A stretch of 64,000 nucleotides of DNA from an uncultured Pseudobdellovibrionaceae bacterium (GTDB lineage Bacteria; Bdellovibrionota_B; Oligoflexia; Oligoflexales; Bog-1112): positions 3,849-67,848 of the forward strand of contig CAZWOL010000006.1 of NCBI GenBank assembly GCA_964635325.1, in the 5' to 3' direction. A model generated the notes under the pieces. That model was not told where the DNA came from. It made no database searches and worked only from the letters and a program-made list of their open reading frames with translations. How positions within the stretch are numbered: the first letter of the stretch is position 1; each line of letters opens with the position of its first letter. The position numbers and the translations under genes were made by a program. This document shows positions 1 through 64,000 of this stretch, one piece after another.

Positions 1-538
1 GATCGAGGTAGACACCATCAACATCCGTCATTAAAAGCAATTTATTAGCATGCGTTGCAACTGCGACACATGCTGCAAAGCTATCTCCATTCACATTAAA
101 GAGCGTCCCCTCCTCACCCATCGCAATTGGAGCCATGACAGGAATATACCCTTCGTCACACAAACGATTGAGAAGGTTGGCATCAACATCTTCCATTTTG
201 CCGACATGACCAAGGTCTGCTTGCAAGCTACTTGCATCCGCTAGTCCAGACACTCCAACAGCTTTAAAACCTTGGCTTCGTAAGGTTGCAACGAGACGTG
301 TATTCACTCTTCCCATCAAAACCATCTGAACAACGTCCATCGTTGCATCATCAGTAACGCGCAAACCGTTTTTGAAAACAGGTTCTATGCCGAGTTTTAA
401 AGAAAGCTCGGAAAGCTCCTTACCTCCTCCATGAACAAGAATAGGCTGAAAGCCTTGCTCTCTCATCTGACGAATTTCATTAAAGTCATTTGCTTGGAGT
501 GCAACACCACCGTATTTGATCACAATTTTCTGTGCCAT
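1..538 (-). CDS. argB: Acetylglutamate kinase (ArgB), N-terminal ~179 codons; gene runs off the left edge of the window
   Basis: Not in the ORF track (no stop in the window). Reverse-complement reading from ATG at 538 gives MAQKIVIKYGGVALQANDFNEIRQMREQGFQPILVHGGGKELS..., carrying the amino-acid-kinase IKYGG and VHGGG blocks. The ATG lies 2 nt after the argJ stop. Confidence 0.9.
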   Translation of the reverse strand, partial: MAQKIVIKYGGVALQANDFNEIRQMREQGFQPILVHGGGKELSELSLKLGIEPVFKNGLRVTDDATMDVVQMVLMGRVNTRLVATLRSQGFKAVGVSGLADASSLQADLGHVGKMEDVDANLLNRLCDEGYIPVMAPIAMGEEGTLFNVNGDSFAACVAVATHANKLLLMTDVDGVYLD

Positions 539-540
539 TT

Positions 541-1749
541 TTAGGTCCTATACGATCCGTTAATTTTTACATAGTCGTAAGTAAGATCACAGCCCCATGC
601 TTTGGCATTGAAGTCTCCGGCATGTAAAAATGCTTGGATAAGAAGTTCTTTCTGCGACAGCACTCCTAAGGCTTCCTCTTCATCAAATGGAAGATTCGCC
701 CCCCGGGCCATGACAGGAATATGGCCTATAAAAAGATCGACACGTGATGGATCAAAATCAGCACCAGAATATCCGAGAGCACACAGAATGCGTCCCCAGT
801 TTGCATCACATCCAAAAATCGCAGCTTTAACCAGTGAGGAACCACAAACTGCACGCGCAGCTTTTTGGGCATCCAACTCTGATGCCGCTCCACGAACTTG
901 CACCTCAAAAAGTTTACTTGCTCCTTCTCCATCTCTAACAATCATCTTAGCGAGTTCCGTTAAGACTTTCTCCATAGCAGAGAAAAAGACCTCAAAATGA
1001 ATGCTATCAAAAGTAATCTTAGGAGTTCCCGACCTTCCATTCGCAAGTGCGATAATCATATCGTTGGTTGAGGTATCTCCATCAACACTGATCATATTGA
1101 ATGAGCGATCACATGCTTTTTTTAAAACATAGCGTAAGGCATCAGCATCAACATCAGCATCGGTGGTGACAAACCCCAATGTCGTTGCCATATTGGGATG
1201 TATCATTCCCGACCCTTTTGACATACCACCAATCGTTACGGTCTTTCCTCCAAGGTCAAAACTCAATGCATATTCTTTGCGAAAAGTATCGGTCGTCATG
1301 ATTGCAGAGGCTGCATTCTCTGCTCCATCCTCTGAAATCGATGCACAGGCCTCTTGAATACCAGGCACCATCCTATCCATAGGAAGGCGCTCACCTATCA
1401 CTCCAGTGCTTGCAACAGCTACAAGTGATGTAGAGAGATTCAAAAATTTTGCTGCAGTCTCCTGCATCACACGTGCATCTGTTGCACCTTGCTCCCCAGT
1501 GCAACAATTCGCGTTACCACTATTCATAACGATTGCTTGTAAGATGCCACTACTTACAACGTTTTCGGATAGCAGCACACAAGCAGCACGAACCTTGTTG
1601 GTTGTAAAAACTCCAGCAGCAGTTGCAGGGTTTATACTTTGGAGTACAGCTACATCCAGTTTCTGAATTTTTTTGCTTTTAATGTGCGCCTTAACGCCTG
1701 ATGCTCTAAACCCCTTCGGCGCGCAAACACCACCCTTCACTTCCAACAT
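541..1749 (-). CDS. argJ: Bifunctional ornithine acetyltransferase / N-acetylglutamate synthase (ArgJ)
   Basis: 402-aa ORF. Autoprocessing/active-site block HPNMATTLGFVTTDA and the C-terminal CDLTYDYVKINGSYRT end are typical of ArgJ. Sits between argC and argB with 10-nt and 2-nt spacers. Confidence 0.93.
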   Translation of the reverse strand: MLEVKGGVCAPKGFRASGVKAHIKSKKIQKLDVAVLQSINPATAAGVFTTNKVRAACVLLSENVVSSGILQAIVMNSGNANCCTGEQGATDARVMQETAAKFLNLSTSLVAVASTGVIGERLPMDRMVPGIQEACASISEDGAENAASAIMTTDTFRKEYALSFDLGGKTVTIGGMSKGSGMIHPNMATTLGFVTTDADVDADALRYVLKKACDRSFNMISVDGDTSTNDMIIALANGRSGTPKITFDSIHFEVFFSAMEKVLTELAKMIVRDGEGASKLFEVQVRGAASELDAQKAARAVCGSSLVKAAIFGCDANWGRILCALGYSGADFDPSRVDLFIGHIPVMARGANLPFDEEEALGVLSQKELLIQAFLHAGDFNAKAWGCDLTYDYVKINGSYRT

Positions 1750-1759
1750 CGACAGCCCC

Positions 1760-2734
1760 CTACGGAAAAATTGGACTCAGCTTAGATAGAGCCTGGTCCT
1801 CTGGAAATTGCATCATCAGGTTCATATTTTGGATCGCTTGGCCTGCAGCTCCCTTGACCAGATTATCAATTGCACTCATAACGAGAAGATTGTTTGTCCG
1901 TGGATCGACACCCAAGCCAATGTCACAAAAATTGGATCCCGTCACATTTGCGGTCTTGGGCCACTGACCAAGTGGAAGCAAACGTACGAAAGTTTCTTTT
2001 TCGTAGTACTCGTAATAGTGATTCCAAATCTCCTGGCTACTTGCCTCTTTTTTTAGAGGAATATAGGCACTTGCGAGGATACCTCGCTTCATTGGCACCA
2101 AGTGAGGACTAAACTGAATGGGAACTCCAATAATGTTTTCCAATTCTCTTTGATGCCGATGTTGCCCTAGAAGCCCGTAGGCGTGCATACTTTCACTTGC
2201 TTCACAGAGTAGGGAGCCTTGAGCAAGAGAGCGACCAGCGCCCGATACTCCGGACTTGCAGTCGAGAATAATGCGTTGCTTATCGATATTTTCGGAGTTG
2301 AGCAAAGGTTGAAGTGCAAGTAAAGATGCCGTTGGATAGCAACCTGGGTTTGCGAGCAATTGCGTCTCTACTATTTTTGAGCGAACACCTAGCTCTGGAA
2401 GCCCATAGACAGCATTTGCATCGAGACGATAATCTGCGCTGAGATCAATTACTTTTTTTTGCTTTGCTAAAAAACTAGGAACGATTTTTTGCGCTTCTCC
2501 ATGTGGCAATGCCGTGAAGATGACAGAGCATTCACTCCATCCACTTTCAGCAGCCATGGGACTAAAGGTATGATCGAATTTTTTTCGAAGATGTGGGTAT
2601 ACATCAACAATGGCTTTTCCACTTTGAGTGTTAGCACCAAGATAGGCGATTTCTACGTCGGGGTGACCTAGCAAGATACGAATCAGTTCAACGCCAGCAT
2701 AACCCGAAGCTCCGATGATTCCCACCTGATGCAT
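1760..2734 (-). CDS. argC: N-acetyl-gamma-glutamyl-phosphate reductase (ArgC)
   Basis: 324 aa. N-terminal Rossmann block GIIGASGYAGVELIRIL and the catalytic-Cys block ANPGCYPTA. First gene of the argC-argJ-argB string. Confidence 0.93.
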   Translation of the reverse strand: MHQVGIIGASGYAGVELIRILLGHPDVEIAYLGANTQSGKAIVDVYPHLRKKFDHTFSPMAAESGWSECSVIFTALPHGEAQKIVPSFLAKQKKVIDLSADYRLDANAVYGLPELGVRSKIVETQLLANPGCYPTASLLALQPLLNSENIDKQRIILDCKSGVSGAGRSLAQGSLLCEASESMHAYGLLGQHRHQRELENIIGVPIQFSPHLVPMKRGILASAYIPLKKEASSQEIWNHYYEYYEKETFVRLLPLGQWPKTANVTGSNFCDIGLGVDPRTNNLLVMSAIDNLVKGAAGQAIQNMNLMMQFPEDQALSKLSPIFP

Positions 2735-2788
2735 TGCTCATCTCCATTTTTTGTTCATAGTTCACTATGGAGGATGAGAGTAGTCTAA

Positions 2789-2817
2789 TAAAAAAAGCGC
2801 TCCTGACAGAAGCGCCT
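2789..2817 (-). terminator. Rho-independent terminator downstream of the M48 peptidase gene
   Basis: On the minus strand, GGCGCUUC-UGUCA-GGAGCGCU (about 8 bp including G-U pairs) is followed by U7 (A-run 2790-2796 on plus). It lies about 40 nt after the stop at 2854. Confidence 0.7.
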
Positions 2818-2853
2818 AGTCGGTCATGATTTACATCATTTGTTGATTATAAG

Positions 2854-4104
2854 TTAGCGATCAAGTGCTTCCAAACGTTGAAGCAAGGGAGGGTGGGAGT
2901 AGTAAAAACGTGAAAATGTTGGATGAACCAGTGGCATGCTTTGGTTCGACTTCTGCAATTTAGTAAGTGCGTGCGTAAGGTCATTTTGTGTACCCAGATG
3001 TTTTTTTGCAAAAGCATCTGCTGCAAACTCGTTGCGTTGGGAAAGCCAGGCCTGCAAAGGATTGAACAAAAATCCAACAATGCTATACCACAGTCCAAAG
3101 ACAATCAAAGCTGCATAGTTTGACACACCCTCAAAACCAAAGGCATGGTAAAAATCTTCCATAGGCTTGAGCAAACTCAGCACATAAAAAAGCAGACCCA
3201 TCGTGACAATGGATTGAATCAAAGAAATTCGAACATGATGCAATTTAAAGTGCCCAAGCTCATGAGCAAGAACTGCTACAATCTCTTGGGGAGTCAGCGA
3301 CTGGATTAGCGTGTCAAAGAGTACAATTTTTTTCTCTCCAAAAACTCCTGTAAAATACGCATTGCCATGACTAGAGCGTCGCGAAGCATCCATAACGGAA
3401 ATACCACCTGCTTTAAAGCCAATCGCTTCTGCCAACGCATAGATTTTGTCTCGTAACTCACCTTCAGGTAGAGGATTGAACTTGTTAAATAACGGAGCAA
3501 GAAAAGTCGGATAAAGCCAGGAGACAAGCACCCCAAATGACGCTGTCAAAATCCAAGCTCCAAGCCACCAAAGAGGCCCTGATTCCATCGCCCAGAGAAC
3601 CGCACCAAGAAGAGCTCCACCAAGCAAAATACTGATGATGAGTTCTTTGACTTTATCAGCAAAGAAACCTTTTGGGGTCTGCCTATTAAAACCATGCTTC
3701 TCTTCAATTTTGAAAGTTTGGTAGAGATCGAAAGGAAGTGAATAGAAAAAGTTCAACAGCCCAAAGCTCCCCCAAAAGAGAAGCCCAGTCCCCAATGAAC
3801 CAAAGCCGCGATTTTGCGCAAGATCGAGAACACACTCTTCTATAGACAAAAAGCCACCAAAGGCAATGAATCCAAGTAGAACAAATGTTTGAATCCAGTT
3901 CGCAGCAAAGTGAAACTTATACTTATCCTCAGTATACGCAAATATTTTCGCAAATTCTGCATCGGAAATACCGAGCGTCTGCTTTGCATGTGCTTGTTTC
4001 GCAAGATCAGAATAGTACGCCCTATTCTGCACACTCAACCAAGTTTCGATTAGGAGTTTTGCAATTTTCAAGAGTACAAAAGATAGAAAAAGTTGACTCG
4101 CCAT
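2854..4104 (-). CDS. M48 family zinc metallopeptidase (Ste24/CAAX-protease-like, multi-TM)
   Basis: 416 aa. Several hydrophobic segments and the HEXXH motif in VLAHELGHFKLHH. Length and N-terminal membrane domain fit the Ste24-type M48A architecture. Confidence 0.85.
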   Translation of the reverse strand: MASQLFLSFVLLKIAKLLIETWLSVQNRAYYSDLAKQAHAKQTLGISDAEFAKIFAYTEDKYKFHFAANWIQTFVLLGFIAFGGFLSIEECVLDLAQNRGFGSLGTGLLFWGSFGLLNFFYSLPFDLYQTFKIEEKHGFNRQTPKGFFADKVKELIISILLGGALLGAVLWAMESGPLWWLGAWILTASFGVLVSWLYPTFLAPLFNKFNPLPEGELRDKIYALAEAIGFKAGGISVMDASRRSSHGNAYFTGVFGEKKIVLFDTLIQSLTPQEIVAVLAHELGHFKLHHVRISLIQSIVTMGLLFYVLSLLKPMEDFYHAFGFEGVSNYAALIVFGLWYSIVGFLFNPLQAWLSQRNEFAADAFAKKHLGTQNDLTHALTKLQKSNQSMPLVHPTFSRFYYSHPPLLQRLEALDR

Positions 4105-4112
4105 AAATCCCC

Positions 4113-5288
4113 CTAGTGAACCGCAGCATCCTGTTGGATGCGCTCTAGTTTTTCAAACTGCTTATCAAGCAAACGTGTTCGTGTCGTTACAATGCCATCG
4201 TATTCACTCTGCAAATCGGTAATACGCTTACCCATAAGCTGCAACTTTTGACAAAACATTTCCCACTGCTTACGAAACCCGGCAAGCTGCTCGAGAATTT
4301 CTTGGGAAGTTTTTTCAACAGCAAAGTGATCAACAGCTTTACGTACAACAGCTAGCACAGCGAATAGTGTCATCGGCGAGCAGGTGATAATGCGATTTTT
4401 GAGCGCCTGATCAAAAAGACTCGCGTCCTCTTGCATAATAAAAGAAAACACCTGCTCATGAGGAATCAACATCAACACACAATCGACAGATTCCGGAAGC
4501 TCATGATAGTTGCGTTCAGCAAGCTCTTTATAGCAAGCCTTCACATCTGAGAGAAAGGCCTTGGTATATTTGTCACGTTCACCCTTCTCTGAGGCTTCCG
4601 TGAGTTTTGTATAATTTTGAATTGGAAACTTAACATCCATATTGAGAACAAGACCCTTGGGAAGCAAGAATGTGAAATCTGGACGGAGTCCATTCGCCAA
4701 GGTTTTTTGCTTGAAGTAGTTGATGTTTTCTAAAAACCCTGCAAGCCGCAAAATATCATCAGCAATACGCTCACCAAGCTGGCCACGGTTTTGTGAGTTT
4801 GCGAGAACAGCTTTCAAACTTGTAGTTGTCTCGATAAGATCAGCAGTTTGTCCATTCGCAGTCGAGATAAGCGACGACAGTTGTGTCATCTGTATACTTT
4901 TTTCACGATCAGACGAATGTACAAGATCAGCAACTTTGCTAAGCTGTGCATTAACAGCCTCTAACTGACGCTGAAGATCTACCTTATTGTGTTTGAGCTC
5001 ACTCGTGATGAGCTCTCGATCACCGTGCAATTGGTGACCTGCAATCTTCATCATAGAGTCGGTGGATTTTGAGAGCATCTCAAACGAAGTTTCTTGGAGC
5101 CTTGCCCCCAGTTGACTGGAGAAGGTTTCCAAGAGACTACGGTGCTGTATCTCACTCTCTCTTAGAGCATCACGTAACGCACTTGCATTGCGATGCTTAA
5201 AAATACCCATGATGCCGTATGTCATCAGAGCACCAAGTACAAATCCACCGATAAAAAAAATGATCGACAGCAGTGAGGAATCCATCAA
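4113..5288 (-). CDS. rmuC: DNA recombination protein RmuC
   Basis: 391 aa with an N-terminal TM segment and long coiled coil. C-terminal block RPDFTFLLPKGLVLNMDVKFPIQNY matches the RmuC nuclease-like domain pattern. Confidence 0.85.
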   Translation of the reverse strand: MMDSSLLSIIFFIGGFVLGALMTYGIMGIFKHRNASALRDALRESEIQHRSLLETFSSQLGARLQETSFEMLSKSTDSMMKIAGHQLHGDRELITSELKHNKVDLQRQLEAVNAQLSKVADLVHSSDREKSIQMTQLSSLISTANGQTADLIETTTSLKAVLANSQNRGQLGERIADDILRLAGFLENINYFKQKTLANGLRPDFTFLLPKGLVLNMDVKFPIQNYTKLTEASEKGERDKYTKAFLSDVKACYKELAERNYHELPESVDCVLMLIPHEQVFSFIMQEDASLFDQALKNRIITCSPMTLFAVLAVVRKAVDHFAVEKTSQEILEQLAGFRKQWEMFCQKLQLMGKRITDLQSEYDGIVTTRTRLLDKQFEKLERIQQDAAVH

Positions 5289-5309
5289 AGTGATCCCACC
5301 ATCTGTGTT

Positions 5310-6791
5310 TTATTTGCTAAACTCATGAAATGCCTTTTTAAGCAACGTAACTATCAAGTCGACTTCAGTATCCGTAATATTGAACACCGGTGTAAAGCGG
5401 AGCGCATTTTTCCCACCATGGATAACGCCAAGTCCATTGTGACGAAGGTAGCGTTCCATCCCCTTCTCTCCAAGAACTTGAGCGCACTGTGGATCGATCG
5501 CAAGGGAAAGAAGCAATCCCGTTCCCTGAACTTTGCCTACGAGCTTAGGAAACTCCTTGGCGAGCCCTCTAAGCCCCTCCAACAAACGAGCGCCCTGGCG
5601 ATGAATATTTTCTCGCAACTCAGGCGTCATACTATACAAGACCTGTGTCGCAAGCTCAAGGGCGCGTGGATTCGTTGTCATTGTATTTCCATAAAGGCCA
5701 TGCTTGTAGAGGCGTGCAGCCTTTTCATTAAGAGCCAAGACGGAAAGCGGGTACTGACCATTATTGAGTGCCTTAGAGTAAGTTTCCATATCGGGGAAGG
5801 CTAAACTTTCAAAGCCTGGATAGTCGACAATACTTAGGCAGGCTTGAGTTCTAAGGCCAGCTTGAATAGAATCCACCACTAAGAGAGCGCCATGCTTAGT
5901 CGTTCTCTCACGCGCTACTTTGTAAAACTCTGGTGTAATCGCCTTACCCGGATCACCTTCACCCATCACTGGCTCTAGAAACATGGCTTGAATAAAGACA
6001 CCTTCGCGTTCTGCCCATTCAAAGACGCTGTTGAGTTCAGCAATGTTATTTGCTTCGACAGTCACAACGCTGCGCTTATCACGAAACGATGCAAGCACAT
6101 CTTGGTAAGACTCTAAACTCGAACTCGACAACTGCGCTGCTGTCTCGGTTCGCCCATGAAAGCTTCCCTTCAAGGTCAGGTACATCAATTTTTTTGCGGA
6201 ATGACTTCCTCCAGCATCTGTCTGCATTTTTGCATAGCGATCTATAATACGACAGGCTACGGTAATGGCTTCTGAACCCGAATTAATACAGAGATATTTG
6301 AAATATTTGCGACCATCACTGCGATGCTGACCAATTTCTCCTCGTAAGACCTGGGTAAATTTCCACTGTATAAGATTAGGAGTCATAATATTGGCCATAG
6401 CTTGAGGCTTGGCAAGCGCTCGTAAAAGATGTTCTGGGTTATGACCCAAACCAAGCATCCCATAGCCTCCAACATCGTAGACCACAGATCCACAAGTCGT
6501 GATAATCCATGGTCCCTTAGCCGCTAGAGCAACGTATGGATTAACATTCATTTCCTCATAAAAATTTAAATAATCGCGTTGAATCTCTTCAATTTGGTGG
6601 GCTTCGTCACGCTTGAAAATACTTGCAAACATTTTTTTAGAATCTTGGTAGAGTGTCCATGCTTCATCAATCAATTCGCCTAGACGAGGATCTTCCTCTA
6701 AGAACTGTTCGACATATTTTTTTTGCAGACCTACGGTTTCGACGAGCTCATGGTGTGAACGAATGTCCATGAGTTTTTGCATACGATCCAT
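5310..6791 (-). CDS. Class-III PLP-dependent aminotransferase (acetylornithine/ornithine/lysine-epsilon type, subfamily unresolved) with about 80-aa N-terminal extension
   Basis: 493 aa. Contains GYGMLGLGHNP, CINSGSEA, VVDSIQAGLRT and the likely PLP-lysine context ETYSKAL. These are class-III aminotransferase blocks read by eye. Confidence 0.8.
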   Translation of the reverse strand: MDRMQKLMDIRSHHELVETVGLQKKYVEQFLEEDPRLGELIDEAWTLYQDSKKMFASIFKRDEAHQIEEIQRDYLNFYEEMNVNPYVALAAKGPWIITTCGSVVYDVGGYGMLGLGHNPEHLLRALAKPQAMANIMTPNLIQWKFTQVLRGEIGQHRSDGRKYFKYLCINSGSEAITVACRIIDRYAKMQTDAGGSHSAKKLMYLTLKGSFHGRTETAAQLSSSSLESYQDVLASFRDKRSVVTVEANNIAELNSVFEWAEREGVFIQAMFLEPVMGEGDPGKAITPEFYKVARERTTKHGALLVVDSIQAGLRTQACLSIVDYPGFESLAFPDMETYSKALNNGQYPLSVLALNEKAARLYKHGLYGNTMTTNPRALELATQVLYSMTPELRENIHRQGARLLEGLRGLAKEFPKLVGKVQGTGLLLSLAIDPQCAQVLGEKGMERYLRHNGLGVIHGGKNALRFTPVFNITDTEVDLIVTLLKKAFHEFSK

Positions 6792-7016
6792 GCGTCACCT
6801 CACTGTTCATAGCTTTTGTCGGAATCAATCCCCCAAACAGCACATTTGTATTGCAGTGCAATGTGGGACAGATTCTATTTTAGATGGAATATGCTAAGAA
6901 GAGCATTTTTTTGAGACTTTGTCGGCACTATTCACAGCAGATGCTGTTGTGCTGGATCAATTTATTAAGACGCAAAAAGGCATTTGGTGTGAATGTAGAG
7001 GACTGAGCCTCTGCTC

Positions 7017-8156
7017 TTAGCTAAGGAGTTTGAATATAGTCTGCAGTTGAAGGTTAGAGGTTCCCTCATAGAGCTTGCCAATTTTGACATCTCTATAAAA
7101 TTTTTCAGCTGGAAACTCTTTAATAAAGCCGTATCCACCATAAACCTCAAGACTGAGAGAAGCAACTTCTTCAGCAATTTCAGAACTCATGTACTTTGCC
7201 ATAGCAGCTTCTTTTGTGAACGGCACACCTGCATCTTTCATACGAGCTGCATTATAGACGAGCAAACGCACGCATTCGATTTGCGTAGCCATGCGAGCGA
7301 GTTGAAATTGAATAGCTTGGAACTGATTTAAGAGTTTTCCAAATTGAGAGCGCTGCTGAGCATAGGCAAAAGCTCCATTGAAAGCTCCCTGAGCCAAGCC
7401 CAGCATTTGTGACGCTATGCCGATTCGACCTTCGTTTAAGGTTTCAATAGCAATCTTATAGCCTTTGCCAACCTCTCCTAAGATATTATCTTCGGAAACT
7501 TTGACTCCATCAAAAATCAACTCACACGTCGACGACGCACGGATTCCAAGCTTTACTTCTTTTTTACCAATTGAAAAACCAGGCTGACCTCGCTCTACAA
7601 TAAATGCTGTGATCCCTTTGTAACCTTGGCTCGGATCAACATTTGCAAAGACTACATAAATCTGAGCTTCTTTCGCATTCGTGATAAAGACTTTTTTACC
7701 ATCAAGTCGCCACCCACCAGCTTCTTTAGTTGCCTTAGTTTTTAAAGCAAACGCATCCGAACCTGAATTGGGTTCAGTCAAACAAAAAGCTCCGACATCT
7801 TTTGAGCACAGTCGTGGAAAGTAATGGGCTTTTTGTTTTTCATTCGCCCAACGCATAAAGATATTGTTCACGAGAGTATTTTGCACATCGACAAAAACCC
7901 CAAGAGAGGGGTCTACTTTGGAAAGTTCCTCAATAGCGAGACAGGACATAAAAAAACTGCCACCACTGCCTCCATATTTTTCGGGAACCTCGATACCCAT
8001 CAAGCCCATGCTGAAACATTGAGACATAATATCAGGATCGAGAGCTTCTTTTTCATCCATCGCTGCGACTTTGGGAGCAATGCTCTCACGCGCAAACTTT
8101 GCAATTTCTCCGCTAAACAATTTTTCATCTTCGGATATTTGTGAAATGGGTTTCAA
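7017..8156 (-). CDS. Acyl-CoA dehydrogenase (short/branched-chain type)
   Basis: 379 aa. Contains CLTEPNSGSDA, the FITNA-type block VFITNAKEA and the C-terminal catalytic region KIGKLYEGTSNLQLQTI. Confidence 0.92.
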   Translation of the reverse strand: MKPISQISEDEKLFSGEIAKFARESIAPKVAAMDEKEALDPDIMSQCFSMGLMGIEVPEKYGGSGGSFFMSCLAIEELSKVDPSLGVFVDVQNTLVNNIFMRWANEKQKAHYFPRLCSKDVGAFCLTEPNSGSDAFALKTKATKEAGGWRLDGKKVFITNAKEAQIYVVFANVDPSQGYKGITAFIVERGQPGFSIGKKEVKLGIRASSTCELIFDGVKVSEDNILGEVGKGYKIAIETLNEGRIGIASQMLGLAQGAFNGAFAYAQQRSQFGKLLNQFQAIQFQLARMATQIECVRLLVYNAARMKDAGVPFTKEAAMAKYMSSEIAEEVASLSLEVYGGYGFIKEFPAEKFYRDVKIGKLYEGTSNLQLQTIFKLLS

Positions 8157-8217
8157 GAGTATCCTCCTAGATCAATGCATTCCAAGAATCTTACTCTGTT
8201 TTTGTTAGGATGGAGGC

Positions 8218-8251
8218 AAAAAAAAATCGTAGGAGAGAAAACTCCCCTACG
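8218..8251 (-). terminator. Rho-independent terminator after the RRM RNA-binding protein gene
   Basis: On the minus strand, CGUAGGGGAG-UUUU-CUCUCCUACG (10-bp stem) is followed by A plus U9 (plus-strand A-run 8218-8226). It lies about 20 nt after the stop at 8274. Confidence 0.85.
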
Positions 8252-8273
8252 ACTCAGCATGAGACGATTCTAT

Positions 8274-8627
8274 TTAGAATCGGCCACGGCCTCCGCCGAA
8301 ACCGCCACGGTTACCGTTGCGATCTCCACCACGGTTTCCACCGTTACCACCACCGAAACCACCGCGATTGCTGCGTGGTTCCATTGGGCGTGCTTCATTT
8401 ACATTGATAGCGCGTCCTTCGTAGTCAGCACCGTTGAACTTTGTAATCGCTTCTTGAGCTTCTGCATCCGTTGCCATTTCAACGAATCCGAAACCTTTGC
8501 AGCGACCAGTGTCGCGATCGGTGATAACTTTTGCAGAGACGACTGTTCCAACTTGTGAAAACGTATCCATAAGGACTTGGTCTGTTGCTGAAAACGGAAG
8601 ATTTCCTACGTACAATTTCTTACCCAT
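8274..8627 (-). CDS. RRM-type RNA-binding protein with Gly/Arg-rich (RGG-like) C-terminal tail
   Basis: 117 aa. RNP2 LYVGNL, RNP1 KGFGFVEM, and the tail RSNRGGFGGGNGGNRGGDRNGNRGGFGGGRGRF. SD GGAGG precedes the ATG. Confidence 0.9.
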   Translation of the reverse strand: MGKKLYVGNLPFSATDQVLMDTFSQVGTVVSAKVITDRDTGRCKGFGFVEMATDAEAQEAITKFNGADYEGRAINVNEARPMEPRSNRGGFGGGNGGNRGGDRNGNRGGFGGGRGRF

Positions 8628-8746
8628 GCTAACCTCCTAAGGCCAGGGGCGCCACTTTGGAGGCGAAGGGCACTATGCCTACCTCACGAAAGAAGCGATC
8701 AAAGAATCCCTAAATTTATAGCACGGTTTTTTATGGGTAGGCACGG

Positions 8747-9325
8747 CTATTTGTGTCCGACACTCAAAAACAATCGCCGGGCCGAAGAAATCAGAAAAGG
8801 TTCTTTAAATTCAGCCGCTTGCCTATTGAGTCGAATCAGTTCCAGAGCTTCCACTTCAGCCTCTAAACGCTGTCGAAGTTGAGCAAACTGATGAAGTTTT
8901 CGGCGTTGGGAAGTGCGTAAGCGTAGACCAGATTGTATTTTTTTTCCACAAAATTCGATAGTTAGGTCAGTGATTGGCTCCAAAATGGGGGAGCCGCTGA
9001 GACGACACAGAACCAAATGAACCCAAAACATATGGCTCCAAAGAATCCAGTATGATTGGACTAACTTTTGCAACTTTTCTCCAAAAACCTTTGAACAACG
9101 GAGCACACCGAGCCCCTGTGGAGAAAGGTAGGAGCTTGGACGCAAAGCCAAGGCTTGAATTTTCCCGACTAGAGACTGGAGTTGTTTCTTCTTAGTCAGC
9201 ACAGATGAACGCGTACGCTTTGCCTCCTGCGAACAGACCAGGAGTGGTTTGGTTTGCATCTCTCCTGCGATTTGCTTCGCTAAAAAGAGATAGTCTCGAT
9301 CCCATTTCTCTAGAAGGTCATTCAT
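8747..9325 (-). CDS. Hypothetical protein (about 192 aa), translationally coupled to the upstream unknown ORF
   Basis: ORF-track entry 8747-9328 begins at TTG; the adjacent ATG at 9325 is preferred. It overlaps the upstream stop (9318-9320) by 8 nt. No family motif recognised. Confidence 0.6.
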   Translation of the reverse strand: MNDLLEKWDRDYLFLAKQIAGEMQTKPLLVCSQEAKRTRSSVLTKKKQLQSLVGKIQALALRPSSYLSPQGLGVLRCSKVFGEKLQKLVQSYWILWSHMFWVHLVLCRLSGSPILEPITDLTIEFCGKKIQSGLRLRTSQRRKLHQFAQLRQRLEAEVEALELIRLNRQAAEFKEPFLISSARRLFLSVGHK

Positions 9326-9986
9326 CAATCAACTCTGAAGCACTCATATGTTTAAGCATATAAGGTTGACGAAGATTATAGACTGGAGCTGACTCAGCTA
9401 ATTCTTTTCGTTGCAAAAAGTGGTTGCGGCGCATACGCAAATCCGCTTCTTGGTCCTGAAGTTCCACATGATTCTCTTTGAGTTCGGTATCCAAAGTCTC
9501 AATGAATCTTAGTAACTGCGCTAATGAAAACTGCTGTGTCTCAGGAAAAGTTGAATGAAAATGTTGCAACAAACTCTGAGACAAGGCCTGCACCTGTTCC
9601 GTCTCGAAGTCCAATTGACTCTCGAGATTTTGAACATGACCGAGAATCTTGCGCAAACGTGACAAGCGAAATATATTTTGCCAAGCCCCAGCATCACAAT
9701 TTGCACTCTCTGATGCTTTGTATACCTTTTTTGCTAACGAAAGCATGCTACTCAGCAACTTCTCTCGATCTCGCCAGTGTTGATGAAAGAGTTTGGTTTC
9801 CAATACTCCCAATGGACGTCGAGCTTTTGTCCTTTCTCGTTGCTCCTGAAAAAGATTTTCTTTGAGATCGATAATTTTCATGGATCTCACATTATACTCA
9901 TCTTGAGAAAGGCTCCCATCTTCCCATAGAAGCTGCAAGCGCTCATCTAACGCAAGGATGCGATCTTCATAAGAAGATGAATTCAT
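9318..9986 (-). CDS. Hypothetical coiled-coil protein (about 222 aa)
   Basis: ORF 9318-10028. The internal ATG at 9986 (MNSSSYEDRILALDE...) is preceded by GGGAG at 9-nt spacing, so it is the preferred start. Heptad-like, Q/E/L/R-rich sequence with no recognisable domain. Confidence 0.6.
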   Translation of the reverse strand: MNSSSYEDRILALDERLQLLWEDGSLSQDEYNVRSMKIIDLKENLFQEQRERTKARRPLGVLETKLFHQHWRDREKLLSSMLSLAKKVYKASESANCDAGAWQNIFRLSRLRKILGHVQNLESQLDFETEQVQALSQSLLQHFHSTFPETQQFSLAQLLRFIETLDTELKENHVELQDQEADLRMRRNHFLQRKELAESAPVYNLRQPYMLKHMSASELIDE

Positions 9987-10156
9987 TTCACCGAACTCCC
10001 GGTTTACAAATATCCAAGCTTGGCACACTTATGACACTGCTTCTATAGTGTCGCATGTTCGCTTTTACCTTGTAGCCTGTCGAAAATGCCGTATAAATTT
10101 TGCCTAGCTCGATGTACGAGTATCTGTCCATTGGTCTGTTTGTCGAAGGAATATTT

Positions 10157-11194
10157 ATGATTGAAAAATCGCTCCTACTTGCGGCTCAAGGTCGTCCTAC
10201 ACAACGCTGTCCCATTTGGTTTTTACGGCAGGCCGGTCGCTATTTGCCTGAGTATCGCGCTTTACGAGCACAGCATGAATTTCTCGATTTATGCATGAAT
10301 CCCAAACTTGCATCCGAAGTCACCCTACAACCCTTAAAGCGCTTCGACCTTGATGGAGCCATCATCTTTTCAGACATCCTTATCCCTGCGGTAGCTCTTG
10401 GGCAAAAATTAACCTTCGCAAAAGATCATGGCCCCCAACTCTCAAATCCGGTGCGTGATATACATTCATTCTCACAGCTACGATTTAATGATTGTGAAAA
10501 AAATTGGGGCTTTGTTGGTGAAGCAATCGCTATGACTAAGGCTCAGCTTGCACCGCATCAAACCATGATCGGTTTTGCTGGAGCTCCGTTTACTGTCGCA
10601 ACTTATATGATTGAAGGCCACGGAAGCAGCAATCAGCTTGAGACAAAACGCCTAGCCTTTTGTCAGCGAGCACTGTTCAAAGAGTTTATAGAACAGCTAG
10701 CAGATGCGACGATCCGTTATTTGCAAATGCAGATACGCGCAGGAGCCGAAGTTCTCATGCTGTTTGACACTTGGGCTCAGCAGTTTGCACGAGTTGATTT
10801 TGATGAACTTGTGAAAGATGCAACAAGTTCCATTCTGAGCACAATCTCCAAGCAGGTACCAATCATCTACTACCCAGGACAGGGAAGCGATCGCATCCAT
10901 GGACTATCGGAAATGCGCCCATCGGTTCTTGCTGTCGACTGGAGAACCTCCCTAAGTCAGGCTCAGCAAATACTACAGAATCAAGAACTCTCACTTTGCT
11001 TGCAAGGCAACCTGGATCCACTTGTACTGATTGGTGACGAGCATTTTATCCGAAAGCGCGTACGCATGATTTTGCAAGAAGCAAGAGATCTCAAACTAGC
11101 AGGCTACATCTTCAATGTTGGTCATGGTTTGCTTCCTATGACCCCCATCGAATCCGTACAGTGGGCTATCGACGAGGTTCGCTCTTTCCACTAA
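10157..11194 (+). CDS. hemE: Uroporphyrinogen decarboxylase (HemE)
   Basis: Signature PIWFLRQAGRYLPEY near the N-terminus. The ATG at 10157 is preceded by GAAGGA; the ORF-track start 10100 adds an unlikely 19-aa leader. Confidence 0.92.
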   Translation: MIEKSLLLAAQGRPTQRCPIWFLRQAGRYLPEYRALRAQHEFLDLCMNPKLASEVTLQPLKRFDLDGAIIFSDILIPAVALGQKLTFAKDHGPQLSNPVRDIHSFSQLRFNDCEKNWGFVGEAIAMTKAQLAPHQTMIGFAGAPFTVATYMIEGHGSSNQLETKRLAFCQRALFKEFIEQLADATIRYLQMQIRAGAEVLMLFDTWAQQFARVDFDELVKDATSSILSTISKQVPIIYYPGQGSDRIHGLSEMRPSVLAVDWRTSLSQAQQILQNQELSLCLQGNLDPLVLIGDEHFIRKRVRMILQEARDLKLAGYIFNVGHGLLPMTPIESVQWAIDEVRSFH

Positions 11195-11766
11195 GACACA
11201 AAGGCATTTTCGATGAGTTCACAAATAATGTGACCAACAAGTATGTGACCCTCTTGAATGCGTGGTGTATCATCTGTTGGCATCTGCAAACAAACATCGA
11301 CTACGCCTTTCATTTTTCCACCCTTGGCTCCCGTCATACCGATAACATGCATTCCGATTTCCTTAGCTTTCTCGATTGCCTTAAGGATGTTTGATGAATT
11401 ACCCGATGTTGATAGCGCTACAAGCACATCACCGGGACGACCCATCGCTTCAACCAAACGGGCATAAATATCTGCATACGAATAATCGTTCGCAACAGCG
11501 GTGAGATACGATGTATTGACGTGCAGAGCTTCTGCAAACAGGGGCTTACGATCAACGAGATAGCGACCAGAAAGTTCAGCAGAAAGATGCTGAGCATCCG
11601 CAGCACTACCACCGTTTCCACAGAAGAGCACTTTGCCACCTTCCTGAAGAGACTTAATGCATACCTGCGCTGCTTTCACGGCTTGTTCAATAATCTCTTG
11701 ATCCTGACTCAGGGCCTGCTTAACCGCTAATGCTTCCAGCAATCTTTTTTTAACAACAGTCTTCAT
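11191..11766 (-). CDS. gmhA: SIS-domain phosphoheptose isomerase (GmhA/DiaA-like)
   Basis: 191 aa. Contains CGNGGSAADAQH, the STSGNS block LSTSGNSSN and the C-terminal HILVGHIICE. The 3' end overlaps the hemE 3' end by 4 nt (convergent). Confidence 0.85.
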   Translation of the reverse strand: MKTVVKKRLLEALAVKQALSQDQEIIEQAVKAAQVCIKSLQEGGKVLFCGNGGSAADAQHLSAELSGRYLVDRKPLFAEALHVNTSYLTAVANDYSYADIYARLVEAMGRPGDVLVALSTSGNSSNILKAIEKAKEIGMHVIGMTGAKGGKMKGVVDVCLQMPTDDTPRIQEGHILVGHIICELIENAFVS

Positions 11767-11852
11767 ATATAGTCGTTCCTATGGATGAATTCATTTTTCT
11801 CCCCTTTTCCAATGCTCATTTGTGAGATCGGGAGTAAGAGCGGGAGAATGTC

Positions 11853-13478
11853 TTGGCTAGACTAGCAAATTCTAAGCGCAAAGTCCTCACTGTGGTTATG
11901 GATGGAGTTGGGGTTCGAGCAGAGCGATTTGGTAATGCCGTTGCCCTTGCTGCAACGCCTGCCCTTGATTTTCTCAGGCAAGAAGGCCTCTACACCACTC
12001 TAAAAGCGCACGGCCCATGGGTTGGGCTACCAGGAAACTCCGATGTAGGAAACAGTGAAGTAGGTCACAACGCACTGGGTGCTGGCCGAGTATTTGATCA
12101 AGGAGCAAAACTCGTCAGCCAAGCTATCGCCAACGGTACTATTTTCCAACGCCCTGTCTGGCAAACAAGCATGCGCACTGTCCTCTCCAATCGTTCGACC
12201 TTACACCTAATCGGCCTGCTCTCCGATGGCAATGTACACAGTCATGAGCAGCACCTGTTTGCACTTATTCGTCAAGCTTCTAAAGAAGGCGTCAAACGAA
12301 TACGTGTGCATGCCCTACTCGATGGACGAGATGTCTCCGCACAATCTGCGGAAATCTACGCCTCGCGTTTGATGACAGTACTCACGGAGGTTAAGCAAGC
12401 TGGATGTGATGCACGTGTCGCCTCAGGGGGAGGCCGAATGCATGTGACAATGGATCGCTACGAGGCTGACTGGGCTATTGTAGAACGAGGGTGGAAAGCA
12501 CACGTACTAGGTGAAGCTGAATATGCTTTTGCATCTCTAGATGAAGCACTTGCAGCTTTCCGCTTGAATGGAAAAAAAGATGACCAATTTCTCCCATCCT
12601 TTGTGATTACAGAAAACTCCAAACCCGTAGGAAGCATCGAAGATGGAGACAGCGTCATCCTCTTCAATTTTCGCGGGGATCGAGCCATTCAAATCTCACG
12701 AGCCTTCGAGGATCCAAGCTTTCAAAATTTTGATCGCAAACGCACACCCCGCGTTTATTTTGCTGGAATGCTACAGTACGATGGAGACCTCAAGATTCCT
12801 GAGCACTATCTCGTAGACCCCCCTCTAATCACGGACACCTTGGGAGAATATCTAGCCCACTCTGGGGTTCGGCAATTTGCATGCAGTGAAACACAAAAAT
12901 TTGGTCATGTGACATATTTTTGGAATGGTAATCGCTCAGGCGTCTTCGATGCAAAGCTAGAGGAGTATGTCGAGATTCCATCTGACCGCATTCCCTTCCA
13001 AATGAAACCTTGGATGAAAGCTCATGAAATAACGGAAGCAACAGTGCAACGGATGCAGACCTCTACTTTTGCTTGCGGACGCATCAACTATGCAAATGGA
13101 GATATGGTCGGTCACACCGGAGATCTTGAAGCTGCTATCATTGCAGTTGGAGTCGTTGATCTCATGATATATCGCCTGCTTGTAGCAGCACAACAAACCG
13201 ACACCATACTTTTGGTAACTGCAGATCATGGCAATTGTGATGAAATGTTTGATGAGAAAGGGGATGGAGCTAGCTATCCTCCACTTTTTCAACGTCCAAA
13301 ACCAAAGACGTCCCATACCTTAGCAGAGGTACCATGCTATATCTATGACCCTCGTGGCCGCAATGGTAGCATCATCGCTCCTGGCGCTGGTGCACTTGCG
13401 AATGTTGCAAATACAGTTTTAGAATTGATGGGAATGAAAACTCGAGAACAATATGCTCCGAGTCTGCTGCAACAGTAA
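11853..13478 (+). CDS. gpmI: 2,3-bisphosphoglycerate-independent phosphoglycerate mutase
   Basis: 541 aa. TTG start at 11853 preceded by GGGAGA. Catalytic-Ser block NSEVGHNALGAGR and the C-terminal metal-site block TADHGNCDEM. Confidence 0.92.
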   Translation: MARLANSKRKVLTVVMDGVGVRAERFGNAVALAATPALDFLRQEGLYTTLKAHGPWVGLPGNSDVGNSEVGHNALGAGRVFDQGAKLVSQAIANGTIFQRPVWQTSMRTVLSNRSTLHLIGLLSDGNVHSHEQHLFALIRQASKEGVKRIRVHALLDGRDVSAQSAEIYASRLMTVLTEVKQAGCDARVASGGGRMHVTMDRYEADWAIVERGWKAHVLGEAEYAFASLDEALAAFRLNGKKDDQFLPSFVITENSKPVGSIEDGDSVILFNFRGDRAIQISRAFEDPSFQNFDRKRTPRVYFAGMLQYDGDLKIPEHYLVDPPLITDTLGEYLAHSGVRQFACSETQKFGHVTYFWNGNRSGVFDAKLEEYVEIPSDRIPFQMKPWMKAHEITEATVQRMQTSTFACGRINYANGDMVGHTGDLEAAIIAVGVVDLMIYRLLVAAQQTDTILLVTADHGNCDEMFDEKGDGASYPPLFQRPKPKTSHTLAEVPCYIYDPRGRNGSIIAPGAGALANVANTVLELMGMKTREQYAPSLLQQ

Positions 13479-13503
13479 GCTTCTGACTCTAGAGAGAGTT
13501 CAC

Positions 13504-13555
13504 AAAAAAGCGCAGCTAGAAATCCTCTTGAAGGACCTCTAACTACGCTTTTTTT
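13504..13555. terminator. Bidirectional rho-independent terminator between convergent gpmI and rpsT
   Basis: A6-GCGCAGCTAGA..TCCT-cttga-AGGA..TCTAACTACGC-T7. This is a long imperfect hairpin flanked by an A-run and a T-run, so it presents a U-tail on both strands. Confidence 0.75.
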
Positions 13556-13634
13556 GTGATTCACTCTTAACTAATTTCACTGCTTAGCTAGCATCGTGAA
13601 ACAATAACTGCAATCACAACAGTTTCCTAAGGAA

Positions 13635-13925
13635 TTAGGTCGCTGATTTTTGCGTTTTTGCAAGTGCACGAGCCAAGCGAGCGACATGACGAGATGCATT
13701 ATTTTTGTGAATAATACCTTTCGTAGAAGCCTTCATAAGGAAGGATTGAGCATGTGCCAACGACTTCGTTGCATCTTCAAGACTGCTTTTACCTTGTGCT
13801 AAAGCTTGAACGGATGCTTGGAATTTCTTAACAGCCGTCTTTACTTTAGAAGTATAGCTACGATTCGCTAAATTTTTGCGTGTGCTTTGGCGGGCCTGTT
13901 TTTGCGCCGATTTTGTTTTGGCCAC
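13635..13925 (-). CDS. rpsT: 30S ribosomal protein S20
   Basis: 96 aa, (M)AKTKSAQKQARQSTRKNLANRSYTSKVKTAVKKF... is a typical bS20 N-terminus. GTG start preceded by GAGGAG. Confidence 0.93.
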   Translation of the reverse strand: MAKTKSAQKQARQSTRKNLANRSYTSKVKTAVKKFQASVQALAQGKSSLEDATKSLAHAQSFLMKASTKGIIHKNNASRHVARLARALAKTQKSAT

Positions 13926-13927
13926 GT

Positions 13928-14074
13928 CTATTTCTCCTCTTCTTTCTTTTTCACTGTCGTCGTCTTTTTAGACTTTTGTGCTGCTTCGATTGTTTCGCGC
14001 AGCTTTAGCTTTTTTCTCTTCTGATTGTTGCGTTGGCGCATCTTTAGAGTTAAGCGGTTATCTCCTCGACCCAT
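13928..14074 (-). CDS. Unannotated small basic protein (48 aa), candidate ribosome-associated protein
   Basis: Below the ORF-track size cutoff. ATG at 14074 is preceded by AAGGAG at 8-nt spacing. Translation: MGRGDNRLTLKMRQRNNQKRKKLKLRETIEAAQKSKKTTTVKKKEEEK*. The stop is 2 nt before the rpsT GTG, and its 3' end supplies the rpsT SD. Confidence 0.6.
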   Translation of the reverse strand: MGRGDNRLTLKMRQRNNQKRKKLKLRETIEAAQKSKKTTTVKKKEEEK

Positions 14075-14094
14075 CTGGCGTTCTCCTTCTTAAC

Positions 14095-14325
14095 CTATGA
14101 TATCTTTAAGCCAATTTTCTTTGCATAACGATCAAGACCAATCTTATCGACTGTTCTCAATGCAGAACTTGAAATACGCAAAGTGACATGTTTTTTGAGT
14201 TCTTCTGACCAAAGACGCTTTTTATGCAAGTTTGGCAAGAAGCGATGTTTCGTTTTGATATTGGAATGGCTAATGCGATTCCCAACTAATGTTGATTTTC
14301 CTGATAATTCACAAACTCGAGACAT
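14095..14325 (-). CDS. rpmB: 50S ribosomal protein L28
   Basis: 76 aa, MSRVCELSGKSTLVGNRISHSNIKTKHRFLPNL is the canonical bL28 N-terminus. SD GGAGAAGGA lies upstream. Confidence 0.93.
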   Translation of the reverse strand: MSRVCELSGKSTLVGNRISHSNIKTKHRFLPNLHKKRLWSEELKKHVTLRISSSALRTVDKIGLDRYAKKIGLKIS

Positions 14326-14383
14326 TTTATTTCCTTCTCCGTAGATGGCCTAACTCCTACTCAGGAGCTAAGGTCAATAAACC

Positions 14384-14920
14384 CTATTCTTCTTCGTCGC
14401 CGCCTGCTTCGTCTTTGTCATCGTCTTCACGTTCACGGACGATGCCAACACCTTCTGGTCCACGTGGGTGGTGATGGCCTGGGCCACGACCTCTCATCGC
14501 AGCGGAAACAAAAGTCTGAACAGAGTTTTGCATTTCACCTGCAAAGCCACGCTCAGTTTGATGAGTAACAGAGTAAGGTAGGAGACCGATAAATCTTGCT
14601 CGTTTGATTGCAACTGTCAATTTGCGTTGTTGCTCTTGGGTTGCACCAGAAATACGTCGTGGAATAATTTTGCCACGTTCCGTTACAAAGCGACGCAGTA
14701 AGTCTGCATCTTTGTAGTCGATAACAATAGATGGATCGAGCGAACGCTTCTTACGAGAAAGCATACGTTTCTTTTTGCGACGTGGACCACCGTGTCCATT
14801 ACGTCCACCATCTCGGCCGCCTTCGCGACCTTCACGGCCTTCGCGGCCTTCACCGCTAGAACCGCGACCTTCGCTGCTAGCGCCTACGCTAGAATTAGAA
14901 TTCGAAAATGTCGATCTCAC
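14384..14920 (-). CDS. rpsR: 30S ribosomal protein S18 with long N-terminal Gly/Arg/Glu-rich and C-terminal His/Gly/acidic extensions
   Basis: 178 aa. Central core [50 protein letters not shown] is unmistakably bS18. GTG start at 14920 is preceded by AAGGAG at 5 nt. About 65 aa precede the core and about 45 aa follow it. Confidence 0.88.
14823..14864 (-). repeat. 9-nt tandem coding repeat (about 4 units) inside the rpsR N-terminal extension
   Basis: Minus strand reads GAAGGCCGC GAAGGCCGT GAAGGTCGC GAAGGCGGC, encoding [12 protein letters not shown]. Confidence 0.85.
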
Positions 14921-15321
14921 GAAAACTCCTTGCTTGTGACTTTTTCGTTAAAAGAAAAAGCCCCTTTTGGGTACACTGCCAAGCTATATGTATCTTGCCA
15001 GTAAGGGTAAAACACTATGTTATTGACCCGAGGTGCGAAAGACGCTTTTACCTTATTTTCTATACGCTGACAAGAAAACATAGCGCCTTACCTGCGACTT
15101 TTGGGTGTTTTATCCTAATGCGCCGTAAAACATCCACCTTTAGGTGGGTGATGTAAGTGCTGACAAAAAAAGATTGCAAGTCCGAAAAAGCCCTTGTATT
15201 TTCGCGCAGTTCCGTGAGGAGCCACGCCGCAGGAGCTGCGGTTAGAGCTTTGGAGGGGTCTTGCACTCCAATAAGAATCTGCTTCCTTTAGGGAGCAGAG
15301 GTTCAAATAGGTCTGGAATCG

Positions 15322-17580
15322 ATGCACCGACTCGCAGTGGCTTTGCCCGTCCCCTTAGCGAAAAATTTTACCTATCTTTGCAAAAGCTTAGTTGCAAAGG
15401 GCACCCGTGTGCGCGTTAGCTTCGGGAACCGTCGAATGATCGGCATGGTGCTTGGAGAGTCTGTAGACCCCCTTGCTCCAGATATTGAATTAAAAGAAAT
15501 TGAAGAAATTCTAGACCCGCTCCCTATATTATCCCCCACCCAGCTTAAACTTGCGGAATGGATGAGCCAGTATTACCTGCATCCCCTTGGCGAGGTTTTT
15601 AAGGCGATGCTTCCAACAGCAGAGCAGAAAAAATCAAAACAATTTTATACGCTTAATGACTCCACTTTGGGGCATGCTCCATTTTTGCAGAAAGCCTTCG
15701 GCAAGAAGAAAACGCAGTTGAGTGCAGTCATCTTTCGCAAAAAATTACGCGAATGGAACGAGCAAAATCCGGAAAGCACCCAATCCTTAAAAGCTATGCT
15801 TAAAAGCGGTTGCATTCATTTTCATAAAGAAACTGAGCTTGCGGTAAAAGACCCTACGCACACTACAGAGCCTACCATAGAGCGCATACACAAGCCCCTG
15901 CCTCCTCTTAATCTTGCTCAAAGCGAAGTTGTCGACTCAATCCTCAAAAACAGGATCGAAGGAGGCCACGCAGCACGAACTATTTTGCTTCATGGTGTCA
16001 CCGGTTCTGGCAAAACACGCGTCTATCTGGCTTTAATTCATCGAATTTTTAGCATGACGAATGGTGAATCTGGACAAGCCTTGGTCCTTGTTCCTGAAAT
16101 TGCTCTGACCCCGCAAATGACGCGGGTCTTTGAGGAAGAATTCCCTAGCACCGTTGCTGTGGTTCATTCTGCACTTTCCGATAAACAGCGTTGGGATGAG
16201 CTGTCTCGTATAAGACTTGGGCAGGCACGTATTCTGATTGGACCACGTTCTGCTGTATTTGCAAGCTTTCAGGACCTCAAAATTATCTTCGTCGATGAGG
16301 AGCATGATCAGAGCTATAAGCAAAGCTCAGGCCTTACGTACAATGGTCGAGACCTTGCAGTCGTACGCGCCCACTTGGAAGGCATCACCTGTTTGCTAGG
16401 ATCTGCGACACCTTCGCTCGAGTCCTTTTGGAATGTACAGCAAGGTAAGTACGCATACCTAGAACTTCGCAATCGCGTTGTTGACCAAGAGCTCCCTGAA
16501 TTCACCGTTGTGGATCCACCACAAAGAAAGCAGATCGAAGACCTAGAGGAAAATGCCGCAGATGCCGAATCAGCCTTTTTATCACCACAGGCCATTCAAA
16601 TGTTGGAGGAAAATTGGCAGAAGCAACAACAAGCCATCATTCTGGTCAATCGCAGGGGTTATGCGTATTACCTACTTGATCGTACGACTAAAAAGCCGGT
16701 CGAATGTCCTGAATGCAGTATCAGTCTAACAGTCCATAAAAACCGGACCAAGCTGCTCTGTCACTACTGTGGCTTTCAAAGTACCGTACAGGATATTCAG
16801 CAACGCCACCCCACTGCATCCTTTGTGACTGTCGGGGTTGGAAGCCAAAAAGCTGAAACTGTCCTCCGCCGATTATTCCCTGGAGCAAAAATAGCTCGCT
16901 TGGACTCTGACGTTCTTGTTTCGAGAGAAAAACTCTTTCCTCTGCTAGCCGCATTCAAAAACGGAGAGATTGACATGCTGGTGGGCACACAGATTCTTGC
17001 AAAGGGGCATGACTTTCCAAATGTGGGTCTAACCGTTATTTGTGAGATCGACCAAATGTTAGACCTTCCTGATTTTCGTGCGGGTGAACGCGTCTTCCAA
17101 TTGGTTGTTCAAGCAGCCGGTAGAGCAGGACGTGCCCACACAAGCGGCAAGGTGCTTATACAAACACAGCGCTCCAATCATCCCGCACTGCAAAGCGCTC
17201 TGCAACATGACTATCTGTCATTTGCACAACAGGAGTTGCAGATGCGCAAACTTTATGGATTTCCTCCCTTTGCTCATTTGATCCGCATCGAACTTTCCAG
17301 TAGCTATCTCGACAGACTGAATCAAGCCTGCACCGACGTGACTCGTTGGCAGCAGCGCTATTTCCATCAGCATGAAACACTAAGCAAAGAAGTGCGCATG
17401 CTTGGCCCATTGGTTCCTGCAATTGAACGCATCCGGAGCCGCTACAGACGCATGCTCCTTATCTCATCAACGAAAGCGCAGACTATTCATCACCTAGCCT
17501 ATGACTTTTTGAGTGCATTCCAGTTGCGCCGAGGAGAGCTACGTATTCAGGTAGATGTTGACCCTCAATCTTTATTGTAA
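15322..17580 (+). CDS. priA: Primosomal protein N' (PriA helicase)
   Basis: 752 aa. Walker A GVTGSGKT, DEEH box VDEEHD and the zinc-binding insert CPECSISLTVHKNRTKLLCHYCG. Confidence 0.93.
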   Translation: MHRLAVALPVPLAKNFTYLCKSLVAKGTRVRVSFGNRRMIGMVLGESVDPLAPDIELKEIEEILDPLPILSPTQLKLAEWMSQYYLHPLGEVFKAMLPTAEQKKSKQFYTLNDSTLGHAPFLQKAFGKKKTQLSAVIFRKKLREWNEQNPESTQSLKAMLKSGCIHFHKETELAVKDPTHTTEPTIERIHKPLPPLNLAQSEVVDSILKNRIEGGHAARTILLHGVTGSGKTRVYLALIHRIFSMTNGESGQALVLVPEIALTPQMTRVFEEEFPSTVAVVHSALSDKQRWDELSRIRLGQARILIGPRSAVFASFQDLKIIFVDEEHDQSYKQSSGLTYNGRDLAVVRAHLEGITCLLGSATPSLESFWNVQQGKYAYLELRNRVVDQELPEFTVVDPPQRKQIEDLEENAADAESAFLSPQAIQMLEENWQKQQQAIILVNRRGYAYYLLDRTTKKPVECPECSISLTVHKNRTKLLCHYCGFQSTVQDIQQRHPTASFVTVGVGSQKAETVLRRLFPGAKIARLDSDVLVSREKLFPLLAAFKNGEIDMLVGTQILAKGHDFPNVGLTVICEIDQMLDLPDFRAGERVFQLVVQAAGRAGRAHTSGKVLIQTQRSNHPALQSALQHDYLSFAQQELQMRKLYGFPPFAHLIRIELSSSYLDRLNQACTDVTRWQQRYFHQHETLSKEVRMLGPLVPAIERIRSRYRRMLLISSTKAQTIHHLAYDFLSAFQLRRGELRIQVDVDPQSLL

Positions 17581-17686
17581 GATATACGAACTAGAACTGG
17601 TCTCATCATGAGGTTCAAAAAATTACTCTCTCAGTCTGTGAATTTCGCATGATTTTTGGGGAGTCTGGCAATTAAGGGGAATAACC

Positions 17687-18289
17687 ATGGGCGATCTCAA
17701 ATCAATCCAAGCGGCAGCAGATATCTCCAAAGAAATGTCTGGCCAGTTCAAGGAAACTCGGCTTCTTGATGCACGTTGCATTCTAATCTCTGAAGCGGTT
17801 TCTTCAGCAACAGCTGAACGTGTTGTACGTGATCTACTTCTTCTCGATGAGATCAACCAAAATCCGATCAATCTCTATGTGAATAGCCCTGGTGGCGAAG
17901 TCAATAGTGGTTTTGCAATTTTTGACACCATCCGATTCATCCGTTCGGAGGTCCGCATTATCAACACAGGGCTATGTGCAAGCATTGCAACTGTAATCAA
18001 TATGGCAGCGAAAAAAGAAAACCGTTTCTCAATGCCTCACACTATGTTTCTCATTCACCAACCACTCATTTCCGGACAGGTCATTGGTCCTGCTTCTGAC
18101 TTGGAAATTACGGCACTTCATATTTTGCAAACACGCGAACGGATCAACAATCTATTTGTCAAAGAGTGCAACCAGGACATTAAAAAAGTCGAAGAAGACA
18201 CATCTCGAGACTATTGGATGACTGCTGAAGAGGCCAAAAAATACGGTCTTATTTCAAAAGTTCTGACTAGTCGCAAAGAGATTTCTTAG
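17687..18289 (+). CDS. clpP: ClpP-family serine protease with divergent N-terminus
   Basis: 200 aa. Contains LYVNSPGGEV, the Ser context GLCASIAT, the His context FLIHQPL and the Asp context DTSRDYWMTAEEA, so the triad appears retained. The first about 25 aa do not resemble the canonical axial-loop sequence. Confidence 0.85.
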   Translation: MGDLKSIQAAADISKEMSGQFKETRLLDARCILISEAVSSATAERVVRDLLLLDEINQNPINLYVNSPGGEVNSGFAIFDTIRFIRSEVRIINTGLCASIATVINMAAKKENRFSMPHTMFLIHQPLISGQVIGPASDLEITALHILQTRERINNLFVKECNQDIKKVEEDTSRDYWMTAEEAKKYGLISKVLTSRKEIS

Positions 18290-18291
18290 TC

Positions 18292-20052
18292 GTGTCTCCC
18301 TTCCTACGTTCCAACAGATCCTTTCTCCATCGCTTCATTCGACCCTATGGTCTAAGCATTGTTGGAGCCTCTTTTTTTTCTCTGCTTCTAAGCTTATGTG
18401 CGACGAGTCTTGCTATACTTGTTGGTCCAACATTGCGCTTGCTCCTCGATATGGATTTCACAAAAACTGTATCTTTGACAGAGCTGTTTGGTCCTAATCT
18501 AGGTCATGTTTTGAGAGTTTTTTGGCCTACGCAAGAACTCAGCATGGCTAGTCTTTTGTCTAGCCTTCCGTACATGCTTCTCACACTTGCCGTTCTAAAA
18601 TTGACAGTGGGAACTTCGCAATACTTTCTCTGGGAACGTGTTTCTGAATTGATGTCACGTGACCTACGTCAATATTTGAACGATCGATTCTTAAACATGC
18701 ATCCCAGTTTGCGCAAACACCGGGACCATGAACAACGTGAGGCTATACTTTCAACTCTTATAACTACTGATGTGAAGTTGATTCGTGAATACTTGGTTCA
18801 CTTCTATGGTGGACTCCCTCGGGAAATGTTGCACATCGTTTTTATTGGCCAGACTCTTGTCTTGCTGTCTCCAAAACTCTGTGCCCTTTTCTTTTTTGGG
18901 GTAATCCCTGGTGTAGTCATTGTTCGTCTTCTCGGACGCAAACTCAAAAAACGCGCTCAACTTGCATTACAAGACTACTCACAACTTACAGAATGGTTGC
19001 AACAACGTTTAATGGGTGTTGAAACCATCAAGCACTATCGCACTGAATCTTTGGAAAGCACAAAAATGGAGCATCATTCGGAACTGATGGTGCAAAAATT
19101 CCTTCGGGCTGCTCGCGTCAAAGCGCGATCAGGTCCCATGTTAGAGTTCGTTGGCATAGCAGCAATGACGCTTGTGTTGTTCATTGCTTTCCATGACATC
19201 CAAAACAACACGCTGCAAGCATCTGCTGCTATTTCTTTCTTTGCAGGCCTTGCAATGCTTGCCCAGTCTGGCAACACTGTCGGACGCTATCTCAATAGCA
19301 ATCGAGAAGGGGCTGCTGCTATAGAACGAGTACGTGGTTTTCTGCTGGACTTACAAAAAGCTGAAGATGGCGTAGTACGCTCTTCAATTTCTTACTCTCC
19401 AATTGATTCTGTCCTAACTCTGGATGCTGTCAGTGCGTCCTATCCTGGGAGTCATGAAAGTGCGATGTCCCAATTCTCTTACACGTTTGAAAAGGGCAAA
19501 ATATACTGCCTAAGCGGACCATCAGGTGCCGGTAAGTCTACGCTTTTCAATGTGATCCTTAACAATCTGATCCCACATCAAGGACAGATCACTTTTGCAA
19601 ATAATGTTCAGGCACGCGGCCTAGGTTATTTGCCACAAGACATACAACTTTTTTACGGTACAATTGCAGACAATGTGATTTATCCAAATCGAGAAGTGAA
19701 CACAGCTCGACTCGAGAAAATTCTTCGAAGTGTAGGCCTTTGGAAAACAATAGAAAACTTACCTCAGGGAGTTCATACGATCGTAGGAGCAAAGGGTCGA
19801 GACCTCTCTGGGGGGCAGTACCAAAGAATACATCTCGCACGCATTCTCTATCACGACTATCCTTTGATTCTCATCGACGAAGGCACTTCTTCGTTAGATC
19901 CAGAAAATGAAAATCTAATCTGTGAGTTGCTGCTCGAAAAGGTTAAGGAAGGATGCACCATCCTAATGGTCTCTCACCGACCAACACCTTTGCAGTATGC
20001 GGATACTATTCTACGCATCCAGAACGGACGCCTTATGAATACAGCTCACTAG
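18292..20052 (+). CDS. ABC exporter, fused permease/ATPase (type I exporter, MsbA-like fold)
   Basis: 586 aa. N-terminal six-helix TMD, Walker A GPSGAGKST, signature LSGGQYQR, Walker B LILIDEGTSSLD. GTG start 2 nt after the clpP stop. Confidence 0.9.
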   Translation: MSPFLRSNRSFLHRFIRPYGLSIVGASFFSLLLSLCATSLAILVGPTLRLLLDMDFTKTVSLTELFGPNLGHVLRVFWPTQELSMASLLSSLPYMLLTLAVLKLTVGTSQYFLWERVSELMSRDLRQYLNDRFLNMHPSLRKHRDHEQREAILSTLITTDVKLIREYLVHFYGGLPREMLHIVFIGQTLVLLSPKLCALFFFGVIPGVVIVRLLGRKLKKRAQLALQDYSQLTEWLQQRLMGVETIKHYRTESLESTKMEHHSELMVQKFLRAARVKARSGPMLEFVGIAAMTLVLFIAFHDIQNNTLQASAAISFFAGLAMLAQSGNTVGRYLNSNREGAAAIERVRGFLLDLQKAEDGVVRSSISYSPIDSVLTLDAVSASYPGSHESAMSQFSYTFEKGKIYCLSGPSGAGKSTLFNVILNNLIPHQGQITFANNVQARGLGYLPQDIQLFYGTIADNVIYPNREVNTARLEKILRSVGLWKTIENLPQGVHTIVGAKGRDLSGGQYQRIHLARILYHDYPLILIDEGTSSLDPENENLICELLLEKVKEGCTILMVSHRPTPLQYADTILRIQNGRLMNTAH

Positions 20053-20054
20053 GT

Positions 20055-20118
20055 ATGTGTTGAAAAACTGTCATCTCTCGGTTTGATTGAAGATGACGTC
20101 ATCGCAGCGTCAACACAT
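20055..20118. terminator. Nested inverted repeats between the convergent ABC exporter and etfA genes (possible bidirectional terminator)
   Basis: Outer arms ATGTGTTGA (20055-20063) and TCAACACAT (20110-20118). Inner arms GTCATCT (20070-20076) and AGATGAC (20091-20097). Also contains the palindrome GATGACGTCATC (20092-20103). No clean U-tract. Confidence 0.35.
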
Positions 20119-20119
20119 C

Positions 20120-21085
20120 CTAGTCAAGCAAGGCCTTTAGTTTTTTTGTAAGTAGAGGAACAACTTCAAAAAGATCTGCAACGATACCGTAGGTCGCTAC
20201 AGAAAAAATTGGAGCATCGGGATCAGTGTTGATTGCAACAACCACTTTGGAGGTTCGCATACCTGCCATGTGTTGGATGGAACCACTAATACCACAAGCT
20301 ATGTAAAGAGTTGGGTTGACCGTCTTCCCTGTCTGTCCCACTTGCATATCATGGGTTGCATATCCAGAATCTACAGCAGCACGAGAGGCACCAACGGTTG
20401 CACCAAGAACTTCCGCACAGTCGTTTAGTATCGAAAATTTTTCTGCGCTTCCCAAAGATCGACCACCGGAAACAATACGAGTTGCTTCGCTCAAGTCTGG
20501 TTTTTCGCTCTTACCTTTGCGAACCTCGAGTATTTTAAGTGGAACATCATCCGAAAGTTGCACATTCAATTTTTCGACAGTAGCCTGACCTGGACTTTCT
20601 TTTGCTGTAAAAACGTTTGGTCGCAAACTTGCAAAACGCAATCCTGATTTAGTAAAAGCCACTTTTGCAAGAACCTTACCAGCGTACATTGGTTTTGTTC
20701 CACCGCTAAGATCATCTTTCACATCAATCAGATCTGTCAAAAGTGGAGCAGAAAAACGCGGAGCCATTCGAGCAAAAAGATCACGTCCCATGGGTGAGGC
20801 AACACCTAACACCACATCGGGTTGAAATGTTTTGATCGCAGCTTCAAGAGCTGACGCATAATGGAAAGGATTGTAGTGATTCAACCGCGCATCATCAGCA
20901 ATATAAACCTTATCGGCTCCATGATTCTTGAGTTGTGTACTGAGGCTTTCCACACCTGAACCAATCAGCAGAGCTGCAACATTAGTCGCTTGACCACCAC
21001 TCGCTCGACTTGCAACGGTCAAGGCTTCCAAGGCATAGGATTTTAATTTCTTATCTCGCTGTTCGCAAAACACCAAAACTTTCAT
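20120..21085 (-). CDS. etfA: Electron transfer flavoprotein alpha subunit
   Basis: FAD-binding C-terminal block YIACGISGSIQHMAGM. The ATG at 21085 (MKVLVFCEQ) is preceded by AAAGGAA and lies 13 nt after the etfB stop; the ORF-track start 21121 would overlap etfB. Confidence 0.92.
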   Translation of the reverse strand: MKVLVFCEQRDKKLKSYALEALTVASRASGGQATNVAALLIGSGVESLSTQLKNHGADKVYIADDARLNHYNPFHYASALEAAIKTFQPDVVLGVASPMGRDLFARMAPRFSAPLLTDLIDVKDDLSGGTKPMYAGKVLAKVAFTKSGLRFASLRPNVFTAKESPGQATVEKLNVQLSDDVPLKILEVRKGKSEKPDLSEATRIVSGGRSLGSAEKFSILNDCAEVLGATVGASRAAVDSGYATHDMQVGQTGKTVNPTLYIACGISGSIQHMAGMRTSKVVVAINTDPDAPIFSVATYGIVADLFEVVPLLTKKLKALLD

Positions 21086-21098
21086 CCGAGGTTCCTTT

Positions 21099-21890
21099 CT
21101 AAATAACTTTAACTTCTTCACGCAGGAGTTTTACAAGTTTGTCGACCATAGCTTCGACAGGTTCACCTTGGAAAATTTTGCCTTTGGGTTTTTGTGCTGG
21201 ATAAGAATAACCTTCGATACTCACACCCTGCAAAGCCTGAAGGGTTGCGCTATCAAGCCCAAAATCTTTTGGAGACTTAGTATCGAGAGGCTTTTTCTTG
21301 GCCTTCATGATACCTGGCAAAGATGCGTAACGAGGTGTGTTCAAAGATTTGTGTGCACCCAAAACCGCAGGAAGACGCGTCTCATAAACCTCTTTTTGAC
21401 CACCCTCAATCTCTCGTTCGATGGTCAACTTATCTCCACTCATCTGCACTTGAGAGACAACATTGATATGAGGCCAACCTAAAAACTCGGCAACCATCAC
21501 ACCAACGTGCATGTTGTCATCATCAATAGCTTGCTTGCCACCTAAAACTAAGTCACCTTTTTCTGCTTTAATGGCTGCTGCAAGAATTTTAGAAACCACG
21601 AGAGAATCGCAATTTTCTAACCCAGCATTATCAATGAGCAGACCTCGATCAGCGCCCATCGCAAGGCCTTTAATAATGCGTTCCTTTGCTGCGACCGGAC
21701 CAAAACAGACAAGAACAACTTCGGTTCCTGGTGTTTTCTCTTGAATACGCAGAGCTTCTTCGATCGCAAACTCATCGTAGGGATTCAAAATGAATTTTGC
21801 CTGACCAAAGTCGATAGATTTAGCATCCGAACTCAACACTATTTGTGTTTCAGTGTCCGGAGTTTGTTTGAGCATGACTAATATTTTCAC
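21099..21890 (-). CDS. etfB: Electron transfer flavoprotein beta subunit
   Basis: 263 aa, MKILVMLKQTPDTE... is the canonical EtfB N-terminus. Immediately upstream of etfA. Confidence 0.92.
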   Translation of the reverse strand: MKILVMLKQTPDTETQIVLSSDAKSIDFGQAKFILNPYDEFAIEEALRIQEKTPGTEVVLVCFGPVAAKERIIKGLAMGADRGLLIDNAGLENCDSLVVSKILAAAIKAEKGDLVLGGKQAIDDDNMHVGVMVAEFLGWPHINVVSQVQMSGDKLTIEREIEGGQKEVYETRLPAVLGAHKSLNTPRYASLPGIMKAKKKPLDTKSPKDFGLDSATLQALQGVSIEGYSYPAQKPKGKIFQGEPVEAMVDKLVKLLREEVKVI

Positions 21891-21965
21891 ATAAACTCCT
21901 AGCCTGTTGATAATGCTCCAGGGGCAAAAACTCTAGCACGGCTTGCGACGAAGGAACAAGATTTC

Positions 21966-23123
21966 CTAGCCGCCCCACATCGGAAAGTTCTTCATCATCG
22001 CTGCCGTTCCTTTACCCAATGCCTTGGTATAGCCAAGATCATTCATAGCAAGCTCGACTGCAGCTATAGCTGCAAGTAGATCAAATGGGTCAACAAAACC
22101 AAAGTGTGCGAGGCGCAAAATTTTCCCCTTCAAATGATCCTGTCCACCGGCAATGGTAATTCCGTAATGACGCGTTAAACGAATACCAAGCTGCTTAGCA
22201 TCGATACCTGGAGGCATAAGAAACGGTGTGAGAGAATGTGCATAGCTATGCTTAACCAGAGGCTCTAGCTCCATAGCCGCTAAGGATTCACGTACAGCAT
22301 GCGTCATTTTTTCGTGGAATGCATAGAGGTTCTCACGTCCGATTTTTGTCAAACTTTGCAAAGATGCTTGAAGTGTCACAATGGACTGAGTTCCGGGAGT
22401 CCACGCTGTTTTACCAACACTTTGTGCTTTGATTTCTTCTGCGAGGTTAAAGTAAAAGCGTTGACGCGAAGACATACGAGAGCGCGCGCGTTCAGAGAGC
22501 GCCAAAAATGCTAGCCCCCCACCAACTCCAAAACCTTTTTGACTAGCTGCAAAAACGCAGTCTATGCCCCATGCATCCATTTTCATTTCATGACAGAGTA
22601 CCGAAGAAAGCGAATCGACAATAACCAAAGCATCACTATGCTGACGCACAATCGATGCAAATTCGTGTACGGGGAAGTAGGCCCCTGTCGAAGTTTCGAC
22701 AGCCTGGAAAAACACGGCTTTCACCTTGGGGTTTTTCTTGAGATGCATACGAAAGTCATCAGGGCTTAGCGATTGACCCCATGGGACGTTGACCACATAA
22801 GCATCACATCCATAGGCCTCAGCCATCTTAACCCAGCGATCACCAAACTTTCCCCCTGTTACCATCAGTATTTGGGTTCCGGGGTCCGTAAAGTTCACCA
22901 TTGCGGCTTCCATAGCCCCAGTCCCTGAAGTGGTCAAAATAAGGGGTCGAGTCTGGGTACCGAAGAAATTCTTCAGCATATCCGAACAGTTCATTATGAT
23001 GCTGTAAAAGAGGTCAGTTCTGTGATAAGGATTATTATCTACTGCGGCAAATTGAGAAGCTAAAGGAATTGCTGTTGGTCCAGGAGCAAAGAGTCGCTTC
23101 TTGAGCAAATGACTGAAATCCAT
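21966..23123 (-). CDS. Class-V aminotransferase (serine-pyruvate / alanine-glyoxylate type)
   Basis: Contains LFAPGPT at the N-terminus, TSGTGAMEAAMVN and the PLP-Lys context ASQKGFG. The start at MDFSHLL (23123) is preferred over 23135. Confidence 0.85.
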   Translation of the reverse strand: MDFSHLLKKRLFAPGPTAIPLASQFAAVDNNPYHRTDLFYSIIMNCSDMLKNFFGTQTRPLILTTSGTGAMEAAMVNFTDPGTQILMVTGGKFGDRWVKMAEAYGCDAYVVNVPWGQSLSPDDFRMHLKKNPKVKAVFFQAVETSTGAYFPVHEFASIVRQHSDALVIVDSLSSVLCHEMKMDAWGIDCVFAASQKGFGVGGGLAFLALSERARSRMSSRQRFYFNLAEEIKAQSVGKTAWTPGTQSIVTLQASLQSLTKIGRENLYAFHEKMTHAVRESLAAMELEPLVKHSYAHSLTPFLMPPGIDAKQLGIRLTRHYGITIAGGQDHLKGKILRLAHFGFVDPFDLLAAIAAVELAMNDLGYTKALGKGTAAMMKNFPMWGG

Positions 23124-23156
23124 AAACCACCTCACATGATTAGTAGTTAGATCGCT

Positions 23157-23768
23157 ATGATATCTCTCATAACAAGTTTGGGACTTTTATTCATTGCTCC
23201 TTTTTTATATAGGGCAGCAATTCGTGTCAAAAGAGTTTGGTCTGCTGTCGAAAAACTCATGAACATTACTGTCACGGCACTGGTGGTTCTCCATCTTTTG
23301 CCGGAGAGCATACATATAGTGGGTTGGCCTGCGATCGTTTTTGCGTTCATCGGACTATTTTTACCAGGCCTGCTCGAACGCTTGTGGGAAAGGGGAGCTG
23401 AACAAGTTCACCTGGTATCCATCATGCTTTCCTTGATAGGACTGATTATTCATGGCTTACTTGACGGAGCTGCTTTAGCGACACCGGTTTCAAGCTCAAA
23501 CAACTTACCACTTGCAGTTGTCTTGCACACTCTTCCTGCAGGCATGCTGATCTGTTCGATCTTCTATCCACGATCTCAAAAGTACGTGCCCCCAATCCTA
23601 TTAGGCACTTTAGGAGTTTCGACTCTGCTGGGTTTTTTTGCTGGATCGCGTTTCTTTTCAATGCAAGAACATGCTGCCTATTTTGCGGCGTTTCAGGCAT
23701 TCGTTGCTGGATCATTCCTGCATATCACGTTTGATACCCACGACCCTCACAAGGGGCATAAGCATTGA
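23157..23768 (+). CDS. Short ZIP-like metal transporter / His-rich membrane protein
   Basis: 203 aa, about 6 hydrophobic helices. Contains IHGLLDGAALA and LHTLPAGML (H-x-x-P-x-G), reminiscent of ZIP/ZupT metal-site helices, and a His-rich tail HDPHKGHKH. Confidence 0.5.
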   Translation: MISLITSLGLLFIAPFLYRAAIRVKRVWSAVEKLMNITVTALVVLHLLPESIHIVGWPAIVFAFIGLFLPGLLERLWERGAEQVHLVSIMLSLIGLIIHGLLDGAALATPVSSSNNLPLAVVLHTLPAGMLICSIFYPRSQKYVPPILLGTLGVSTLLGFFAGSRFFSMQEHAAYFAAFQAFVAGSFLHITFDTHDPHKGHKH

Positions 23769-23811
23769 TCGGACAAACCTAAGACCACCTGGCTACGCAG
23801 ACGTCTCTTGA

Positions 23812-24996
23812 CTACACTCCATTGCGCTCGGGATGGCCGCCCTCAGGAATTGCAAGTTTCATCCCCACAACCATACCACGTGAGCTGAGCTGTGGATTAA
23901 TCTGCAGCACCGTTTGAACAGAAACATGGTAGCGCTTAGCTAACTTAGCAATGGTGTCCCCTTTCGCAACTTTATGCATGCGAACGTCTTGGAACTGAAG
24001 ATACTGCAGTTTCGGTTCGACTCGCGCAAAGATCGGCACTAGAGTTGTTGGGACCCTCAACGCATAGGCCTCTCGACCAACCGCACGCTTAGGAGGTGTA
24101 ATGCTTCGAAGAAGCTCTGGATTCCACTCACGTAAGTTGCGTGTCGAAACACCTAATTTCTTAGCTAGCTCATCCAAATGCACAGGCCTTTGAATTCTAA
24201 TCATACCTTCAGGAAAGCTCTGACTCGCCTGCATTACTTTTGCAGGGAAACCAAAGTTCAGGGGGTCAGATCCCACGATAACAGCTGCTAGCAACTTAGG
24301 AACGAAATCTGCTGTTTCTTTTTTTAGAAAGCCTCGACGAACAAGTTCCCAATAGTCACGAGTACCCCCTTTTTTAATGGCCTCATCAACACGTCGAGGA
24401 CCACCATTGTAGGCTGCTAGAACTAAATACCAATCGTTGTAGCGAATATATAAATTCTTGAACAGGTTAGCTGCAGCATAAGTAGAACGAACAGGGTCAC
24501 GTCGCTGGTCAACCCAATCATTAACTTTGAGACCGTATCGCTCTCCAGTGTCTTGAACAATCTGCCATGGACCTACAGCTTTACGAGGAGAGGTTGCATG
24601 CAAGACAAAACCAGATTCGATGAGTGATACATAGTAAAATTCTGCAGGCACACCTTTTTCTAAAAGAACAGATTCTACAGAAGGACGAAAGGCTTCACCT
24701 CGAGCTGTCCACCCTAAAAAAGAACGATGGGCTTTAGTTTGAAAGTAATGCACCCATTTTTCAACACTTGCATTACGCACTATAGGCAAATGAATTCTAG
24801 TTTCGTCAAAAAGATTATCATCGACCTTGGAAGATTTTTGCTCTGATCGAGTAGAATTCGAAGCAGATTGAACTTCAGAGATAGGCTTAGACTCAGAAGG
24901 CAAACGCAAAGAACGACGACGAATAACGGTCGTCGAACAACCAATCAGCAAGAAAAATGAGAGTGCGTAAACCGCAACATTAAAAAATCGAAACAT
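23812..24996 (-). CDS. Membrane-bound lytic murein transglycosylase (MltD-like): lipoprotein, SLT domain plus two LysM domains
   Basis: Lipobox FLLIGCS. SLT catalytic block LIESGFVLHATSPRKAVGPWQI. Two C-terminal LysM-like repeats (LDELAKKLGVSTRNLREWNP; HKVAKGDTIAKLAKRYHVSVQTVLQINP). The ATG at 24996 is preceded by AAGGAAA; the ORF-track TTG is at 25014. Confidence 0.85.
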   Translation of the reverse strand: MFRFFNVAVYALSFFLLIGCSTTVIRRRSLRLPSESKPISEVQSASNSTRSEQKSSKVDDNLFDETRIHLPIVRNASVEKWVHYFQTKAHRSFLGWTARGEAFRPSVESVLLEKGVPAEFYYVSLIESGFVLHATSPRKAVGPWQIVQDTGERYGLKVNDWVDQRRDPVRSTYAAANLFKNLYIRYNDWYLVLAAYNGGPRRVDEAIKKGGTRDYWELVRRGFLKKETADFVPKLLAAVIVGSDPLNFGFPAKVMQASQSFPEGMIRIQRPVHLDELAKKLGVSTRNLREWNPELLRSITPPKRAVGREAYALRVPTTLVPIFARVEPKLQYLQFQDVRMHKVAKGDTIAKLAKRYHVSVQTVLQINPQLSSRGMVVGMKLAIPEGGHPERNGV

Positions 24997-25157
24997 TGAT
25001 TTTTCCTTTCCCAAAACTGTTGGGAGAATTCCATGACAGCAAAGGCTGACAATAGATTTGATTTCACTCGGATTCCTTCAAATAGATTCGATGTAGGGAG
25101 GATGTTCGCACGCAATGTACGCTACATGTCTGCCTATAATTCGGCGTCGAATCTGGC

Positions 25158-25175
25158 GTGATAATTTATTATCAC
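25158..25175. promoter_or_regulatory. Fur-family-like palindrome GTGATAAT-TT-ATTATCAC
   Basis: Perfect 8-bp arms. The core TGATAAT-N2-ATTATCA differs from the remembered 7-1-7 Fur box by one extra central nt. It lies about 75 nt downstream of the TonB-like stop and about 145-160 nt upstream of the MltD-like start. Confidence 0.3.
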
Positions 25176-25249
25176 AAAGTCCAGTCTGCGACAAGGCCTG
25201 CAGCTATCTTGGCGGGTTTTGGATTTTTACGAACATCACAAGAGTTGCT

Positions 25250-26173
25250 CTAATAATTTCCGAGCACATATGAGAATGCGCCTTTAACAACCAAGTGATC
25301 CTTCTGAAAACCCTTGGGCAGAGGGGCAAATGGGGAAGCTACGCGAATAGCATCTACTATCGCTTGATCCAGAACAGCGTAACCAGATGACTGCAAAACT
25401 TGAACTTTTGGAACACTTCCGTTGGCAGCAATAACAAATTTCACGAGGACCTGACCGTGCAAGCCTCGATGCGCTGCCTCACTGGGGTAAGTCCAAACCA
25501 ATTCAATTGCTTTACGCAGCCCTGTGAAATAGCCAATAAAACGATATTCCTGAGTATTGAGATCAAGCGTCTCACCTTCTTCAATAAGATCATCCAAATA
25601 ATCAACATATCCTTCATGCATTTCATTCTTTTCGATCATTTCGGATGATGATGCTAAAAGCTTTTCATACCCGTTCTCACCTTCATTTCTTGGTTTACCA
25701 AAACCGCTCTCCATTGGTGTCGGCATCTTTGCTAGATCACCTGCTTTTTTTTGCAATGCTGGTGTGGTTTTTTTTGTAAGAGCAGGTGCTTTGGGCTTTG
25801 ATTGCCCAGGATCAGCGGCCTTATCACGCTCACGCTTTTTAAGCTTCATCAATTTCTTAGCTTTGTGATCATTTTGACTTAGAAAGTCTGCATCGATAGG
25901 CTTTTCATTGGGGAGAAGTGGAGTCTCTAAGAGTCGCTTATCTTTCTCATCCTCTATCTTTAAAGGCTCCTGCTTCTTACTGGGATTGAGATCTTGCAAA
26001 TTGAGTTTGACATAGCCCTCGGGTAAAGCTGTCCGCAAAGAGTCTATATTTTTGATGAGACCTAAACGGTAGAGCAAGGCAACATGAGCAAAAAATGACA
26101 GCAGAAGAGCAAGAATCCAATAACAAGAAGCTTTGCTCTTCTTTTTATTTTGCGAGTCATTGAAATCAGTCAT
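25250..26173 (-). CDS. TonB-family energy-transducer-like protein
   Basis: N-terminal TM segment CYWILALLLSFFAHVALLY and a Lys/Pro-rich linker. C-terminal TonB_C-like block YPSEAAHRGLHGQVLVKFVIAANGSVPKVQVLQSSGYAVLDQAIVDAI. Start is ambiguous (ATG 26173 or TTG 26197). Confidence 0.8.
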   Translation of the reverse strand: MTDFNDSQNKKKSKASCYWILALLLSFFAHVALLYRLGLIKNIDSLRTALPEGYVKLNLQDLNPSKKQEPLKIEDEKDKRLLETPLLPNEKPIDADFLSQNDHKAKKLMKLKKRERDKAADPGQSKPKAPALTKKTTPALQKKAGDLAKMPTPMESGFGKPRNEGENGYEKLLASSSEMIEKNEMHEGYVDYLDDLIEEGETLDLNTQEYRFIGYFTGLRKAIELVWTYPSEAAHRGLHGQVLVKFVIAANGSVPKVQVLQSSGYAVLDQAIVDAIRVASPFAPLPKGFQKDHLVVKGAFSYVLGNY

Positions 26174-26339
26174 GCGAGCTACCGATCCTTGTAACAACTC
26201 TTAGCATTTACACTTTTGACAAATCGGGTACACTTCAGCTTTCGAGTTGAATTTTCCCTATTTGATGGTATCGGTCAGATTTGTTTTCGTTATAGCATCT
26301 TTTCGTGAGGGTCTGAAATTGGTTAATAAATTGAAACAC

Positions 26340-27074
26340 ATGTTCTTCTTCGGCCTATTACTCACCGCCAGCTGTGCAGAAAAGGGCATTGTCGATGATA
26401 ACCCGCAAGAATCCTTTGCGAATGTTCGCATTCCTTATGAAGATCATAATTTCGAAATCGCTATCAAAAAGCTTGGTGAATTTAAAAGTCGTTTCCCATA
26501 CAGCCGCTTTGCAAGCGAAGCTGAACTCCTTATTGCCGACTGTCACTTTGAGCTCGGTAAATTTGCAGAAGCCGGCGTCGAGTATGAGCAGTTTGTAAAA
26601 CTCCATCCCAAACACCCACAATTGGGATTTGCTCTCTTCAGGATAGGAATGTCCTATTGGAAAGATGCCCCGAATGAGATTGATCGCGAGCAAGAATACA
26701 CCCGTCTCGCTATTCAGAAGTGGCAGAGACTCTTGAAAGAATATCCTGACAGTTCTGAAAGTAGAGAAGCAAAACAGCTGATGGAAAAAGGACAACGTCG
26801 CATCGCAGAAGCACAGGACTTCATCGCACGTTTCTATTGTCGAAAAGAGATTTGGGATTCATGTGTGTACGAGAGCATGAACATTCTTGAGAACTTCCCA
26901 CACGAGAAGGATCTTGCGAAAGAAGCTATTCAACGAGCCGCAAAAGGTTTTGCAAAGCTTGCGAAGCATTACAATCCGGAGCACAAGGATAAAAATTTAT
27001 TCTATCGAGATTCCACAAAAGAAGACTTGGAGAAAAAAGCAAGAGAGTTTAAGGAACGAGCCGCACGCTTGTAG
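26340..27074 (+). CDS. bamD: Outer membrane protein assembly factor BamD (TPR lipoprotein)
   Basis: The ATG at 26340 gives MFFFGLLLTASCAEKG, with lipobox LTASC. The FPYSRFASEAELLIADCHFELGKF, HPKHPQ and EYPDSSESREA repeats fit BamD/YfiO. Confidence 0.85.
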   Translation: MFFFGLLLTASCAEKGIVDDNPQESFANVRIPYEDHNFEIAIKKLGEFKSRFPYSRFASEAELLIADCHFELGKFAEAGVEYEQFVKLHPKHPQLGFALFRIGMSYWKDAPNEIDREQEYTRLAIQKWQRLLKEYPDSSESREAKQLMEKGQRRIAEAQDFIARFYCRKEIWDSCVYESMNILENFPHEKDLAKEAIQRAAKGFAKLAKHYNPEHKDKNLFYRDSTKEDLEKKAREFKERAARL

Positions 27075-27161
27075 TTACGTTCATCCGAATCGACACATTG
27101 ACTAAGTAGGCGCCCCTCGACAGAGCCTACCCTGAGAGAAGGGGGCTCGGAGTGACAGGTA

Positions 27162-28670
27162 TCAGCTCTCGAGCCCTCGACTCGTATGTTCAGCAACTTT
27201 TTCTTCAATCTCTTTTTTAAGTCGACCCACTGCGAAAACCCATGCAACGAGGATGATTGCTGTCAGCACAGCAATGTATGGAACTGTCGCTGCAAGTCCA
27301 CCAACAAAGTAAAGCAGGAATTGGAATATAAAAGACCCACCAGACTTACCTAGACGAGCACCAATACCATCAATAACGGCCTTACCCATGCGCTGACTGT
27401 GTCGACTTAGAGGAATAAAAGCCATCTCCTTGGTTGCATCAAAGACCGTGTACTTAGAAGCTCGGACCAAACAATGCTGTATAGAACCGATAAGCACTAC
27501 GATGTGGATAAAGGGTGACGAGAAGAGACTGATCACCACATCACCAAGCAGACCTTGGTCAAAGAGCAAGCAAAAGAAAAAGGCAGCACAAGTGATCGCA
27601 AGCAATATAGGCGTCATCAAGGCAGCGGGATACCAACCAAACTTTTGAATCACTTTTCCGGAAACAAAAACCGCAAGAAGAGTCGCAACGATACCTTTAA
27701 TCGTAGAAACTTGATTAAGATAGATGTTCAGTGCGCCAGTATCTTCTTTGAAGCGTTGGCCCACCTGATCAGTCCACAGAATATCTGCCAGGTTGTAGAC
27801 AATATAGTAACCGAGAACCACAATAGCCAGATACGTGAGGTGTCGAGACTTGCGAACGTATCGGAAGCTCTCGAGAAGCGAAAAGCCTTTTTCTTCTTCC
27901 TGATCAATCTTATGTGTGCCATCTAAGACAAGAGTTTGGTCTTTGGCAATGAGACGGTTTAGACCATAGAAAAATGCTAAAAGTGCGATACCAGCAAGCA
28001 CAACACTCCATATGAAGAACTCAAGAGACTCTCCCCAATTGCTACCCTGATAGCAAAGGCAGAAGTGCCCAGCAGCGACCGGAGCAATGTTTGCACTCAA
28101 AGCAAAGACACTGTAGGAGCGCTTGGCCTCTGAAAAAACTGTGACTTCATTCACAAAGCCCCAGAACAGCATGTTGAGAATAATATTCCCCCAAAGCTCG
28201 GAGAATAGATAAAAAAGTGTGTAATGCCAGTATCGCACCATTGCGACAAAACCTTTGGCTCCAGCTGGAAGAACGGCCTGTAGAAAGTCCCCTCCACGAA
28301 CCCATTCTAGCTGCTCACGATTGGGATAGATGACGGTAATAAAAAAGATAAAAAAGAAAAGGAAGATGGAAACCATAACATAGAAGACTTTTTCGATACC
28401 CATCCTGCGCACAAGCACGGTGAAGAGCAGGGTGAGCAACAAAGTACCCGGGAGTATGCCCCAAATCTTAATAAATGGAATAATCTCGGCTCCAGTGCTC
28501 TGACTGGACACGACCATAGCGATCTTGATCGTACGTAAGATATCGTAAATAAATGCAATCAGGAAAAAAATGATAAGCGTTGTAAAAAACCTGAGACGAT
28601 TATGCTCAGGAATAGGAAGGCCCCAATCAGCCAATTTCTTATTGATTTTAGGCCAATAGTGACTTGCCAT
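27162..28670 (-). CDS. tlc: TLC/NTT-family nucleotide (ATP/ADP-type) transporter
   Basis: 502 aa, about 12 hydrophobic segments. The N-terminal third YDILRTIKIAMVVSSQSTGAEIIPFIKIWGILPGTL parallels the remembered Chlamydia Npt1 / Rickettsia Tlc1 block (YTILRDTKDTLIVT..GAEAIPFIKLW.VVPSAV). Confidence 0.85.
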   Translation of the reverse strand: MASHYWPKINKKLADWGLPIPEHNRLRFFTTLIIFFLIAFIYDILRTIKIAMVVSSQSTGAEIIPFIKIWGILPGTLLLTLLFTVLVRRMGIEKVFYVMVSIFLFFFIFFITVIYPNREQLEWVRGGDFLQAVLPAGAKGFVAMVRYWHYTLFYLFSELWGNIILNMLFWGFVNEVTVFSEAKRSYSVFALSANIAPVAAGHFCLCYQGSNWGESLEFFIWSVVLAGIALLAFFYGLNRLIAKDQTLVLDGTHKIDQEEEKGFSLLESFRYVRKSRHLTYLAIVVLGYYIVYNLADILWTDQVGQRFKEDTGALNIYLNQVSTIKGIVATLLAVFVSGKVIQKFGWYPAALMTPILLAITCAAFFFCLLFDQGLLGDVVISLFSSPFIHIVVLIGSIQHCLVRASKYTVFDATKEMAFIPLSRHSQRMGKAVIDGIGARLGKSGGSFIFQFLLYFVGGLAATVPYIAVLTAIILVAWVFAVGRLKKEIEEKVAEHTSRGLES

Positions 28671-28999
28671 AGTTCCCCCCGCTGAGAAAAAAAGAAGCTC
28701 TTGGACTCAGCAAATTTTGTAAAGAAATTCGCAACATACCCTAACTATTTATCTTTAGAATCAGAGTTCGGTAAACGGCCGACTTTTTCAGAATTGGAGG
28801 AGGCATTCTTCTCACAATTCTTGACAAACTGGAAGGAAAACCTTCTTAACGCAGTAAATTCAGGAAGATAACTATAAAACGCGCAAAGGACAGACCTACT
28901 TAAACGCTAATTTTCGTCAAATGGAGTCAATGGTTTGCAAATTTCTACCGATACGAAGGAGAAAGCTAAACGTACCGCCTAAAGAAGACTGAGAACGCT

Positions 29000-30253
29000 A
29001 TGCAACGAACCTCAACCAATGTCATCGGCGCTTTGTTACTCCTTGGGATCACCCCTCTGATATCACTATGCACACCAGCAAGCGTCCAATCTATCGACAA
29101 ATCCTCAAAAACAGTGGGAACCTCTCTAGCGGAACATGCCAGTTCAAGCACATCAACCGAGATCGAAACACGTCCATCTGTTTCTGCAAATGAAATTGAT
29201 ACGGATGAATTTATGATTCGTAGAATAAGCGTTGGAATGGAAACCTATATCAACTCTCAGACACCGGTTGTGAATTTTGAAGTGCCAAAGAATGCAGATT
29301 GGGTGGAAATCACTCGCTGTTCGACCAACCTAAGCATCCGTGGAATTAGCAATACAACACGCATCGAAGATATAGAACTTGCTAACCTTAGCCCACTTGA
29401 AGAAGAACAATTATTCAAAAACAATGACTATTGGAACATCGCAAACAAAAGCGGCTGCGAACAAGTAACGTCCGGTACTGTGATTCCCAATTTTTACGAT
29501 TCATGGGCACCGAGTGGGAGCTTTCGTTATCTACTTCGGGCTTGCGTGAGTGCTGACCGTCTCACAGATACGACAATCATAGGTAATCGCAATTGCTCGA
29601 GACAGATCGCAGTTTCCGGTCCAACGCTCGACTATGTAAACACGCGTGAGAAAGCTCAAAAAGATGCGCTATCTGATGCAAACGTTGCATCGTCTGAAAT
29701 TCTTGCAATTCTACGCACCGCAAAACAACAGGCTGATACATACGCCTGTTACATACAGTGGTGCGAATGCGGAACAACCGCAAATGACCAGTCCATCTGC
29801 CAAAGGGACGAAAAAGGTCTGCCTAAGAGCTGCGATAATGGAGAATACGCTCGACAGGTCGACAAAAAGAAAAAAGATGCAGTCACTATGCTTGTCGCAA
29901 TTGGACTTGATATTGCTCTTGCTGCAGCCACAACACCCTCTATTGGACCCCTTTCTCTATTGATGAATAGCGTTGCTATTAGTGGTATGTCTTTTAGTGT
30001 TATGTTCAAATCATTAGTAGTACAGACACAAGACTTCCCTCGTGTCTGCAGCAAGGGCATTGCTCTAGACTCTCAAATGTCGACAACAGCTAAAGCTGTG
30101 CAAGCTGCCAAAGCTAAGTACGATTACAGCATGTGCAAAGTGCAGTCCATCAGCGCACAAACAGGAGCTGCCGCAGGGACAGATGCTGCTGCAGGCGACA
30201 ACAAATTGGATTGTAGCGGCACAGACACAACTGGAGGGGGACAGAACCAATGA
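29000..30253 (+). CDS. Exported Cys-rich protein of unknown family, paralogue A (417 aa)
   Basis: N-terminal signal sequence (ALLLLGITPLISLC) and an S/T-rich linker. Conserved block SGSFRYLLRACVSADR..NRNCS is shared with the next ORF. Gly/Ala-rich hydrophobic stretch MLVAIGLDIALAAATTPSIGPLSLLMNSVAISGMSFSVMF and an Ala/Gly/Thr-rich tail. Confidence 0.7.
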   Translation: MQRTSTNVIGALLLLGITPLISLCTPASVQSIDKSSKTVGTSLAEHASSSTSTEIETRPSVSANEIDTDEFMIRRISVGMETYINSQTPVVNFEVPKNADWVEITRCSTNLSIRGISNTTRIEDIELANLSPLEEEQLFKNNDYWNIANKSGCEQVTSGTVIPNFYDSWAPSGSFRYLLRACVSADRLTDTTIIGNRNCSRQIAVSGPTLDYVNTREKAQKDALSDANVASSEILAILRTAKQQADTYACYIQWCECGTTANDQSICQRDEKGLPKSCDNGEYARQVDKKKKDAVTMLVAIGLDIALAAATTPSIGPLSLLMNSVAISGMSFSVMFKSLVVQTQDFPRVCSKGIALDSQMSTTAKAVQAAKAKYDYSMCKVQSISAQTGAAAGTDAAAGDNKLDCSGTDTTGGGQNQ

Positions 30254-31599
30254 AACTAAAGATCAAAAACTCTCTGTCTCAATTTGTTTTAACAGGACTG
30301 ATTGCTAGTAGCGCATTCTTCACGTTTGCATGCACACAATCTTCAAATACAAATAAAACAACAAATAGCTCTGGAGTGCAGCCCAAAACATCTCTGGGTA
30401 CTGATGGATCCTCAACATCAAGCGACACTTCGACAGATACTACACTCGCTTCAATAAATCCAACGACAGCTTCTGCTTCGATCGACAGCAAAGTCAATAT
30501 GACTGTATCTGATGTAGTTAATGACAGCAGCATTCTTTTCCCAACCCTAACCATCAACAAAGTTACTGCAGACTTCATTCGTCTCCTACGCTGTCCAGCA
30601 AGCTACGAGTTTCAAACTCTCAGTGGTAAAAAAATTCGTGGTGCAAACATGAGTTCTCTCACTATAGTAGAACGCAAATATGCATGGAGCGATGCTACCG
30701 GTGATAATCGCAAGTGTAAGATCGTTGCATCCTACATCAATAGCCCGACATACATCGATATTACACCTAGCTCCGGAAGTTTTTTCTATGTCGCAAACCC
30801 TTGCGTAACCCAAGCACGATCAACAACTGGACAAGAAGAGTGTAGCTATGACCTATCATTTTCAGAGTCCGTAATCAGTTATGAAAACACACTTATAGAC
30901 AAAATACGCGACCAAGCCATAGCCCTCTCTAAGGATCAAGCAATTCTGAATGCGGCTATCGATGATGTCCGCATAACCGCAAAAAAACTAGAAAATAGCA
31001 TCAACGCGTGCCAAGAATACTTTGCTTTTACAGAAACCCAAAAATCGATACGCAGCGGACTTATTATGCTTGGTATTAATATCGTTGGTTCCGTACTTGG
31101 GGGTGTGCTTTTTGGTCCGAATGGAGCAATAATGGTCGGAATGATGACGCAGCTCATGGGAGCCGAGATGCTCAAACCACTGCTTGGACTAGAAACAGGC
31201 TTTGACACCTGTCTAAGTGGTGAAGAATCCGTTGCTCAGCAAGGACTCACAGATCAAAAAGCGATCGACAAAGCACGACAATTCGCACAAATGTATGAAG
31301 AAAAATTCAATGTTCGCGAAACCATAAATCATCTCACCACACTGCTTGCAGATCCACAGGCTGCGGACCCATCGACAACACCACCGACTCCTGCGAGTCC
31401 TGGAGGAACAATTGCACAAGCAATTGCCCGCATGAAGAAAACGATGGATGAAATGCATGCACTCGATGCTAGGATAACCTCTGCAAATGTAGCTGTCGCA
31501 AAAGGGAATAAATTTGTCGAAAAAATCAAAGAGCAGCCTGCAAACAGTGACGGAACTCTACCGTTTGATATCTCTTCGCTATTTTCTACAGCTCAATAA
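30250..31599 (+). CDS. Putative lipoprotein of unknown family, paralogue B (449 aa)
   Basis: The ATG overlaps the upstream stop (ATGA, 4 nt). Lipobox-like AFFTFAC and an S/T-rich linker. Block SGSFFYVANPCVTQAR..QEECS is paralogous to ORF A. Glycine-zipper-like stretch GLIMLGINIVGSVLGGVLFGPNGAIMVGMM. Confidence 0.7.
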   Translation: MKLKIKNSLSQFVLTGLIASSAFFTFACTQSSNTNKTTNSSGVQPKTSLGTDGSSTSSDTSTDTTLASINPTTASASIDSKVNMTVSDVVNDSSILFPTLTINKVTADFIRLLRCPASYEFQTLSGKKIRGANMSSLTIVERKYAWSDATGDNRKCKIVASYINSPTYIDITPSSGSFFYVANPCVTQARSTTGQEECSYDLSFSESVISYENTLIDKIRDQAIALSKDQAILNAAIDDVRITAKKLENSINACQEYFAFTETQKSIRSGLIMLGINIVGSVLGGVLFGPNGAIMVGMMTQLMGAEMLKPLLGLETGFDTCLSGEESVAQQGLTDQKAIDKARQFAQMYEEKFNVRETINHLTTLLADPQAADPSTTPPTPASPGGTIAQAIARMKKTMDEMHALDARITSANVAVAKGNKFVEKIKEQPANSDGTLPFDISSLFSTAQ

Positions 31600-31605
31600 G
31601 CATCT

Positions 31606-31890
31606 TTAGTCTTCGTACTCATCCTCAGCATCGATAGAATCGATATCTTCGATAAACAGCTTGTCTTCAAGCACACGACCCAGACCATGATTTTCAATAT
31701 AGGCCAAGATTTCATCGCGATGATGCGTAAGCTTGTCTCTGGTCTTGCCTAACATTACAACTGCTATATATAACGAAAGTTCCGAACCTCGCTGATATGG
31801 CTTTGCCACTACTTTAAATTGCGAACGCATACGTTCACAAAGCTTAGTAGCATGCGAGTAGCTCAACTCGTTGATGGTTTCATTGTCCAT
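31606..31890 (-). CDS. Small hypothetical protein with acidic C-terminal tail (94 aa)
   Basis: ORF-track 31606-31986 trimmed to the ATG at 31890 (MDNETINELSYSH...) to remove the overlap with epmA. Ends in EDIDSIDAEDEYED. Confidence 0.5.
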   Translation of the reverse strand: MDNETINELSYSHATKLCERMRSQFKVVAKPYQRGSELSLYIAVVMLGKTRDKLTHHRDEILAYIENHGLGRVLEDKLFIEDIDSIDAEDEYED

Positions 31891-31916
31891 TTCGATTTTA
31901 ATAATTCCAAAATTCA

Positions 31917-32912
31917 CTAAACTTCCTCCAAAGCAGTTGAATAAGGCAGATCCTTCCGAAATGGAATAACCGCATCCACATCGCATCCTAAAATCAAAGC
32001 TAGCAGCCTATCCAAACCCAGGGCATTACCAAAACAGTCTGGCATTCCTCGATCAAGCGCTGAATGAAAGTCCTCATCGACTTCTGGGAGAGTCTTTGCC
32101 ATAAGAGCGCGCTCTTCAAGGACATCACGAACCCGCTTACGATTTTCTTCGGGATCGCAAAGTTCATGAAAACCATTGCTCAATTCAATGCCATGAATAT
32201 AAAACTCAAAACGTTTCGCTACTCCATTTTCGACACGAGCTAAGGCTGCCTGTGATGCAGGATAATCATAGAGGACTACCCATCCCAAACTCGTCAAAGC
32301 AGGTTCTATTTTTTCTAGAAGAATCTTAAAAAAAGCTGTCGCAAAATCTTCATAGCCTTGGATGGAAATCACTCCAAGTGCCTTCGCCTTAGCCGCTAGT
32401 TGAGGGTCGTTATCGATAAGTGTAAGACCCGCATATTTTTCAAAGGCTTCATAAACACTGATCGCATGCAGTTTGGCATTAGAATCTAACGCAACACTGA
32501 ATTCCGCTGCTAGGTCACGAATGCAGAAGCGAATGAGATCCTCACTAAGCTGCAAAAAAGCAGACCACGTTGCACCGACCTGATAAAACTCGAGCATGGT
32601 AAATTCTGGATGATGCCACGGTCCTATCTCACCTTCGTTACGGAAGCAGGGGGCTATTTGATAAAGCGCAGGAATGCCTGCTGCAATGGCTCGTTTGAGA
32701 GCAAGCTCAGGACTAGAGCGCATCCATAAAGGATGGGCTCTACGATGATGATCTATCCAATGCGTTTGAAAATACTCGAGGTACAGTTCTGTTCCAGGAC
32801 ACTTCACAAGAATAGGGGTATCCACCTCGAGGAAGTTCCTGGAATCAAAAAAGCGTTGTACAGAGCGTTTAAGCTTATTCCTTGCGCGTAAGAGACTTGC
32901 TAGATTTTCCAT
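31917..32912 (-). CDS. epmA: EF-P beta-lysine ligase (EpmA/PoxA/GenX; truncated class-II LysRS paralogue)
   Basis: 331 aa. N-terminus RARNKLKRSVQRFFDSRNFLEVDTPILV plus CFRNEG and the EFTMLEFY class-II motif 2 region. Lacks an anticodon-binding domain, and the length fits EpmA. Confidence 0.85.
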   Translation of the reverse strand: MENLASLLRARNKLKRSVQRFFDSRNFLEVDTPILVKCPGTELYLEYFQTHWIDHHRRAHPLWMRSSPELALKRAIAAGIPALYQIAPCFRNEGEIGPWHHPEFTMLEFYQVGATWSAFLQLSEDLIRFCIRDLAAEFSVALDSNAKLHAISVYEAFEKYAGLTLIDNDPQLAAKAKALGVISIQGYEDFATAFFKILLEKIEPALTSLGWVVLYDYPASQAALARVENGVAKRFEFYIHGIELSNGFHELCDPEENRKRVRDVLEERALMAKTLPEVDEDFHSALDRGMPDCFGNALGLDRLLALILGCDVDAVIPFRKDLPYSTALEEV

Positions 32913-35394
32913 GATTTTGGGTCTTTCTTCGAGCCGCTGCTTGAGGAACTAATTTTGGATCAAGAAGTTCCTGGTTGAAGTTGGCGGACTCTAGCTTCTT
33001 ATGGTCCATTTTAGCAAGCTTTTTACTGATAATATCCAGAGCTGTGCCTTTAGCAAAGGTCTTCTCGTGGACCGACTTAGCTCCAAAAGCGACCCCTGTT
33101 GCAATCTCAAAAGCCTCCCAAAAGTAACGCACTGGATATATCTTTAGGTAATTGCGAGCTATAGCCTGACGAGTTTCTTTGTCGAGCATGAGATTTGAAC
33201 AATTTTGAATGGGAATGATCACCTTGTAATTTTTTCCCTTACCCAATGTCTTACAGGTGCGATAAAAGCCCTCTATCTTTTCATTAATTCCACCTACTGG
33301 TTGAATGTCCCCAAGCTGGTTTAAACTGCCGGTCATAGCCATATTCTGGCACACCGGTATCTCCGCAAGCGCACTGATGACTGCCGTCAATTCGGAGGCT
33401 GTAGCACTGTCACCATCGATCATGTCATAGGACTGCTCAAAACACAGACTTGCCGAAATACCCAACGAGTATTGTCGAGCAAGTAAAGCTGTGAGAAATC
33501 CCGAAAGAATGTACATGCCTTTGTCGTGAATCTTACCCGATAGCTTACTTGCCCGATCGATATTGAAGATTCCATTGTTACTAATTGAGGTCGTACAAGT
33601 GATACGACAGATTTTACCAAAACTGTAATCACCCAGATCGTATACGCTCAAACCATTGACCTGACCTATGCGCTTACCTTCGATAGACACCATAATATCT
33701 CGTGTGCGAACCATATCCATGAGATGACGTTCGAAAAGATTAACGCGATAGAATTTTTGCTCTAAAGCTCGCTCGACATGGCTACGTTTAACAACTTTCT
33801 GTCGCTGTTCACGAGCAACAAATTCAGCCTCGATAATGATATCTTTAATCTTACTAAACTCAGTCGTAAGCTTACTTTGATCCCCCACAAGACGTGAGCT
33901 ATGTTCGATAATTGCAGCAACACCGCTTGGATCAAAGTGATGAAGTTTCTCTTTTTCGCAACGTGTCGCAATAAACGAAACATAGGCTTGCATGTTTTCT
34001 TTACTGCGCACCATTTTGTAATCAAAATCAGATTTAATCTTAAAAATCTTTGGAAACTCGTCATCCAAACTTAAAAGCAAATGATAAACCTCATCCCCTC
34101 CGATCATCAGCACCTTTAGATCAAGGGGAATAGGCTGAGGTCGCAATGTGGATGCAGGAATCAAAGCAAGATGCTCATCTAATTCTTCAACATAGCCCTC
34201 ACGATTACGCAAAACTCTCTTCAGACTCTCCCATACGTAGGGCACCTTAAGAAGGTCCTGCACATCCAGAATAAGAAAGCCACCGTTAGCTCGGTGAATT
34301 GCTCCCGCTTTGATTTTGGTAAAATCAGTAACATACATCCCATGATCGACACTGCGTTCGATTTTGCCAAAGAGATTGTAGTATGTAGGGTTGGTCTCAA
34401 GAAGAACCGGAGCACATTTTGACTTTGCATTGTCTACAAATACGTTCACTTTATATTTTACAAAATGATCACGCTCCAGACTCATACCTTGCTCAGTCTC
34501 CGCACCCACCTCATCAGCATGAACAAAGTCTGAGAGATTTTCGACGATATGATCACGCACTTGCTCAAGATACTCAACGAGCTCTGCATACTTCACACAG
34601 GCCTTAGCTAGAGGCTCTATGGCTACCTCTACCATCTTACGCCCAATCTCTTTCTCTAGATCACGAATCAGCTCCTTTGTTTTCACTTCAATTGTTCGGA
34701 TCTTACGCGCGTATTTCAGGACTATTGGCTCCAGGGTGCTGCGTTTCTCTTCGATCTTCTCTTTTTCTTTGTCTTTGAGTTTTCCGTATTCTTTCTCAGT
34801 CAGCGCACGCCCACCTGCAACCGGAATAGTTTCGATTCCGATAGATGTGGATTTCAATTGAAAACTCATTCGCTTGGCTATTTTTTCGAGTTCTGCATAT
34901 TTTTTTGCCTGCTTTTCACTGCTATGAGACATGATACTACTCACAGTGCGTTCATAGTCTTCACTTTGCAAGGCTGAAGGAATCGCACGTCTTAGATCAC
35001 CTATGAAGCTATCCATAAGACGTGCAAATCGGCTTCCCTCACCTGAATGCAACTGCACTGCTCGAGGAGTATCTCTTTTGTTAAAGTCGTAAACGTAGAT
35101 CCAGTCGTTGGGTTCGGGAAGATTCTTTGCGTGTTTTTCAACAAAATTCTGAATAACCCCAGTCTTGCCTGTTCCGGAATAACCAGAAACGTAGATGTTG
35201 TACCCTGGTTTTTTTATACCAAGACCAACATCAATTGCACGGACCGCACCCGCTTGAGAGATAATCTCATCACTGGGTTTGATCTGACGTGTATCCTGGA
35301 ATTTAAAGAAACTGGAGGGACAAGATAAAAATACCTGATCGGCTTTTAGCGGCTTGGTGATCTCGTGATGTTTTTTTTTAAGCGCACAGGTCAT
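32875..35394 (-). CDS. LonC-like (COG1067-type) AAA+/S16 protease with a large coiled-coil insertion
   Basis: 839 aa. Walker A GYSGTGKTG, Walker-B-like GGFLILDVQD (no DE pair), and a K/E-rich insertion of roughly 150 aa. C-terminal Lon protease domain with the Ser context MIDGDSATASEL and Lys context GGINEKIEGF. The 3' end overlaps epmA by 38 nt. Confidence 0.85.
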   Translation of the reverse strand: MTCALKKKHHEITKPLKADQVFLSCPSSFFKFQDTRQIKPSDEIISQAGAVRAIDVGLGIKKPGYNIYVSGYSGTGKTGVIQNFVEKHAKNLPEPNDWIYVYDFNKRDTPRAVQLHSGEGSRFARLMDSFIGDLRRAIPSALQSEDYERTVSSIMSHSSEKQAKKYAELEKIAKRMSFQLKSTSIGIETIPVAGGRALTEKEYGKLKDKEKEKIEEKRSTLEPIVLKYARKIRTIEVKTKELIRDLEKEIGRKMVEVAIEPLAKACVKYAELVEYLEQVRDHIVENLSDFVHADEVGAETEQGMSLERDHFVKYKVNVFVDNAKSKCAPVLLETNPTYYNLFGKIERSVDHGMYVTDFTKIKAGAIHRANGGFLILDVQDLLKVPYVWESLKRVLRNREGYVEELDEHLALIPASTLRPQPIPLDLKVLMIGGDEVYHLLLSLDDEFPKIFKIKSDFDYKMVRSKENMQAYVSFIATRCEKEKLHHFDPSGVAAIIEHSSRLVGDQSKLTTEFSKIKDIIIEAEFVAREQRQKVVKRSHVERALEQKFYRVNLFERHLMDMVRTRDIMVSIEGKRIGQVNGLSVYDLGDYSFGKICRITCTTSISNNGIFNIDRASKLSGKIHDKGMYILSGFLTALLARQYSLGISASLCFEQSYDMIDGDSATASELTAVISALAEIPVCQNMAMTGSLNQLGDIQPVGGINEKIEGFYRTCKTLGKGKNYKVIIPIQNCSNLMLDKETRQAIARNYLKIYPVRYFWEAFEIATGVAFGAKSVHEKTFAKGTALDIISKKLAKMDHKKLESANFNQELLDPKLVPQAAARRKTQNHGKSSKSLTRKE

Positions 35395-36089
35395 CCTTCC
35401 TTTATTGGGTAAAGTTGATTCACAAGGGCTTTATATTCTTCCCATAGCTCGTAACGAGCTGCAGGTTCTTCGATCGCCGCCAGAATACTCCCCAAAAGCA
35501 GAGGGCCTTTGGCTGAGTTTTCATTCAGAAAATACTCTCCATAGGCATCGATGAAATCGATAGCCTCCGAAACTCCATCACGATTTTGATGGCTCATCGC
35601 AACAGAGACACCCTTCTGAAGCCAACGGCTAATTTCTTGAATATTGACCTCGGCCCGAATTCCCATACGGATTAGATCACTGCAAAGAGTCGTCAAATAT
35701 TCGCGAGGAAGTTCGCTCTCATACTGACCCGCAAAATAGCAAAGTGTTTTGTATGCATGGATCCATTTGCCTTCGGCTTGCGTAGCACGGATCTTATTCA
35801 TGACAGCATCAAAAGCACGCACAGCCTTGCGACGGCTCTCCGACTTTTTGCGCTCACGCTCCTCGATCTGATCTTTGTAGCGTCGCCGCAGTAGCGCAAC
35901 CGCTTCAAACAACTCACTGCCGCTCACGGTGCCACCGATTTCAACCTCTTTGCCCAAGCCCTCGTTGAGGTACTGCAAGACATGGGGAAGAGACGTGTCC
36001 GTTGCTTCTGCGAGCTTATGAACCGTCCACTTATCGTGCACCGACCAATTGTTGATAACTTCATTAGCCTTGTAGATAAAGTCGATCAT
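35391..36089 (-). CDS. Hypothetical protein (232 aa), possible N-terminal HTH, coupled to the LonC-like gene
   Basis: The stop overlaps the LonC-like ATG (ATGA). The N-terminal WTVHKLAEATDTSLPHVLQYL looks HTH-like, and the rest is helical. No family recognised. Confidence 0.6.
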   Translation of the reverse strand: MIDFIYKANEVINNWSVHDKWTVHKLAEATDTSLPHVLQYLNEGLGKEVEIGGTVSGSELFEAVALLRRRYKDQIEERERKKSESRRKAVRAFDAVMNKIRATQAEGKWIHAYKTLCYFAGQYESELPREYLTTLCSDLIRMGIRAEVNIQEISRWLQKGVSVAMSHQNRDGVSEAIDFIDAYGEYFLNENSAKGPLLLGSILAAIEEPAARYELWEEYKALVNQLYPIKEG

Positions 36090-36346
36090 AGACCACTCAT
36101 CCCCGAAGGTCTTGCCAAGAGAAAAAGGTTACACAACCCCGGTCTTGGAAGACGGTGTCATTCTGTGAAGGATCTTTATTGATAGTATAAGGGATGTTCA
36201 GCCAGGTCGCCAATGGGACTGACGGAATAGAATGCAGGAATAAATTCTTGAAAAGACCGCAAATCGACCAATTAGGTTTTTATTTCACCTAATTAATCAA
36301 TTTACGGCCTAGCAATCACGACGGGAATTTAAAAATTATCCCTTAG

Positions 36347-36386
36347 TGCGTAATGAGCGTCTCTTACGCATCATTCTTCTTTTTTT
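36347..36386 (+). terminator. Orphan terminator-like hairpin in a 550-nt non-coding region
   Basis: TGCGTAA-(10 nt)-TTACGCA followed by TCATTCTTCTTTTTTT. No plus-strand ORF lies upstream of it. Confidence 0.35.
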
Positions 36387-36639
36387 ACGTCCAATTTTTC
36401 GTCGCCCCTTCGGATGCTTTCTTCTGTGCCTCGAGCCGTGCAATGTATAACTCCCTAGAAATCTTGTTATAAACCAAAATTAAGCTTAGCCTTATTTAAA
36501 ACCACATAACGAAGAGTTCGAATTTCTACGCTCTCTTCGAATTATTCTTTTATCATAAGTGATTAAGCACTACCTCTTGGTTCAAAAATCCTGTGTCGAA
36601 TGAAGGACTATAAATAGTCGAAGTGGAGGAAAGGTAAAA

Positions 36640-37116
36640 GTGGAAAATACAACCCAAATGCTTCCGACAAAACGCCGCTCTCTACGAAATCTGCTGATCG
36701 AGCCTTTTAAGCAAGTTAAATTCGGCCTCTATATGCTGGTTTTAAACTTAGCCTTTCTCGCTGCTTCAGCGTTTATACTCGTCAAATCATTCTTTGAACA
36801 ATACGATCACGTTCTGAGCATTTTTCAGGTTGTCGATCCAAAAATGCGCTGGAGTTTTATCGCCGACGAGGTTTTCTACTCCAATGTCTATAGGCTCTTA
36901 CTGTGTATCTTCTTATTTAGTCTGATCTTTTTCTTTACGGTCCTAAAACTCACACACTCTTATTACGGACCTCTGATCGCGCTAAATCGCTTCATCGATG
37001 AACTGAAAGAAGGTAATTTCAGCAGCAGAGTTAAGCTTCGCAAAAGCGACGAACTTCAAACAATCGCAAGCAACCTCAACGAACTGGCCGAATCCCTACA
37101 AAAACGAAAGCCTTAA
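36640..37116 (+). CDS. Two-TM membrane protein with a HAMP domain and no output domain (158 aa)
   Basis: GTG start preceded by GGAGGA. Two hydrophobic helices, then GPLIALNRFIDELKEGNFSSRVKLRKSDELQTIASNLNELAESL, which matches the HAMP pattern (P..L....GD/NF..R......DEL..L...N.LA..L). Confidence 0.75.
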   Translation: MENTTQMLPTKRRSLRNLLIEPFKQVKFGLYMLVLNLAFLAASAFILVKSFFEQYDHVLSIFQVVDPKMRWSFIADEVFYSNVYRLLLCIFLFSLIFFFTVLKLTHSYYGPLIALNRFIDELKEGNFSSRVKLRKSDELQTIASNLNELAESLQKRKP

Positions 37117-37132
37117 ACGGAGTTTCATACAC

Positions 37133-39376
37133 GTGGGTGAGGAGCTCAAACTTTCTTATATTTCTAATATGTTTAGGGTCCGACTGACGATTCCACACAA
37201 AGTCTGTCGCGAAAGCCCTGAGGTCCCCTCTGATATTTTAGAACGCGCGCGGGCAAAACTGCAGCAAGTGCAACGCGAAGGGGCCATCGAGATTTTCACA
37301 CTCTATGAATCAACCCTGCGCAAAACATGGGAAAACTACCGAGCGCATCCAAGCCCACCCAGCCCTGACATAACGTTAACCGTTGGGGAGGGTTGCCCCA
37401 AACTCAAAGGCTTTGAGATCAAGGCCGCTAATGATTCGCGCAGTATAGCCTTGCTCAGCATCCAAAACGATGCCAGCTACCTCCGACTGCTCCGACTGGA
37501 ATGGATCGTACTTTACGTAAATCACTTTCTAAGTGAAATTCACATTCACGAGGAAGCTAATCCAGCCCATGTGCATCGCGCATGGCTAAAAGCAATCAAT
37601 GGCGTAATTGTGCGGGATTTGGCAATTGGCCCCAAGCCTCAACTACTCCCCGATGAAAATGTAAAACCATTCTCCATCTACACACATGCTAGCGGAGAAA
37701 TCACACTCATTGTTCGCAACGTGAACCTTACCCTAGCAGGCCGAGAGCCTACTTTCCTAACACAGGCCCTGCTGGATGCTAGCCAAAAGATTAACCTAAG
37801 AGCCGACGAACATTTTCAACTCTTAGAACGAGAGACACTCACAGCCATTCAGAGTGCAATGGAAGGACCAGAAAGCATTGGTGTACGCCTTCCCTTGGTG
37901 CTGCTTGGAGGCTTGGCTCTTAAACGCAATCTGGAGTTTGCAACACCTCAATACCCAGGAGTGGGTCGACTCAATCTACATATCAGCACAGATAAACTAA
38001 TCGCGACTGTTGAAGGCTTTGACTCGCAGATCTATGCAGATAGCAACTTTGTTCCAAATGAAGAGTGGCTTAAACGCGAATTGCGTCGCTACGCCCTAGC
38101 ACCAGAGGCATGCAAACCTTTTTTTGAAAACCTCCTCACAGCTCTTCTTGCTCAAGAATCCTTAGAAGGTTGCACAGTAGCCGAAGGTGTAGAAGCCATG
38201 GGAGGCTCAGGCCCCTACCTTGAAATACTCTTTGGCCACAAAGAAGAAGACAGCAGCGAAGCTGAAATTGTTGATATGCGCAGCATGCAACAAATTGAGT
38301 TTGTTAAAAAAGGGCAACCTATTGCAAAAATCAGCTATGATAACCCCCCACTTCCAGGCTACGACGTTTTCGGGCATGCGATTTATCGAGAATCCGAGTC
38401 ACTTGCTATTCAACTTGGTGACGGTGTTATCGAAAAAGAACCCGGAAGTTTCTATGCTGACTCCGACGGTATTCCAATCGTAGATGAACATAAAATCAGT
38501 CTCAATAAAGTTATGGTTCATCATGGAGATGTAAACCTCAGTAGTGGAAATATCGTTTTTGATGGTCCTGTAGAAATTTTTGGATCCATTGACAGCGGAT
38601 CCATGGTCGAAACAAGCGGCGATCTAAAAGTACACGGAACAATACGTGGAGCGATTGTTAGAGCTAAAGGAGACATCGAAGTTGAGGGAGGTATCGTCAC
38701 AGGAAAATCAGGAAGAGTGACTACCCAAAAAAATCTCAAAGCTGAGTTTATAGAAAACTCATTCATTGAATGCGGTGGGTCTGTCTTAGCTCACAAAGTT
38801 ATCATTAATAGCGACGTCATCGCTGGAGGTGATGTTGAAGTCACTGATAATTACTCGGGCCTGCTCGCCGGCGGAAGCATCAGCTGTCGCAAAAATATTC
38901 GCTCCGCAAATATTGGCTTCAAAAATGGTGCTGTCACAAAACTCAATGTAGGCGTTGATTGGAAGCTCGAACTTGCAACCTTAGTCTTCAAAAAAAGACT
39001 CGATCGCATCAAAGATGTTATGAGCAGTGACCGACAGATTGTTCGAGAACTCACATCTAGAACCCCTAGCCAACTTACAGAAAAACAGCTACGTCGTCGC
39101 GAGCACTTTCAGCGACGTCTCGTCAAAGAACGCAGAATTATGGAATACCTCCAAGATAAAGTACGGACTTTAGAGAGCCAAAGAACCTACAACTATGAAT
39201 CAAAAATTCTGATCTCAAACAAAGTTTGCACAAATGTCGAAATCAATATCGGCGGTGGTCCCGTTATCTTAAAGCAAGATCTTCTTGCTGTCGCAATACT
39301 TGCAAAAAGGCGCTCAGGTACCAAGATCGTTTCGTATAAAGTCGGGATCCAGCTATCCGAACGTGATGAAGACTAG
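37133..39376 (+). CDS. DUF342/FapA-like protein (747 aa) with a long unique N-terminal region
   Basis: The C-terminal half carries the DUF342 beta-helix pattern (HHGDVNLSSGNIVFDGPVEIFGSIDSGSMVETSGDLKVHGTIRGAIVRAKGDIEVEGGIV...FIENSFIECGGSVLA...AGGDVEV...LLAGGSISCRKNIRSANIG) followed by a coiled coil. GTG start 16 nt after the HAMP gene. Confidence 0.75.
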   Translation: MGEELKLSYISNMFRVRLTIPHKVCRESPEVPSDILERARAKLQQVQREGAIEIFTLYESTLRKTWENYRAHPSPPSPDITLTVGEGCPKLKGFEIKAANDSRSIALLSIQNDASYLRLLRLEWIVLYVNHFLSEIHIHEEANPAHVHRAWLKAINGVIVRDLAIGPKPQLLPDENVKPFSIYTHASGEITLIVRNVNLTLAGREPTFLTQALLDASQKINLRADEHFQLLERETLTAIQSAMEGPESIGVRLPLVLLGGLALKRNLEFATPQYPGVGRLNLHISTDKLIATVEGFDSQIYADSNFVPNEEWLKRELRRYALAPEACKPFFENLLTALLAQESLEGCTVAEGVEAMGGSGPYLEILFGHKEEDSSEAEIVDMRSMQQIEFVKKGQPIAKISYDNPPLPGYDVFGHAIYRESESLAIQLGDGVIEKEPGSFYADSDGIPIVDEHKISLNKVMVHHGDVNLSSGNIVFDGPVEIFGSIDSGSMVETSGDLKVHGTIRGAIVRAKGDIEVEGGIVTGKSGRVTTQKNLKAEFIENSFIECGGSVLAHKVIINSDVIAGGDVEVTDNYSGLLAGGSISCRKNIRSANIGFKNGAVTKLNVGVDWKLELATLVFKKRLDRIKDVMSSDRQIVRELTSRTPSQLTEKQLRRREHFQRRLVKERRIMEYLQDKVRTLESQRTYNYESKILISNKVCTNVEINIGGGPVILKQDLLAVAILAKRRSGTKIVSYKVGIQLSERDED

Positions 39377-39516
39377 TCGTAGCTGAAAAAATGAGTTATC
39401 TCTCGACTAGACTAGTAGAGAGGCCTAAATCATTGCATGGCAAGCATCTGCCATCTCCAGGTCAATATAGTCGAGAGCTATCAAAGTCACCATAAACAAA
39501 ATGTAAGCGTTCAAAA

Positions 39517-40272
39517 GTGTCCAAACCAAAGAAAATCCGTAAGATCCTTGCTAAAAACATCCTTGTTGAGAGGGGCCTCTGTGCAAGCTTGGATGAAGCC
39601 AGCACACTTATTCTCGCAGGGCTAGCGCTTGCTAATGACCAACGCATTGCAAAGCCAGGAGACTTGATCCCCGAAGATGCGAATGTTCGACTGAAGAAAA
39701 AACGAGACTTCGTGAGTCGAGGAGGCACAAAACTCTTCAACGCTGTGCAAGAACTTAGCCTCCAGGAGGATTTTCGCAACACACTCGTTTTGGATGTTGG
39801 AGCCTCAACGGGTGGCTTTACTGATTGCGCACTACAATTGGGCGCACGAAATGTACTCGCATTGGATGTTGGGACCAATCAGCTACACTGGAGCCTACGT
39901 AGCGATACACGCGTAATCAACCTCGAACGAACCGACATTCGTGACTTTAATGGCAAAGACTATGCTCCTTTTGATTGGATTATAGCCGATGTGAGTTTTA
40001 ATTCTTTAGAACGTTTGGCTCCTGACTTACTTAGGCTTGCTAACCCAAACACAAAATTTCTCATTCTCGTCAAACCACAGTTTGAATTGCTAAAGAGTGA
40101 GGTTCCCAAGGGAGGGGTTGTCGAGTCCAAAGAGCTTTGGGACAAAGCTCTTGCAAAGGTTTCTCAGTCATTCCTAGAACGAGGAGCGCGCAACATTCGA
40201 TATGCCAAGTCTGCGATCAAAGGCCGACGTGGCAACCAAGAGTTTTTTATGTATTGTCTGGCGCCAACCTAG
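39517..40272 (+). CDS. tlyA: TlyA-family rRNA 2'-O-methyltransferase (S4 domain plus FtsJ-like MTase)
   Basis: 251 aa. Contains VSRGGTKL, the SAM-binding block LDVGASTGGFTDCALQLGA and ALDVGTNQLHWSLR. Confidence 0.9.
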   Translation: MSKPKKIRKILAKNILVERGLCASLDEASTLILAGLALANDQRIAKPGDLIPEDANVRLKKKRDFVSRGGTKLFNAVQELSLQEDFRNTLVLDVGASTGGFTDCALQLGARNVLALDVGTNQLHWSLRSDTRVINLERTDIRDFNGKDYAPFDWIIADVSFNSLERLAPDLLRLANPNTKFLILVKPQFELLKSEVPKGGVVESKELWDKALAKVSQSFLERGARNIRYAKSAIKGRRGNQEFFMYCLAPT

Positions 40273-40639
40273 TTGCATCAGGAGATGCTCTAAAGTCAGG
40301 ATCAGGAATTGACGGTGGCAAATAATCAAAACCAGCCTTAATAATTTTTCCTTTGATTTTCGCAGAAACATCAACCGTCACAGCCCCCATTGCAGGTACA
40401 GCTTCAGAGATTGTGAGAGTAACTCGAGCGTCTTTAGGATCCAAGCCCATCACACTGACATCTTGCTCAAGTTCATACACATCAACAAGAGCATTCTCTA
40501 ATTTGGTTTGAAAGCTTTGCGTCATCATATTTTGAATGTCGTAAATATAGAGAACATCGCTGTGTGGGTAGCTAACATCAAAACGTGTTCGCACATCACG
40601 AAATCCTAGATGTCTGATTTTGAAAGCATCCAATTGCAT
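40247..40639 (-). CDS. Hypothetical ORF (130 aa), likely the C-terminal part of a split secreted protein
   Basis: Overlaps the upstream ORF by 34 nt in the -1 frame. The reading frame stays open upstream of its first ATG across an A6 run (40641-40646). No own signal peptide or clear SD. Confidence 0.45.
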   Translation of the reverse strand: MQLDAFKIRHLGFRDVRTRFDVSYPHSDVLYIYDIQNMMTQSFQTKLENALVDVYELEQDVSVMGLDPKDARVTLTISEAVPAMGAVTVDVSAKIKGKIIKAGFDYLPPSIPDPDFRASPDATRLAPDNT

Positions 40640-40959
40640 ATTTTTTCTGTACGTAACGTCTGCAAAAAGTCCGGAGAAAAGAACTCAGCTGGAATGTTTA
40701 TTGGCTTTGCACCATTTAGATCACCAATGATCGTTTTGAGTTGGTATCTAAACTGAGATGAGTAGGATCCCTGCTTACCAATGCTCTTATCAAAGGAACC
40801 TACATTTAACTCAAGCGTCCCACGAGTTAGAACAGCTGTTGTTCGAGCTTGTTTGCGATCTAATTTGTACTTGGCAGATTCATTTTGAGGGCTATGTGCC
40901 AAACCTGTTGCAGCTAGAAAAAAGGATAGACTTCCGACAAGAAGAAAATTCTTACGCAT
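40606..40959 (-). CDS. Hypothetical secreted ORF (117 aa), likely the N-terminal part of a split protein
   Basis: The ATG at 40959 gives MRKNFLLVGSLSFFLAATGLAHS, a signal peptide. The ORF terminates 35 nt after the A6 run. Confidence 0.5.
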   Translation of the reverse strand: MRKNFLLVGSLSFFLAATGLAHSPQNESAKYKLDRKQARTTAVLTRGTLELNVGSFDKSIGKQGSYSSQFRYQLKTIIGDLNGAKPINIPAEFFSPDFLQTLRTEKICNWMLSKSDI

Positions 40960-41134
40960 CTTAGATCCCTTCTTAGGAGTGCAGATACATCCCATTTTCT
41001 CCGACGCATACGCAAATACAGATACGCCCAATGGCTTTTATCGGCACTCATATTTGACGAATTAGCAATATTCTATTGAAACAGAGCAGGTGGGATTGGA
41101 GCAAGCCTTTTTGACTGCAATCTAACAACGTATC

Positions 41135-42655
41135 TTAGAGAGATTGAAAATCCAGACAAGCTTGGACCATAGTGCGAAGCCCAAACGTCGATGCTCCGAC
41201 CGTTGGAAAACCAAGCGCCCTGCAGTCCCACGCTGTTCCTGCAATATCCAGATGCGCCCACTTTGTGTCTCCAACAAATGCTTTTAAAAACGCACCTGCA
41301 ACTGAAGCTTTTGCTCCAGTTGAATCAGCTGATGTGTTTTTGTAGTTTGCCACAGTAGATTTGAGATCCTTATCCAACTCAGGCCACATAGGAAGCTGCC
41401 ATAACGGCTCACCTACTTTTTCTGAGACACTGAGAAGGTGCTTAGCCAAGGGTTGCGAGTTTGCAAACAGGCCAGCACCCGCATGTCCCAGAGCAATGAT
41501 AACCGCACCTGTTAGAGTCGCTGCATCAACCATAAACTCTGGCTTGTAGCGTTTCACTGTATAATGCAAGAGATCCGCTAAGACGAGACGTCCTTCCGCA
41601 TCGGTATTCATGATTTCGATCGACTTACCATTCATCGCTTTCACAATGTCCCCAGGACGAGTTGCTCCATTGAATGGCATATTTTCAACCGCACCAATTA
41701 TACAGACAACATTTGTAGGAGGTTGAATTTGACCAAGCACATAAGCTGCACCCAATACAGCAGCACCACCGGCCATATCGTATTTCATCTGCTCCATCCC
41801 AGAAGCAGATTTAAGACTGAGCCCCCCCGAATCAAAGGTAAGCCCTTTTCCAAGCAGAGCTACGGTTTTGGATGGATCCTTACCTTTGATCTCAAGGACA
41901 ATTAATTTAGGATCAACACTAGTTCCCTTAGCTACACTTGCAAAAGAGCCCATGCCGAGGGCTTCGATCTCACTTCGACCACGCACCTCGCAAGTAATAC
42001 CAAGATCCTTTGCCATATCACTTGCAATCTCAGCAAACTTCTCAGAATTTAACCAATTGGGCGGAGCATCGCTGATCATACGCATCAGGACTCCCGCCTC
42101 CGCCATCACCCGATATTTTTTTTCAACCTCGGGTTGTACATTTGCACCTAAAAAAGATACTTGCTTCGGCAACGAACATTTTGCTTCTCCAACATCTTTA
42201 AACGACTCCAGGTTGTAGAAACTTTGAACGAGTCCCTCCCAAATATCGAAGGAACTCAGTTGCGCTCCCGCACAAATCACAAGACTTTCTACGCAGAGAT
42301 TTCGCAGGACAAAGGCTGCTTCTGTCCCCAACTGCCGACCTTTTTGCGCCTGACTCACGTTCAAACTTGTGATGGGAACCAACAGCAATGAAAGGCTCTG
42401 CACAGAGATTAATACTGGTCCAGCTTGTGGGCGCCAGCCTAATTGAGCGCACTGATCTTTGATCATTTGACATAAATCAGCGCTAAGACCTGAGACATCG
42501 AGTTCAAATTTTTCTGGAGTAGATTGCGACTGAACAGACACTATATGATGCGCTCCGGGGACCAGTTCCGCGGAAGTGCTAATATCTGTACGACCGATCC
42601 ATGAGTAAACTGCAGGCAAGAGATCTCGCCACTGTGCTTGTGATCTTTTTTTCAA
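41135..42655 (-). CDS. pepA: Leucyl aminopeptidase (M17, PepA)
   Basis: 506 aa. Contains LLGKGLTFDSGGLSLK and NTDAEGRLVLAD, the M17 signature blocks. Confidence 0.92.
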   Translation of the reverse strand: MKKRSQAQWRDLLPAVYSWIGRTDISTSAELVPGAHHIVSVQSQSTPEKFELDVSGLSADLCQMIKDQCAQLGWRPQAGPVLISVQSLSLLLVPITSLNVSQAQKGRQLGTEAAFVLRNLCVESLVICAGAQLSSFDIWEGLVQSFYNLESFKDVGEAKCSLPKQVSFLGANVQPEVEKKYRVMAEAGVLMRMISDAPPNWLNSEKFAEIASDMAKDLGITCEVRGRSEIEALGMGSFASVAKGTSVDPKLIVLEIKGKDPSKTVALLGKGLTFDSGGLSLKSASGMEQMKYDMAGGAAVLGAAYVLGQIQPPTNVVCIIGAVENMPFNGATRPGDIVKAMNGKSIEIMNTDAEGRLVLADLLHYTVKRYKPEFMVDAATLTGAVIIALGHAGAGLFANSQPLAKHLLSVSEKVGEPLWQLPMWPELDKDLKSTVANYKNTSADSTGAKASVAGAFLKAFVGDTKWAHLDIAGTAWDCRALGFPTVGASTFGLRTMVQACLDFQSL

Positions 42656-42741
42656 GTTGCCTCCAGTGCATATAATATTTGGTGTACTCTTAACTATCTA
42701 CACGTTGCAGAACTTTCGGTACAAGAGAATTCTGCAAATGA

Positions 42742-45065
<2,324 letters not shown>

Positions 45066-45309
45066 GCCCTACTTTGGTCTATAAGATCTTAGCATTCCTA
45101 CGTCCAGACAACGCCGATGATTTATGCAATACTATCAGCATATTATATTAGCGCTCCTGCGACAAAAGGACCCCGCCCTATAATGAAAAATGAATTCCGC
45201 GGGCGGGCTCAGTGCTATAATGATGATTATACCGCGCGCAAGAAGCCGGATACCCATAAACAATGGCACCCAAATATGGATGCCCCACGCAACTAACAGG
45301 AAGATAAAT

Positions 45310-45831
45310 ATGACTGGAATCGTTATTAGCCAGAAGGTGGCTATACTTATTGACGGCAACAACATCGAACGCAGCCTACATTCCATCACAGACGATGAGG
45401 GAGTCATGTTGAATTTTGACTCTATAGTTCCCCGTCTTCTAGAAACTCGAGAACTAACCCGACTCATTTATTTCCGTGAAGGCAAAGCAATCTCTTCTAA
45501 ATTAGCAGAACGCCTCCACAAGCACTACTACGGCTCTGTGATCCCATGCCACAAATCTGCAGATATTCCGCTTAGCATCATGGCAACTCAATTAGCTGCT
45601 AAAGTAGACACGATCATCATCATGTCGGGAGATGCTGATTATATTGAGCTCGTCCGCCATCTTAAATCGGAAGGCGTACGTGTTGAGATCGCATCGGTAG
45701 CAGAAACTACTGCAAATATTTTGATTGAAGAATGCCACTTCTTTCACCCACTTAAGCAAGATGATTGGTATTCACTTTCATACGGAGCCAAAAAGAAACC
45801 AAGTGATTCACGACAGCGTTCTCATCGCTAG
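45310..45831 (+). CDS. NYN/LabA-like domain protein (173 aa)
   Basis: The ATG at 45310 is preceded by AGGAAG. VAILIDGNNIE and IIIMSGDADYIELVRHLKSEGVRVEIASV match the NYN/LabA pattern (DG.N ... SgDsDf.pl...lr..G..V). Confidence 0.75.
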   Translation: MTGIVISQKVAILIDGNNIERSLHSITDDEGVMLNFDSIVPRLLETRELTRLIYFREGKAISSKLAERLHKHYYGSVIPCHKSADIPLSIMATQLAAKVDTIIIMSGDADYIELVRHLKSEGVRVEIASVAETTANILIEECHFFHPLKQDDWYSLSYGAKKKPSDSRQRSHR

Positions 45832-45836
45832 TTGGA

Positions 45837-46985
45837 TTGGATATGATACGCTCACTGGACCTTCGCCTCTCATTTTTAAAAACGTGTGACGCAAAGGAGG
45901 TTCAACATCTCCAATCTTTGCTGCAAAATATTTTTGCCTCTACCGAGCAGCATCACGGTGAAAGCGAACTGGCCTACTTAGGCTTCGACCTACTCTACTG
46001 TTTGCTAAAACATCGCAACTGGATTGCAAATCCTCTTTTCCAACACCTTCTGCTTCATCATTTGATCAACGACTTCCGTACAGATCGAGTATGGGCTGAG
46101 CATTTTTTAAGTTCAGCATTGCCTCCATTAGGCCAAAAAAAATTTCACCCAGCCTACGCTGAGGAGCGTACCTTTCTCCTTTACTTGCTAGTTTTGGTAT
46201 TGAATTGTCGCAACCCAGACTGTCTTACAGAAGAAATTGGTCTCGGTTCGAGCATTTTGCGTCTGATTCGTGATGCACTGACTCAGACACGTTCTGAGAA
46301 CACTATTGTGTTTGGATCAACTCTCACAACAGAGTCCTTAGAAATTCTCGAAGAGTTGGCGGAAGACTATCTTAAAAATCCGTCGATCACTAATGTCTAT
46401 CCCATTTACTTTGCTCTTTTAGCTAGTGAAGAAAATTGGAAAGACAGAGATACAATGCAGCTTGCTAAAGACATATTTGAAATTTTACTTCATATAGGGC
46501 AACGCAAATCTCTGACTGAGGTGGAGTTACGCGAAAAGCTTGAAGCAACACGCCATGGCTTAGGTCAGCAATCAAACACAATCCTACGTTTTCTTAAGGC
46601 TCAGCGTTTTGTTTTTGAAATTTCATCAACTCGACGCATTCAACTCACGCAGCACGGATACGAGCAAACTGCAGATGCCTACGCAAGAAAACAACACGGC
46701 ATGCAAGTTTCTGCAGATACATTTTATGGACTTCATCCCAATTGGCAACTTGCCCTTATTGAGACATGGCCGTTAGAGCAAGCTGCAGATCTGTGGACCT
46801 GTCTAAAGCTTGCAAACTATATACCTCCGCGTAGTTTTGATCTCGTTTGCAAGCGCTTTCAAAATGTGATTCAAAGCATAGATTGGGAGCCTTGGCTTGC
46901 AAAAATGGCTATTTTTCACCCACATAAGAATCTAGCTTCCTTTACAGAACCCACGAAAAATGCTAATGCTCTTTCAATACCTTAA
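45837..46985 (+). CDS. Hypothetical helical protein (about 380 aa), possible internal winged-helix segment
   Basis: Start is TTG 45837 or ATG 45843, 6-12 nt after the NYN stop. No known motif. The segment KSLTEVELREKLEATRHGLGQQSNTILRFLKAQRFVFEISSTRRIQLTQHG looks wHTH-like. Confidence 0.6.
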   Translation: MDMIRSLDLRLSFLKTCDAKEVQHLQSLLQNIFASTEQHHGESELAYLGFDLLYCLLKHRNWIANPLFQHLLLHHLINDFRTDRVWAEHFLSSALPPLGQKKFHPAYAEERTFLLYLLVLVLNCRNPDCLTEEIGLGSSILRLIRDALTQTRSENTIVFGSTLTTESLEILEELAEDYLKNPSITNVYPIYFALLASEENWKDRDTMQLAKDIFEILLHIGQRKSLTEVELREKLEATRHGLGQQSNTILRFLKAQRFVFEISSTRRIQLTQHGYEQTADAYARKQHGMQVSADTFYGLHPNWQLALIETWPLEQAADLWTCLKLANYIPPRSFDLVCKRFQNVIQSIDWEPWLAKMAIFHPHKNLASFTEPTKNANALSIP

Positions 46986-47005
46986 TAGAAGCGAAGTGAG
47001 AAACT

Positions 47006-48484
47006 ATGCAGCTCGATAAAAAATCGTCTCCGTTGCGCCATTCTCAAGTTCTTCAAAATGGGAATGATACTGGTTTAGATTTGCATATTTTGGAACAGCA
47101 TTGCTCGCGCTTTAAAAAATTTAAAGAAAATGGAATGAGAAATTTCTCGTTCCCAATCAAAGATACTTGTCGTATTGACAATGGTCGCATAGTTCCCTAT
47201 GCAGCATTACAAAATTTTCCTGAAAACTATACGAATGTGATTAGCTTTATCCCTGCTGCAGGATCATCTACACGCTACATTCAACCTATTTATAACTTAA
47301 TAGAATCGACGGACCCCAACGAGCTCCAAACACGTCTTGAAGCAACGCAATGGGTTTTGCCACCTCAGCCTGATCACACCAAAGGAGACTTAGGCCATCT
47401 TATCGGATTAGCAAAAGGCCTTTTTCCTTGTGTATGCGAAGGGCATTCGTTTCTTCGACTTAAATTTCTTGAACAAAGAGCTTTGGGAAACATTCTTAAA
47501 ACAGTCTGCGTAGCGCCCAAAAACCAAAGCGAGATATTTGCCAAACATGCACAGTCTTGGGGATGGAAAAACGACGACCTCCTCGTTTTAGAGCAGGGAA
47601 CACAGCTGTCAACACCCCGCTTGGATGCCAAGGGACATCTCATCCGTGAAGCTAATGAAATCTCTTTGGCACCCGCAGGTCACGGCTCTTTAATGCGCTT
47701 GTTCCCTAAAATCCAAGAACGTTTTCCAGATGCTCAAACACTCTTTATCCGCAATATCGACAATGTGATTGGATGCAAAGAAGACGCTCTAACAGCGAGT
47801 CGACGCTTTCTCGGAGCTCATCACTTTGCCCTCAAGTGTTTGCAAAACATTCGCACAGCATTAGCAAATAAAAATTTGAATGATGCAACTCACGAAGCAC
47901 AACAGATTCTGGAATGTTTTCCTAAACGAGCACTGAGCTCAGAAGAAGACAGATTCGTTGGCAGCCAACCACAGCAAGAACAACCGCTCTGGTCTCTGCT
48001 GCTGAGTCTGTTTCAAACCCCTTTGGGGCTTTGTCTGAAGTCCAACCTTCTTCAACTATTTGAGCGTCCTCTAAACTTTATGGCGCAGGTTCCCAACTCG
48101 GGTCACGATCAGGGAGGAATGCCAGTCCTAATTTCAACTCCACTGGGAGATCAAGCGATCTGTTTGGAGGGGCCACATATTTCTCCTGTGGATCAAGAAC
48201 GGCTTCGAGACCCTAAATTCGCAACGCATTTCAACCCTGTCTTTGCTGCAGTTGAACTGCATGCCAAGCTGGAAAACTACCAACTCGACAATAGTCCATA
48301 TTGGATATTTGCTGAGAAACAATGGCAGGGTCAAAATGTTTATTATCATGAATCTCTGTTGTACGAATTGATCGGCAACAGTGAAAACGCAAACCTAATT
48401 TTCATCGAACTACCCCGAGTGATTTTCAACCCGCATAAAACGCTGGATGATAGCATCGGACGTAGCCTCGAACATTGGATGTGA
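47006..48484 (+). CDS. UGPase-like nucleotidyltransferase-fold protein (DUF4301-like), 492 aa
   Basis: The blocks FIPAAGSSTRY, APAGHGSLM and LFIRNIDNV parallel the remembered UDP-sugar pyrophosphorylase blocks (LNGGLGTSMG, PxGHGD, SNxDNLGA). The family assignment is from memory only. Confidence 0.55.
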   Translation: MQLDKKSSPLRHSQVLQNGNDTGLDLHILEQHCSRFKKFKENGMRNFSFPIKDTCRIDNGRIVPYAALQNFPENYTNVISFIPAAGSSTRYIQPIYNLIESTDPNELQTRLEATQWVLPPQPDHTKGDLGHLIGLAKGLFPCVCEGHSFLRLKFLEQRALGNILKTVCVAPKNQSEIFAKHAQSWGWKNDDLLVLEQGTQLSTPRLDAKGHLIREANEISLAPAGHGSLMRLFPKIQERFPDAQTLFIRNIDNVIGCKEDALTASRRFLGAHHFALKCLQNIRTALANKNLNDATHEAQQILECFPKRALSSEEDRFVGSQPQQEQPLWSLLLSLFQTPLGLCLKSNLLQLFERPLNFMAQVPNSGHDQGGMPVLISTPLGDQAICLEGPHISPVDQERLRDPKFATHFNPVFAAVELHAKLENYQLDNSPYWIFAEKQWQGQNVYYHESLLYELIGNSENANLIFIELPRVIFNPHKTLDDSIGRSLEHWM

Positions 48485-48494
48485 GGCCTTAGCA

Positions 48495-49424
48495 GTGCAA
48501 AAGACCGTTATACTTCTCAACCCTGCAGCTGCAGGTGGACGCTCAGCACTTCGCTTCAAGCGTATTCAAGACAAAATCGACTTTCTCTTTCCGAAAGTTC
48601 CGGTGAGAGTCTCCGAACGTCAGGGTCATATGACCGAACTCGCTCGTCGCTGTGCACACGAAGGCATAGAGCGCATCATTGGCGTTGGTGGTGATGGCAC
48701 CTTCAACCAGATTGTGAATGGGCTCTTTGAACATCAAAAGCCCATCAATCCAGATCTCGTCTTAGGAACACTTCCCATAGGAACTGGAAGTGACTTTATT
48801 CGTAGCTTGGGTATTTCAAGCGCCTTGGGCGAAGCTCTATCGGTTCTGCACAGGGGCAAAGTAGCAAGTGTCGACATAGGTCATGTGCGATTGTGTGGCT
48901 TTGATGGCAAAGAAAAAGAGCACTACTTTCTTAACATACTTTCGTGTGGAATGAGTGCCGACATTGCGTTACGAGTGAGCCAATCTTCTGCATGGGGTGG
49001 GCCGTTTTTTCGCTACCTCCGCAATTCACTCGCAGGAATTCTGAGCTATGACGGCAAAAACACTGAACTCCACTACCACGGAAATGGGACAGATTACAAA
49101 GGCACCTTCACCTTTCTAGTACTCGCCAATGGTCGCTATTTTGGAGGAGGCATGTTCGCAGCTCCACAAGCACAGCTTGATGATGGAAAGCTTCAAGCTG
49201 TGCTTATCAAACATATGTCTAAGCTTGCATTGCTCAGAGCCTTTCCTTCGATTTATAGAGGTACGCATCTAAACCTCCCTGAGACTTTGAGCTGTCAAAA
49301 TGAGAGTGCGGACGTTAGTTCTACGGGACGTGTTAATGTTGAGTCCGATGGGGAATCTATCGGCACGCTACCGATGAAAGTCACCTGTCTACGCAAATCT
49401 CTTAAGGTGATTGTTGGTACCTAG
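48495..49424 (+). CDS. Diacylglycerol-kinase-family lipid kinase (YegS/BmrU-like)
   Basis: Contains VILLNPAAAGG and IIGVGGDGTFNQIVNG, the DAGK catalytic-domain motifs. The GTG at 48495 is preceded by GAGG; the ORF-track start 48447 would overlap the upstream gene. Confidence 0.85.
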   Translation: MQKTVILLNPAAAGGRSALRFKRIQDKIDFLFPKVPVRVSERQGHMTELARRCAHEGIERIIGVGGDGTFNQIVNGLFEHQKPINPDLVLGTLPIGTGSDFIRSLGISSALGEALSVLHRGKVASVDIGHVRLCGFDGKEKEHYFLNILSCGMSADIALRVSQSSAWGGPFFRYLRNSLAGILSYDGKNTELHYHGNGTDYKGTFTFLVLANGRYFGGGMFAAPQAQLDDGKLQAVLIKHMSKLALLRAFPSIYRGTHLNLPETLSCQNESADVSSTGRVNVESDGESIGTLPMKVTCLRKSLKVIVGT

Positions 49425-50507
49425 AAAAACTTTCCACGCCTTTAAATCCAAAGATGCCATTAGCTGAGATGCTAGCTCATCTTTCTTGAGCCATTGTATG
49501 TCTTGAAACAAAGACTCTTTGGCCCATCTTCTCTCCCAAGTAACCACTAAAACTTCTACTGAAATTTTATGCTTCGTGATGGAGTGTCGAAAGCTCCCCA
49601 GTGACTGCCCACACGGCAAAGCAATAGCTTCTCCATCGACACGAAAGCGATTCTGCTGTGCAATTTCAGTAACAAAACCTAAGGAACCACGCAGAAATTT
49701 CGCATTATTAGAGCGCCTACTAAGACCAAAGAGTCGACCCTTTTGCAAAATTTTGATACGCAGTTTTACACTCTCTTGAGCTTCTCGCACCTTAGGTCCC
49801 GGTGCAAGATGGGTGCTTTGACGCTCACGAGCAAGACAAATATTTTGAATTGGACAAATTTCACACGATGGATTCAAAGGTCGACAGATTTTCTGACCAA
49901 GCTCCATCAAAGCTTGGTTATAAGAACCAGGATCAGATGTGCAGACCAGAACATTAGCAAGCTCTTGGAGCTGCTTGCGAAGGATGGGATCATTCACAGG
50001 TCGTTGAATATCAAAAATTCGAGCGAGCACTCTATAAACGTTTCCGTCTAAAACGGCTCGAGATTCATTTAAGGTAATACTACTGATTGCTGCTGCAGTG
50101 TATTCTCCGACACCTGCGATTTTTAACCACTCCTCATAGTTGCGTGGCCATAGAATCTCTCGGCCCTCAGATTTTTCGTACAGCTGTTGCATACCACGAT
50201 GCATATTCGCAAAGCGCCGATAGTAGCCAAGCCCTTGGATCTCACTGCGAATCTCAGTTTCCGAGGCTTGTGCCAACGATTGCAAGTTGGGGAAACGTTG
50301 CACAAATCGAATATACTTAGGAATCACTGCAGCAAGGGTCGTTTGCTGCAACATAATTTCACTCACCCAAACATGATAAGGATCACGCAATGTATCCCAC
50401 AACTCACGCCAGGCATGTGCTGTCTTGTTGCTTTTATACCAAAGCAAAAGAGGATCTCGCAATTCTTGCACTACAAAATGGAGAGATAAGGACGGGGTTG
50501 GCTTCAT
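49389..50507 (-). CDS. mutY: A/G-specific adenine DNA glycosylase (MutY)
   Basis: 372 aa. Contains VSEIMLQQT, the HhH block IAGVGEYTAAAI, the 4Fe-4S loop C-x6-C-x2-C-x5-C (CRPLNPSCEICPIQNIC) and a C-terminal NUDIX-like domain. Confidence 0.9.
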   Translation of the reverse strand: MKPTPSLSLHFVVQELRDPLLLWYKSNKTAHAWRELWDTLRDPYHVWVSEIMLQQTTLAAVIPKYIRFVQRFPNLQSLAQASETEIRSEIQGLGYYRRFANMHRGMQQLYEKSEGREILWPRNYEEWLKIAGVGEYTAAAISSITLNESRAVLDGNVYRVLARIFDIQRPVNDPILRKQLQELANVLVCTSDPGSYNQALMELGQKICRPLNPSCEICPIQNICLARERQSTHLAPGPKVREAQESVKLRIKILQKGRLFGLSRRSNNAKFLRGSLGFVTEIAQQNRFRVDGEAIALPCGQSLGSFRHSITKHKISVEVLVVTWERRWAKESLFQDIQWLKKDELASQLMASLDLKAWKVFLGTNNHLKRFA

Positions 50508-50513
50508 GAAAAT

Positions 50514-50900
50514 TTAGGTACTCGTTTTAGCTCCCGACTTAGTAGAAGCTTTTTTGGCTTTAGGTCGGGCTGACTTGTTTTTATTCGTAGCAACTTTAGC
50601 TTTGCCTGGTGTTTTTTTCTTCAGAGATTTGGTTTTTTTCTTGAAACCTTTTTCAAGCTTATCCACATCGATGCCAGCTTTTTTGGCATTCTTACGAAGC
50701 TCTTCCACAAAATTATGATAGGTTGGTTCCATTTTTTTTAACTTCGCAGCGAGAACTTTCGTCAGCTCAGCTTTGGTCTGTTCGAGATTGGTTTTGAGAT
50801 CCAAGCTTTTGATTTTTTCAAGAAGGTCATTACCCTCTTTCTGGACGCTATCTTGCAATTTGCCGATATCGTTTTGAATGCGCGCAATCAACTTCTTCAT
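50514..50900 (-). CDS. Hypothetical amphipathic-helix protein with a Lys-rich histone-H1-like tail (128 aa)
   Basis: N-terminal about 85 aa are helical and K/E/L-rich. The tail is KKKTKSLKKKTPGKAKVATNKNKSARPKAKKASTKSGAKTST. Confidence 0.6.
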   Translation of the reverse strand: MKKLIARIQNDIGKLQDSVQKEGNDLLEKIKSLDLKTNLEQTKAELTKVLAAKLKKMEPTYHNFVEELRKNAKKAGIDVDKLEKGFKKKTKSLKKKTPGKAKVATNKNKSARPKAKKASTKSGAKTST

Positions 50901-50990
50901 AAAAATCTCTCCATTTTTTGGATTCTTTCATCCTTTTTACGGCTAGCCTATGTTTTGGTCAATGCAATTTTTCTGCAAAAAACAAACTCA

Positions 50991-51848
50991 TCATACAGAA
51001 TAGGAATAAACACCTTGCTTGGTCTTGCGTCCAAGTCGACCAGCATCAACATACTGAATCAGTAACGGACAAGGTCTATACTTTGCATCACCTAGTCCTT
51101 TATGAAGGACTGTCATAATGGCCAAACATGTATCAAGTCCGATAAAATCGGCAAGCTGCAATGGTCCCATAGGTTGGTTGGTACCTAATTTCATACCAAG
51201 GTCAATGTGCTCTGGAGACGCTATTCCCTCCATTAAAACATAAAACGCTTCGTTGATCATGGGCATAAGAATGCGATTGATGATAAAACCTGCATAGTCT
51301 TTGCTACGCACTGCTTCTTTTTCTAGTGACTTAACAAATGCAAGCACACGCTCCGTAAGAGTCTCATGTGTTTGTAGAGCAGGAATCACTTCGACCAAAT
51401 TCATTAGAGGAACTGGATTCATAAAATGAAGGCCGATCGCACGTTCTGGCTTAGCGAGACAGGCCGCCAATTTGGTGATAGAAATTGAAGACGTATTGCT
51501 TGCAATTACACAGTCCTTAGAAACAACACTCTCAATCTGACGTAAGACACGCTCTTTGAGTTCGATTTTCTCATCGACCGCTTCCACAACAAGATCACAA
51601 CTCTTTAGAGCTGAATAGTCTTCTGTGAAATGAATTGCAGCAATCGCATCTTTTTGCTGAGTGCTAATTTTTTCTTTCTCGAGTAACTTTGCCGCAGAGC
51701 GTTGTATGCCTGCCTTGGCGACATCTAACTGTTGTTTTTTGATATCCACCAACACAACACTTGCACCATAAGTTGCACAGACTTGGGCAATACCAGACCC
51801 CATTTGACCTGCACCTACAACTCCGACAGTACCAAACGCTAGTGACAT
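50991..51848 (-). CDS. hbd: 3-hydroxybutyryl-CoA / 3-hydroxyacyl-CoA dehydrogenase
   Basis: 285 aa. Rossmann block VGVVGAGQMGSGIAQV, plus NTSSISIT and HFMNPVPLM. Confidence 0.92.
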   Translation of the reverse strand: MSLAFGTVGVVGAGQMGSGIAQVCATYGASVVLVDIKKQQLDVAKAGIQRSAAKLLEKEKISTQQKDAIAAIHFTEDYSALKSCDLVVEAVDEKIELKERVLRQIESVVSKDCVIASNTSSISITKLAACLAKPERAIGLHFMNPVPLMNLVEVIPALQTHETLTERVLAFVKSLEKEAVRSKDYAGFIINRILMPMINEAFYVLMEGIASPEHIDLGMKLGTNQPMGPLQLADFIGLDTCLAIMTVLHKGLGDAKYRPCPLLIQYVDAGRLGRKTKQGVYSYSV

Positions 51849-51857
51849 TTTTACTCC

Positions 51858-54260
51858 TTACAACTCAGCAAAACTTTGTGGATCACGCTCATGCATCATC
51901 TTGTAAACCAACTCTACGATATCATCCGTACTCGGTTTGGAAAAATAGTCTCCGTCCGATCCGTATGCTGAACGATGAGCTTTTGCAGAAAGCGTCCGAG
52001 GGGCCGCGTCAAGATATTCATACGCTTTTTGGGTCTCTAAAACTTCCTGCATCATGTATGCAGTAGCACCACCAGGGACATCTTCATCAACAAAGAGCAC
52101 CGCATTTGTTTTGCGAATAGAATGCAAAATCGTATGATCAAGGTCAAAAGGAACTAAGGTTTGTACGTCAATGAGTTCGACCGAAATACTGAGTTTTGCA
52201 AGTTCGATAGCAGCAAGCTGCGCCAGAGCCACGCACGCACCGTAGGTCACGATGGTCAGATCTGTTCCTTCTCGCAGAATTTCACAGCACCCTAGAGCTA
52301 CTGTGTAACTCCCCAGGTTATCGGGAACTCTTTCCTTCACACGATAACCATTGAGCACCTCGATCACGAGAGCTGGATCCTGTCCTAAAAGCAAGGTTTG
52401 ATACATGCCAGCAGCTTGCGTGCAATTCCGTGGCACACAGATATGCATCCCTCGCAAAGAGCCCAGCAACATGCCCATCGGTGAACCCGTATGCCAAATG
52501 CCTTCGAGACGGTGACCTTTGGTACGTACAATCACAGGAGCAATCTGCCCACCTGCTGTTCGATAATGGAGAGTTGCGAGATCATCGCTCATCCCTTGCA
52601 ACGCAAAAAGCAAGTAATCCAGATACTGAATATCTACGATCGGTCGCAAACCCCTCATAGCTGCACCAAGCCCCTGACCGAAGATCGTCATCTCACGGAT
52701 ACCCGTATCTGTCACACGGAGTGCTCCATATTGTTTCCACAGACCCTCGAACTCAAGATTGACACCTCCGAGTTGTCCAACATCTTCACCGACAATGAAC
52801 ATGCGAGGATCCTGCGCAAGTTTGATCTCGAAGTATTTTTGTATAATCTGACGCCCATCAAGATGAGCCGATGCTTCGGAGTACTGAGGAGCTAAAGCAG
52901 GCACTTGAAGAGGTGAGTGATGTCGGCTCAGCAGGCAACTACTGTAAGCAGTTGTACAACGTTGTCGGTATGCTTCGAGAAAATTACGCAGAGCATCGGA
53001 ATTTTTATTCTCAATAGAGCGTTGCAAGAGAGTCTTGCGCGCCCATATATCAAGCTGACGCCGCAACACATTCGATGTTGAAAGTTCTGCGTCCAGTTTG
53101 TGTGCAAGCACGTCACCATCTTCAGGCAGTTGGCGTATGCTTTGCAGCAGAGCCTCGCGTTCTTGTAGAATAGCTCCTTGGTAATCATCCCAAGCAAGCT
53201 GACGCTCTCGCTCAACGAATGCAACCGCTTCTTCGTCGATCCTTGCGAGCGTATCTTCGGTTGCAATTTTTTGGCTAAGAATCCAGGCTCGCATCACCTT
53301 GATACCATCGATGGAATCTTCATAGTCCAAACGTTCTTTTGACTTGTAACGTTCATGACTCCCGCTAGTCGAGTGTCCTTGCGGTTGCGTTAGGTGAGTT
53401 ACGTGGACAATACAAGGAGCATGTGTCTCCCGACACTTAGCAATCGCTCGCGAATAGACATCTACCAAGGCTTCATAGTCATGACCAGGAACCGTGTAGA
53501 TATCAAATCCCTTCAATTTTCCTTCGCTTGCAAAACCTTGGAGCACCAAGGACAAGCTGCTTTTGGTCATTTGAAATTCGTTAGGAACAGATATACCGTA
53601 GCCATCATCCCACAGAGACATAGCGAGTGGAATCTGCAGAACCCCAGCAGCGTTGATAGCTTCCCAGAACACACCTTCTGCAGCAGCTGCGTTGCCGATA
53701 GTACCAAAGGCGACCTCATTTCCCTGCACAGAAAACGAAGATGCTCCCTTCCATTGCTGTAAAGCGGACTCTTGACGATAGAGTTTGGAAGCATAAGCAA
53801 GACCAACAAGACGGGCCATCTGCCCTCCGGTTGGAGAAACATCACTCGACACGTTATGCATCGACATTTGCGACAACCAAGCACCACTCTCATCGATATA
53901 GCGTGTTGCAAAGTGGCAATTCATCTGTCGCCCACCCGATGCAGGCTCACGCTCTAGAGAAGGATCTGCATAAAGCTGTGCAAAAAATTGTCGAACAGAA
54001 CAAACCTCCAAAGCCATCATTAGAGTCTGGTCACGGTAATATCCAGAGCGCCAGTCTCCCTTGCGAAAGGCACGTGCCATCGCAAGTTGAGCGATCTCTT
54101 TACCATCTCCAAAAATACCAAACTTAGCTTTTCCTCCGAGCACTTCTTTGCGACCGAGCAAGCTGGTCTCTCGACTCACCACTGCAAGTTTGTAGTCATC
54201 AAGAATTGCTTGTAAAGCTTTGATGTCTCTTTGAATGTTCTCACGACTTGCTTTCGCCAT
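51858..54260 (-). CDS. 2-oxoacid dehydrogenase E1 component, fused alpha/beta subunits
   Basis: About 800 aa. The N-terminal half is E1-alpha/TPP-binding-like (AAAEGVFWEAINAAGVLQIPLAMSLWDDGYGISVP). The C-terminal half is a transketolase-like pyrimidine-binding and C-terminal domain (FIVGEDVGQLGGVNLEF...RVTDTGIRE). The start at MAKASREN (54260) is preferred. Confidence 0.85.
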   Translation of the reverse strand: MAKASRENIQRDIKALQAILDDYKLAVVSRETSLLGRKEVLGGKAKFGIFGDGKEIAQLAMARAFRKGDWRSGYYRDQTLMMALEVCSVRQFFAQLYADPSLEREPASGGRQMNCHFATRYIDESGAWLSQMSMHNVSSDVSPTGGQMARLVGLAYASKLYRQESALQQWKGASSFSVQGNEVAFGTIGNAAAAEGVFWEAINAAGVLQIPLAMSLWDDGYGISVPNEFQMTKSSLSLVLQGFASEGKLKGFDIYTVPGHDYEALVDVYSRAIAKCRETHAPCIVHVTHLTQPQGHSTSGSHERYKSKERLDYEDSIDGIKVMRAWILSQKIATEDTLARIDEEAVAFVERERQLAWDDYQGAILQEREALLQSIRQLPEDGDVLAHKLDAELSTSNVLRRQLDIWARKTLLQRSIENKNSDALRNFLEAYRQRCTTAYSSCLLSRHHSPLQVPALAPQYSEASAHLDGRQIIQKYFEIKLAQDPRMFIVGEDVGQLGGVNLEFEGLWKQYGALRVTDTGIREMTIFGQGLGAAMRGLRPIVDIQYLDYLLFALQGMSDDLATLHYRTAGGQIAPVIVRTKGHRLEGIWHTGSPMGMLLGSLRGMHICVPRNCTQAAGMYQTLLLGQDPALVIEVLNGYRVKERVPDNLGSYTVALGCCEILREGTDLTIVTYGACVALAQLAAIELAKLSISVELIDVQTLVPFDLDHTILHSIRKTNAVLFVDEDVPGGATAYMMQEVLETQKAYEYLDAAPRTLSAKAHRSAYGSDGDYFSKPSTDDIVELVYKMMHERDPQSFAEL

Positions 54261-54290
54261 CACCAACCTCAATTTGTGTCTGAGAATAAA

Positions 54291-56714
54291 CTAGTCACTT
54301 TCCCGCTGAAAGAAAACAACCGTTACACCATCACCACCTTCTTGTGAATCACCAGGGAAGTATTCGATGTCATAGGGACAGTTTTTTGCGAGCTCATTAC
54401 GAATGGTCTGCTTCAAAACCTGGGTGCCATGTCCGTGAATAATTAAGACAGCGTATTCACCTCTCATGACAGCTGCATCCAGAAAACGCCACACTTTCTC
54501 CATCGAATCATCCACAGTCAGACCACGTAGATCCAAACTATTGGTTGCGGATGGAATCACCAATCGCCGCGATTTGGATTCACTGGTTTTCACCATAGGC
54601 TTTTTGCGAGGTGGTTGCAGTTTATATGGTTTAGCAGCTTCACTACGACTCACGATGCGCAGATCTTTTAAGACTACTTTCGATTTTAGAGATCCGACTT
54701 CGACTTCGATTTTTTCCGAAGAAGTTTTTCCTTTGCTTAGGATCTTACCCATCTTTTTAAGACGACTAACATAGACGCTGTCACCTTTTTTTAGATGCTC
54801 AAAAACTGCAGGTTCTCCAGGCTCTTTCTCCTGAATAAGATGATCGTTTCCGAGCTTGCTGATTCCCTTCTTAAGGCTGCCAAGTGTATCATTCAGTTCT
54901 TTGCAACTCTCAGCTTCAACGGGCTCATTCTTTTTCGAATTTTTGAGAGCGACTTCGAGTTTTTCACGAAGAGATTTGAACTCATCTTCATATTGTTGAA
55001 TGACTTTTTCAGCTAGATCGTGTCTACGCTTCTTGAGCAACTCAACTTCGTGTGCCCAACGAGACTTTTCTTCTTCGGCCTTACGAATCTTGGCTTGAGC
55101 CTCTTCAACTTTGCTTTCATATTGAGAAACCTGACTCAGAAGTTTCGCAATTGCAGATTCGAATGTCGAAACCTCTTTGCCACGCAGATCATGTGCACGA
55201 CGTACAATCTGAGTTGGTATTCCAACCTGCTCAGCAACTTCGATACCAAAGCTCAGTCCTGGCAAATCAAAATTCAAAGTATAGGTAGGATGGTACCCAT
55301 CACGATATCCCATGGCTCCACTGCGGAACTTAGGATTATCCATCGCAAGAATTTTCAAACTGTCAAAGTGAGTTGTTGCAATCACCCACGCACCACGTTT
55401 CGCCAAATGCTCGAGTATAGCTTGAGCAAGAGCAGCTCCAGTATGCGGTTCGGTGCCAACGCAAATCTCATCAAGAAAAATAAGATCGTTGGGGCCTGCA
55501 TTTTCTAAAATGGGTTTCAGACCCATCAAATGCCCGGAGAATGTCGACAACTGTGCACTAATATCTTGGGTATCACCCATTTCTATATACATATTGTCGA
55601 AGAGATAAATCTCCGAACCTTCGCCCACCGATGGCATCAGGCCTGCTGCAACCATCATATGAACCATAGCAACCGTTTTCAGCACAACCGTCTTGCCACC
55701 AGCGTTAGGACCAGAAATCACCAGACTGTTCTGTCCTTCCAGCAGTTGAATGTCGTTAGCAACAATGCGCCCACTATCTCCGAGCACTAAGAAAGGGTGC
55801 ACAGCTTCACGTAGATTCATGACCGGATGATCACTGAGGCGAATCGGTGCTGCATCGAGTTTATATGCTAGCTGTGCCTCAGCAAATAGTACGTCCAAGC
55901 TCACAAGTTCTTTGTAGTTGTCACGTATCGCTTCGCTTTCTCTAGCAACGGCTTGGCTCAGCTCACGTAAGATGCGAAAGACTTCTATGCGCTCAGAAAG
56001 TTCGAGTTCTTTAAGGCTTTCATTTTGTGTGCGCACCGAAGTGGGTTCGATAAAAAGAGTTTGCCCACTTGCTGAAGTTGCAACGATGGTACCCGACACA
56101 CGACCTCGACCATCTAACTTGACAGGAACGACGTAACGATCCTCACGCATGGTAAAGAAGTCATCTTGCAAGTACTGAGCAAACTCAGTCTCCCGTGAAA
56201 TATTCGTCAGAGACTCTTCAATGCGCTTGCGCAAATTACGAATTTGCATGCGCAAACGTGCAAGTTCGGGAGTTGCATCATCGCGTACAGCTCCTGCATC
56301 ATCAATCGCGCTTGCGATCGACTTAAGAAGCTCAGGCAGTGGTTGCAATTGCTCTTGCACCTGCCGCAGGGTCGAGCAGACCGCTGAAAATTCTCGGGCA
56401 AAAACAGCTACGCGCTGCGTAGTGTGCAACAAACTCAGGATTACCTTAAACTGTTCCCCTTCGAGCACTTGCCCAATCGAGAGTTGCTTAAGTATGGAAT
56501 AAATGGGACGCAGCTCCCCAATTGCAGGAAGCGTACCTAAGCGAATAAGGGAGAGTAGGGGACCAACGGCATCCCATCGATCCTTGACCTCTTGCTTTTT
56601 GAGGTCGGGACGTAGTTCGAGGACTTGTGATTTACCCTCTTCAGTCTGGCAATAGTCTGCCAAATAATTGAGGAGTATGGACCATTCTAATTTTTCAACT
56701 AACTTTGCGCTCAT
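54291..56714 (-). CDS. mutS2: Endonuclease MutS2 (MutS domain V ATPase plus C-terminal Smr)
   Basis: 807 aa. Walker A ISGPNAGGKT, Walker B region FLDEICVGTEP, and the Smr domain LDLRGLTVDDSMEKVWRFLDAAVMRGEYAVLIIHGHGT. Confidence 0.92.
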   Translation of the reverse strand: MSAKLVEKLEWSILLNYLADYCQTEEGKSQVLELRPDLKKQEVKDRWDAVGPLLSLIRLGTLPAIGELRPIYSILKQLSIGQVLEGEQFKVILSLLHTTQRVAVFAREFSAVCSTLRQVQEQLQPLPELLKSIASAIDDAGAVRDDATPELARLRMQIRNLRKRIEESLTNISRETEFAQYLQDDFFTMREDRYVVPVKLDGRGRVSGTIVATSASGQTLFIEPTSVRTQNESLKELELSERIEVFRILRELSQAVARESEAIRDNYKELVSLDVLFAEAQLAYKLDAAPIRLSDHPVMNLREAVHPFLVLGDSGRIVANDIQLLEGQNSLVISGPNAGGKTVVLKTVAMVHMMVAAGLMPSVGEGSEIYLFDNMYIEMGDTQDISAQLSTFSGHLMGLKPILENAGPNDLIFLDEICVGTEPHTGAALAQAILEHLAKRGAWVIATTHFDSLKILAMDNPKFRSGAMGYRDGYHPTYTLNFDLPGLSFGIEVAEQVGIPTQIVRRAHDLRGKEVSTFESAIAKLLSQVSQYESKVEEAQAKIRKAEEEKSRWAHEVELLKKRRHDLAEKVIQQYEDEFKSLREKLEVALKNSKKNEPVEAESCKELNDTLGSLKKGISKLGNDHLIQEKEPGEPAVFEHLKKGDSVYVSRLKKMGKILSKGKTSSEKIEVEVGSLKSKVVLKDLRIVSRSEAAKPYKLQPPRKKPMVKTSESKSRRLVIPSATNSLDLRGLTVDDSMEKVWRFLDAAVMRGEYAVLIIHGHGTQVLKQTIRNELAKNCPYDIEYFPGDSQEGGDGVTVVFFQRESD

Positions 56715-56772
56715 ATTTTTCTTTTTCTCCTGCGAGAGCTAGAGCTCGAACGCCTGGAGTTCCTGTGCTATT

Positions 56773-57702
56773 TTGAAGGATGAACTTGAATTCCATAGAC
56801 ACTGCAATGGAAGTCTAATCATCGCGAAAGGAACTTTTTTGTCTATAACTTTTTCCCAGATACTACTTTCCCCACTCACCTGGATTTTCTTCGTCTTTGG
56901 CTCGATTCTAGGCAGTTTTGCCAATGTATGCATTTACCGCCTCCCCCGAGAAATCTTTTGGCGCTCACACCGCTCCTTTTGCCCGCACTGTGAAGTCCCC
57001 ATACCTTTCTGGTGGAACCTACCCATTTTTGGTTTCCTCCTACTCAGAGGAAAAACTCACTGTTGTGACAAAGCCATTCCACGCTATTATCCGCTCGTAG
57101 AACTCTTCTGCGGATTGATGGTTAGCTACATCTACTGGCACTTTCCATTTTGGGGTAACGAACTCCCCCTTATGCCCCTACATATTCCAACGCTTCTTCG
57201 CTTTCTACATGCGTTGGTCTTTGCTTATCTGCTTCTGATTGCCTCAGTTATTGACATGCAGCACATGATCATCCCCGATGTGATTAGTCTGCCTATGGTT
57301 GCAGTAGCCCCACTTATTGCTTGGCTTCATCCAGATCTAACACTCCGCAGTTCGGGACTCGGCATTCTCCTTGGTGGAGGTGTATTCTTCCTGGTGGGGT
57401 GGATCTATATTGTACTGAGACGCAAAGAAGGCATGGGAATGGGTGATGTCAAGCTCCTTGGCGCCATCGGTGGTTGGCTCGGCTACGAAGCCCTTCTGCC
57501 CACTATACTTTTCGCATCGATCAGCGGCACCGTACTGAGTCTGAGTTGGATGCTATTCAAACGCGAATGGGACATGCAGGCTCCAATACCTTTCGGTCCA
57601 TTCCTTGCAACTGGTGCTGCATTTTATCTGCTTGCTCCTATGCACTGGCTCGAAGCCATTTCACATTTACAAATGGCACTTGCAAATGCACTCACCAACT
57701 AA
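56773..57702 (+). CDS. pilD: Prepilin peptidase (A24 family, PilD-like)
   Basis: Contains GSILGSFANVCIYRLP, a Cys-rich cytoplasmic loop (CPHCEVPI ... HCCDKAI) and the catalytic Asp contexts MIIPDVISLP and GMGMGDVKLLGAIG. The exact start is uncertain. Confidence 0.88.
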   Translation: MKDELEFHRHCNGSLIIAKGTFLSITFSQILLSPLTWIFFVFGSILGSFANVCIYRLPREIFWRSHRSFCPHCEVPIPFWWNLPIFGFLLLRGKTHCCDKAIPRYYPLVELFCGLMVSYIYWHFPFWGNELPLMPLHIPTLLRFLHALVFAYLLLIASVIDMQHMIIPDVISLPMVAVAPLIAWLHPDLTLRSSGLGILLGGGVFFLVGWIYIVLRRKEGMGMGDVKLLGAIGGWLGYEALLPTILFASISGTVLSLSWMLFKREWDMQAPIPFGPFLATGAAFYLLAPMHWLEAISHLQMALANALTN

Positions 57703-57811
57703 AACTGGATATTCACTCTAGGTCAAAACGACGTAGCCCCATCATCAAGAACTTACACCCCGTATGCGAATGTCTCGATGATTTAAAATTTCAACATCGA
57801 AGGAGCTCGCC

Positions 57812-58792
57812 ATGCGGAATTGGAATCTCGTAAGCTTAGGTTTGGGCTTAGCTTTAAGCGGATTTGCACTCGGAAACTACAGCTTTGACAACGAAGACAA
57901 TCTTTATAATCAACGAAATAGTTCTAATGACCAGGTCAATTTTGATGCAGCTCAAAAAGCATTTGATGCTTATGCGGCTATCTACAATAACAAAAGCCAC
58001 AGCACTGAAGACAGGTTGTATGCTTTCACCCAAATGGGTCGCTCACAAATCTATGCAGGCGGCATGCTCAAAGGTGCAAATTTGCAAGCGCGCAAAGAAG
58101 CACTCACAAAATGTTACAAGATTGCCCAAAGCGCTCGCAAAGAATTTGTGGGAAAACAAGAACCACATTATTTCTATCTAGGATGCATGGCTGCGCTAGC
58201 AAAAATTTCATCAGTTGGCACTCGTCTTAAACTTGCTCTAAAGCTCCCCTCAGCACAAAAAGAAGCCCTAGCTGCCAGCACTGTCGACGGCAAATTGGTC
58301 GGTGGTTTTGAAGGCGGAGGATCCCTTCGTGTCTCTTCAGGAATCGCATCCAACATCAAAGCCAAAGGTGTACCAGGTGGCTTCTACAATCCCAAACGTG
58401 CGATCGAACTCGCCGAAATCGCTCTAAACACTCCGACTATGCAGTCACATCCTTTCGAACCAATGAGTGGCAAAGACTATTTTGACAACTACTACTATCT
58501 CGCTTTTGCTTACTCTTCGCTGGGTATGGAAGAAAAAAACTTCAGTCATGTTGAAACCGCTTACAAAATCGTCACCGATCAAGTGAAAGCAATTGATGAC
58601 CTTATCGAAGCCAATGAGCTTCCAAAGGGACGTGAACCTGAAACAATGCACTACAGAACGGAAATGCTTGCGATCAAGTCAAACATCGAGGCTTGTCGCT
58701 CACATGCAAGTTGGGTTAGCTGCTTAGACGGTCGTCTCAACAAAGTGTCTGAAGAAATCGAAGCTAGCACAACAGAACACGACGACCTTTAG
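57812..58792 (+). CDS. Exported all-helical (TPR-like) protein of unknown function (326 aa)
   Basis: SD AAGGAG upstream and signal peptide MRNWNLVSLGLGLALSGFALG. Helical-repeat-like composition. First gene of a three-gene string with 35- and 18-nt spacers. Confidence 0.7.
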   Translation: MRNWNLVSLGLGLALSGFALGNYSFDNEDNLYNQRNSSNDQVNFDAAQKAFDAYAAIYNNKSHSTEDRLYAFTQMGRSQIYAGGMLKGANLQARKEALTKCYKIAQSARKEFVGKQEPHYFYLGCMAALAKISSVGTRLKLALKLPSAQKEALAASTVDGKLVGGFEGGGSLRVSSGIASNIKAKGVPGGFYNPKRAIELAEIALNTPTMQSHPFEPMSGKDYFDNYYYLAFAYSSLGMEEKNFSHVETAYKIVTDQVKAIDDLIEANELPKGREPETMHYRTEMLAIKSNIEACRSHASWVSCLDGRLNKVSEEIEASTTEHDDL

Positions 58793-58827
58793 GCGAGACC
58801 CCTAATCGAGAAAGGAAAGGAGCTCAT

Positions 58828-60060
58828 ATGTGGCACAATTTTCAGAAACTACAGTTTGCATTTTTGGGGCTGATCACAGCAGGGTCAGCCTATTCGATTG
58901 AGAACACAAAGGTACTTCCTAAGGGAGTCCGAAGTTTCAACATCAAAAGCGTGCAAACTTCTGTCGACCAAAAGACCGATGCCCAGGGCTTCTTTCACTC
59001 GATCGCAGAACCACTCGCGAAAGATTTCACCTTTCGTAAAGTGATTGAAGGTGAAAAAAACCCGACCAACCGCTTGCTACTGCAATCCTTTCTTCAGGGC
59101 AAATTTAGCGAAAGCGACAGTCTCGGCACTTTCTCCGCAGACATGAAAGGAAACATTCAGGTAACTGGAGGGATCTTCTCCTACGGTGCTACAGACAATC
59201 TAACACTTGCACTCGGCATCCCCTATTACCAAGCAAAAATGCATGTACGCATGGGTTTTAGAGCCTCTGAAAATGCTCAAAGATTTGTAGCAGCCCTAAA
59301 CGAACACGGAAACAATCAAACAGCAAAAGCACGTGAAGTTGCAGACAAATTAACTTTTGCTGTTCGTGAGTTGAATAAAAAACTCACTGACAATGGTTAT
59401 TCTGAAATTCAAGATTTTGAACGCTCCGGAATTGGGGATATCACCGTCGGTGCAAAGTATCTTTTTGTTGAACAAAGCTGGATAAAAACTGCAAATGCTT
59501 CAGGTGTAATCGCACCCACAGGATATGCTGGAGATCCCAACGTATTGGTAAATGTTCCTTTCGGCACTGGATCTTGGGGACTCTTCACAACATTTTATAC
59601 GGATGAATTTATTCGTGAAGATCTTTGGTTCAACCAATATGTAAAATACACCTACCAGGTTCCAACACATAAAAATGTACGCATGAAGACAGAAGATGAA
59701 TCTATAACAGTGCCTGAAGAACGTCTTGGATTCAAACCCGGCGATCGCTGGGAAGCTGGAGTTTCAACACAGTATGAGCCATGGTTTGGTCTTATGGCAG
59801 CTGTTGGGCTTAGCTATGCAGGGAAAAATGGGGATCGCTACGATACCGACAATTTAGTTTCGAAAAACGCTTTGGAAAAAGATGGATTCGAACGTGCATC
59901 ATTCTTAGAGGCTCGCATCGGATACCAAAGCATCCCAGCATTTAGACGTAAGGAAATTCCTGTACCGTTCGTTGTTTCTTTAGAAATGAAGCGACACCTT
60001 AGTAGTATCAATACAGTTGTCAAAGATCTTTACACTGCCGACTTCAGTCTTTACTTCTAA
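58828..60060 (+). CDS. Outer-membrane beta-barrel protein (MetA-pathway/transporter-like OMP), 410 aa
   Basis: SD AAGGAG, signal peptide FAFLGLITAGSAYS and alternating beta-strand pattern. The SGIGDITVGAKYLF block resembles the GxGD...KY motif of that OMP family. C-terminal aromatic end ...DFSLYF. Confidence 0.7.
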   Translation: MWHNFQKLQFAFLGLITAGSAYSIENTKVLPKGVRSFNIKSVQTSVDQKTDAQGFFHSIAEPLAKDFTFRKVIEGEKNPTNRLLLQSFLQGKFSESDSLGTFSADMKGNIQVTGGIFSYGATDNLTLALGIPYYQAKMHVRMGFRASENAQRFVAALNEHGNNQTAKAREVADKLTFAVRELNKKLTDNGYSEIQDFERSGIGDITVGAKYLFVEQSWIKTANASGVIAPTGYAGDPNVLVNVPFGTGSWGLFTTFYTDEFIREDLWFNQYVKYTYQVPTHKNVRMKTEDESITVPEERLGFKPGDRWEAGVSTQYEPWFGLMAAVGLSYAGKNGDRYDTDNLVSKNALEKDGFERASFLEARIGYQSIPAFRRKEIPVPFVVSLEMKRHLSSINTVVKDLYTADFSLYF

Positions 60061-60078
60061 GAACAAGGGACAATACAT

Positions 60079-61905
60079 ATGAACTACAATTATCAAAAAC
60101 GATTCGTCCAACTGAGTAGCTGTATTTTTGCAGTATATTTTTCTGCCTGTGGCCCACGAGATCCCAAGATTCAGGAGCAGGAGCGTTCTGTTGTTAAACT
60201 GCCTGAATTTGCAGAGGCATCGCAAATCTATAGCTTTCTTCATAAAGACGCTCACTTACGCAGCGATCTCAGCAAGGATTTTTTTGAAGGCACTCTCATA
60301 CTCTGGAAGGATGAGGCGGCTAAAGAAAAACTCGCTGATGTTCTTGAATCAGCACGTCAAACACGAGAAGACAAGGCTTATATAGCAGCAACCAAAAAAG
60401 CAATTGCCATTGAAAAAGCAGCCCTCGACAAAGATGTCGACAACAAGCTTAGAGCTCTCAACAATGATCTTCGACAAAAAGAGTCAGACCTGGCAAATTT
60501 GAAAAATTCTCCAGAGTATCGCAAGCAACAAATGGAGGAGATGGACTTTTATCGCAAGCAAAGCCCTCAGCTTCTTGCGGACAACCAAGCTTGGCTCGAT
60601 AAAAACAAGACTTCTACTAGCGATGAAGCCTTCCAAGATTACTGCGATGTACGACTTCTAGAGTTTGCGATCTCCTCAATCTTACGCAACCAAAGCTTTA
60701 CAGAGCGACCTAAAGTTCTCGGTATCTGCGAAGGTTATTTTGCATCACGAAATCTCTTTCAAGGAACAAGCTGCGCAACCGAACAGACGGGTCGTGGAAA
60801 TTACTTCCAATGCATTTGGGAAAACGGGATACTCAAAACCTTTAGTTTACTTAAAAAAAACGGCAGCAAAGCTGATAATGATGAACAAAATGAGTTTATA
60901 AGCAAACTTGACGAACTCAAGACTTGGATAACCGCTCAGACCAATCTCAATCGTGAAGTTTTCACCCTAAAACGCGTTGGAACACAATTCAAAATAGAAC
61001 TGGATCGCAGCGGAGCAAAAAAACGGTTGGTCAAAATCCACAACGATGGTCCCACATCTTTTTTGCAAGATGAAACAAGTGTCGTCTTTCTCAAAACCCT
61101 TACAAAAGAACGTACAAGCGGCACTCATACGTATTCATTTCACGACATTCTATTCAACACTCATATACTTACGGAACTTGACTCAATCCCAACAATGGGA
61201 GAATCCGACAAAGCCGAGTTTGGCACCCAGATTCGACAATTGGATGTACTTTTCGGGCAACAAAGCCCAAACATGAAAGCAGATAGAGATTTACAGAAGC
61301 AATTGATAAGCGATATTCAAAAAATCAAGAATCAAATCGTTATCGAATCAGAACGTAAAAATGCGAGTTCACCACGAAGTCCAGAACTCAAAAATGCGCA
61401 GGAAAAACTTTTGACGACTGAGCAAAAAACAGCAGCCATGCTTAAAGGTGAAAACCTTGCTCATCTAGTACTTAAAAGCCAAGTTACTTTTGAAAGTATT
61501 GACGACACTCTTATCGCTGTCACCGTCAATCTCAATAGCGGGGCAAACCATGACAAAGATTTACGTGGCTGCTTCAATAAAAGCACAGGCGCCAACCAAA
61601 GATGCCCAAGCTCTCACGCAATTGGATCACCTGCAGAGCTTAGCTTCAACCAGAACAGCGGACTATTGACCGTTCGCTCGGTCTTGCAAAATGCAGTTGA
61701 GCTAGGATGTCGCTTCAACGACGGAGATGCGGACTTTCAGTTGATTCCCGAAGTAGCTCTTACAAATCGTACACTTTACTTGGAGCTTTACCCTGAGTTA
61801 TTCACCAATGACTTAAAACTACTTGGGGGCTTAGCTCAGGTGAAAGATGGAAATTCGATTTTATTTCAGGGAAACATGTCACTTACAAGCAAGACCAGCG
61901 ACTAA
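60079..61905 (+). CDS. Coiled-coil lipoprotein of unknown function (608 aa)
   Basis: Lipobox AVYFSACG. Long K/E/Q-rich helical segments and several Cys pairs. No family recognised. Confidence 0.7.
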   Translation: MNYNYQKRFVQLSSCIFAVYFSACGPRDPKIQEQERSVVKLPEFAEASQIYSFLHKDAHLRSDLSKDFFEGTLILWKDEAAKEKLADVLESARQTREDKAYIAATKKAIAIEKAALDKDVDNKLRALNNDLRQKESDLANLKNSPEYRKQQMEEMDFYRKQSPQLLADNQAWLDKNKTSTSDEAFQDYCDVRLLEFAISSILRNQSFTERPKVLGICEGYFASRNLFQGTSCATEQTGRGNYFQCIWENGILKTFSLLKKNGSKADNDEQNEFISKLDELKTWITAQTNLNREVFTLKRVGTQFKIELDRSGAKKRLVKIHNDGPTSFLQDETSVVFLKTLTKERTSGTHTYSFHDILFNTHILTELDSIPTMGESDKAEFGTQIRQLDVLFGQQSPNMKADRDLQKQLISDIQKIKNQIVIESERKNASSPRSPELKNAQEKLLTTEQKTAAMLKGENLAHLVLKSQVTFESIDDTLIAVTVNLNSGANHDKDLRGCFNKSTGANQRCPSSHAIGSPAELSFNQNSGLLTVRSVLQNAVELGCRFNDGDADFQLIPEVALTNRTLYLELYPELFTNDLKLLGGLAQVKDGNSILFQGNMSLTSKTSD

Positions 61906-61933
61906 TTTCAATGGAAGCTAAAGATCCGCAAAT

Positions 61934-63019
61934 CTAATACGGCCATGCACCTTGAAAGAAATAACGAACTGAGATTGAGGCAGAAATTGCTACAGTGAGC
62001 AGCACAAGAACCCCGAAGCCGACTCTTGCTTGTAACGTCTGAAATTTCGCAAACCAAACGTGTCCGTACTCCCCGAGCGCAAACCACATAGGGAAAAGTA
62101 CTGCTGCAAAACGCAGAGCTGAAGGGAAGTTGCTACCCTGAAGAGGCCAGAGTAAAACACTACCAAGAACATATGCATAGATCGCTAAATTTTTTCGCCA
62201 GTTCTGTCGAATTTTGACAAAGCAGATTGCAACGCTCATCCAGAGCAAACATGCACGCCAGAAATTCGACACACTCAGCCAGACTAGTTTGGAGAAATAT
62301 TCGCGCAACTCAATATGGCCCCAATGATCTTGTGCTTTGACAGATGCTAGAACATCTCCCGTTTTCCAATATAAGAAGCTCAACCACAAAGCATAAAGGG
62401 AAGCAGAAATGAATCCTGAACATAAAAAAATTCTAATGCGTGACCTTAGACTCAAACCAGGAGTCTGTAGACATAGCAACAATGCAATAGCTGCAGCACA
62501 GAGCACCCCCTGGTTACGAGTGAGAGCAGCAAGCCCAGCAAGCACGGAGGCGAAGACAATACGATTTTTAGTTGCAGAACAGAAAGCAAAGTATGTCAAA
62601 AACAGAAAGAGAGACTCTGTATGATTGGAAAAGAAGACCCACGATGCTGGCGAGAATGCGAGAAAAAAAAGTCCTAAAAGAGCTACACGCTGTCTTGCAG
62701 CATGAAAAAATACGATCGCAAAAAGTGTAAGAGAAAAAAAGCTTGCAAAGAATAGATGCATCGATATTGGAACAACAAGAAGCATCATTCTGAGTATAAG
62801 AGGATAAAGTGGATAGAAAGCAAAGGGAACATCGAAGGCCAGCCCTCGAGTTGGACTATAACCCTCTGTCGCTAGATGGGTGTACCAAAAAGAGTCCAGA
62901 TAACTCAGTTTCTGTTCTAACAAATTAAAATCAAACCCCACACTAATCAGGGCTATGGATATATGAAGCACCACATACAACGCAAATATAACCACAGCAA
63001 ATGGGACAGCCTTCTTCAT
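61934..63019 (-). CDS. Polytopic membrane glycosyltransferase, PIG-V/mannosyltransferase-like
   Basis: 361 aa, about 9-10 TM segments. The N-terminal loop LDSFWYTHLATEGYS resembles the D-S-x-W-Y-x-x-I-A-x-x-G-Y motif of PIG-V-like mannosyltransferases. Confidence 0.5.
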   Translation of the reverse strand: MKKAVPFAVVIFALYVVLHISIALISVGFDFNLLEQKLSYLDSFWYTHLATEGYSPTRGLAFDVPFAFYPLYPLILRMMLLVVPISMHLFFASFFSLTLFAIVFFHAARQRVALLGLFFLAFSPASWVFFSNHTESLFLFLTYFAFCSATKNRIVFASVLAGLAALTRNQGVLCAAAIALLLCLQTPGLSLRSRIRIFLCSGFISASLYALWLSFLYWKTGDVLASVKAQDHWGHIELREYFSKLVWLSVSNFWRACLLWMSVAICFVKIRQNWRKNLAIYAYVLGSVLLWPLQGSNFPSALRFAAVLFPMWFALGEYGHVWFAKFQTLQARVGFGVLVLLTVAISASISVRYFFQGAWPY

Positions 63020-63034
63020 ACGCGAAAGATCCTT

Positions 63035-63349
63035 TCAATGAGCAAGAAATACAAATTTATCTTGATACCACAACTTGATGCCTGAATCTTTCGCTAAAAT
63101 ACCAAAAAACCGGGGGTAGAAACCGTAAAATCCAACACATCGAGTACGACATGTTTTGCCAAAATATTCTTTTACACCTAGTACTAGACAAACTCTCCCG
63201 AAGGCATTGCGGATCGCATCGAAGCTTGTCTCATTCGCATAGTTCCAGACAAAATTCACAGCTCTTGCCATATCTTTGAGCTCTCTTTTTATAGAAGAGG
63301 CTTTAATGCGAAAAGAATATGTGAGGATAGTCGACACACTAAGGACCAC
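63035..63349 (-). pseudogene. Possible decayed IS200/IS605-family TnpB-like remnant (104-aa ORF)
   Basis: YSFRIKASSIKRELKDMARAVNFVWNYANE resembles the TnpB N-terminus (Y.FR.yP...Q...L......RFVYN.aL). KEYFGKTCRTRCVG faintly resembles the ..YTSKTCS.CG zinc-finger block. Everything in between is missing. Weak, by eye only. Confidence 0.25.
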
Positions 63350-63495
63350 TGTTGCATCGATTCAAATATGCTGCTAAGGAATAGCAAAGGAGGATTTAGA
63401 TCAACAAAAAAAGTCAAATCTTAGATTGCATTATCATTGTGTATACTCAGAATATATAGCTAACCAGGAAAATCCTGAGGTGTGAGCTTCTGATC

Positions 63496-63530
63496 AAAGT
63501 GGAAAATGATGATTTATCATTTTCCACTTT
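63496..63530. repeat. Perfect 15-bp inverted repeat with a 5-nt loop
   Basis: AAAGTGGAAAATGAT-gattt-ATCATTTTCCACTTT. It lies in the spacer between the TnpB-like ORF and the next plus-strand gene, with no adjoining U-tract outside the stem. Confidence 0.9.
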
Positions 63531-63582
63531 TGCCAATCCATCTCCACCCAAGCTAATTCACTCCTGACGTCATTCATTGCCT

Positions 63583-64000
63583 ATGGATGGAGAATTCTTG
63601 GCAGGAAACATTAAACATCTCGAAAAGAAAAACGCACAGAAAAAAAGACACCATCTTCTTTTGCTTTTATTTCTCATGTTTTCGATGGGCGCACGCGCAG
63701 CAGCAGAGTTAGCACCAGATGATGTTTTCGAGCTAGAAGATAAGCACGGTATTGATTATCGAAAAATAGAGCATGAAGGGCAGACAGCTCACGTTCTTAG
63801 AGTTGACACGAGTCGTTTTGAAATTGCTCTTCTAAAGGCAGAGGGTCTAGAAAAATCAAGCGAGCTAGCAAAGAAAGGCAAGGCTATTGTTGCCATCAAT
63901 GCTGGTTTTTTTGAATCTAACGGTAGCCCTGCAGGTGCTTTCAAATTAGATGGCAAGTGGATTAAATTTCCAAGGAAGAATCGAGGTGTAGTAGGTTGGA
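63583..64000 (+). CDS. Phosphodiester glycosidase (NAGPA/DUF2233)-like exported protein, N-terminal part; runs off the right edge
   Basis: Not in the ORF track (no stop in the window). The ATG at 63583 gives MDGEFLAGNIKHLEKKNAQKKRHHLLLLLFLMFSMGARAAAE..., a signal anchor. It continues through ...AHVLRVDTSRFEIALLKAEG...AIVAINAGFFESNGSPAGAFKLDGKW, typical of the NAGPA-domain start. Confidence 0.55.
   Translation, partial: MDGEFLAGNIKHLEKKNAQKKRHHLLLLLFLMFSMGARAAAELAPDDVFELEDKHGIDYRKIEHEGQTAHVLRVDTSRFEIALLKAEGLEKSSELAKKGKAIVAINAGFFESNGSPAGAFKLDGKWIKFPRKNRGVVGW

What the first reader, a model, noticed from the sequence alone, without database searches (positions are those of the whole stretch)
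27162..28670. TLC/NTT nucleotide transporter in a genome with apparently full central metabolism
The 502-aa polytopic protein carries the N-terminal signature I remember from Chlamydia Npt1 and Rickettsia Tlc1 (LR.IK....V....GAE.IPFIK.W..LP). This family (ATP/ADP antiporters and nucleotide/NAD importers) is largely confined to obligate intracellular bacteria, plastids and microsporidia. Here it co-occurs with enolase, iPGM, ETF/beta-oxidation enzymes, arginine and haem biosynthesis, and type IV pilus processing. That combination points to a facultative host-associated or predatory lifestyle (energy or nucleotide parasitism), or to a non-canonical substrate.
Basis: partly seen in the sequence, partly recalled or inferred. 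Interest (0 to 1): 0.65.

Follow-up and report, generated by a model that had tools for sequence, protein, structure and literature searches.

The report
Uncharacterised-subfamily nucleotide transporter in Oligoflexia-like bacterium
The gene really encodes a nucleotide transporter of the kind that cell-invading bacteria use to take nucleotides from their hosts, but it belongs to an untested branch closer to the nucleotide importers than to the ATP/ADP "energy-stealing" exchangers, and it is an old, inherited gene of a little-known lineage related to predatory bacteria.

Summary
Window 27162-28670 (-) encodes an intact 502-aa TLC/NTT protein: Pfam PF03219 at 438 bits over its full length, and a predicted fold with TM 0.85-0.90 to the solved Chlamydia and Arabidopsis NTT1 structures.

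It lies in the canonical NTT clade. In NJ trees it never groups with the Npt1/AtNTT1-type ATP/ADP exchangers. In 200 of 200 bootstraps its first characterised neighbours are the nucleotide-provisioning transporters PamNTT2/3, SnNTT2, Npt2 and PamNTT5.

It belongs to an uncharacterised subfamily marked by coupled changes at near-invariant charged sites: TM1 K-D to K-I, TM7 E..WK to D..WT, H122E and R427. That subfamily is absent from the 2017 NTT survey dataset and is shared with Coxiellaceae and Francisellaceae MAGs.

The gene's composition matches the rest of the window. Its position next to BamD-TonB-ETF is kept in relatives down to 42% NTT identity. The host is probably a deep Bdellovibrionota/Oligoflexia-like lineage with ordinary metabolic genes.

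The most likely function is uptake of nucleoside triphosphates from prey or host cells. Substrate and coupling mode cannot be read from sequence. This is a new member of a known kind, of moderate interest.

The parts
27162..28670 (-). NTT/TLC nucleotide transporter gene, 502 aa, about 12 TM helices. Key residues: R46, K49, I50 (replaces the invariant Asp of the TM1 'K-D' motif), K68 (= AtNTT1 K155), E122, E158 (= E245), D296 (= E385, Glu to Asp), T300 (replaces the Lys of 'WK'), R427, K442 (= K527, the gamma-phosphate/Pi lysine).
28671..28999. 329-bp intergenic region between the NTT gene and the divergently transcribed lipoprotein pair. It presumably holds both promoters. No consensus sigma-70 site and no Rfam element were found in it.
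   Evidence: Function is inferred from the geometry only.
29000..30253 (+). unkA: 417-aa predicted lipoprotein with no Pfam match. It has an invariant Cys24 after the signal peptide, conserved cysteines and a Gly-rich hydrophobic segment, and is a paralogue of unkB. It is a conserved neighbour of the NTT gene. A functional link is unproven.
30250..31599 (+). unkB: 449-aa predicted lipoprotein with no Pfam match and an invariant A27-C28. It overlaps unkA by 4 bp, so the two form an operon. It is a conserved neighbour of the NTT gene. A functional link is unproven.
   Evidence: The AF2 model was unusable (pLDDT 40.5).
26247..27074 (+). BamD/YfiO outer-membrane assembly lipoprotein, convergent with the NTT gene. 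It serves as a syntenic landmark, not a functional part. The NTT-BamD-TonB(-SLT-Zip-Aminotran_5)-ETF order is kept down to 42% NTT identity.

Best explanation
The gene encodes an inner-membrane nucleotide transporter (TLC/NTT family, MFS-like 12-helix fold) of an uncultured bacterium that is probably Bdellovibrionota/Oligoflexia-like. It most likely imports nucleoside triphosphates into the cytoplasm, possibly several rNTPs including ATP. The purpose would be to provision nucleotides taken from a prey or host cell, by H+-coupled net uptake or by NTP hetero-exchange, rather than to run as a dedicated ATP/ADP+Pi energy-parasitism exchanger.

Shown: family membership, fold, conserved K68/E158/K442, phylogenetic position, native composition and old vertical inheritance.

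Inferred: substrate class, from nearest characterised relatives and the retained gamma-phosphate lysine. Inferred: altered gating or coupling, from the co-loss of the TM1 Asp and TM7 Lys, which probably lie on the periplasmic side (inferred from MFS topology, not measured). Inferred: an ecological role as nucleotide piracy by a metabolically competent predator or facultative symbiont.
For: Family and fold:
- PF03219 at 438 bits, full length.
- PDB sequence hits 9j3n E = 2.7e-93 and 9j3j E = 3.8e-73.
- AF2 model pLDDT 89.8, pTM 0.88, with Foldseek TM 0.85/0.87 to ATP-bound CpNTT1 and 0.87/0.90 to ATP-bound AtNTT1.

Canonical clade:
- 249-365 bits to the chlamydial and plastid characterised references and 177-242 bits to the rickettsial Tlc2-5 and Lawsonia NTT1, against 36-39 bits to the PamNTT4, SnNTT4 and Halobacteriovorax types.

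Transport class:
- It grouped with the Npt1-type exchangers in 0 of 200 bootstraps.
- In a 159-taxon tree the first characterised relatives to join its lineage were PamNTT2/3, SnNTT2, Npt2 or PamNTT5 in 200 of 200 replicates.
- Of 22 columns invariant in exchangers, it has the importer state at 11 and the exchanger state at 4.
- The activities of those relatives (H+/NTP symport, NTP antiport) are listed in PMC6995639 Table 2.

Triphosphate binding:
- K442 equals PamNTT1 K446 and AtNTT1 K527, the gamma-phosphate/Pi lysine (PMC2606016).

Native and ancient gene:
- GC 0.445 against 0.449 +/- 0.019; codon-usage distance 0.200 against 0.190 +/- 0.039.
- The same locus order is seen in relatives at 77, 74, 60, 51 and 42% NTT identity.

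Lineage and ecology:
- Named PriA and NTT relatives are Oligoflexales, Oligoflexus, Pseudobdellovibrio and 'Deltaproteobacteria' MAGs.
- The sister subfamily members are Coxiellaceae and Francisellaceae MAGs.
Against: - NTT transport properties cannot be predicted from sequence similarity. Diatom NTT1 groups with exchangers yet is a symporter (PMC6995639; PMC4256464).
- The trees are neighbour-joining only, not maximum likelihood. The deep split separating the 'importer' side has weak support (87/200), and the exact 29-member subfamily clade has 22/200.
- No member of the subfamily has been characterised, and it differs from all characterised NTTs at conserved charged sites. It could therefore carry a different substrate or be an exchanger after all.
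- Nothing in the 64-kb window shows loss of nucleotide biosynthesis or a cell-invasion apparatus.
- The phylum assignment rests on 43-51% identical named hits.
Confidence: 0.5

Rival explanations
1. It is a classical ATP/ADP(+Pi) antiporter used for energy parasitism, as in Npt1, Tlc1, PamNTT1 and AtNTT1. The bacterium would draw ATP from a host or prey cytoplasm in exchange for ADP.
For: The best PDB matches by sequence and fold are the two solved ATP/ADP translocators, though these are the only NTT structures available. K68, E158 and K442 are conserved and position 296 is still acidic. Most characterised NTTs accept ATP (PMC4256464). SnNTT1 scores 330 bits, close to the top references.
Against: It never groups with exchangers (0/200; 200/200 importer-type first). 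It shares only 4 of 22 exchanger-invariant residues. It lacks the TM1 K-D and TM7 E..WK motifs. The window encodes ETF, beta-oxidation and glycolysis genes, so the cell probably makes its own ATP.
Confidence: 0.25
2. It carries a non-canonical substrate (for example NAD+, a dinucleotide or cyclic nucleotide, a nucleotide sugar or another phosphorylated cofactor), or it exports nucleotides. In that case it has nothing to do with host or prey exploitation in a free-living bacterium.
For: The subfamily is uncharacterised. Its charge pattern at otherwise invariant sites is remodelled (I50, D296, T300, E122, R427). NTT homologues are common in free-living bacteria with unknown roles (PMC5381601). 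The genome context looks free-living.
Against: The gamma-phosphate lysine K442 and the other cavity charges are kept. The NAD+ carrier PamNTT4 is only remotely related (36 bits). The other carriers of this subfamily are Coxiellaceae and Francisellaceae MAGs, families made up largely of host-associated bacteria (general knowledge). The free-living NTT homologues of Major et al. are mostly of the NTT-HEAT or PamNTT4-like types, not the canonical clade.
Confidence: 0.15
3. The NTT and the two adjacent lipoproteins form a dedicated envelope-spanning nucleotide-uptake module. The lipoproteins would provide outer-membrane or periplasmic passage or capture.
For: The pair lies directly next to the NTT gene and diverges from it in the window, L013, L004, L001 and L019. 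It also does so in the Oligoflexales locus L002, where no other window gene is syntenic. Both proteins are predicted exported lipoproteins.
Against: Distant tandem homologues of the pair (L015-L018) have no TLC gene within 7 kb. L011 and L020 keep the NTT locus without the pair. There is no fold or domain information: Pfam gives nothing and the AF2 model has pLDDT 40.5. The genes are transcribed divergently, not as one operon.
Confidence: 0.1

Closest known systems
Protochlamydia amoebophila NTT2 (rNTP antiporter) and NTT3 (UTP/H+ symporter); Simkania negevensis NTT2
   Same: These are the highest-scoring characterised relatives: 39% and 38% identity at 360 and 365 bits, with SnNTT2 at 322 bits. 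They are the first to join the window lineage in trees. They have the same length and the same single-domain architecture. They share the 'IDG..RLGKSGGS' and 'KEMAFIPL' motifs and K155/E245/K527.
   Different: Those proteins keep the TM1 'K-D', the TM7 'E..WK', His at position 122 and Leu/Ile at position 427. The window protein has I50, D296..T300, E122 and R427. They come from obligate intracellular Chlamydiae. This one comes from an Oligoflexia-like genome with ordinary metabolic genes.
Chlamydia Npt1 / CpNTT1 (PDB 9j3n) and Arabidopsis AtNTT1 (PDB 9j3j/9j3l): ATP/ADP+Pi antiporters
   Same: Same fold (TM 0.85-0.90), 33-36% identity, and a conserved gamma-phosphate/Pi lysine (K442).
   Different: They form a different branch of the canonical clade (exchangers monophyletic 177/200; the window protein never joins them). 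The window protein matches only 4 of 22 exchanger-invariant residues. It has Asp in place of Glu at E385 and has lost the TM1 Asp and TM7 Lys.
Chlamydia trachomatis Npt2 and P. amoebophila NTT5 (H+-driven net NTP importers)
   Same: They lie on the same side of the tree. Long near-identical stretches are shared with PamNTT5 (GAKGFVAMV.YWHYTLFYL; GAEIIPFIKIWG.LP).
   Different: Overall identity is only 35-36% (279-281 bits). They keep the canonical K-D and E..WK motifs.
NTT homologues of predatory or free-living bacteria in Major et al. 2017 (for example Halobacteriovorax marinus WP_014245558; NTT-HEAT fusions; PamNTT4-like proteins)
   Same: Same Pfam family. They show that NTT genes occur outside obligate intracellular organisms, including in a predator of the same phylum.
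   Different: The relationship is only remote: Halobacteriovorax 39 bits, PamNTT4 36 bits. The window protein has no HEAT or cNBD domains. None of the 377 sequences in that dataset carries this subfamily's motifs.

Membership tests
TLC/NTT nucleotide transporter family (Pfam PF03219; TCDB 2.A.12 AAA family) | Significant full-length match to the family profile | tested here: met
   PF03219 E = 4.6e-131, 438.4 bits against a cut-off of 21, profile positions 10-490 of 491.
TLC/NTT nucleotide transporter family (Pfam PF03219; TCDB 2.A.12 AAA family) | Score above the NCBIfam TIGR00769 'NTP/NDP exchange transporter' curated cut-off | tested here: not met
   381.6 bits against a cut-off of 387.2, a miss of about 6 bits. 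This fits a divergent subfamily and does not argue against family membership.
TLC/NTT nucleotide transporter family (Pfam PF03219; TCDB 2.A.12 AAA family) | 12-helix MFS-like fold as in the solved NTT structures | tested here: met
   AF2 pLDDT 89.8, pTM 0.88. Foldseek 9j3n_A TM 0.85/0.87 and 9j3l_A TM 0.87/0.90. The next-best non-NTT MFS chains are mostly around TM 0.5 and at most about 0.6 normalised to the query.
TLC/NTT nucleotide transporter family (Pfam PF03219; TCDB 2.A.12 AAA family) | Four conserved charged residues K155, E245, E385, K527 (AtNTT1 numbering; Trentmann 2000 as cited in PMC4256464 and PMC4776705) | tested here: inconclusive
   K68, E158 and K442 are identical. The E385 position is Asp (D296), a conservative change shared by the whole subfamily and by none of the characterised canonical NTTs compared here.
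TLC/NTT nucleotide transporter family (Pfam PF03219; TCDB 2.A.12 AAA family) | Demonstrated nucleotide transport | not testable with these tools
   Needs heterologous expression and labelled-substrate uptake.
ATP/ADP(+Pi) antiporter class (Npt1, Tlc1, PamNTT1, AtNTT1) | Phylogenetic grouping with characterised exchangers | tested here: not met
   It grouped with them in 0 of 200 bootstraps, while the exchangers themselves were monophyletic in 177 of 200. In the broad tree, importer-type references joined first in 200 of 200. NJ trees only.
ATP/ADP(+Pi) antiporter class (Npt1, Tlc1, PamNTT1, AtNTT1) | Gamma-phosphate/Pi-binding lysine (PamNTT1 K446 = AtNTT1 K527) | tested here: met
   K442 is present (role from PMC2606016). 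It does not discriminate, because it is conserved in all canonical NTTs examined.
ATP/ADP(+Pi) antiporter class (Npt1, Tlc1, PamNTT1, AtNTT1) | Residues invariant in exchangers and absent from importers | tested here: not met
   Of 22 such columns the window protein has the exchanger state at 4, the importer state at 11 and another state at 7.
Nucleotide-provisioning NTTs (Npt2, PamNTT2/3/5, SnNTT2) | Nearest characterised relatives in a phylogeny | tested here: met
   They were the first characterised sequences to join the window lineage in 200 of 200 replicates. The deep split itself is weakly supported (87/200).
Nucleotide-provisioning NTTs (Npt2, PamNTT2/3/5, SnNTT2) | Canonical TM1 'K-D' and TM7 'E..WK' motifs, present in all characterised members | tested here: not met
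   The window protein has K49-I50 and D296..W299-T300.
Nucleotide-provisioning NTTs (Npt2, PamNTT2/3/5, SnNTT2) | Net H+-coupled or hetero-exchange NTP uptake | not testable with these tools
   Needs transport assays with and without protonophore and with preloaded counter-substrates.
PamNTT4-like NAD+/ADP carriers and NTT-HEAT(-cNBD) fusions | Close sequence similarity to PamNTT4, or a C-terminal HEAT/cNBD domain | tested here: not met
   PamNTT4 scores 36 bits. The protein is single-domain, 502 aa, with no other Pfam domain.

The most novel reading that the evidence does not exclude
A whole uncultured order-level lineage of Bdellovibrionota/Oligoflexia-like bacteria has vertically inherited a remodelled NTT in which a TM1-TM7 ion pair is lost and R427 and E122 are gained. 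The lineage would use it, possibly together with the adjacent lipoprotein pair, for proton-driven piracy of nucleoside triphosphates from invaded prey or protist cells while keeping full energy metabolism. This would be the first NTT-based nucleotide parasitism in the predatory-bacteria phylum, and it would define a mechanistically distinct NTT subclass shared with Coxiellaceae and Francisellaceae symbionts.
Probability: 0.2. Interest if true: 0.65.

Novelty: new member of a known kind. Interest (0 to 1): 0.42.

Why it matters
NTT genes are widely used as a genomic hallmark of energy or nucleotide parasitism when lifestyle is inferred for uncultured bacteria. This case shows a canonical-clade NTT that is ancient and stably inherited in a lineage with apparently normal catabolism and biosynthesis. 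It belongs to a sizeable subfamily that nobody has assayed: about 22-29 clusters at 50% identity among the 150 nearest. That subfamily differs from every characterised NTT at conserved charged positions. Characterising one member would calibrate lifestyle inference for Oligoflexia-like, Coxiellaceae and Francisellaceae MAGs. Now that NTT structures exist, it could also show how the TM1 Asp / TM7 Lys pair contributes to gating or coupling.

Tried and rejected
1. Structure of the neighbouring lipoprotein unkB. 

2. Obligate NTT-lipoprotein module. I rejected this as a general rule. Distant tandem pairs in L015-L018 lack a nearby TLC gene. L011 and L020 keep the NTT locus without the pair.

3. 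Recent horizontal acquisition. Rejected: composition and codon usage are typical of the window, and synteny is conserved down to 42% identity.

4. Generic MFS instead of TLC. Rejected.

5. PamNTT4-like, SnNTT4-like or Halobacteriovorax-type NTT. Rejected.

6. Pseudogene in relative L004. The apparent frameshift is only 'NN' in the assembly.

7. Riboswitch, RNA element or tRNA near the gene. None found.

8. Binding-site residues from the 2025 NTT structure paper (Lin et al., Nature 641:797). The paper is not held in the library, so I could not run a residue-by-residue ligand-contact test.

9. Literature on NTTs in Oligoflexia or Bdellovibrionota. Nothing relevant was found.

10. Exact source organism. 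The contig (68,326 bp, NCBI) carries no name in the tools.
Full report
**Observation.** The window holds an intact 502-aa ORF at 27162-28670 on the minus strand, with an ATG start and a purine-rich GGGGGGAA just upstream (sequence). It matches Pfam TLC (PF03219) at E = 4.6e-131 and 438 bits over essentially the whole profile. The generic MFS_1 model scores below its threshold. NCBIfam TIGR00769 ('NTP/NDP exchange transporter') scores 381.6 bits, just under its 387.2 cut-off. The only PDB relatives by sequence are the two nucleotide translocators solved in 2025: Chlamydia pneumoniae NTT1 (9j3n, E = 2.7e-93) and Arabidopsis NTT1 (9j3j, E = 3.8e-73). An AlphaFold2 model built on 52 homologues is confident (pLDDT 89.8, pTM 0.88). 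It superposes on ATP-bound CpNTT1 and AtNTT1 at TM 0.85-0.90, whereas other MFS transporters reach mostly about 0.5 and at most about 0.6 normalised to the query.

**Gene context.**
- biosynthesis and central metabolism: ArgJ, ArgC, HemE, iPGM, enolase;
- fatty-acid and 2-oxoacid catabolism: acyl-CoA dehydrogenase, ETF alpha and beta, 3-hydroxyacyl-CoA dehydrogenase, a fused 2-oxoacid dehydrogenase E1;
- housekeeping: PriA, ClpP, MutS2;
- envelope and motility: PilD, FapA, TonB, BamD.

There is one NTT gene in the window. No tRNA or Rfam element was found. Only 64 kb is visible, so 'full central metabolism' is an extrapolation.

**Organism.**
- The closest NTT homologues (60-77% identity) come from uncultured 'Deltaproteobacteria bacterium' MAGs from groundwater and bog. 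The next (48%) comes from an Oligoflexales MAG.
- PriA from the window finds unnamed relatives at 59-67% identity. Named relatives at 43-51% are labelled Deltaproteobacteria, Oligoflexales, Oligoflexus and Pseudobdellovibrio.
- Oligoflexales belongs to Bdellovibrionota.
- I therefore place the organism, with moderate confidence, in a deep and sparsely sampled Bdellovibrionota/Oligoflexia-like lineage.

**The gene is native and old.**
- Its GC, GC3 and codon usage fall within the spread of the window's genes.
- The local order (lipoprotein pair) <-> NTT - BamD - TonB - SLT - Zip - aminotransferase - ETF-beta/alpha - ABC - ClpP - PriA is reproduced in a 779-kb contig of a relative with a 74%-identical NTT. 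It also appears in loci with 77, 60 and 51% identical NTTs.
- A trimmed version, NTT-(Ddl)-BamD-TonB-ETF, persists at 42% NTT identity in a contig that also encodes MetH, aconitase and RapA.
- This is vertical inheritance over a long time, in genomes that do not look reduced.

**Which kind of NTT.** I took 17 labelled reference sequences from the supplementary FASTA of Major et al. 2017 (PMC5381601), plus the cores of the two PDB chains.
- By BLASTP the window protein scores 249-365 bits against the chlamydial and plastid characterised NTTs and 177-242 bits against the rickettsial Tlc2-5 and Lawsonia NTT1. PamNTT3 and PamNTT2 are best at 38-39% identity. It scores only 36-39 bits against PamNTT4, SnNTT4 and the Halobacteriovorax protein. 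It therefore belongs to the 'canonical' clade that holds almost all characterised NTTs.
- In an NJ tree of 76 sequences, the window protein and its seven closest relatives form a 200/200 clade. The Npt1/PamNTT1/SnNTT1/AtNTT1 exchangers are monophyletic in 177 of 200 replicates. The window protein never (0/200) groups with them to the exclusion of Npt2, PamNTT2/3 and SnNTT2.
- An exhaustive HMMER search of 1.84 billion cluster representatives found 2,623 relatives with E <= 1e-3 and 663 with E <= 1e-30.
- In a 159-taxon tree of the best representatives plus references, the first characterised sequences to join the window lineage were the provisioning-type transporters in 200 of 200 bootstraps. 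These are PamNTT2/3, SnNTT2, Npt2 and PamNTT5. Their activities are H+/NTP symport or rNTP antiport (PMC6995639 Table 2).
- Caveats: the trees are distance trees, the deep split has only 87/200 support, and published work stresses that NTT substrate and mode cannot be predicted from sequence.

**A distinct, uncharacterised subfamily.**
- Of the four charged residues known to matter in AtNTT1 (K155, E245, E385, K527), the window protein keeps K68, E158 and K442. K442 is the gamma-phosphate/Pi lysine. At the E385 position it has Asp (D296).
- The E-to-D change travels with other changes at near-invariant positions:

| Site | Other canonical NTTs | This subfamily (window residue) |
|---|---|---|
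| TM1 motif | LRxxK-D | LRxxK-[IVL] (I50) |
| TM7 motif | NLxExxWK | NLxDxLW[TNS] (T300) |
| Position 122 | His | Glu (E122) |
| Position 427 | Leu/Ile | Arg (R427) |

- This pattern holds in 26 of 26 subfamily members and in 0 of 47 others in the first alignment.
- Among the 150 nearest cluster representatives, 26 sequences have at least 4 of the 5 states. Every characterised reference has 0 or 1.
- Loss of the TM1 Asp and loss of the TM7 Lys are tightly coupled: 114 sequences have both residues, 34 have neither and 13 are mixed (Fisher p = 7e-22, not corrected for phylogeny).
- Both residues lie near the C-terminal ends of TM1 (helix 25-55) and TM7 (helix 276-307). In an MFS fold these are the symmetry-related cavity helices, so an inter-domain ion pair lost as a unit is a reasonable inference. 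I could not measure it.
- None of the subfamily's motif variants occurs in the 377 sequences of the 2017 survey.
- Other carriers of the subfamily are Coxiellaceae and Francisellaceae MAGs, often with tandem NTT paralogues.

**Conserved neighbours.** Two paralogous ORFs without Pfam matches diverge from the NTT gene (29000-30253 and 30250-31599).
- They are predicted lipoproteins with conserved cysteines and a Gly-rich hydrophobic segment.
- They sit beside the NTT gene in all close relatives, and also in the Oligoflexales locus L002, where nothing else is syntenic.
- Distant tandem homologues occur without a nearby TLC gene. L011 and L020 lack the pair.
- The structure model was unusable.
- I record the pair as a lead, not as part of the mechanism.

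**Interpretation.** The best-supported reading is an inner-membrane importer of nucleoside triphosphates used for nucleotide provisioning by a metabolically competent, prey- or host-associated Oligoflexia-like bacterium (confidence about 0.5). A classical ATP/ADP exchanger (about 0.25) and a non-canonical substrate or role (about 0.15) remain open.

The family call and the odd context are right. The confinement premise is outdated (Major et al. 2017). The Npt1/Tlc1 analogy is not the closest one.

**Novelty.** This is a new member of a known family, in an untested subfamily. I found nothing in the searchable literature on NTTs in Oligoflexia or Bdellovibrionota beyond the remote Halobacteriovorax homologue.

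Noticed in passing
window 29000-31599 (+); also L013 6910-9791, L004 4217-6849, L001 7152-9849, L002 7041-9682, L019 1-2564: An operon of two paralogous predicted lipoproteins with no Pfam match (417 and 449 aa, 4-bp overlap). They have conserved cysteines and a Gly-rich hydrophobic segment. The operon is always adjacent to and divergent from the NTT gene in this lineage and in an Oligoflexales MAG. The family is very small (5 proteins in the word-based search). Distant tandem pairs elsewhere lack a nearby NTT.
   Followed up: partly
window 32875-36089 (-): A LonC-like AAA protease (839 aa: LonC helical, AAA_32, LonB lid and Lon_C domains) is translationally coupled to an upstream 232-aa ORF with no Pfam match. 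That ORF is 74-79% identical in relatives L001 and L013, making it an unusually well conserved unknown partner.
   Followed up: no
window 57812-63019: Four consecutive ORFs of 326-608 aa with no Pfam match at E <= 1e-3 lie directly downstream of the prepilin peptidase PilD (56773-57702). AT skew rises in this region. This could be a pilus- or surface-related cluster.
   Followed up: no
window 51858-54272 (-): An 804-aa fused alpha/beta E1 component of a 2-oxoacid dehydrogenase (E1_dh, Transket_pyr and Transketolase_C in one polypeptide) lies next to a 3-hydroxyacyl-CoA dehydrogenase.
   Followed up: no
L021 8001-11217; L003 8430-11443; L006 6673-11431: In the sister Coxiellaceae-type and Parachlamydiaceae loci, NTT genes occur as tandem arrays of two or three paralogues. 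In L021 the array directly follows the rpoA-rplQ end of the ribosomal protein operon. The window lineage has a single copy at its locus.
   Followed up: partly
window 14384-14920 (-): The listed 178-aa GTG ORF contains ribosomal protein S18 only at residues 65-114. The mechanical ORF is probably over-extended at its 5' end, and small neighbouring ribosomal or SSB genes were below my ORF size cut-off.
   Followed up: no
window 8747-10028 (-) and 45837-46985 (+): Further ORFs with no Pfam match: 193 and 236 aa, overlapping by 11 bp; and 382 aa next to a NYN-domain protein and a DUF4301 protein.
   Followed up: no
L004 around 8381-8383: The NTT gene of the bog MAG looks frameshifted in tblastn, but the break coincides with 'NN' in the assembly. 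It is an assembly gap, not evidence of a pseudogene.
   Followed up: yes

Follow-up and report, generated by a model that had tools for sequence, protein, structure and literature searches.

The 64,000-nucleotide stretch of DNA analysed here (the window), from an uncultured Pseudobdellovibrionaceae bacterium, contains four closely spaced, co-directional genes on the + strand at 45310-49424. In the open reading frame list they run in the order NYN, UNK (a helical protein of no characterised family), DUF4301 and YegS/BmrU-type lipid kinase, and their arrangement raises the question of whether they encode one functional system or have come to lie side by side as unrelated genes.

Layout and candidate promoter of the gene string

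The features of the string are as follows.

45186-45221, + strand: promoter-like element, conserved in the upstream-region alignment
45310-45831, + strand: NYN gene, 173 aa, ATG start after a GGAAG ribosome-binding site
45843-46985, + strand: UNK gene, 380 aa, ATG start
47006-48484, + strand: DUF4301 gene, 492 aa
48495-49424, + strand: kinase gene, 309 aa, GTG start with GAGG 8 nt upstream

NYN and UNK are separated by 5 or 11 nt, depending on whether UNK starts at an alternative TTG at 45837 (382 aa) or at the ATG, while the following spacers measure 20 nt (UNK-DUF4301) and 10 nt (DUF4301-kinase). The four-gene string of the original prediction, with spacers of about 6-12, 20 and 10 nt, is therefore borne out. 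For the kinase, an alternative ATG at 48447 would give 325 aa and a 38-nt overlap; the GTG start is favoured because gene calling in the nearest relative, L004, gave the orthologue a length of 310 aa and a spacer of 7 nt. A longer NYN reading frame from 45190 was rejected, as orthologues gave it no support. At its end, the string overlaps by 36 nt with a convergent MutY-like gene on the - strand (49389-50507). Between the four genes, a signal scan detected no promoter- or terminator-like signal above shuffle expectation. Co-transcription of the four genes in this genome is plausible, and, given the very short spacers, they are probably co-expressed in both the source genome and L004.

The promoter-like element lies about 90 nt upstream of the NYN start codon and comprises AAAAAnGAATTC at 45186-45197, an 18-nt spacer that includes TGC, and TGCTATAAT at 45213-45221, resembling the extended -10 type. 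In an alignment of the upstream regions of the window and the relatives L002, L004 and L005, AAAAA..GAATTC together with (T/G)GCTATAAT or GATATAAT was retained amid diverged DNA. A generic promoter scan did not report the element at 45186-45221, owing to its poor -35 region. We infer that this element acts as a promoter, and the four-gene run in this genome would probably be transcribed from it.

The DUF4301 protein and its predicted activity

The 492-aa protein had been proposed to be a UGPase-like member of the DUF4301 family, and this assignment was upheld at each level of comparison. It matched PF14134 (E 2e-17; 63.7 bits against a gathering score of 27), with only the C-terminal half aligned. 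Its AlphaFold model was confident (pLDDT 89.7, pTM 0.90), and a comparison of this model with solved structures recovered the nucleotidyltransferase fold: the top 50 Foldseek matches were all UDP-glucose or UDP-GlcNAc pyrophosphorylases, with eukaryote-type enzymes the best and a probability of 1.0 for the top matches. The match to 4r7p_A had an E value of 1.8e-14 and a modest TM of about 0.5; identity to characterised UGPases is ~14%. In addition, a profile of the whole DUF4301 family (A4) matched human UGP2 (E 5.7e-7) with the catalytic motifs aligned, as well as five further UGPases (E up to 0.0046). This profile paired PKaL with GPKSLI, PaGHG with PPGHGD, FIRNIDN with FVSNIDNLG and, at the catalytic lysine, PRsvFnPvKtlkDll with VPRSRFLPVKTTSDLL, while an alignment with AGX1 spanned the QQG and PDGNG motifs. 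Three of 28 DUF4301 members touched the Pfam UDPGP model, all below threshold.

Within the window protein, the corresponding motifs are FIPAAGSSTR (81-90), AKGL (136-139), EQG (196-198), PAGHG (223-227), FIRNIDN (247-253) and the C-terminal PRVIFNPHKTLDD (470-482). Nearly all homologues have PKAL at the second of these positions, and K137 is invariant. The blocks FIPAAGSSTRY, APAGHGSLM and FIRNIDNV, on which the original prediction had drawn, fall in family-alignment columns that vary little or not at all, and the catalytic residues are invariant in 31 sequences from Oligoflexia, Bacteroidota, Desulfuromonadales, Nitrospirales and FCPU426. Together, profile comparison and structure prediction show the DUF4301 protein to be a divergent member, and a distant relative, of the UDP-glucose/UDP-GlcNAc pyrophosphorylase superfamily.

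Eukaryote-type UGPases (UGP2, Ugp1p, plant and Leishmania) and UAPs (AGX1/UAP1), all of PF01704, have the predicted fold in common with DUF4301, which keeps every one of their motifs (G-rich loop, PK lysine, Q, GHG, NIDN and PRxxFxPxK lysine). In contrast to these enzymes, the window protein is bacterial (Oligoflexia), scores below the PF01704 threshold and lacks the C-terminal beta-helix or oligomerisation domain. The absence of this domain follows from the UGP2 alignment, which stops at residue 420 of 526 in the chain and at position 498 of 506 in the profile; the protein ends 10 residues past the catalytic-lysine motif. It is further set apart by two insertions, one that adds ~45 residues after the G-loop arginine and ahead of the PK lysine and a large helical one (259-352) after NIDN, and by having its own partner gene upstream; any pyrophosphorylase activity is a prediction. 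Canonical DUF4301 proteins (PF14134; Bacteroidota, Desulfuromonadales and others) have 29 invariant columns in common with the window protein, but the latter is a member of an Oligoflexia-type subfamily, with 17-23% identity to them and a central helical insertion that is longer and different. The UNK partner is confined to this subfamily.

The window protein retains K137 (the PK lysine), K478 (the lysine of PRxxFxPxK), the NIDN aspartate and the glycine-rich PAAGxxxR loop, along with Q197 and G225-H226-G227, which are predicted to contact uracil and phosphate. Since all catalytic elements are retained, DUF4301 is most likely an NDP-sugar pyrophosphorylase catalysing NTP + sugar-1-phosphate <-> NDP-sugar + PPi, and the conserved Q and GHG residues point to UTP as the most likely nucleotide. 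A single paper mentions the family, in passing, with no biochemical activity known for any DUF4301 protein.

The upstream partner UNK

Of the 21 assessable Oligoflexia-type loci, 16 have a co-directional UNK homologue immediately upstream of DUF4301, and a look-up centred on UNK found DUF4301 downstream in three of three contigs. Five loci lack UNK, among them those of the close relatives L002 and L005, both of which keep DUF4301, indicating that UNK is not obligatory for the enzyme.

UNK matched no family in Pfam or NCBIfam. Its AlphaFold model (pLDDT 74, pTM 0.72) is all-helical apart from a beta hairpin at 257-268, where local confidence is good (block-mean pLDDT 82-93). The predicted architecture consists of an N-terminal helical domain, which holds the family-invariant residues W60, F111-L112 and G133-x-G135, a MarR-like winged helix at ~204-283 and a short C-terminal helical tail. 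Foldseek returned only local winged-helix matches (MarR/MecI/RbkR; probability up to 0.94), and the family profile matched MepR/MarR weakly. The earlier suggestion of an all-helical protein with an internal winged helix thus gains support, the winged helix being predicted from sub-threshold scores (profile E about 0.009; Foldseek E at least 0.19) and a mid-confidence model. The family profile also matched HEAT-like alphaRep proteins (E 5e-4 to 0.02), HEAT_2 was detected in four of 15 family members, and the C-terminal tail of longer homologues bears HEAT-like repeats.

Similarity to MarR-family regulators (MepR, SlyA) resides in the predicted helix-helix-helix-hairpin of residues ~204-283, with local matches that also include IclR. 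Unlike these regulators, UNK proteins are 380-460 aa long, carry a novel N-terminal helical domain of ~200 residues, add C-terminal HEAT-like repeats in many members and have no evident MarR dimerisation helices. We describe UNK as a helical protein that evolves fast and carries a predicted MarR-like winged helix; it is most likely a dedicated regulator of the DUF4301 enzyme, acting either as a DNA-binding regulator or as a protein partner.

An improbable alternative is that the UGPase-fold protein makes no classical NDP-sugar and instead attaches a nucleotide to a macromolecule or some other phosphorylated metabolite, with UNK as a substrate-presenting or specificity subunit rather than a transcription factor. 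The strong divergence of DUF4301 from characterised UGPases, its large helical insertions and missing C-terminal domain are in keeping with this idea, as are the HEAT-like protein-interaction repeats of UNK homologues and the location of the conserved UNK residues outside the winged helix. However, DUF4301 retains all UGPase/UAP residues that contact the nucleotide and phosphates, and occurs without UNK in most phyla as well as in L002 and L005. Moreover, canonical DUF4301 genes adjoin glycogen-debranching and dTDP-sugar genes: a GlgX-type isoamylase gene lies downstream in L028, L035 and L042, and rfbB and rfbA begin 19 nt downstream in L037.

Conservation of the string and the place of the NYN and kinase genes

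In our neighbourhood samples, which are mostly metagenome-assembled genomes and phylogenetically clumped, the full four-gene order was found only in the source genome and L004, whose DUF4301 and kinase proteins are 58% and 70% identical to those of the window. These are the only two of 23 Oligoflexia-type loci in which the kinase adjoins DUF4301, and it does so in none of the 17 canonical loci. In place of the kinase, L002 has four unrelated genes after DUF4301 and L008 a 91-aa gene, whereas in L005 nothing occupies the slot. NYN lies next to DUF4301 in one shallow clade only (window, L002, L004, L005 and L008), with a further fragment, L044, carrying NYN-UNK. Neither DUF4301, UNK nor the kinase was found within 5 kb of NYN in 78 of 80 other metagenomic loci, and no recurrent NYN neighbour emerged, the largest neighbour cluster covering six of the 80. 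The close clade also has a syntenic block of TlyA/FtsJ, M17, enolase, M28, MutY, 3HCDH, E1 dehydrogenase and MutS2 genes. In the genome pairs formed with L002, L004 and L005, enolase is 77-81% identical, against 96-99% for the NYN protein.

The call of an NYN/LabA-type, PIN-like nuclease domain was confirmed by Pfam (PF01936, E 3.5e-19), and the protein carries the acidic motifs IDGNN and SGDADY. Third-codon positions are only 33-43% identical between the window and L002, L004 and L005, and comparison of the coding sequences indicates extreme purifying selection on the gene. Among solved structures, the uncharacterised VPA0982 (2qip, E 0.0075) comes closest. Like other LabA-like proteins (PF01936; cyanobacterial LabA, Vibrio VPA0982), it is a stand-alone domain with DGNN and SGDxD motifs, but its subfamily is a distinct one, with very high conservation: members from unrelated genomic contexts are still 63-73% identical. 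NYN is a stand-alone gene, widely distributed and subject to very strong constraint, that probably became a neighbour through local genome history.

The kinase was likewise correctly recognised as a lipid kinase of the YegS/Rv2252/BmrU family, with matches to DAGK_cat (E 3.8e-25), YegS_C (E 2.4e-27) and TIGR00147 (129.6 bits; cut-off 118.65) and a GGDGT motif. Its substrate is not assignable, because it scored below every cut-off of the equivalog models (YegS, DgkB-type, PRK13057 and others). The domain architecture is that of E. coli YegS, M. tuberculosis Rv2252, B. subtilis DgkB and BmrU, whereas its place beside DUF4301 is lineage-specific; the slot that it occupies between DUF4301 and mutY is variable, and its presence there would again reflect local genome history.

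These distributions bear directly on the proposal that all four genes form one unit, in which nucleotidyltransferase and lipid kinase would jointly synthesise a lipid or small-molecule head group in activated or phosphorylated form, while regulation or processing would fall to NYN and the winged-helix protein. The very short spacers, the lack of an internal terminator and the identical order in L004 are compatible with such a pathway, and a PIG-L-family deacetylase in the L002 slot loosely fits a glycolipid theme, as this family includes GlcNAc-lipid deacetylases. However, the L002 insert, which also encodes signal-peptide and outer-membrane-like proteins, has the look of an unrelated insertion, L002 and L005 keep NYN and DUF4301 without UNK and kinase, and the rarity of the kinase and NYN associations means that the predicted co-conserved system and its head-group synthesis are not supported. 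We regard this proposal as quite improbable. A defence or toxin-type module (NYN nuclease effector, nucleotidyltransferase signal generator and kinase) is scarcely credible: some anti-phage systems contain NYN nucleases and nucleotidyltransferases, and NYN gave a weak PADLOC match (E 1.2e-4, 42 residues), but UNK, DUF4301 and kinase gave none in that search, the string sits within a stably syntenic housekeeping block, the extreme NYN conservation runs counter to the fast turnover usual among defence genes, and Foldseek places the nucleotidyltransferase fold in the UGPase type, not the CD-NTase/Pol-beta type.

Taken together, since only UNK and DUF4301 travel together in evolution, the string is an ordinary operon-like run and not a new four-part pathway. 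We favour, with reasonable though incomplete confidence, an operon-like run with a conserved UNK-DUF4301 core and two unrelated neighbours over a single functional system; a lineage-specific functional link of DUF4301 to the kinase or NYN is possible. The evolutionary core would be a two-gene module of UNK and DUF4301, conserved across Oligoflexia and Bdellovibrionota, that probably pairs a regulator or partner bearing a MarR-like winged helix with a sugar-1-phosphate nucleotidyltransferase in a housekeeping block.

Gene string and its DUF4301 enzyme

Four forward-strand genes at 45310-49424 follow one another closely. An enolase gene and an M28 peptidase gene lie upstream on the same strand, the latter separated from the string by 244 nt, and a MutY-like gene converges on its far end.

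Genes and smaller elements of the string
45310-45831, +, NYN-domain gene, 173 aa; ATG behind a GGAAG ribosome-binding site
45843-46985, +, UNK, our handle for a family-less helical protein, 380 aa from ATG; an alternative TTG at 45837 gives 382 aa
47006-48484, +, DUF4301 gene, 492 aa; ATG
48495-49424, +, lipid kinase gene, 309 aa; GTG, with GAGG 8 nt upstream
48447, +, alternative ATG start of the kinase, 325 aa; 38-nt overlap
49389-50507, -, MutY-like gene, convergent
45186-45221, +, promoter-like element upstream of NYN: AAAAAnGAATTC, an 18-nt spacer including TGC, TGCTATAAT
45135-45467, -, antisense ORF of 110 aa overlapping the NYN start
45117-45296, +, ORF of 59 aa called in the public assembly, in the gap 5' of NYN

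The spacers of 5 or 11, 20 and 10 nt in our ORF list agree with those of the original prediction, and the public assembly calls the four genes as we do. For the kinase the GTG start is favoured because in L004, the locus of the nearest relative, the called orthologue has 310 aa and follows a spacer of 7 nt. The 110-aa and 59-aa ORFs are probably spurious, since neither is kept in aligned relatives. Within the string, no promoter- or terminator-like signals rose above shuffle expectation, and an Rfam E-value scan of 42000-51000 for structured RNAs and riboswitches returned only a chance CRISPR-DR match (E 0.52) that falls within the coding sequence of DUF4301. The promoter-like element, which was not picked up by a generic promoter scan, is kept in an alignment of four genomes in which the surrounding intergenic DNA has diverged, and is likely to mark the start of a transcript reading through the string in this genome. 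Judged from sequence, the short spacers, the lack of excess terminators and this conserved element argue indirectly for co-transcription of a string that is in itself ordinary.

Searches of Pfam and NCBIfam bore out three of the four products originally named, the NYN, DUF4301 and YegS/BmrU-type kinase proteins. The 492-aa protein passes the Pfam gathering score for DUF4301, PF14134 (63.7 bits versus 27, E 2e-17), with a match spanning residues 198-482 only, and PF14134 is matched by 28 of 28 homologues. These homologues make up A1, an alignment of Oligoflexia-type proteins on which a confident AlphaFold model was based (pLDDT 89.7, pTM 0.90). When this model was compared with the PDB using Foldseek, the top 50 matches were all UDP-glucose or UDP-GlcNAc pyrophosphorylases (probability 1.0, E 1.8e-14 to 2.7e-11, TM about 0.45-0.54) from human, yeast, plants, Leishmania, Aspergillus and Candida, the best being 4r7p_A (E 1.8e-14, TM about 0.5, about 14% identity). 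DUF4301 is accordingly modelled with the catalytic-core fold of the UGPase/UAP superfamily, a Rossmann-like nucleotidyltransferase with an N-terminal domain.

At the level of sequence profiles, PF01704 did not match the window protein and matched 3 of the 28 homologues weakly (best E 3.6e-4). Searched against the PDB, the profile of A1, which holds Oligoflexia-type sequences only, found an IspD G-loop (E 1e-3) and AGX1 (E about 0.9). A UGPase match became significant only once canonical DUF4301 sequences from Bacteroidota, Desulfuromonadales, Nitrospirales and FCPU426 had been added; this larger alignment, A4, matched human UGP2 (E 5.7e-7) and five more UGPases (E up to 0.0046).

Motifs paired by HMM alignment
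DUF4301 PKaL; UGPase GPKSLI
DUF4301 leQG; UGPase FNQS; AGX1 FFQQG
DUF4301 PaGHGaL; UGPase PPGHGDIY; AGX1 PDGNGGLY
DUF4301 FIRNIDNv; UGPase FVSNIDNLG
DUF4301 PRsvFnPvKtlkDll; UGPase VPRSRFLPVKTTSDLL

DUF4301 carries the G-rich loop, the PK lysine, the Q, and the P-x-G-H/N-G, N-x-D-N and P-R-x-x-F-x-P-x-K motifs for catalysis and nucleotide binding, and R90, K137, Q197, G225-H226-G227, N250, D252-N253, K478 and D482 are invariant in A4. From UGPase and AGX1 structures, we take the aligned motifs to supply the lysine of the nucleotide loop, the glutamine and glycine that contact uracil, the histidine or asparagine that contacts phosphate, the aspartate of NxDN and the catalytic lysine. In UGPases the catalytic lysine is followed by a C-terminal left-handed beta-helix domain for oligomerisation. 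The A4-UGP2 alignment, in contrast, covers nothing beyond residue 420 of the 526-residue UGP2 chain and position 498 of 506 in the profile, and DUF4301 therefore lacks this domain; the window protein stops at residue 492, 10 residues past D482. DUF4301 further differs from UGPases by about 45 residues inserted between the loop arginine and the PK lysine, and by a predicted long helical insertion after NIDN (helices 259-352 in the model).

Because the AlphaFold model, the Foldseek matches and the motif pairings with UGP2 all agree with UGPases, the original prediction was correct in likening the sequence blocks of this protein to those of UDP-sugar pyrophosphorylases and in expecting a nucleotidyltransferase fold. 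New at the level of annotation is the placing of Pfam DUF4301 in the UGPase/UAP superfamily, as a truncated form whose active site is intact. In the literature we found no characterised DUF4301 member; one paper mentions the family, as part of a metaproteome list. Around canonical DUF4301 genes, a GlgX-type isoamylase lies 3' in three Desulfuromonadales-type loci, rfbB and rfbA follow in an FCPU426 genome, and several Desulfuromonadales loci have genes for a TRAP transporter and a universal stress protein upstream. These neighbours hint at a role for the family in glucan or sugar-nucleotide metabolism.

Genes downstream of canonical DUF4301
L028 7790-9961, L035 7245-8561 and L042 6828-8921, GlgX-type isoamylase
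L037 7354-9341, rfbB and rfbA, starting 19 nt downstream of DUF4301

The helical protein encoded upstream of DUF4301

UNK belongs to no family in Pfam or NCBIfam. It is 16-27% identical to homologues whose DUF4301 proteins are 32-45% identical, and its family is fast-evolving; the invariant residues W60, F111-L112 and G133-x-G135 all fall within the N-terminal helical domain. A word-indexed homologue search returned 3 and later 11 proteins, and because so few were found the structural model, of middling quality (pLDDT 74, pTM 0.72), rests on a shallow alignment of 11 sequences. It is all-helical save for a hairpin at 257-268, with block-mean pLDDT of 82-93 over residues of about 204-283. Foldseek gave no whole-fold match to this model, and its local matches were to the winged helices of MarR, MecI, IclR, RbkR and AspA (probability at most 0.94, E at least 0.19). 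The matches of the family profile in the PDB, MepR and many other MarR regulators, coincided in profile position and had weak E values of 0.009-0.6. The internal winged helix originally suggested has hence gained two weak, concordant lines, and stays a candidate. The C-terminal part of the profile matches designed HEAT-like repeat proteins (E 5e-4 to 0.02), 4 of 15 family members carry a HEAT_2 match, and the tail is shortened in the window copy.

As the original prediction had proposed, we analysed gene neighbourhoods, using tblastn and profile searches and grouping the neighbouring genes into clusters, in a DUF4301-centred sample of six contig look-ups and 35 loci from a genome-collection scan. 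UNK lies immediately upstream of DUF4301 in 16 of 21 assessable Oligoflexia-type loci, NYN is adjacent to DUF4301 in 5 of 23 (all one clade) and the kinase in 2 of 23; beside canonical DUF4301, UNK, NYN or the kinase occurred in 0 of 17 loci. The conserved unit is therefore UNK-DUF4301, with NYN and the kinase as local neighbours. Of 3 contigs sampled from the UNK side, all 3 have DUF4301 downstream, one with an intervening gene. The full string occurred only in the window and L004 (identities 58% for DUF4301, 47% for UNK and 70% for the kinase). We therefore rejected the four genes as one unit, the co-conservation expected in the original prediction having failed in both DUF4301- and NYN-centred samples.

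Among the close relatives, L008 (DUF4301 44% identical) has NYN-UNK-DUF4301 followed by a 91-aa gene and TlyA, and L002 (49%) and L005 (46%) have NYN-DUF4301 without UNK and without the kinase. The slot between DUF4301 and mutY is occupied by the kinase in the window and L004 and is empty in L005, where MutY directly follows DUF4301; a second variable slot lies between M28 and NYN and is a mere 244-nt gap in the window.

Contents of the variable slots in relatives
L002 7526-10354, DUF4301-mutY slot, four unrelated genes: two outer-membrane-like, a PIG-L deacetylase and a 280-aa protein
L004 3279-4049 and L008 3300-4193, M28-NYN slot, ParA-like ATPase

Genomes of the close clade share the gene order of the surrounding block, which has a housekeeping character and runs FapA, TlyA/FtsJ, M17 peptidase, enolase, M28 and the string, then MutY, 3-hydroxyacyl-CoA dehydrogenase, an E1 dehydrogenase component and MutS2. 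Oligoflexia and Bdellovibrionota at a greater distance, among them the cultured Oligoflexus tunisiensis, whose DUF4301 gene is at L003 6001-7536, have a giant protein (-), UNK-DUF4301 and a protein of about 90 aa (+), TlyA (-) and a response regulator with PilZ. The giant and about 90-aa genes flank UNK-DUF4301 in most Oligoflexia loci (L003, L007-L013, L016, L017, L020, L025 and L123). Searching the window with tblastn at E below 0.01 recovered neither of these two; it does have TlyA and FapA, rearranged to 5-8 kb upstream.

Genes flanking UNK-DUF4301 in most Oligoflexia loci
e.g. L011 1-4503, -, giant protein of >1,450 aa, divergently transcribed, with only weak TPR matches
e.g. L011 7654-7932, +, protein of about 90 aa, well conserved, no Pfam family

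A family-less putative partner gene for DUF4301 in one phylum, encoding a candidate winged helix, is likewise new at the level of annotation. In the mechanism we propose, DUF4301 would make an NDP-sugar, probably a UDP-sugar, by the reaction NTP + sugar-1-P <-> NDP-sugar + PPi, presumably with a preference for UTP, and UNK would act on the enzyme as regulator or partner by way of its helical domains and candidate winged helix. For NYN and the kinase we propose independent functions and mere co-expression here. A wider reading, which we consider decidedly unlikely, is that UNK and DUF4301 together form a nucleotidyl-transfer system of two components, so far undescribed, in Oligoflexia and Bdellovibrionota. 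In such a system a truncated UGPase-like enzyme, needing or gated by a helical winged-helix/HEAT partner, would make an unusual nucleotide-activated compound, possibly replacing a missing GalU-type UDP-glucose supply in predatory or host-dependent bacteria, and the co-transcribed, almost invariant NYN protein would serve the phylum as a core RNA-processing factor. Alternatively, DUF4301 might act on a non-sugar substrate with UNK as its specificity subunit, which we judge unlikely.

The kinase and NYN genes

The kinase matches DAGK_cat (E 3.8e-25) and YegS_C (E 2.4e-27) in Pfam, exceeds the TIGR00147 (YegS/Rv2252/BmrU) cut-off (129.6 versus 118.65 bits) and carries the GGDGT motif as GVGGDGT. 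It falls below every equivalog cut-off in NCBIfam (PRK13057 141.6/274, YegS PRK13054 116.3/284, PRK13337 119.8/385), and its substrate therefore cannot be assigned. The original prediction had taken the neighbouring nucleotidyltransferase and lipid kinase genes to suggest a pathway for an activated or phosphorylated lipid or small-molecule head group. With the kinase beside DUF4301 in only the two loci, this pathway is very improbable, and the two genes probably came to stand side by side recently and by chance.

The NYN protein has a full-length PF01936 domain (70.2 bits versus 24.2, E 3.5e-19) with IDGNN and SGDADY acidic motifs, and its closest structure is the unannotated 2qip. We know of no characterised member of the subfamily.

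NYN orthologues in related genomes
L002 5374-5895
L004 4262-4786
L005 5367-5891
L008 4260-4751

The window protein is 96-99% identical to those of L002, L004 and L005 and 84-88% identical to that of L008; for the same genome pairs, enolase is 72-81% and DUF4301 44-58% identical, with enolase at 77-81% where NYN reaches 96-99%. Third-codon positions of NYN are saturated, at 33-43% identity. Purifying selection at the level of the NYN protein is thus stronger than on a glycolytic enzyme, enolase, a degree of constraint that suggests a core RNA-processing or complex-bound role. The subfamily is abundant, with at least 475 confirmed metagenome stretches. In 80 sampled metagenome loci (L043-L122), NYN was mostly 63-73% identical to the window copy; DUF4301, UNK, kinase, M28 and MutY were absent within 5 kb of it in 78 of the 80, and clustering of neighbouring genes revealed no recurrent neighbour (largest cluster 6 of 80 loci). 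As a functional partner of the string, NYN was rejected for want of such a neighbour. A defence module is scarcely conceivable and was also rejected, PADLOC having matched 42 residues of NYN (E 1.2e-4) but none of UNK, DUF4301 or the kinase, and so yielding nothing meaningful for the four proteins.

Other window features and significance

Elsewhere in the window are a nucleotide transporter and two stretches of family-less ORFs.

27162-28670, -, full-length TLC/NTT-type ATP/ADP (nucleotide) transporter, PF03219, E 4.6e-131
57812-63019, four consecutive large ORFs of 326, 410, 608 and 361 aa, no Pfam family at E up to 1e-5
29000-31599, family-less ORFs of 417 and 449 aa, a second AT-skewed stretch

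TLC/NTT-type transporters are typical of obligate intracellular bacteria and plastids, and this one hints that the Oligoflexia-like organism takes up host or prey nucleotides. The stretch at 57812-63019 has an unusually positive AT skew (0.12-0.21).

Taken together, the analysis averts an over-reading of the locus as a nucleotidyltransferase-lipid kinase pathway, and the highly conserved NYN protein offers a lead of its own, perhaps worth a separate study. The practical gain is modest, namely better annotation for a few hundred proteins and a clear enzymology test. Pfam DUF4301 receives a testable biochemical assignment, as a UDP-sugar-pyrophosphorylase-type nucleotidyltransferase with its active site intact and no C-terminal domain, and in one bacterial phylum the DUF4301 enzyme comes with a dedicated, family-less gene for a putative partner.

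Follow-up and report, generated by a model that had tools for sequence, protein, structure and literature searches.

The outer-membrane arm of the Mla system brings together a lipoprotein (MlaA), a porin (OmpC/F) and a soluble periplasmic lipid carrier (MlaC). A different combination is seen in the Slam/type XI systems, in which a DUF560 barrel with an N-terminal TPR domain adjoins a surface-lipoprotein cargo, the cargo itself possessing C-terminal beta domains. The COG4313/PF13557 channels (Pput2725, 4RL8; SphA; TcpY) are 12-stranded outer-membrane barrels with a short N-terminus ahead of strand 1, an Asp/Thr and Pro-Thr-Gly cluster at a putative lateral gate and a C-terminal aromatic residue, and members are implicated in taking up hydrophobic molecules, sphingosine and chlorophenols among them (PMC4493636). 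FapF, the secretion channel of the Pseudomonas functional amyloid (5O65), is a COG4313-derived barrel of the same superfamily, and its substrates are unfolded amyloid subunits; the Pro-Thr-Gly (PTG) motif has been described for COG4313/FapF barrels as the proposed lateral gate (PMC5557850, PMC6173800). The TatT/TPAT T-components (PF16811; Tp0956, 3U64; Es_TatT with palmitate, 8G52; BstC) are all-helical, TPR-like periplasmic proteins of ~300 residues, a fold shared with the TPR domain of RMDN3/PTPIP51 (7CC7). The ligands of TatT proteins are long-chain fatty acids or sterols, and ~25% of these proteins have no link to TRAP genes (PMC11713862).

We analyzed a window of 64,000 nucleotides (the whole stretch of DNA under study) that carries three consecutive genes, here termed A, B and C, which together probably specify an undescribed module for the trafficking of lipids or other hydrophobic molecules. 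The locus is organized as follows:

56773..57702, forward strand: pilD, prepilin peptidase, 309 aa, TTG start (Pfam A24_N_bact 90 bits, Peptidase_A24 75 bits).
57800..57805, forward strand: AAGGAG Shine-Dalgarno sequence of gene A, read directly from the sequence.
57812..58792, forward strand: gene A, 326 aa, Sec signal, all-helical TPR-like protein, remote TatT homolog (AF2, Foldseek, hhalign).
58817..58822, forward strand: AAGGAG Shine-Dalgarno sequence of gene B, read directly.
58828..60060, forward strand: gene B, 410 aa, predicted barrel of the COG4313 (Phenol_MetA_deg)/FapF superfamily with helical extracellular loops L1 and L2 (AF2, Foldseek, PF13557).
60065..60070, forward strand: AAGGGA Shine-Dalgarno sequence of gene C, weaker, read directly.
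60079..61905, forward strand: gene C, 608 aa, outer-membrane lipoprotein (HMMER family, no known domain).

The coordinates give spacers of 109 nt between pilD and A, 35 nt between A and B and 18 nt between B and C. A sequence-only reading of this DNA had the four ORFs, the spacers, the signal peptides, the lipobox and the terminal ...SLYF right; the strong Shine-Dalgarno sequences that it recorded (AAGGAG twice) are those of A and B, with C having the weaker version. As homologs of all three are retained in many genomes, A, B and C are genuine genes rather than chance ORFs.

The window and 15 independent loci, drawn from MAGs of Bdellovibrionota (for the most part Oligoflexia) and with otherwise unrelated flanks, share the order and strand of A-B-C. 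C follows B in 16/17 distinct loci with available sequence downstream of B, at spacings of -1 to 62 nt, and the stop and start codons overlap in four loci. Across genomes, the pairwise identity of each of the three proteins correlates with that of the others (Spearman 0.49-0.60), with C being the fastest-evolving (mean pairwise identity 22%, versus 42% for B). The pattern is broken at two loci—at L014, B stands alone, and at L023, B and C occur but A does not. On this comparative evidence, A-B-C is a real co-conserved operon found only in Bdellovibrionota. The earlier proposal that the three products, one exported and helical, one an outer-membrane barrel and one a lipoprotein, form one envelope module is thus sustained by their retention across loci, and the loss of co-conservation that was to have spoken against it is not what is seen, the same order and strand recurring in 15 loci. 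The description of this module as "trans-envelope" fares less well, since no inner-membrane component is co-conserved with it: across the loci compared, neither an inner-membrane transporter nor an acyl-CoA ligase accompanies the triad as a conserved gene, and the TRAP P, Q and M genes are absent from all triad loci.

The AF2 model of B (pLDDT 87) is a beta-barrel of 12 strands, with the C-terminus ...SLYF and no cysteines. In Foldseek searches, the top match of this model is 4rl8 (E 4.7e-13, TMt 0.76-0.78), followed by FapF, whose chains take up matches 3-19 at E ~1e-11 (5o65/5o67 at E 6e-12 to 8e-12), and then by FadL. Against PF13557, the B of the window scores below the threshold (18.7 against 22 bits), whereas the family consensus passes it (26.9 against 22 bits). 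The conserved elements of B include the following:

58900..58932, forward strand: E25-R35 (ENTKVLPKGVR), mature N-terminus of B and candidate lumen plug; E25, V29, P31, K32 and R35 invariant in 15 sequences.
59434..59445, forward strand: G203-D204-I-T206 motif, part of the COG4313 lateral cluster; G203 and D204 invariant in 36 sequences.
59515..59523, forward strand: P230-T231-G232 (PTG) motif, proposed lateral gate; P230 and G232 invariant and T231 at least 90% conserved in 36 sequences.

The GxGD...KY block picked out in the sequence-only reading is real and, with the invariant G203 and D204 and with K210 invariant in the set of 15 sequences and no less than 90% conserved in the full 36, forms the best-conserved part of the B family; the suggested kinship with the MetA-pathway/COG4313 outer-membrane proteins is likewise recovered, through 4rl8 and the PF13557 consensus. 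Through both structural modeling and profile comparison, B is therefore placed, as a 12-stranded barrel, in the COG4313/FapF superfamily. It shares with the COG4313 channels the strand number, the short N-terminus before strand 1, the Asp/Thr and Pro-Thr-Gly cluster and the C-terminal aromatic residue. The segment E25-R35, which precedes strand 1 (pLDDT 70-95 in the AF2 model), is a candidate for a plug inserted into the lumen, a role suggested by analogy with Pput2725 (PMC4493636), and we infer that GD.T is the counterpart of Asp92/Thr94 of that protein (PMC4493636). B differs from the COG4313 channels in its greater length (by ~140 residues), L1 and L2 being enlarged by conserved helical insertions (residues ~51-97 and 147-196), in its sequence identity of just ~11% and sub-threshold Pfam score, and in being accompanied by A and C, for which we found no equivalents described alongside COG4313 channels in the literature consulted.

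The signal peptide of A is of the Sec type, with no lipobox cysteine, and the AF2 model of the protein (pLDDT 84) is all-helical with about 14 helices. The best-superposing Foldseek matches of this model are 7cc7 (PTPIP51 TPR), 8g52 (Es_TatT-palmitate) and 3u64 (Tp0956 TatT), with TMt 0.55-0.62 at weak E-values of 5e-3 to 0.1, while a profile search of the PDB places 8g52 first and 7cc7 second. In hhalign comparisons, A matches a set of three PF16811-verified TatT proteins with 95.1% probability (P 3.2e-8), whereas generic TPR proteins used as controls reach only 0.5% and 5.6%. The alignment is confined to the N-terminal ~155 residues:

57881..58348, forward strand: TatT-aligned region of A (residues 24-179; hhalign), holding the D-F-x-x-A-D-x-L-F-x-x-R and FEGGGxxR motifs.

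The second of these motifs (residues 166-173, nt 58307-58330) aligns opposite the conserved G-P-x-R-Y of TatT, and R35, G169 and R173 are invariant among 16 orthologs. Thus, A is a soluble periplasmic remote homolog of the lipid-binding TatT family, with which it shares the fold, size and location, as well as the N-terminal A-D-x-L-(F/W)-x-x-R and G-(G/P)-x-x-R motifs. It is distinguished by its lack of lipidation (Tp0956 is lipidated), by the restriction of the alignment to its N-terminal half and by partners that are an outer-membrane barrel and a lipoprotein rather than TRAP P, Q and M proteins; even as a consensus sequence, it fails every curated TatT model (Pfam PF16811, NCBIfam) at E<=1. 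A "TatT-like TPR" identity for A had earlier been named as something that could undo the module idea. This identity turns out to be remotely true, by both hhalign and Foldseek, and does not refute that idea, as the triad travels together.

C displays three recognizable regions:

60139..60150, forward strand: lipobox F-S-A-C24 (in full YFSAC|G); Cys24 invariant in 17 orthologs.
60631..60828, forward strand: cysteine-rich core, residues ~185-250, YC(D/E)...RPxP...CExYY...C...(D/N)YFxCxWxxG.
61486..61902, forward strand: C-terminal domain with C498/C509, residues ~470-608, probably beta-rich from its hydrophobic periodicity.

Nearly all full-length members of the C family, which has 163 representatives in our HMMER search, begin with a signal peptide, after which comes a cysteine that Gly most often follows, establishing C as a lipoprotein. 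The cysteine-rich core is its best-conserved stretch in the family search: C189, P211, C217, C232 and C245 are invariant in the alignment of 17 orthologs, and W247 reaches at least 90% conservation among these orthologs and does not vary in a 70-sequence alignment. The latter also shows C498 and C509 to be at least 90% conserved, making six conserved cysteines in all, and G584 to be invariant. The central region is rich in indels in the 17-ortholog alignment. The sequence-only reading saw C as "dominated" by coiled coils; however, weak matches of this type are limited to two segments (~80-180 and ~400-470), and a periodicity analysis of the family alignment, calibrated on the models of B and A, suggests that both ends (~21-80 and ~461-600) are beta-rich. 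Beyond coiled-coil noise, C has no match in Pfam, NCBIfam or the PDB, nor was a peptidoglycan-binding or S-layer domain detected; on these comparisons, it founds a new lipoprotein family.

Since both A and B travel with C across the clade, their juxtaposition is not accidental, and, being unrelated proteins that are each tied to hydrophobic ligands, they constitute independent pointers to such a ligand. Building on the homologies found for A and B, the lipid anchor of C and the joint conservation of the three genes, we propose a self-contained module of the outer membrane and periplasm, whose products would associate physically and traffic a hydrophobic molecule, most plausibly a fatty acid or other lipid—a reading to which we give an even chance. 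The ligand would pass the LPS barrier through B, acting as a COG4313-type channel, via either the lumen or the PTG/GD.T lateral gate, and A would ferry it across the aqueous periplasm, to or from B, without the participation of a TRAP transporter. We speculate that C, as a disulfide-stabilized, outer-membrane-anchored accessory subunit translationally coupled to B, either captures the ligand at the surface or docks A to B. Such a module would be functionally analogous to the outer-membrane arm of Mla, with a common three-part logic of lipoprotein, barrel and soluble periplasmic lipid carrier. To our knowledge, the two have no sequence or fold relationship, and the dedicated inner-membrane ABC complex of Mla has no counterpart linked to the triad. 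Counting against a lipid is the fact that FapF, the second-best structural relative of B, exports polypeptides.

The main alternative, which we consider unlikely, is the export of a polypeptide or lipoprotein, with B as a FapF-like or Slam/type XI-like channel, A as a TPR chaperone or docking factor and C as the surface cargo. The near-equal Foldseek score of FapF and the PTG motif that it shares with B favor this, but B, with ~11 residues before strand 1, lacks the periplasmic, trimerizing N-terminal coiled coil, linker and helical FF-plug of FapF, and the locus has no FapA-E genes, with neither a C39 peptidase nor amyloid-repeat genes in the vicinity of the triad. With Slam, the triad shares the combination of a TPR module, an outer-membrane barrel and a rapidly evolving lipoprotein encoded next to it. 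The position of C immediately 3' of B, with frequent translational coupling, would suit a cargo, as would its fast evolution and indel-rich center, expected of a surface-exposed protein, and its apparently beta-rich C-terminus is loosely like the beta domains of Slam cargo. However, B gives no DUF560/Slam signal in Pfam or Foldseek, and the TPR protein of the triad is a separate gene with an affinity specific to lipid-binding TatT. Further, the three conserved cysteine pairs of C, if oxidized in the periplasm, would hinder its threading through a 12-stranded pore.

Less probable still is a structural or tethering complex without transport, in which C and B anchor or space the outer membrane or a surface layer and A is an assembly factor. 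The lipid anchor and two helical, coiled-coil-like segments of C would fit this, and the large conserved helical extracellular loops of B could be an attachment site. Against it, the strictest conservation in B falls on PTG, GD.T and the N-terminal segment, which is unexpected for a mere anchor, A is homologous to ligand carriers, and C lacks a detectable domain for binding peptidoglycan or an S-layer.

That the triad is a type IV pilus accessory functionally tied to pilD, for instance as an outer-membrane pilus component, is highly improbable and already largely refuted by synteny: pilD lies close upstream on the same strand with no terminator-like site before A (such sites occur only at background frequency), and this arrangement is retained in L001 and L003/L009, the nearest relatives of the window, but in L001 a further gene separates pilD from A, pilD is missing from the 13 remaining triad loci, no other pil gene occurs within ~20 kb of the triad (between 37 and 64 kb of the window), and B is not a secretin. 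With its adjacency limited to the window and these closest relatives, the linkage of pilD is incidental, making it by gene order an unrelated neighbor, and the prominence that it had in the title of the sequence-only reading is not justified. The neighbors elsewhere include a tRNA synthetase, a CHASE2-SpoIIE protein and RsmI. Lipid-related neighbors of the triad are lineage-specific and lend weak contextual support to a lipid link: the gene directly downstream encodes FabH in one Oligoflexus lineage, L004 carries a START-domain protein and L018 a CMAS-like methyltransferase.

Four genes on one strand make up the feature: pilD, and downstream of it three genes whose products we designate A, B and C and refer to jointly as the triad.

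Genes of the feature, in order of position
56773-57702, same strand as A, B and C: pilD, called from the ORF list, with both prepilin-peptidase Pfam domains
57812-58792, same strand as pilD: A, 326 aa, periplasmic helical protein, Sec signal, without a lipobox
58828-60060, same strand as pilD: B, 410 aa, barrel protein, signal peptide, C-terminus ...SLYF
60079-61905, same strand as pilD: C, 608 aa, lipoprotein, lipobox YFSAC with the next residue G

The spacers pilD-A, A-B and B-C measure 109, 35 and 18 nt, and AAGGAG occurs upstream of A and of B, with a weaker AAGGGA preceding C. The sequence-only reading had described pilD and three downstream genes with these spacers, two AAGGAG motifs, signals, lipobox and ...SLYF terminus, and the ORF list, the sequence itself and Pfam confirm that description as accurate. 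Promoter, terminator and Rfam scans of 54-64 kb return no signal above background, and the GC content is even over the whole window, giving no indication of a foreign island. The pilD ORF (TTG start, 309 aa) has both the A24 N-terminal and the peptidase domains; public annotations of the identical or a related sequence (4531-5061 in locus L031 and 6478-6906 in locus L003) give products of only 176 and 142 aa, which are without the N-domain and look like start-codon miscalls.

A k-mer-indexed homolog search returns 36 clusters for B, four for A and none for C, the A matches sitting on contigs whose lengths coincide with those of contigs bearing B matches. C is missed because its divergence defeats the k-mer prefilter; an unindexed HMMER search recovers 163 representatives at E<=1e-3, mostly of 560-690 aa. 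One match in that search, the 2917-aa P0073, is spurious and is an SdrD_B/DUF11 repeat protein. Synteny was assessed by fetching the DNA around B homologs and by scanning one genome per GTDB species; the scan pattern was built from a 6-sequence B alignment, the 36- and 15-sequence alignments being too diverse, and the HMMs for triad detection were trained on the first seven triads. A lies directly upstream and C directly downstream of B, on the same strand, in the compared loci L001, L003-L007, L011-L013, L016, L018-L020 and L022. The same arrangement is found around L024, a very distant C representative, and two further loci (L017, L021) are interrupted by contig ends. The exceptions are L014, with a B homolog alone (5941-7176), and L023, with B and C and no detectable A (5953-8892); the remote B relative of L025 (25% identity), from a different, high-GC organism, is without A and C partners. 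At L014, an unrelated 552-aa lipoprotein is encoded about 2.7 kb upstream of the B homolog. All named records are metagenome-assembled genomes of Bdellovibrionota, labeled Oligoflexales, Oligoflexus, Oligoflexaceae, Oligoflexia and, in one case, 'Pseudobdellovibrionaceae'.

The flanks of the triad vary by lineage. A combination of pilD, MutS2 and a fused E1 dehydrogenase adjoins it in the window and the two closest relatives and in no other locus, pilD is next to the triad in three of the 16 triad-bearing genomes, and in L001 an additional gene separates pilD from A. Apart from pilD, no pil genes are found in the 37-64 kb part of the window. Hence, the linkage of pilD to the triad implied by the sequence-only reading does not stand, and its question of co-conservation is answered positively, A-B-C being kept on one strand across loci with differing flanks: the triad stands as an operon of its own, and the adjacency of pilD is incidental. 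Within the operon, the B-to-C spacers range from -1 to 62 nt, with a stop/start overlap in four loci, and the A-to-B spacers are more variable. The A-B distance, 35 nt in the window, is about 110-330 nt in the more distant L004-L007, L012 and L018, where B and C stay tightly spaced. Mean pairwise identity is 42% for B, 29% for A and 22% for C, and B ranks highest in each of the 120 genome pairs.

The AF2 model of B, built on a 36-sequence alignment (pLDDT 87, pTM 0.78), is a confident barrel, in whose DSSP string we count 12 long strands. A Foldseek search of the PDB with this model places 4rl8 (Pput2725) at the top (E 4.7e-13, target-normalised TM 0.76-0.78), followed by FapF (5o65/5o67/5o68; E ~1e-11, TM 0.7-0.77), and then by FadL, TodX and autotransporters. 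At the sequence level, the B of the window falls short of the 22-bit gathering threshold of PF13557 at 18.7 bits (E 0.0019), the 36-member family consensus exceeds it at 26.9 bits (E 5.9e-6), and two family members from the homolog search (P0030, P0035) carry a precomputed PF13557 match. The hallmarks of the COG4313/FapF superfamily are a cluster of conserved Asp/Thr and Pro-Thr-Gly residues, which forms a putative lateral gate at loops L2-L3, and a short lumenal N-terminal segment (PMC4493636; PMC5557850; PMC6173800). Across 36 B sequences, G203, D204, P230 and G232 never vary and T231 is kept in at least 90%, and a weak match of the B profile to 4rl8 by sequence is located exactly over the gate region. 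The mature N-terminus, E-x-T-K-V-L-P-K-G-V-R (E25-R35), is almost invariant, and this stretch of about 11 residues before strand 1 is confidently modeled. By fold and motifs, with the curated threshold passed only at the family level, B belongs to the COG4313/PF13557 superfamily as a divergent member.

B differs from its closest structural relatives in several respects. It is about 140 residues longer than Pput2725, the extra residues forming conserved helices in loops L1 and L2; from the strand parity of the model, these insertions are predicted to sit on the extracellular side. Unlike FapF, it has no coiled coil in the periplasm, no linker and no helical FF plug, and the model has no N-terminal helix after the signal peptide. 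The neighbors in seven annotated loci include no Pfam families of the C39 peptidase (FapD) or amyloid-repeat subunit (FapB/FapC) kinds. Likewise, DUF560 (PF04575) has no match in B, and no Slam-like structure is among the best 50 Foldseek matches; in Slam, a TPR domain is fused N-terminally to the DUF560 barrel, whereas the TPR protein of the triad is encoded by a separate gene. The fold search rules out two identities for B, namely an AlgK/AlgE-like barrel of exopolysaccharide export and Slam.

The AF2 model of A (pLDDT 84) is an all-helical repeat. PF16811 in Pfam and the NCBIfam models give no match at E<=1 for the A of the window or the family consensus, and none at E<=0.1 for 16 orthologs. 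A PDB sequence search with the 16-ortholog profile places 8g52 (Es_TatT), which was crystallized with palmitate (PMC11713862), first at E 0.06, and 7cc7 (PTPIP51/RMDN3) second. Foldseek concurs, the best-superposing structures being 7cc7 (TM normalized to the target 0.62), 8g52 (0.55) and 3u64 (Tp0956 TatT; 0.55), with weak E-values of 5e-3 to 0.1; other TPR proteins at similar E reach a TM of only about 0.2-0.4. For a direct comparison, we used three full-length metagenomic proteins recovered with an 8g52 fragment and scoring 86-112 bits against PF16811. In hhalign, the 16 A orthologs match these three verified TatT proteins at 95.1% probability (P 3.2e-8; 141 aligned columns spanning A residues 24-179), and a single TatT at 94.5%, whereas two generic TPR proteins from the same scan match A at 0.5% and 5.6%. 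Given this gap, A is related to the TatT superfamily specifically but remotely, and is not a member by curated criteria. The ligands of the characterized TatT proteins are long-chain fatty acids (Tp0956, Es_TatT) or sterols (BstC), and about 25% of TatT proteins have no TRAP transporter genes beside them (PMC11713862). A is distinguished from the characterized versions in being soluble and not lipidated, in having an invariant cysteine pair (C101/C125) and in never adjoining TRAP genes: no TRAP P, Q or M gene occurs in any triad locus.

C is a new family with no annotation, and a sizeable one, with about 160 representatives. Pfam and NCBIfam searches with the window protein, the orthologs and the consensus yield only coiled-coil noise, roughly at residues 70-165 and 390-470, and PDB searches with 17- and 70-sequence profiles yield nothing but noise from adenosine kinase, hemagglutinin and coiled coils. 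In every ortholog, the signal peptide ends at a lipobox cysteine, and Gly is the commonest next residue. A 70-sequence alignment shows no variation at C189, P211, C217 and W247 and at least 90% conservation at C232, C245 and the pair C498/C509; C232 and C245 do not vary in the alignment of 17 orthologs. A hydrophobic-periodicity map of the 70-sequence alignment, a heuristic whose reference values come from the B model (strands 0.76, helices -0.05) and from A (0.06), suggests a helical center flanked by beta-like stretches, residues 21-80 and 461-600. Strain-level divergence in which diversifying selection on C might be sought is absent from the compared loci, L031 and L032 being identical to the window and the differences between L001 and L002 being assembly Ns. 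In GCA_003136475.1 (L002/L008, 2660-4547), C is split into two ORFs of 335 and 308 aa; comparison with L001, of the same species, shows runs of N and indels, and the split is thus an assembly artefact and not a pseudogene.

The most economical reading of the triad, to which we give an even chance, is an outer-membrane and periplasmic module that moves a lipid or another hydrophobic molecule. The COG4313 channel and the TatT-like carrier, which are unrelated to each other, are independent pointers to hydrophobic ligands, and both are kept with an outer-membrane lipoprotein throughout the clade. B would provide the passage across the LPS layer, A would shuttle the ligand through the periplasm, and C would be an accessory subunit anchored in the outer membrane, acting as a receptor or docking platform. 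The direction of this traffic (uptake or export), the identity of the ligand, the formation of a complex and the topology of C are putative. The genes that adjoin the triad in individual lineages include FabH, START, methyltransferase, Rce1-like protease, ArsR and M48 peptidase genes, the first three of which lend this reading a faint lipid flavor. FabH (KAS III) lies directly 3' of C on the same strand in four Oligoflexus-type loci (L016 9239-10273, L019 6868-7872, L020 9270-10373, L022 6178-7317), and the same position is taken by a START-domain gene at L004 11073-11735 and by a CMAS-like methyltransferase gene, with a weak cyclopropane-fatty-acid-synthase match, at L018 9016-9858. Neighbors differ between lineages, and neither a fixed fourth gene nor an inner-membrane partner is present among them.

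The main rival reading, an unlikely one, is that B exports C in the manner of FapF or Slam, an idea consistent with the FapF similarity of B, the coupling of B to C, the fast evolution of C and its possibly beta-rich C-terminus. Against it, the periplasmic domain of FapF and its peptidase partner are missing, A is specifically TatT-like, B gives no DUF560 signal, and C has three conserved cysteine pairs. It is improbable, though conceivable, that the triad is a new route for surface lipoproteins, in which the COG4313/FapF-type barrel B, together with A as a separately encoded TPR chaperone of TatT descent, would translocate the adjacent and rapidly diverging C across the outer membrane, as a split system of independent origin analogous to Slam and type XI secretion. 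We give little credence to a purely structural role of the triad. A role related to pili is highly improbable, the linkage to pilD being rejected by the synteny across loci.

The reading as a hydrophobic-cargo module bears on two protein families that are each half-understood in the bacterial traffic of lipids and other hydrophobic molecules. The path through COG4313 channels may be the lumen or the lateral gate; the binding of fatty acids and sterols by TatT proteins has only recently been demonstrated, and the non-TRAP partners of about a quarter of them are, as far as we found, without characterization. Our literature search found no paper joining TatT-like proteins with COG4313/Phenol_MetA_deg barrels, and accessory proteins for COG4313 channels are not described in the literature examined. 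Hence, the A-B-C combination is a new assembly of known kinds, restricted to a phylum that is little studied and for the most part uncultured. If the reading is right, a TatT-like carrier would have in B its first candidate partner in the outer membrane, COG4313 channels would gain their first candidate accessory subunits, and the whole would offer a testable system for the hand-over of hydrophobic cargo between a channel in the outer membrane and a carrier in the periplasm. The Bdellovibrionota include predators that scavenge prey lipids, and with its distribution restricted to this phylum, the module may relate to lipid acquisition in a predatory lifestyle.

Several other genes of the window merit mention. 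Convergent with C across a 28-nt gap is a gene for a 361-aa polytopic membrane protein (61934-63019, minus strand), which has no Pfam family and whose only match, to an NCBIfam family of cell-surface glycopolymer formation (E 5.6e-4), is far sub-threshold at 19 versus 150 bits; it is not kept beside the triad at other loci. Just past it, a 104-aa ORF with a GTG start and no Pfam family (63035-63349, minus strand) may not be a real gene. Among housekeeping genes at 37133-39376 (plus strand), a 747-aa protein has both the N-terminal and the beta-solenoid domain of FapA (flagellar assembly protein A) and is unrelated to the triad and, despite its name, to the Fap amyloid system. Upstream of MutS2, the minus-strand block at 50991-54272 encodes a 3-hydroxyacyl-CoA dehydrogenase and an 804-aa fused E1 alpha/beta 2-oxoacid dehydrogenase; outside the window, its synteny with pilD and the triad extends to the nearest relatives only.
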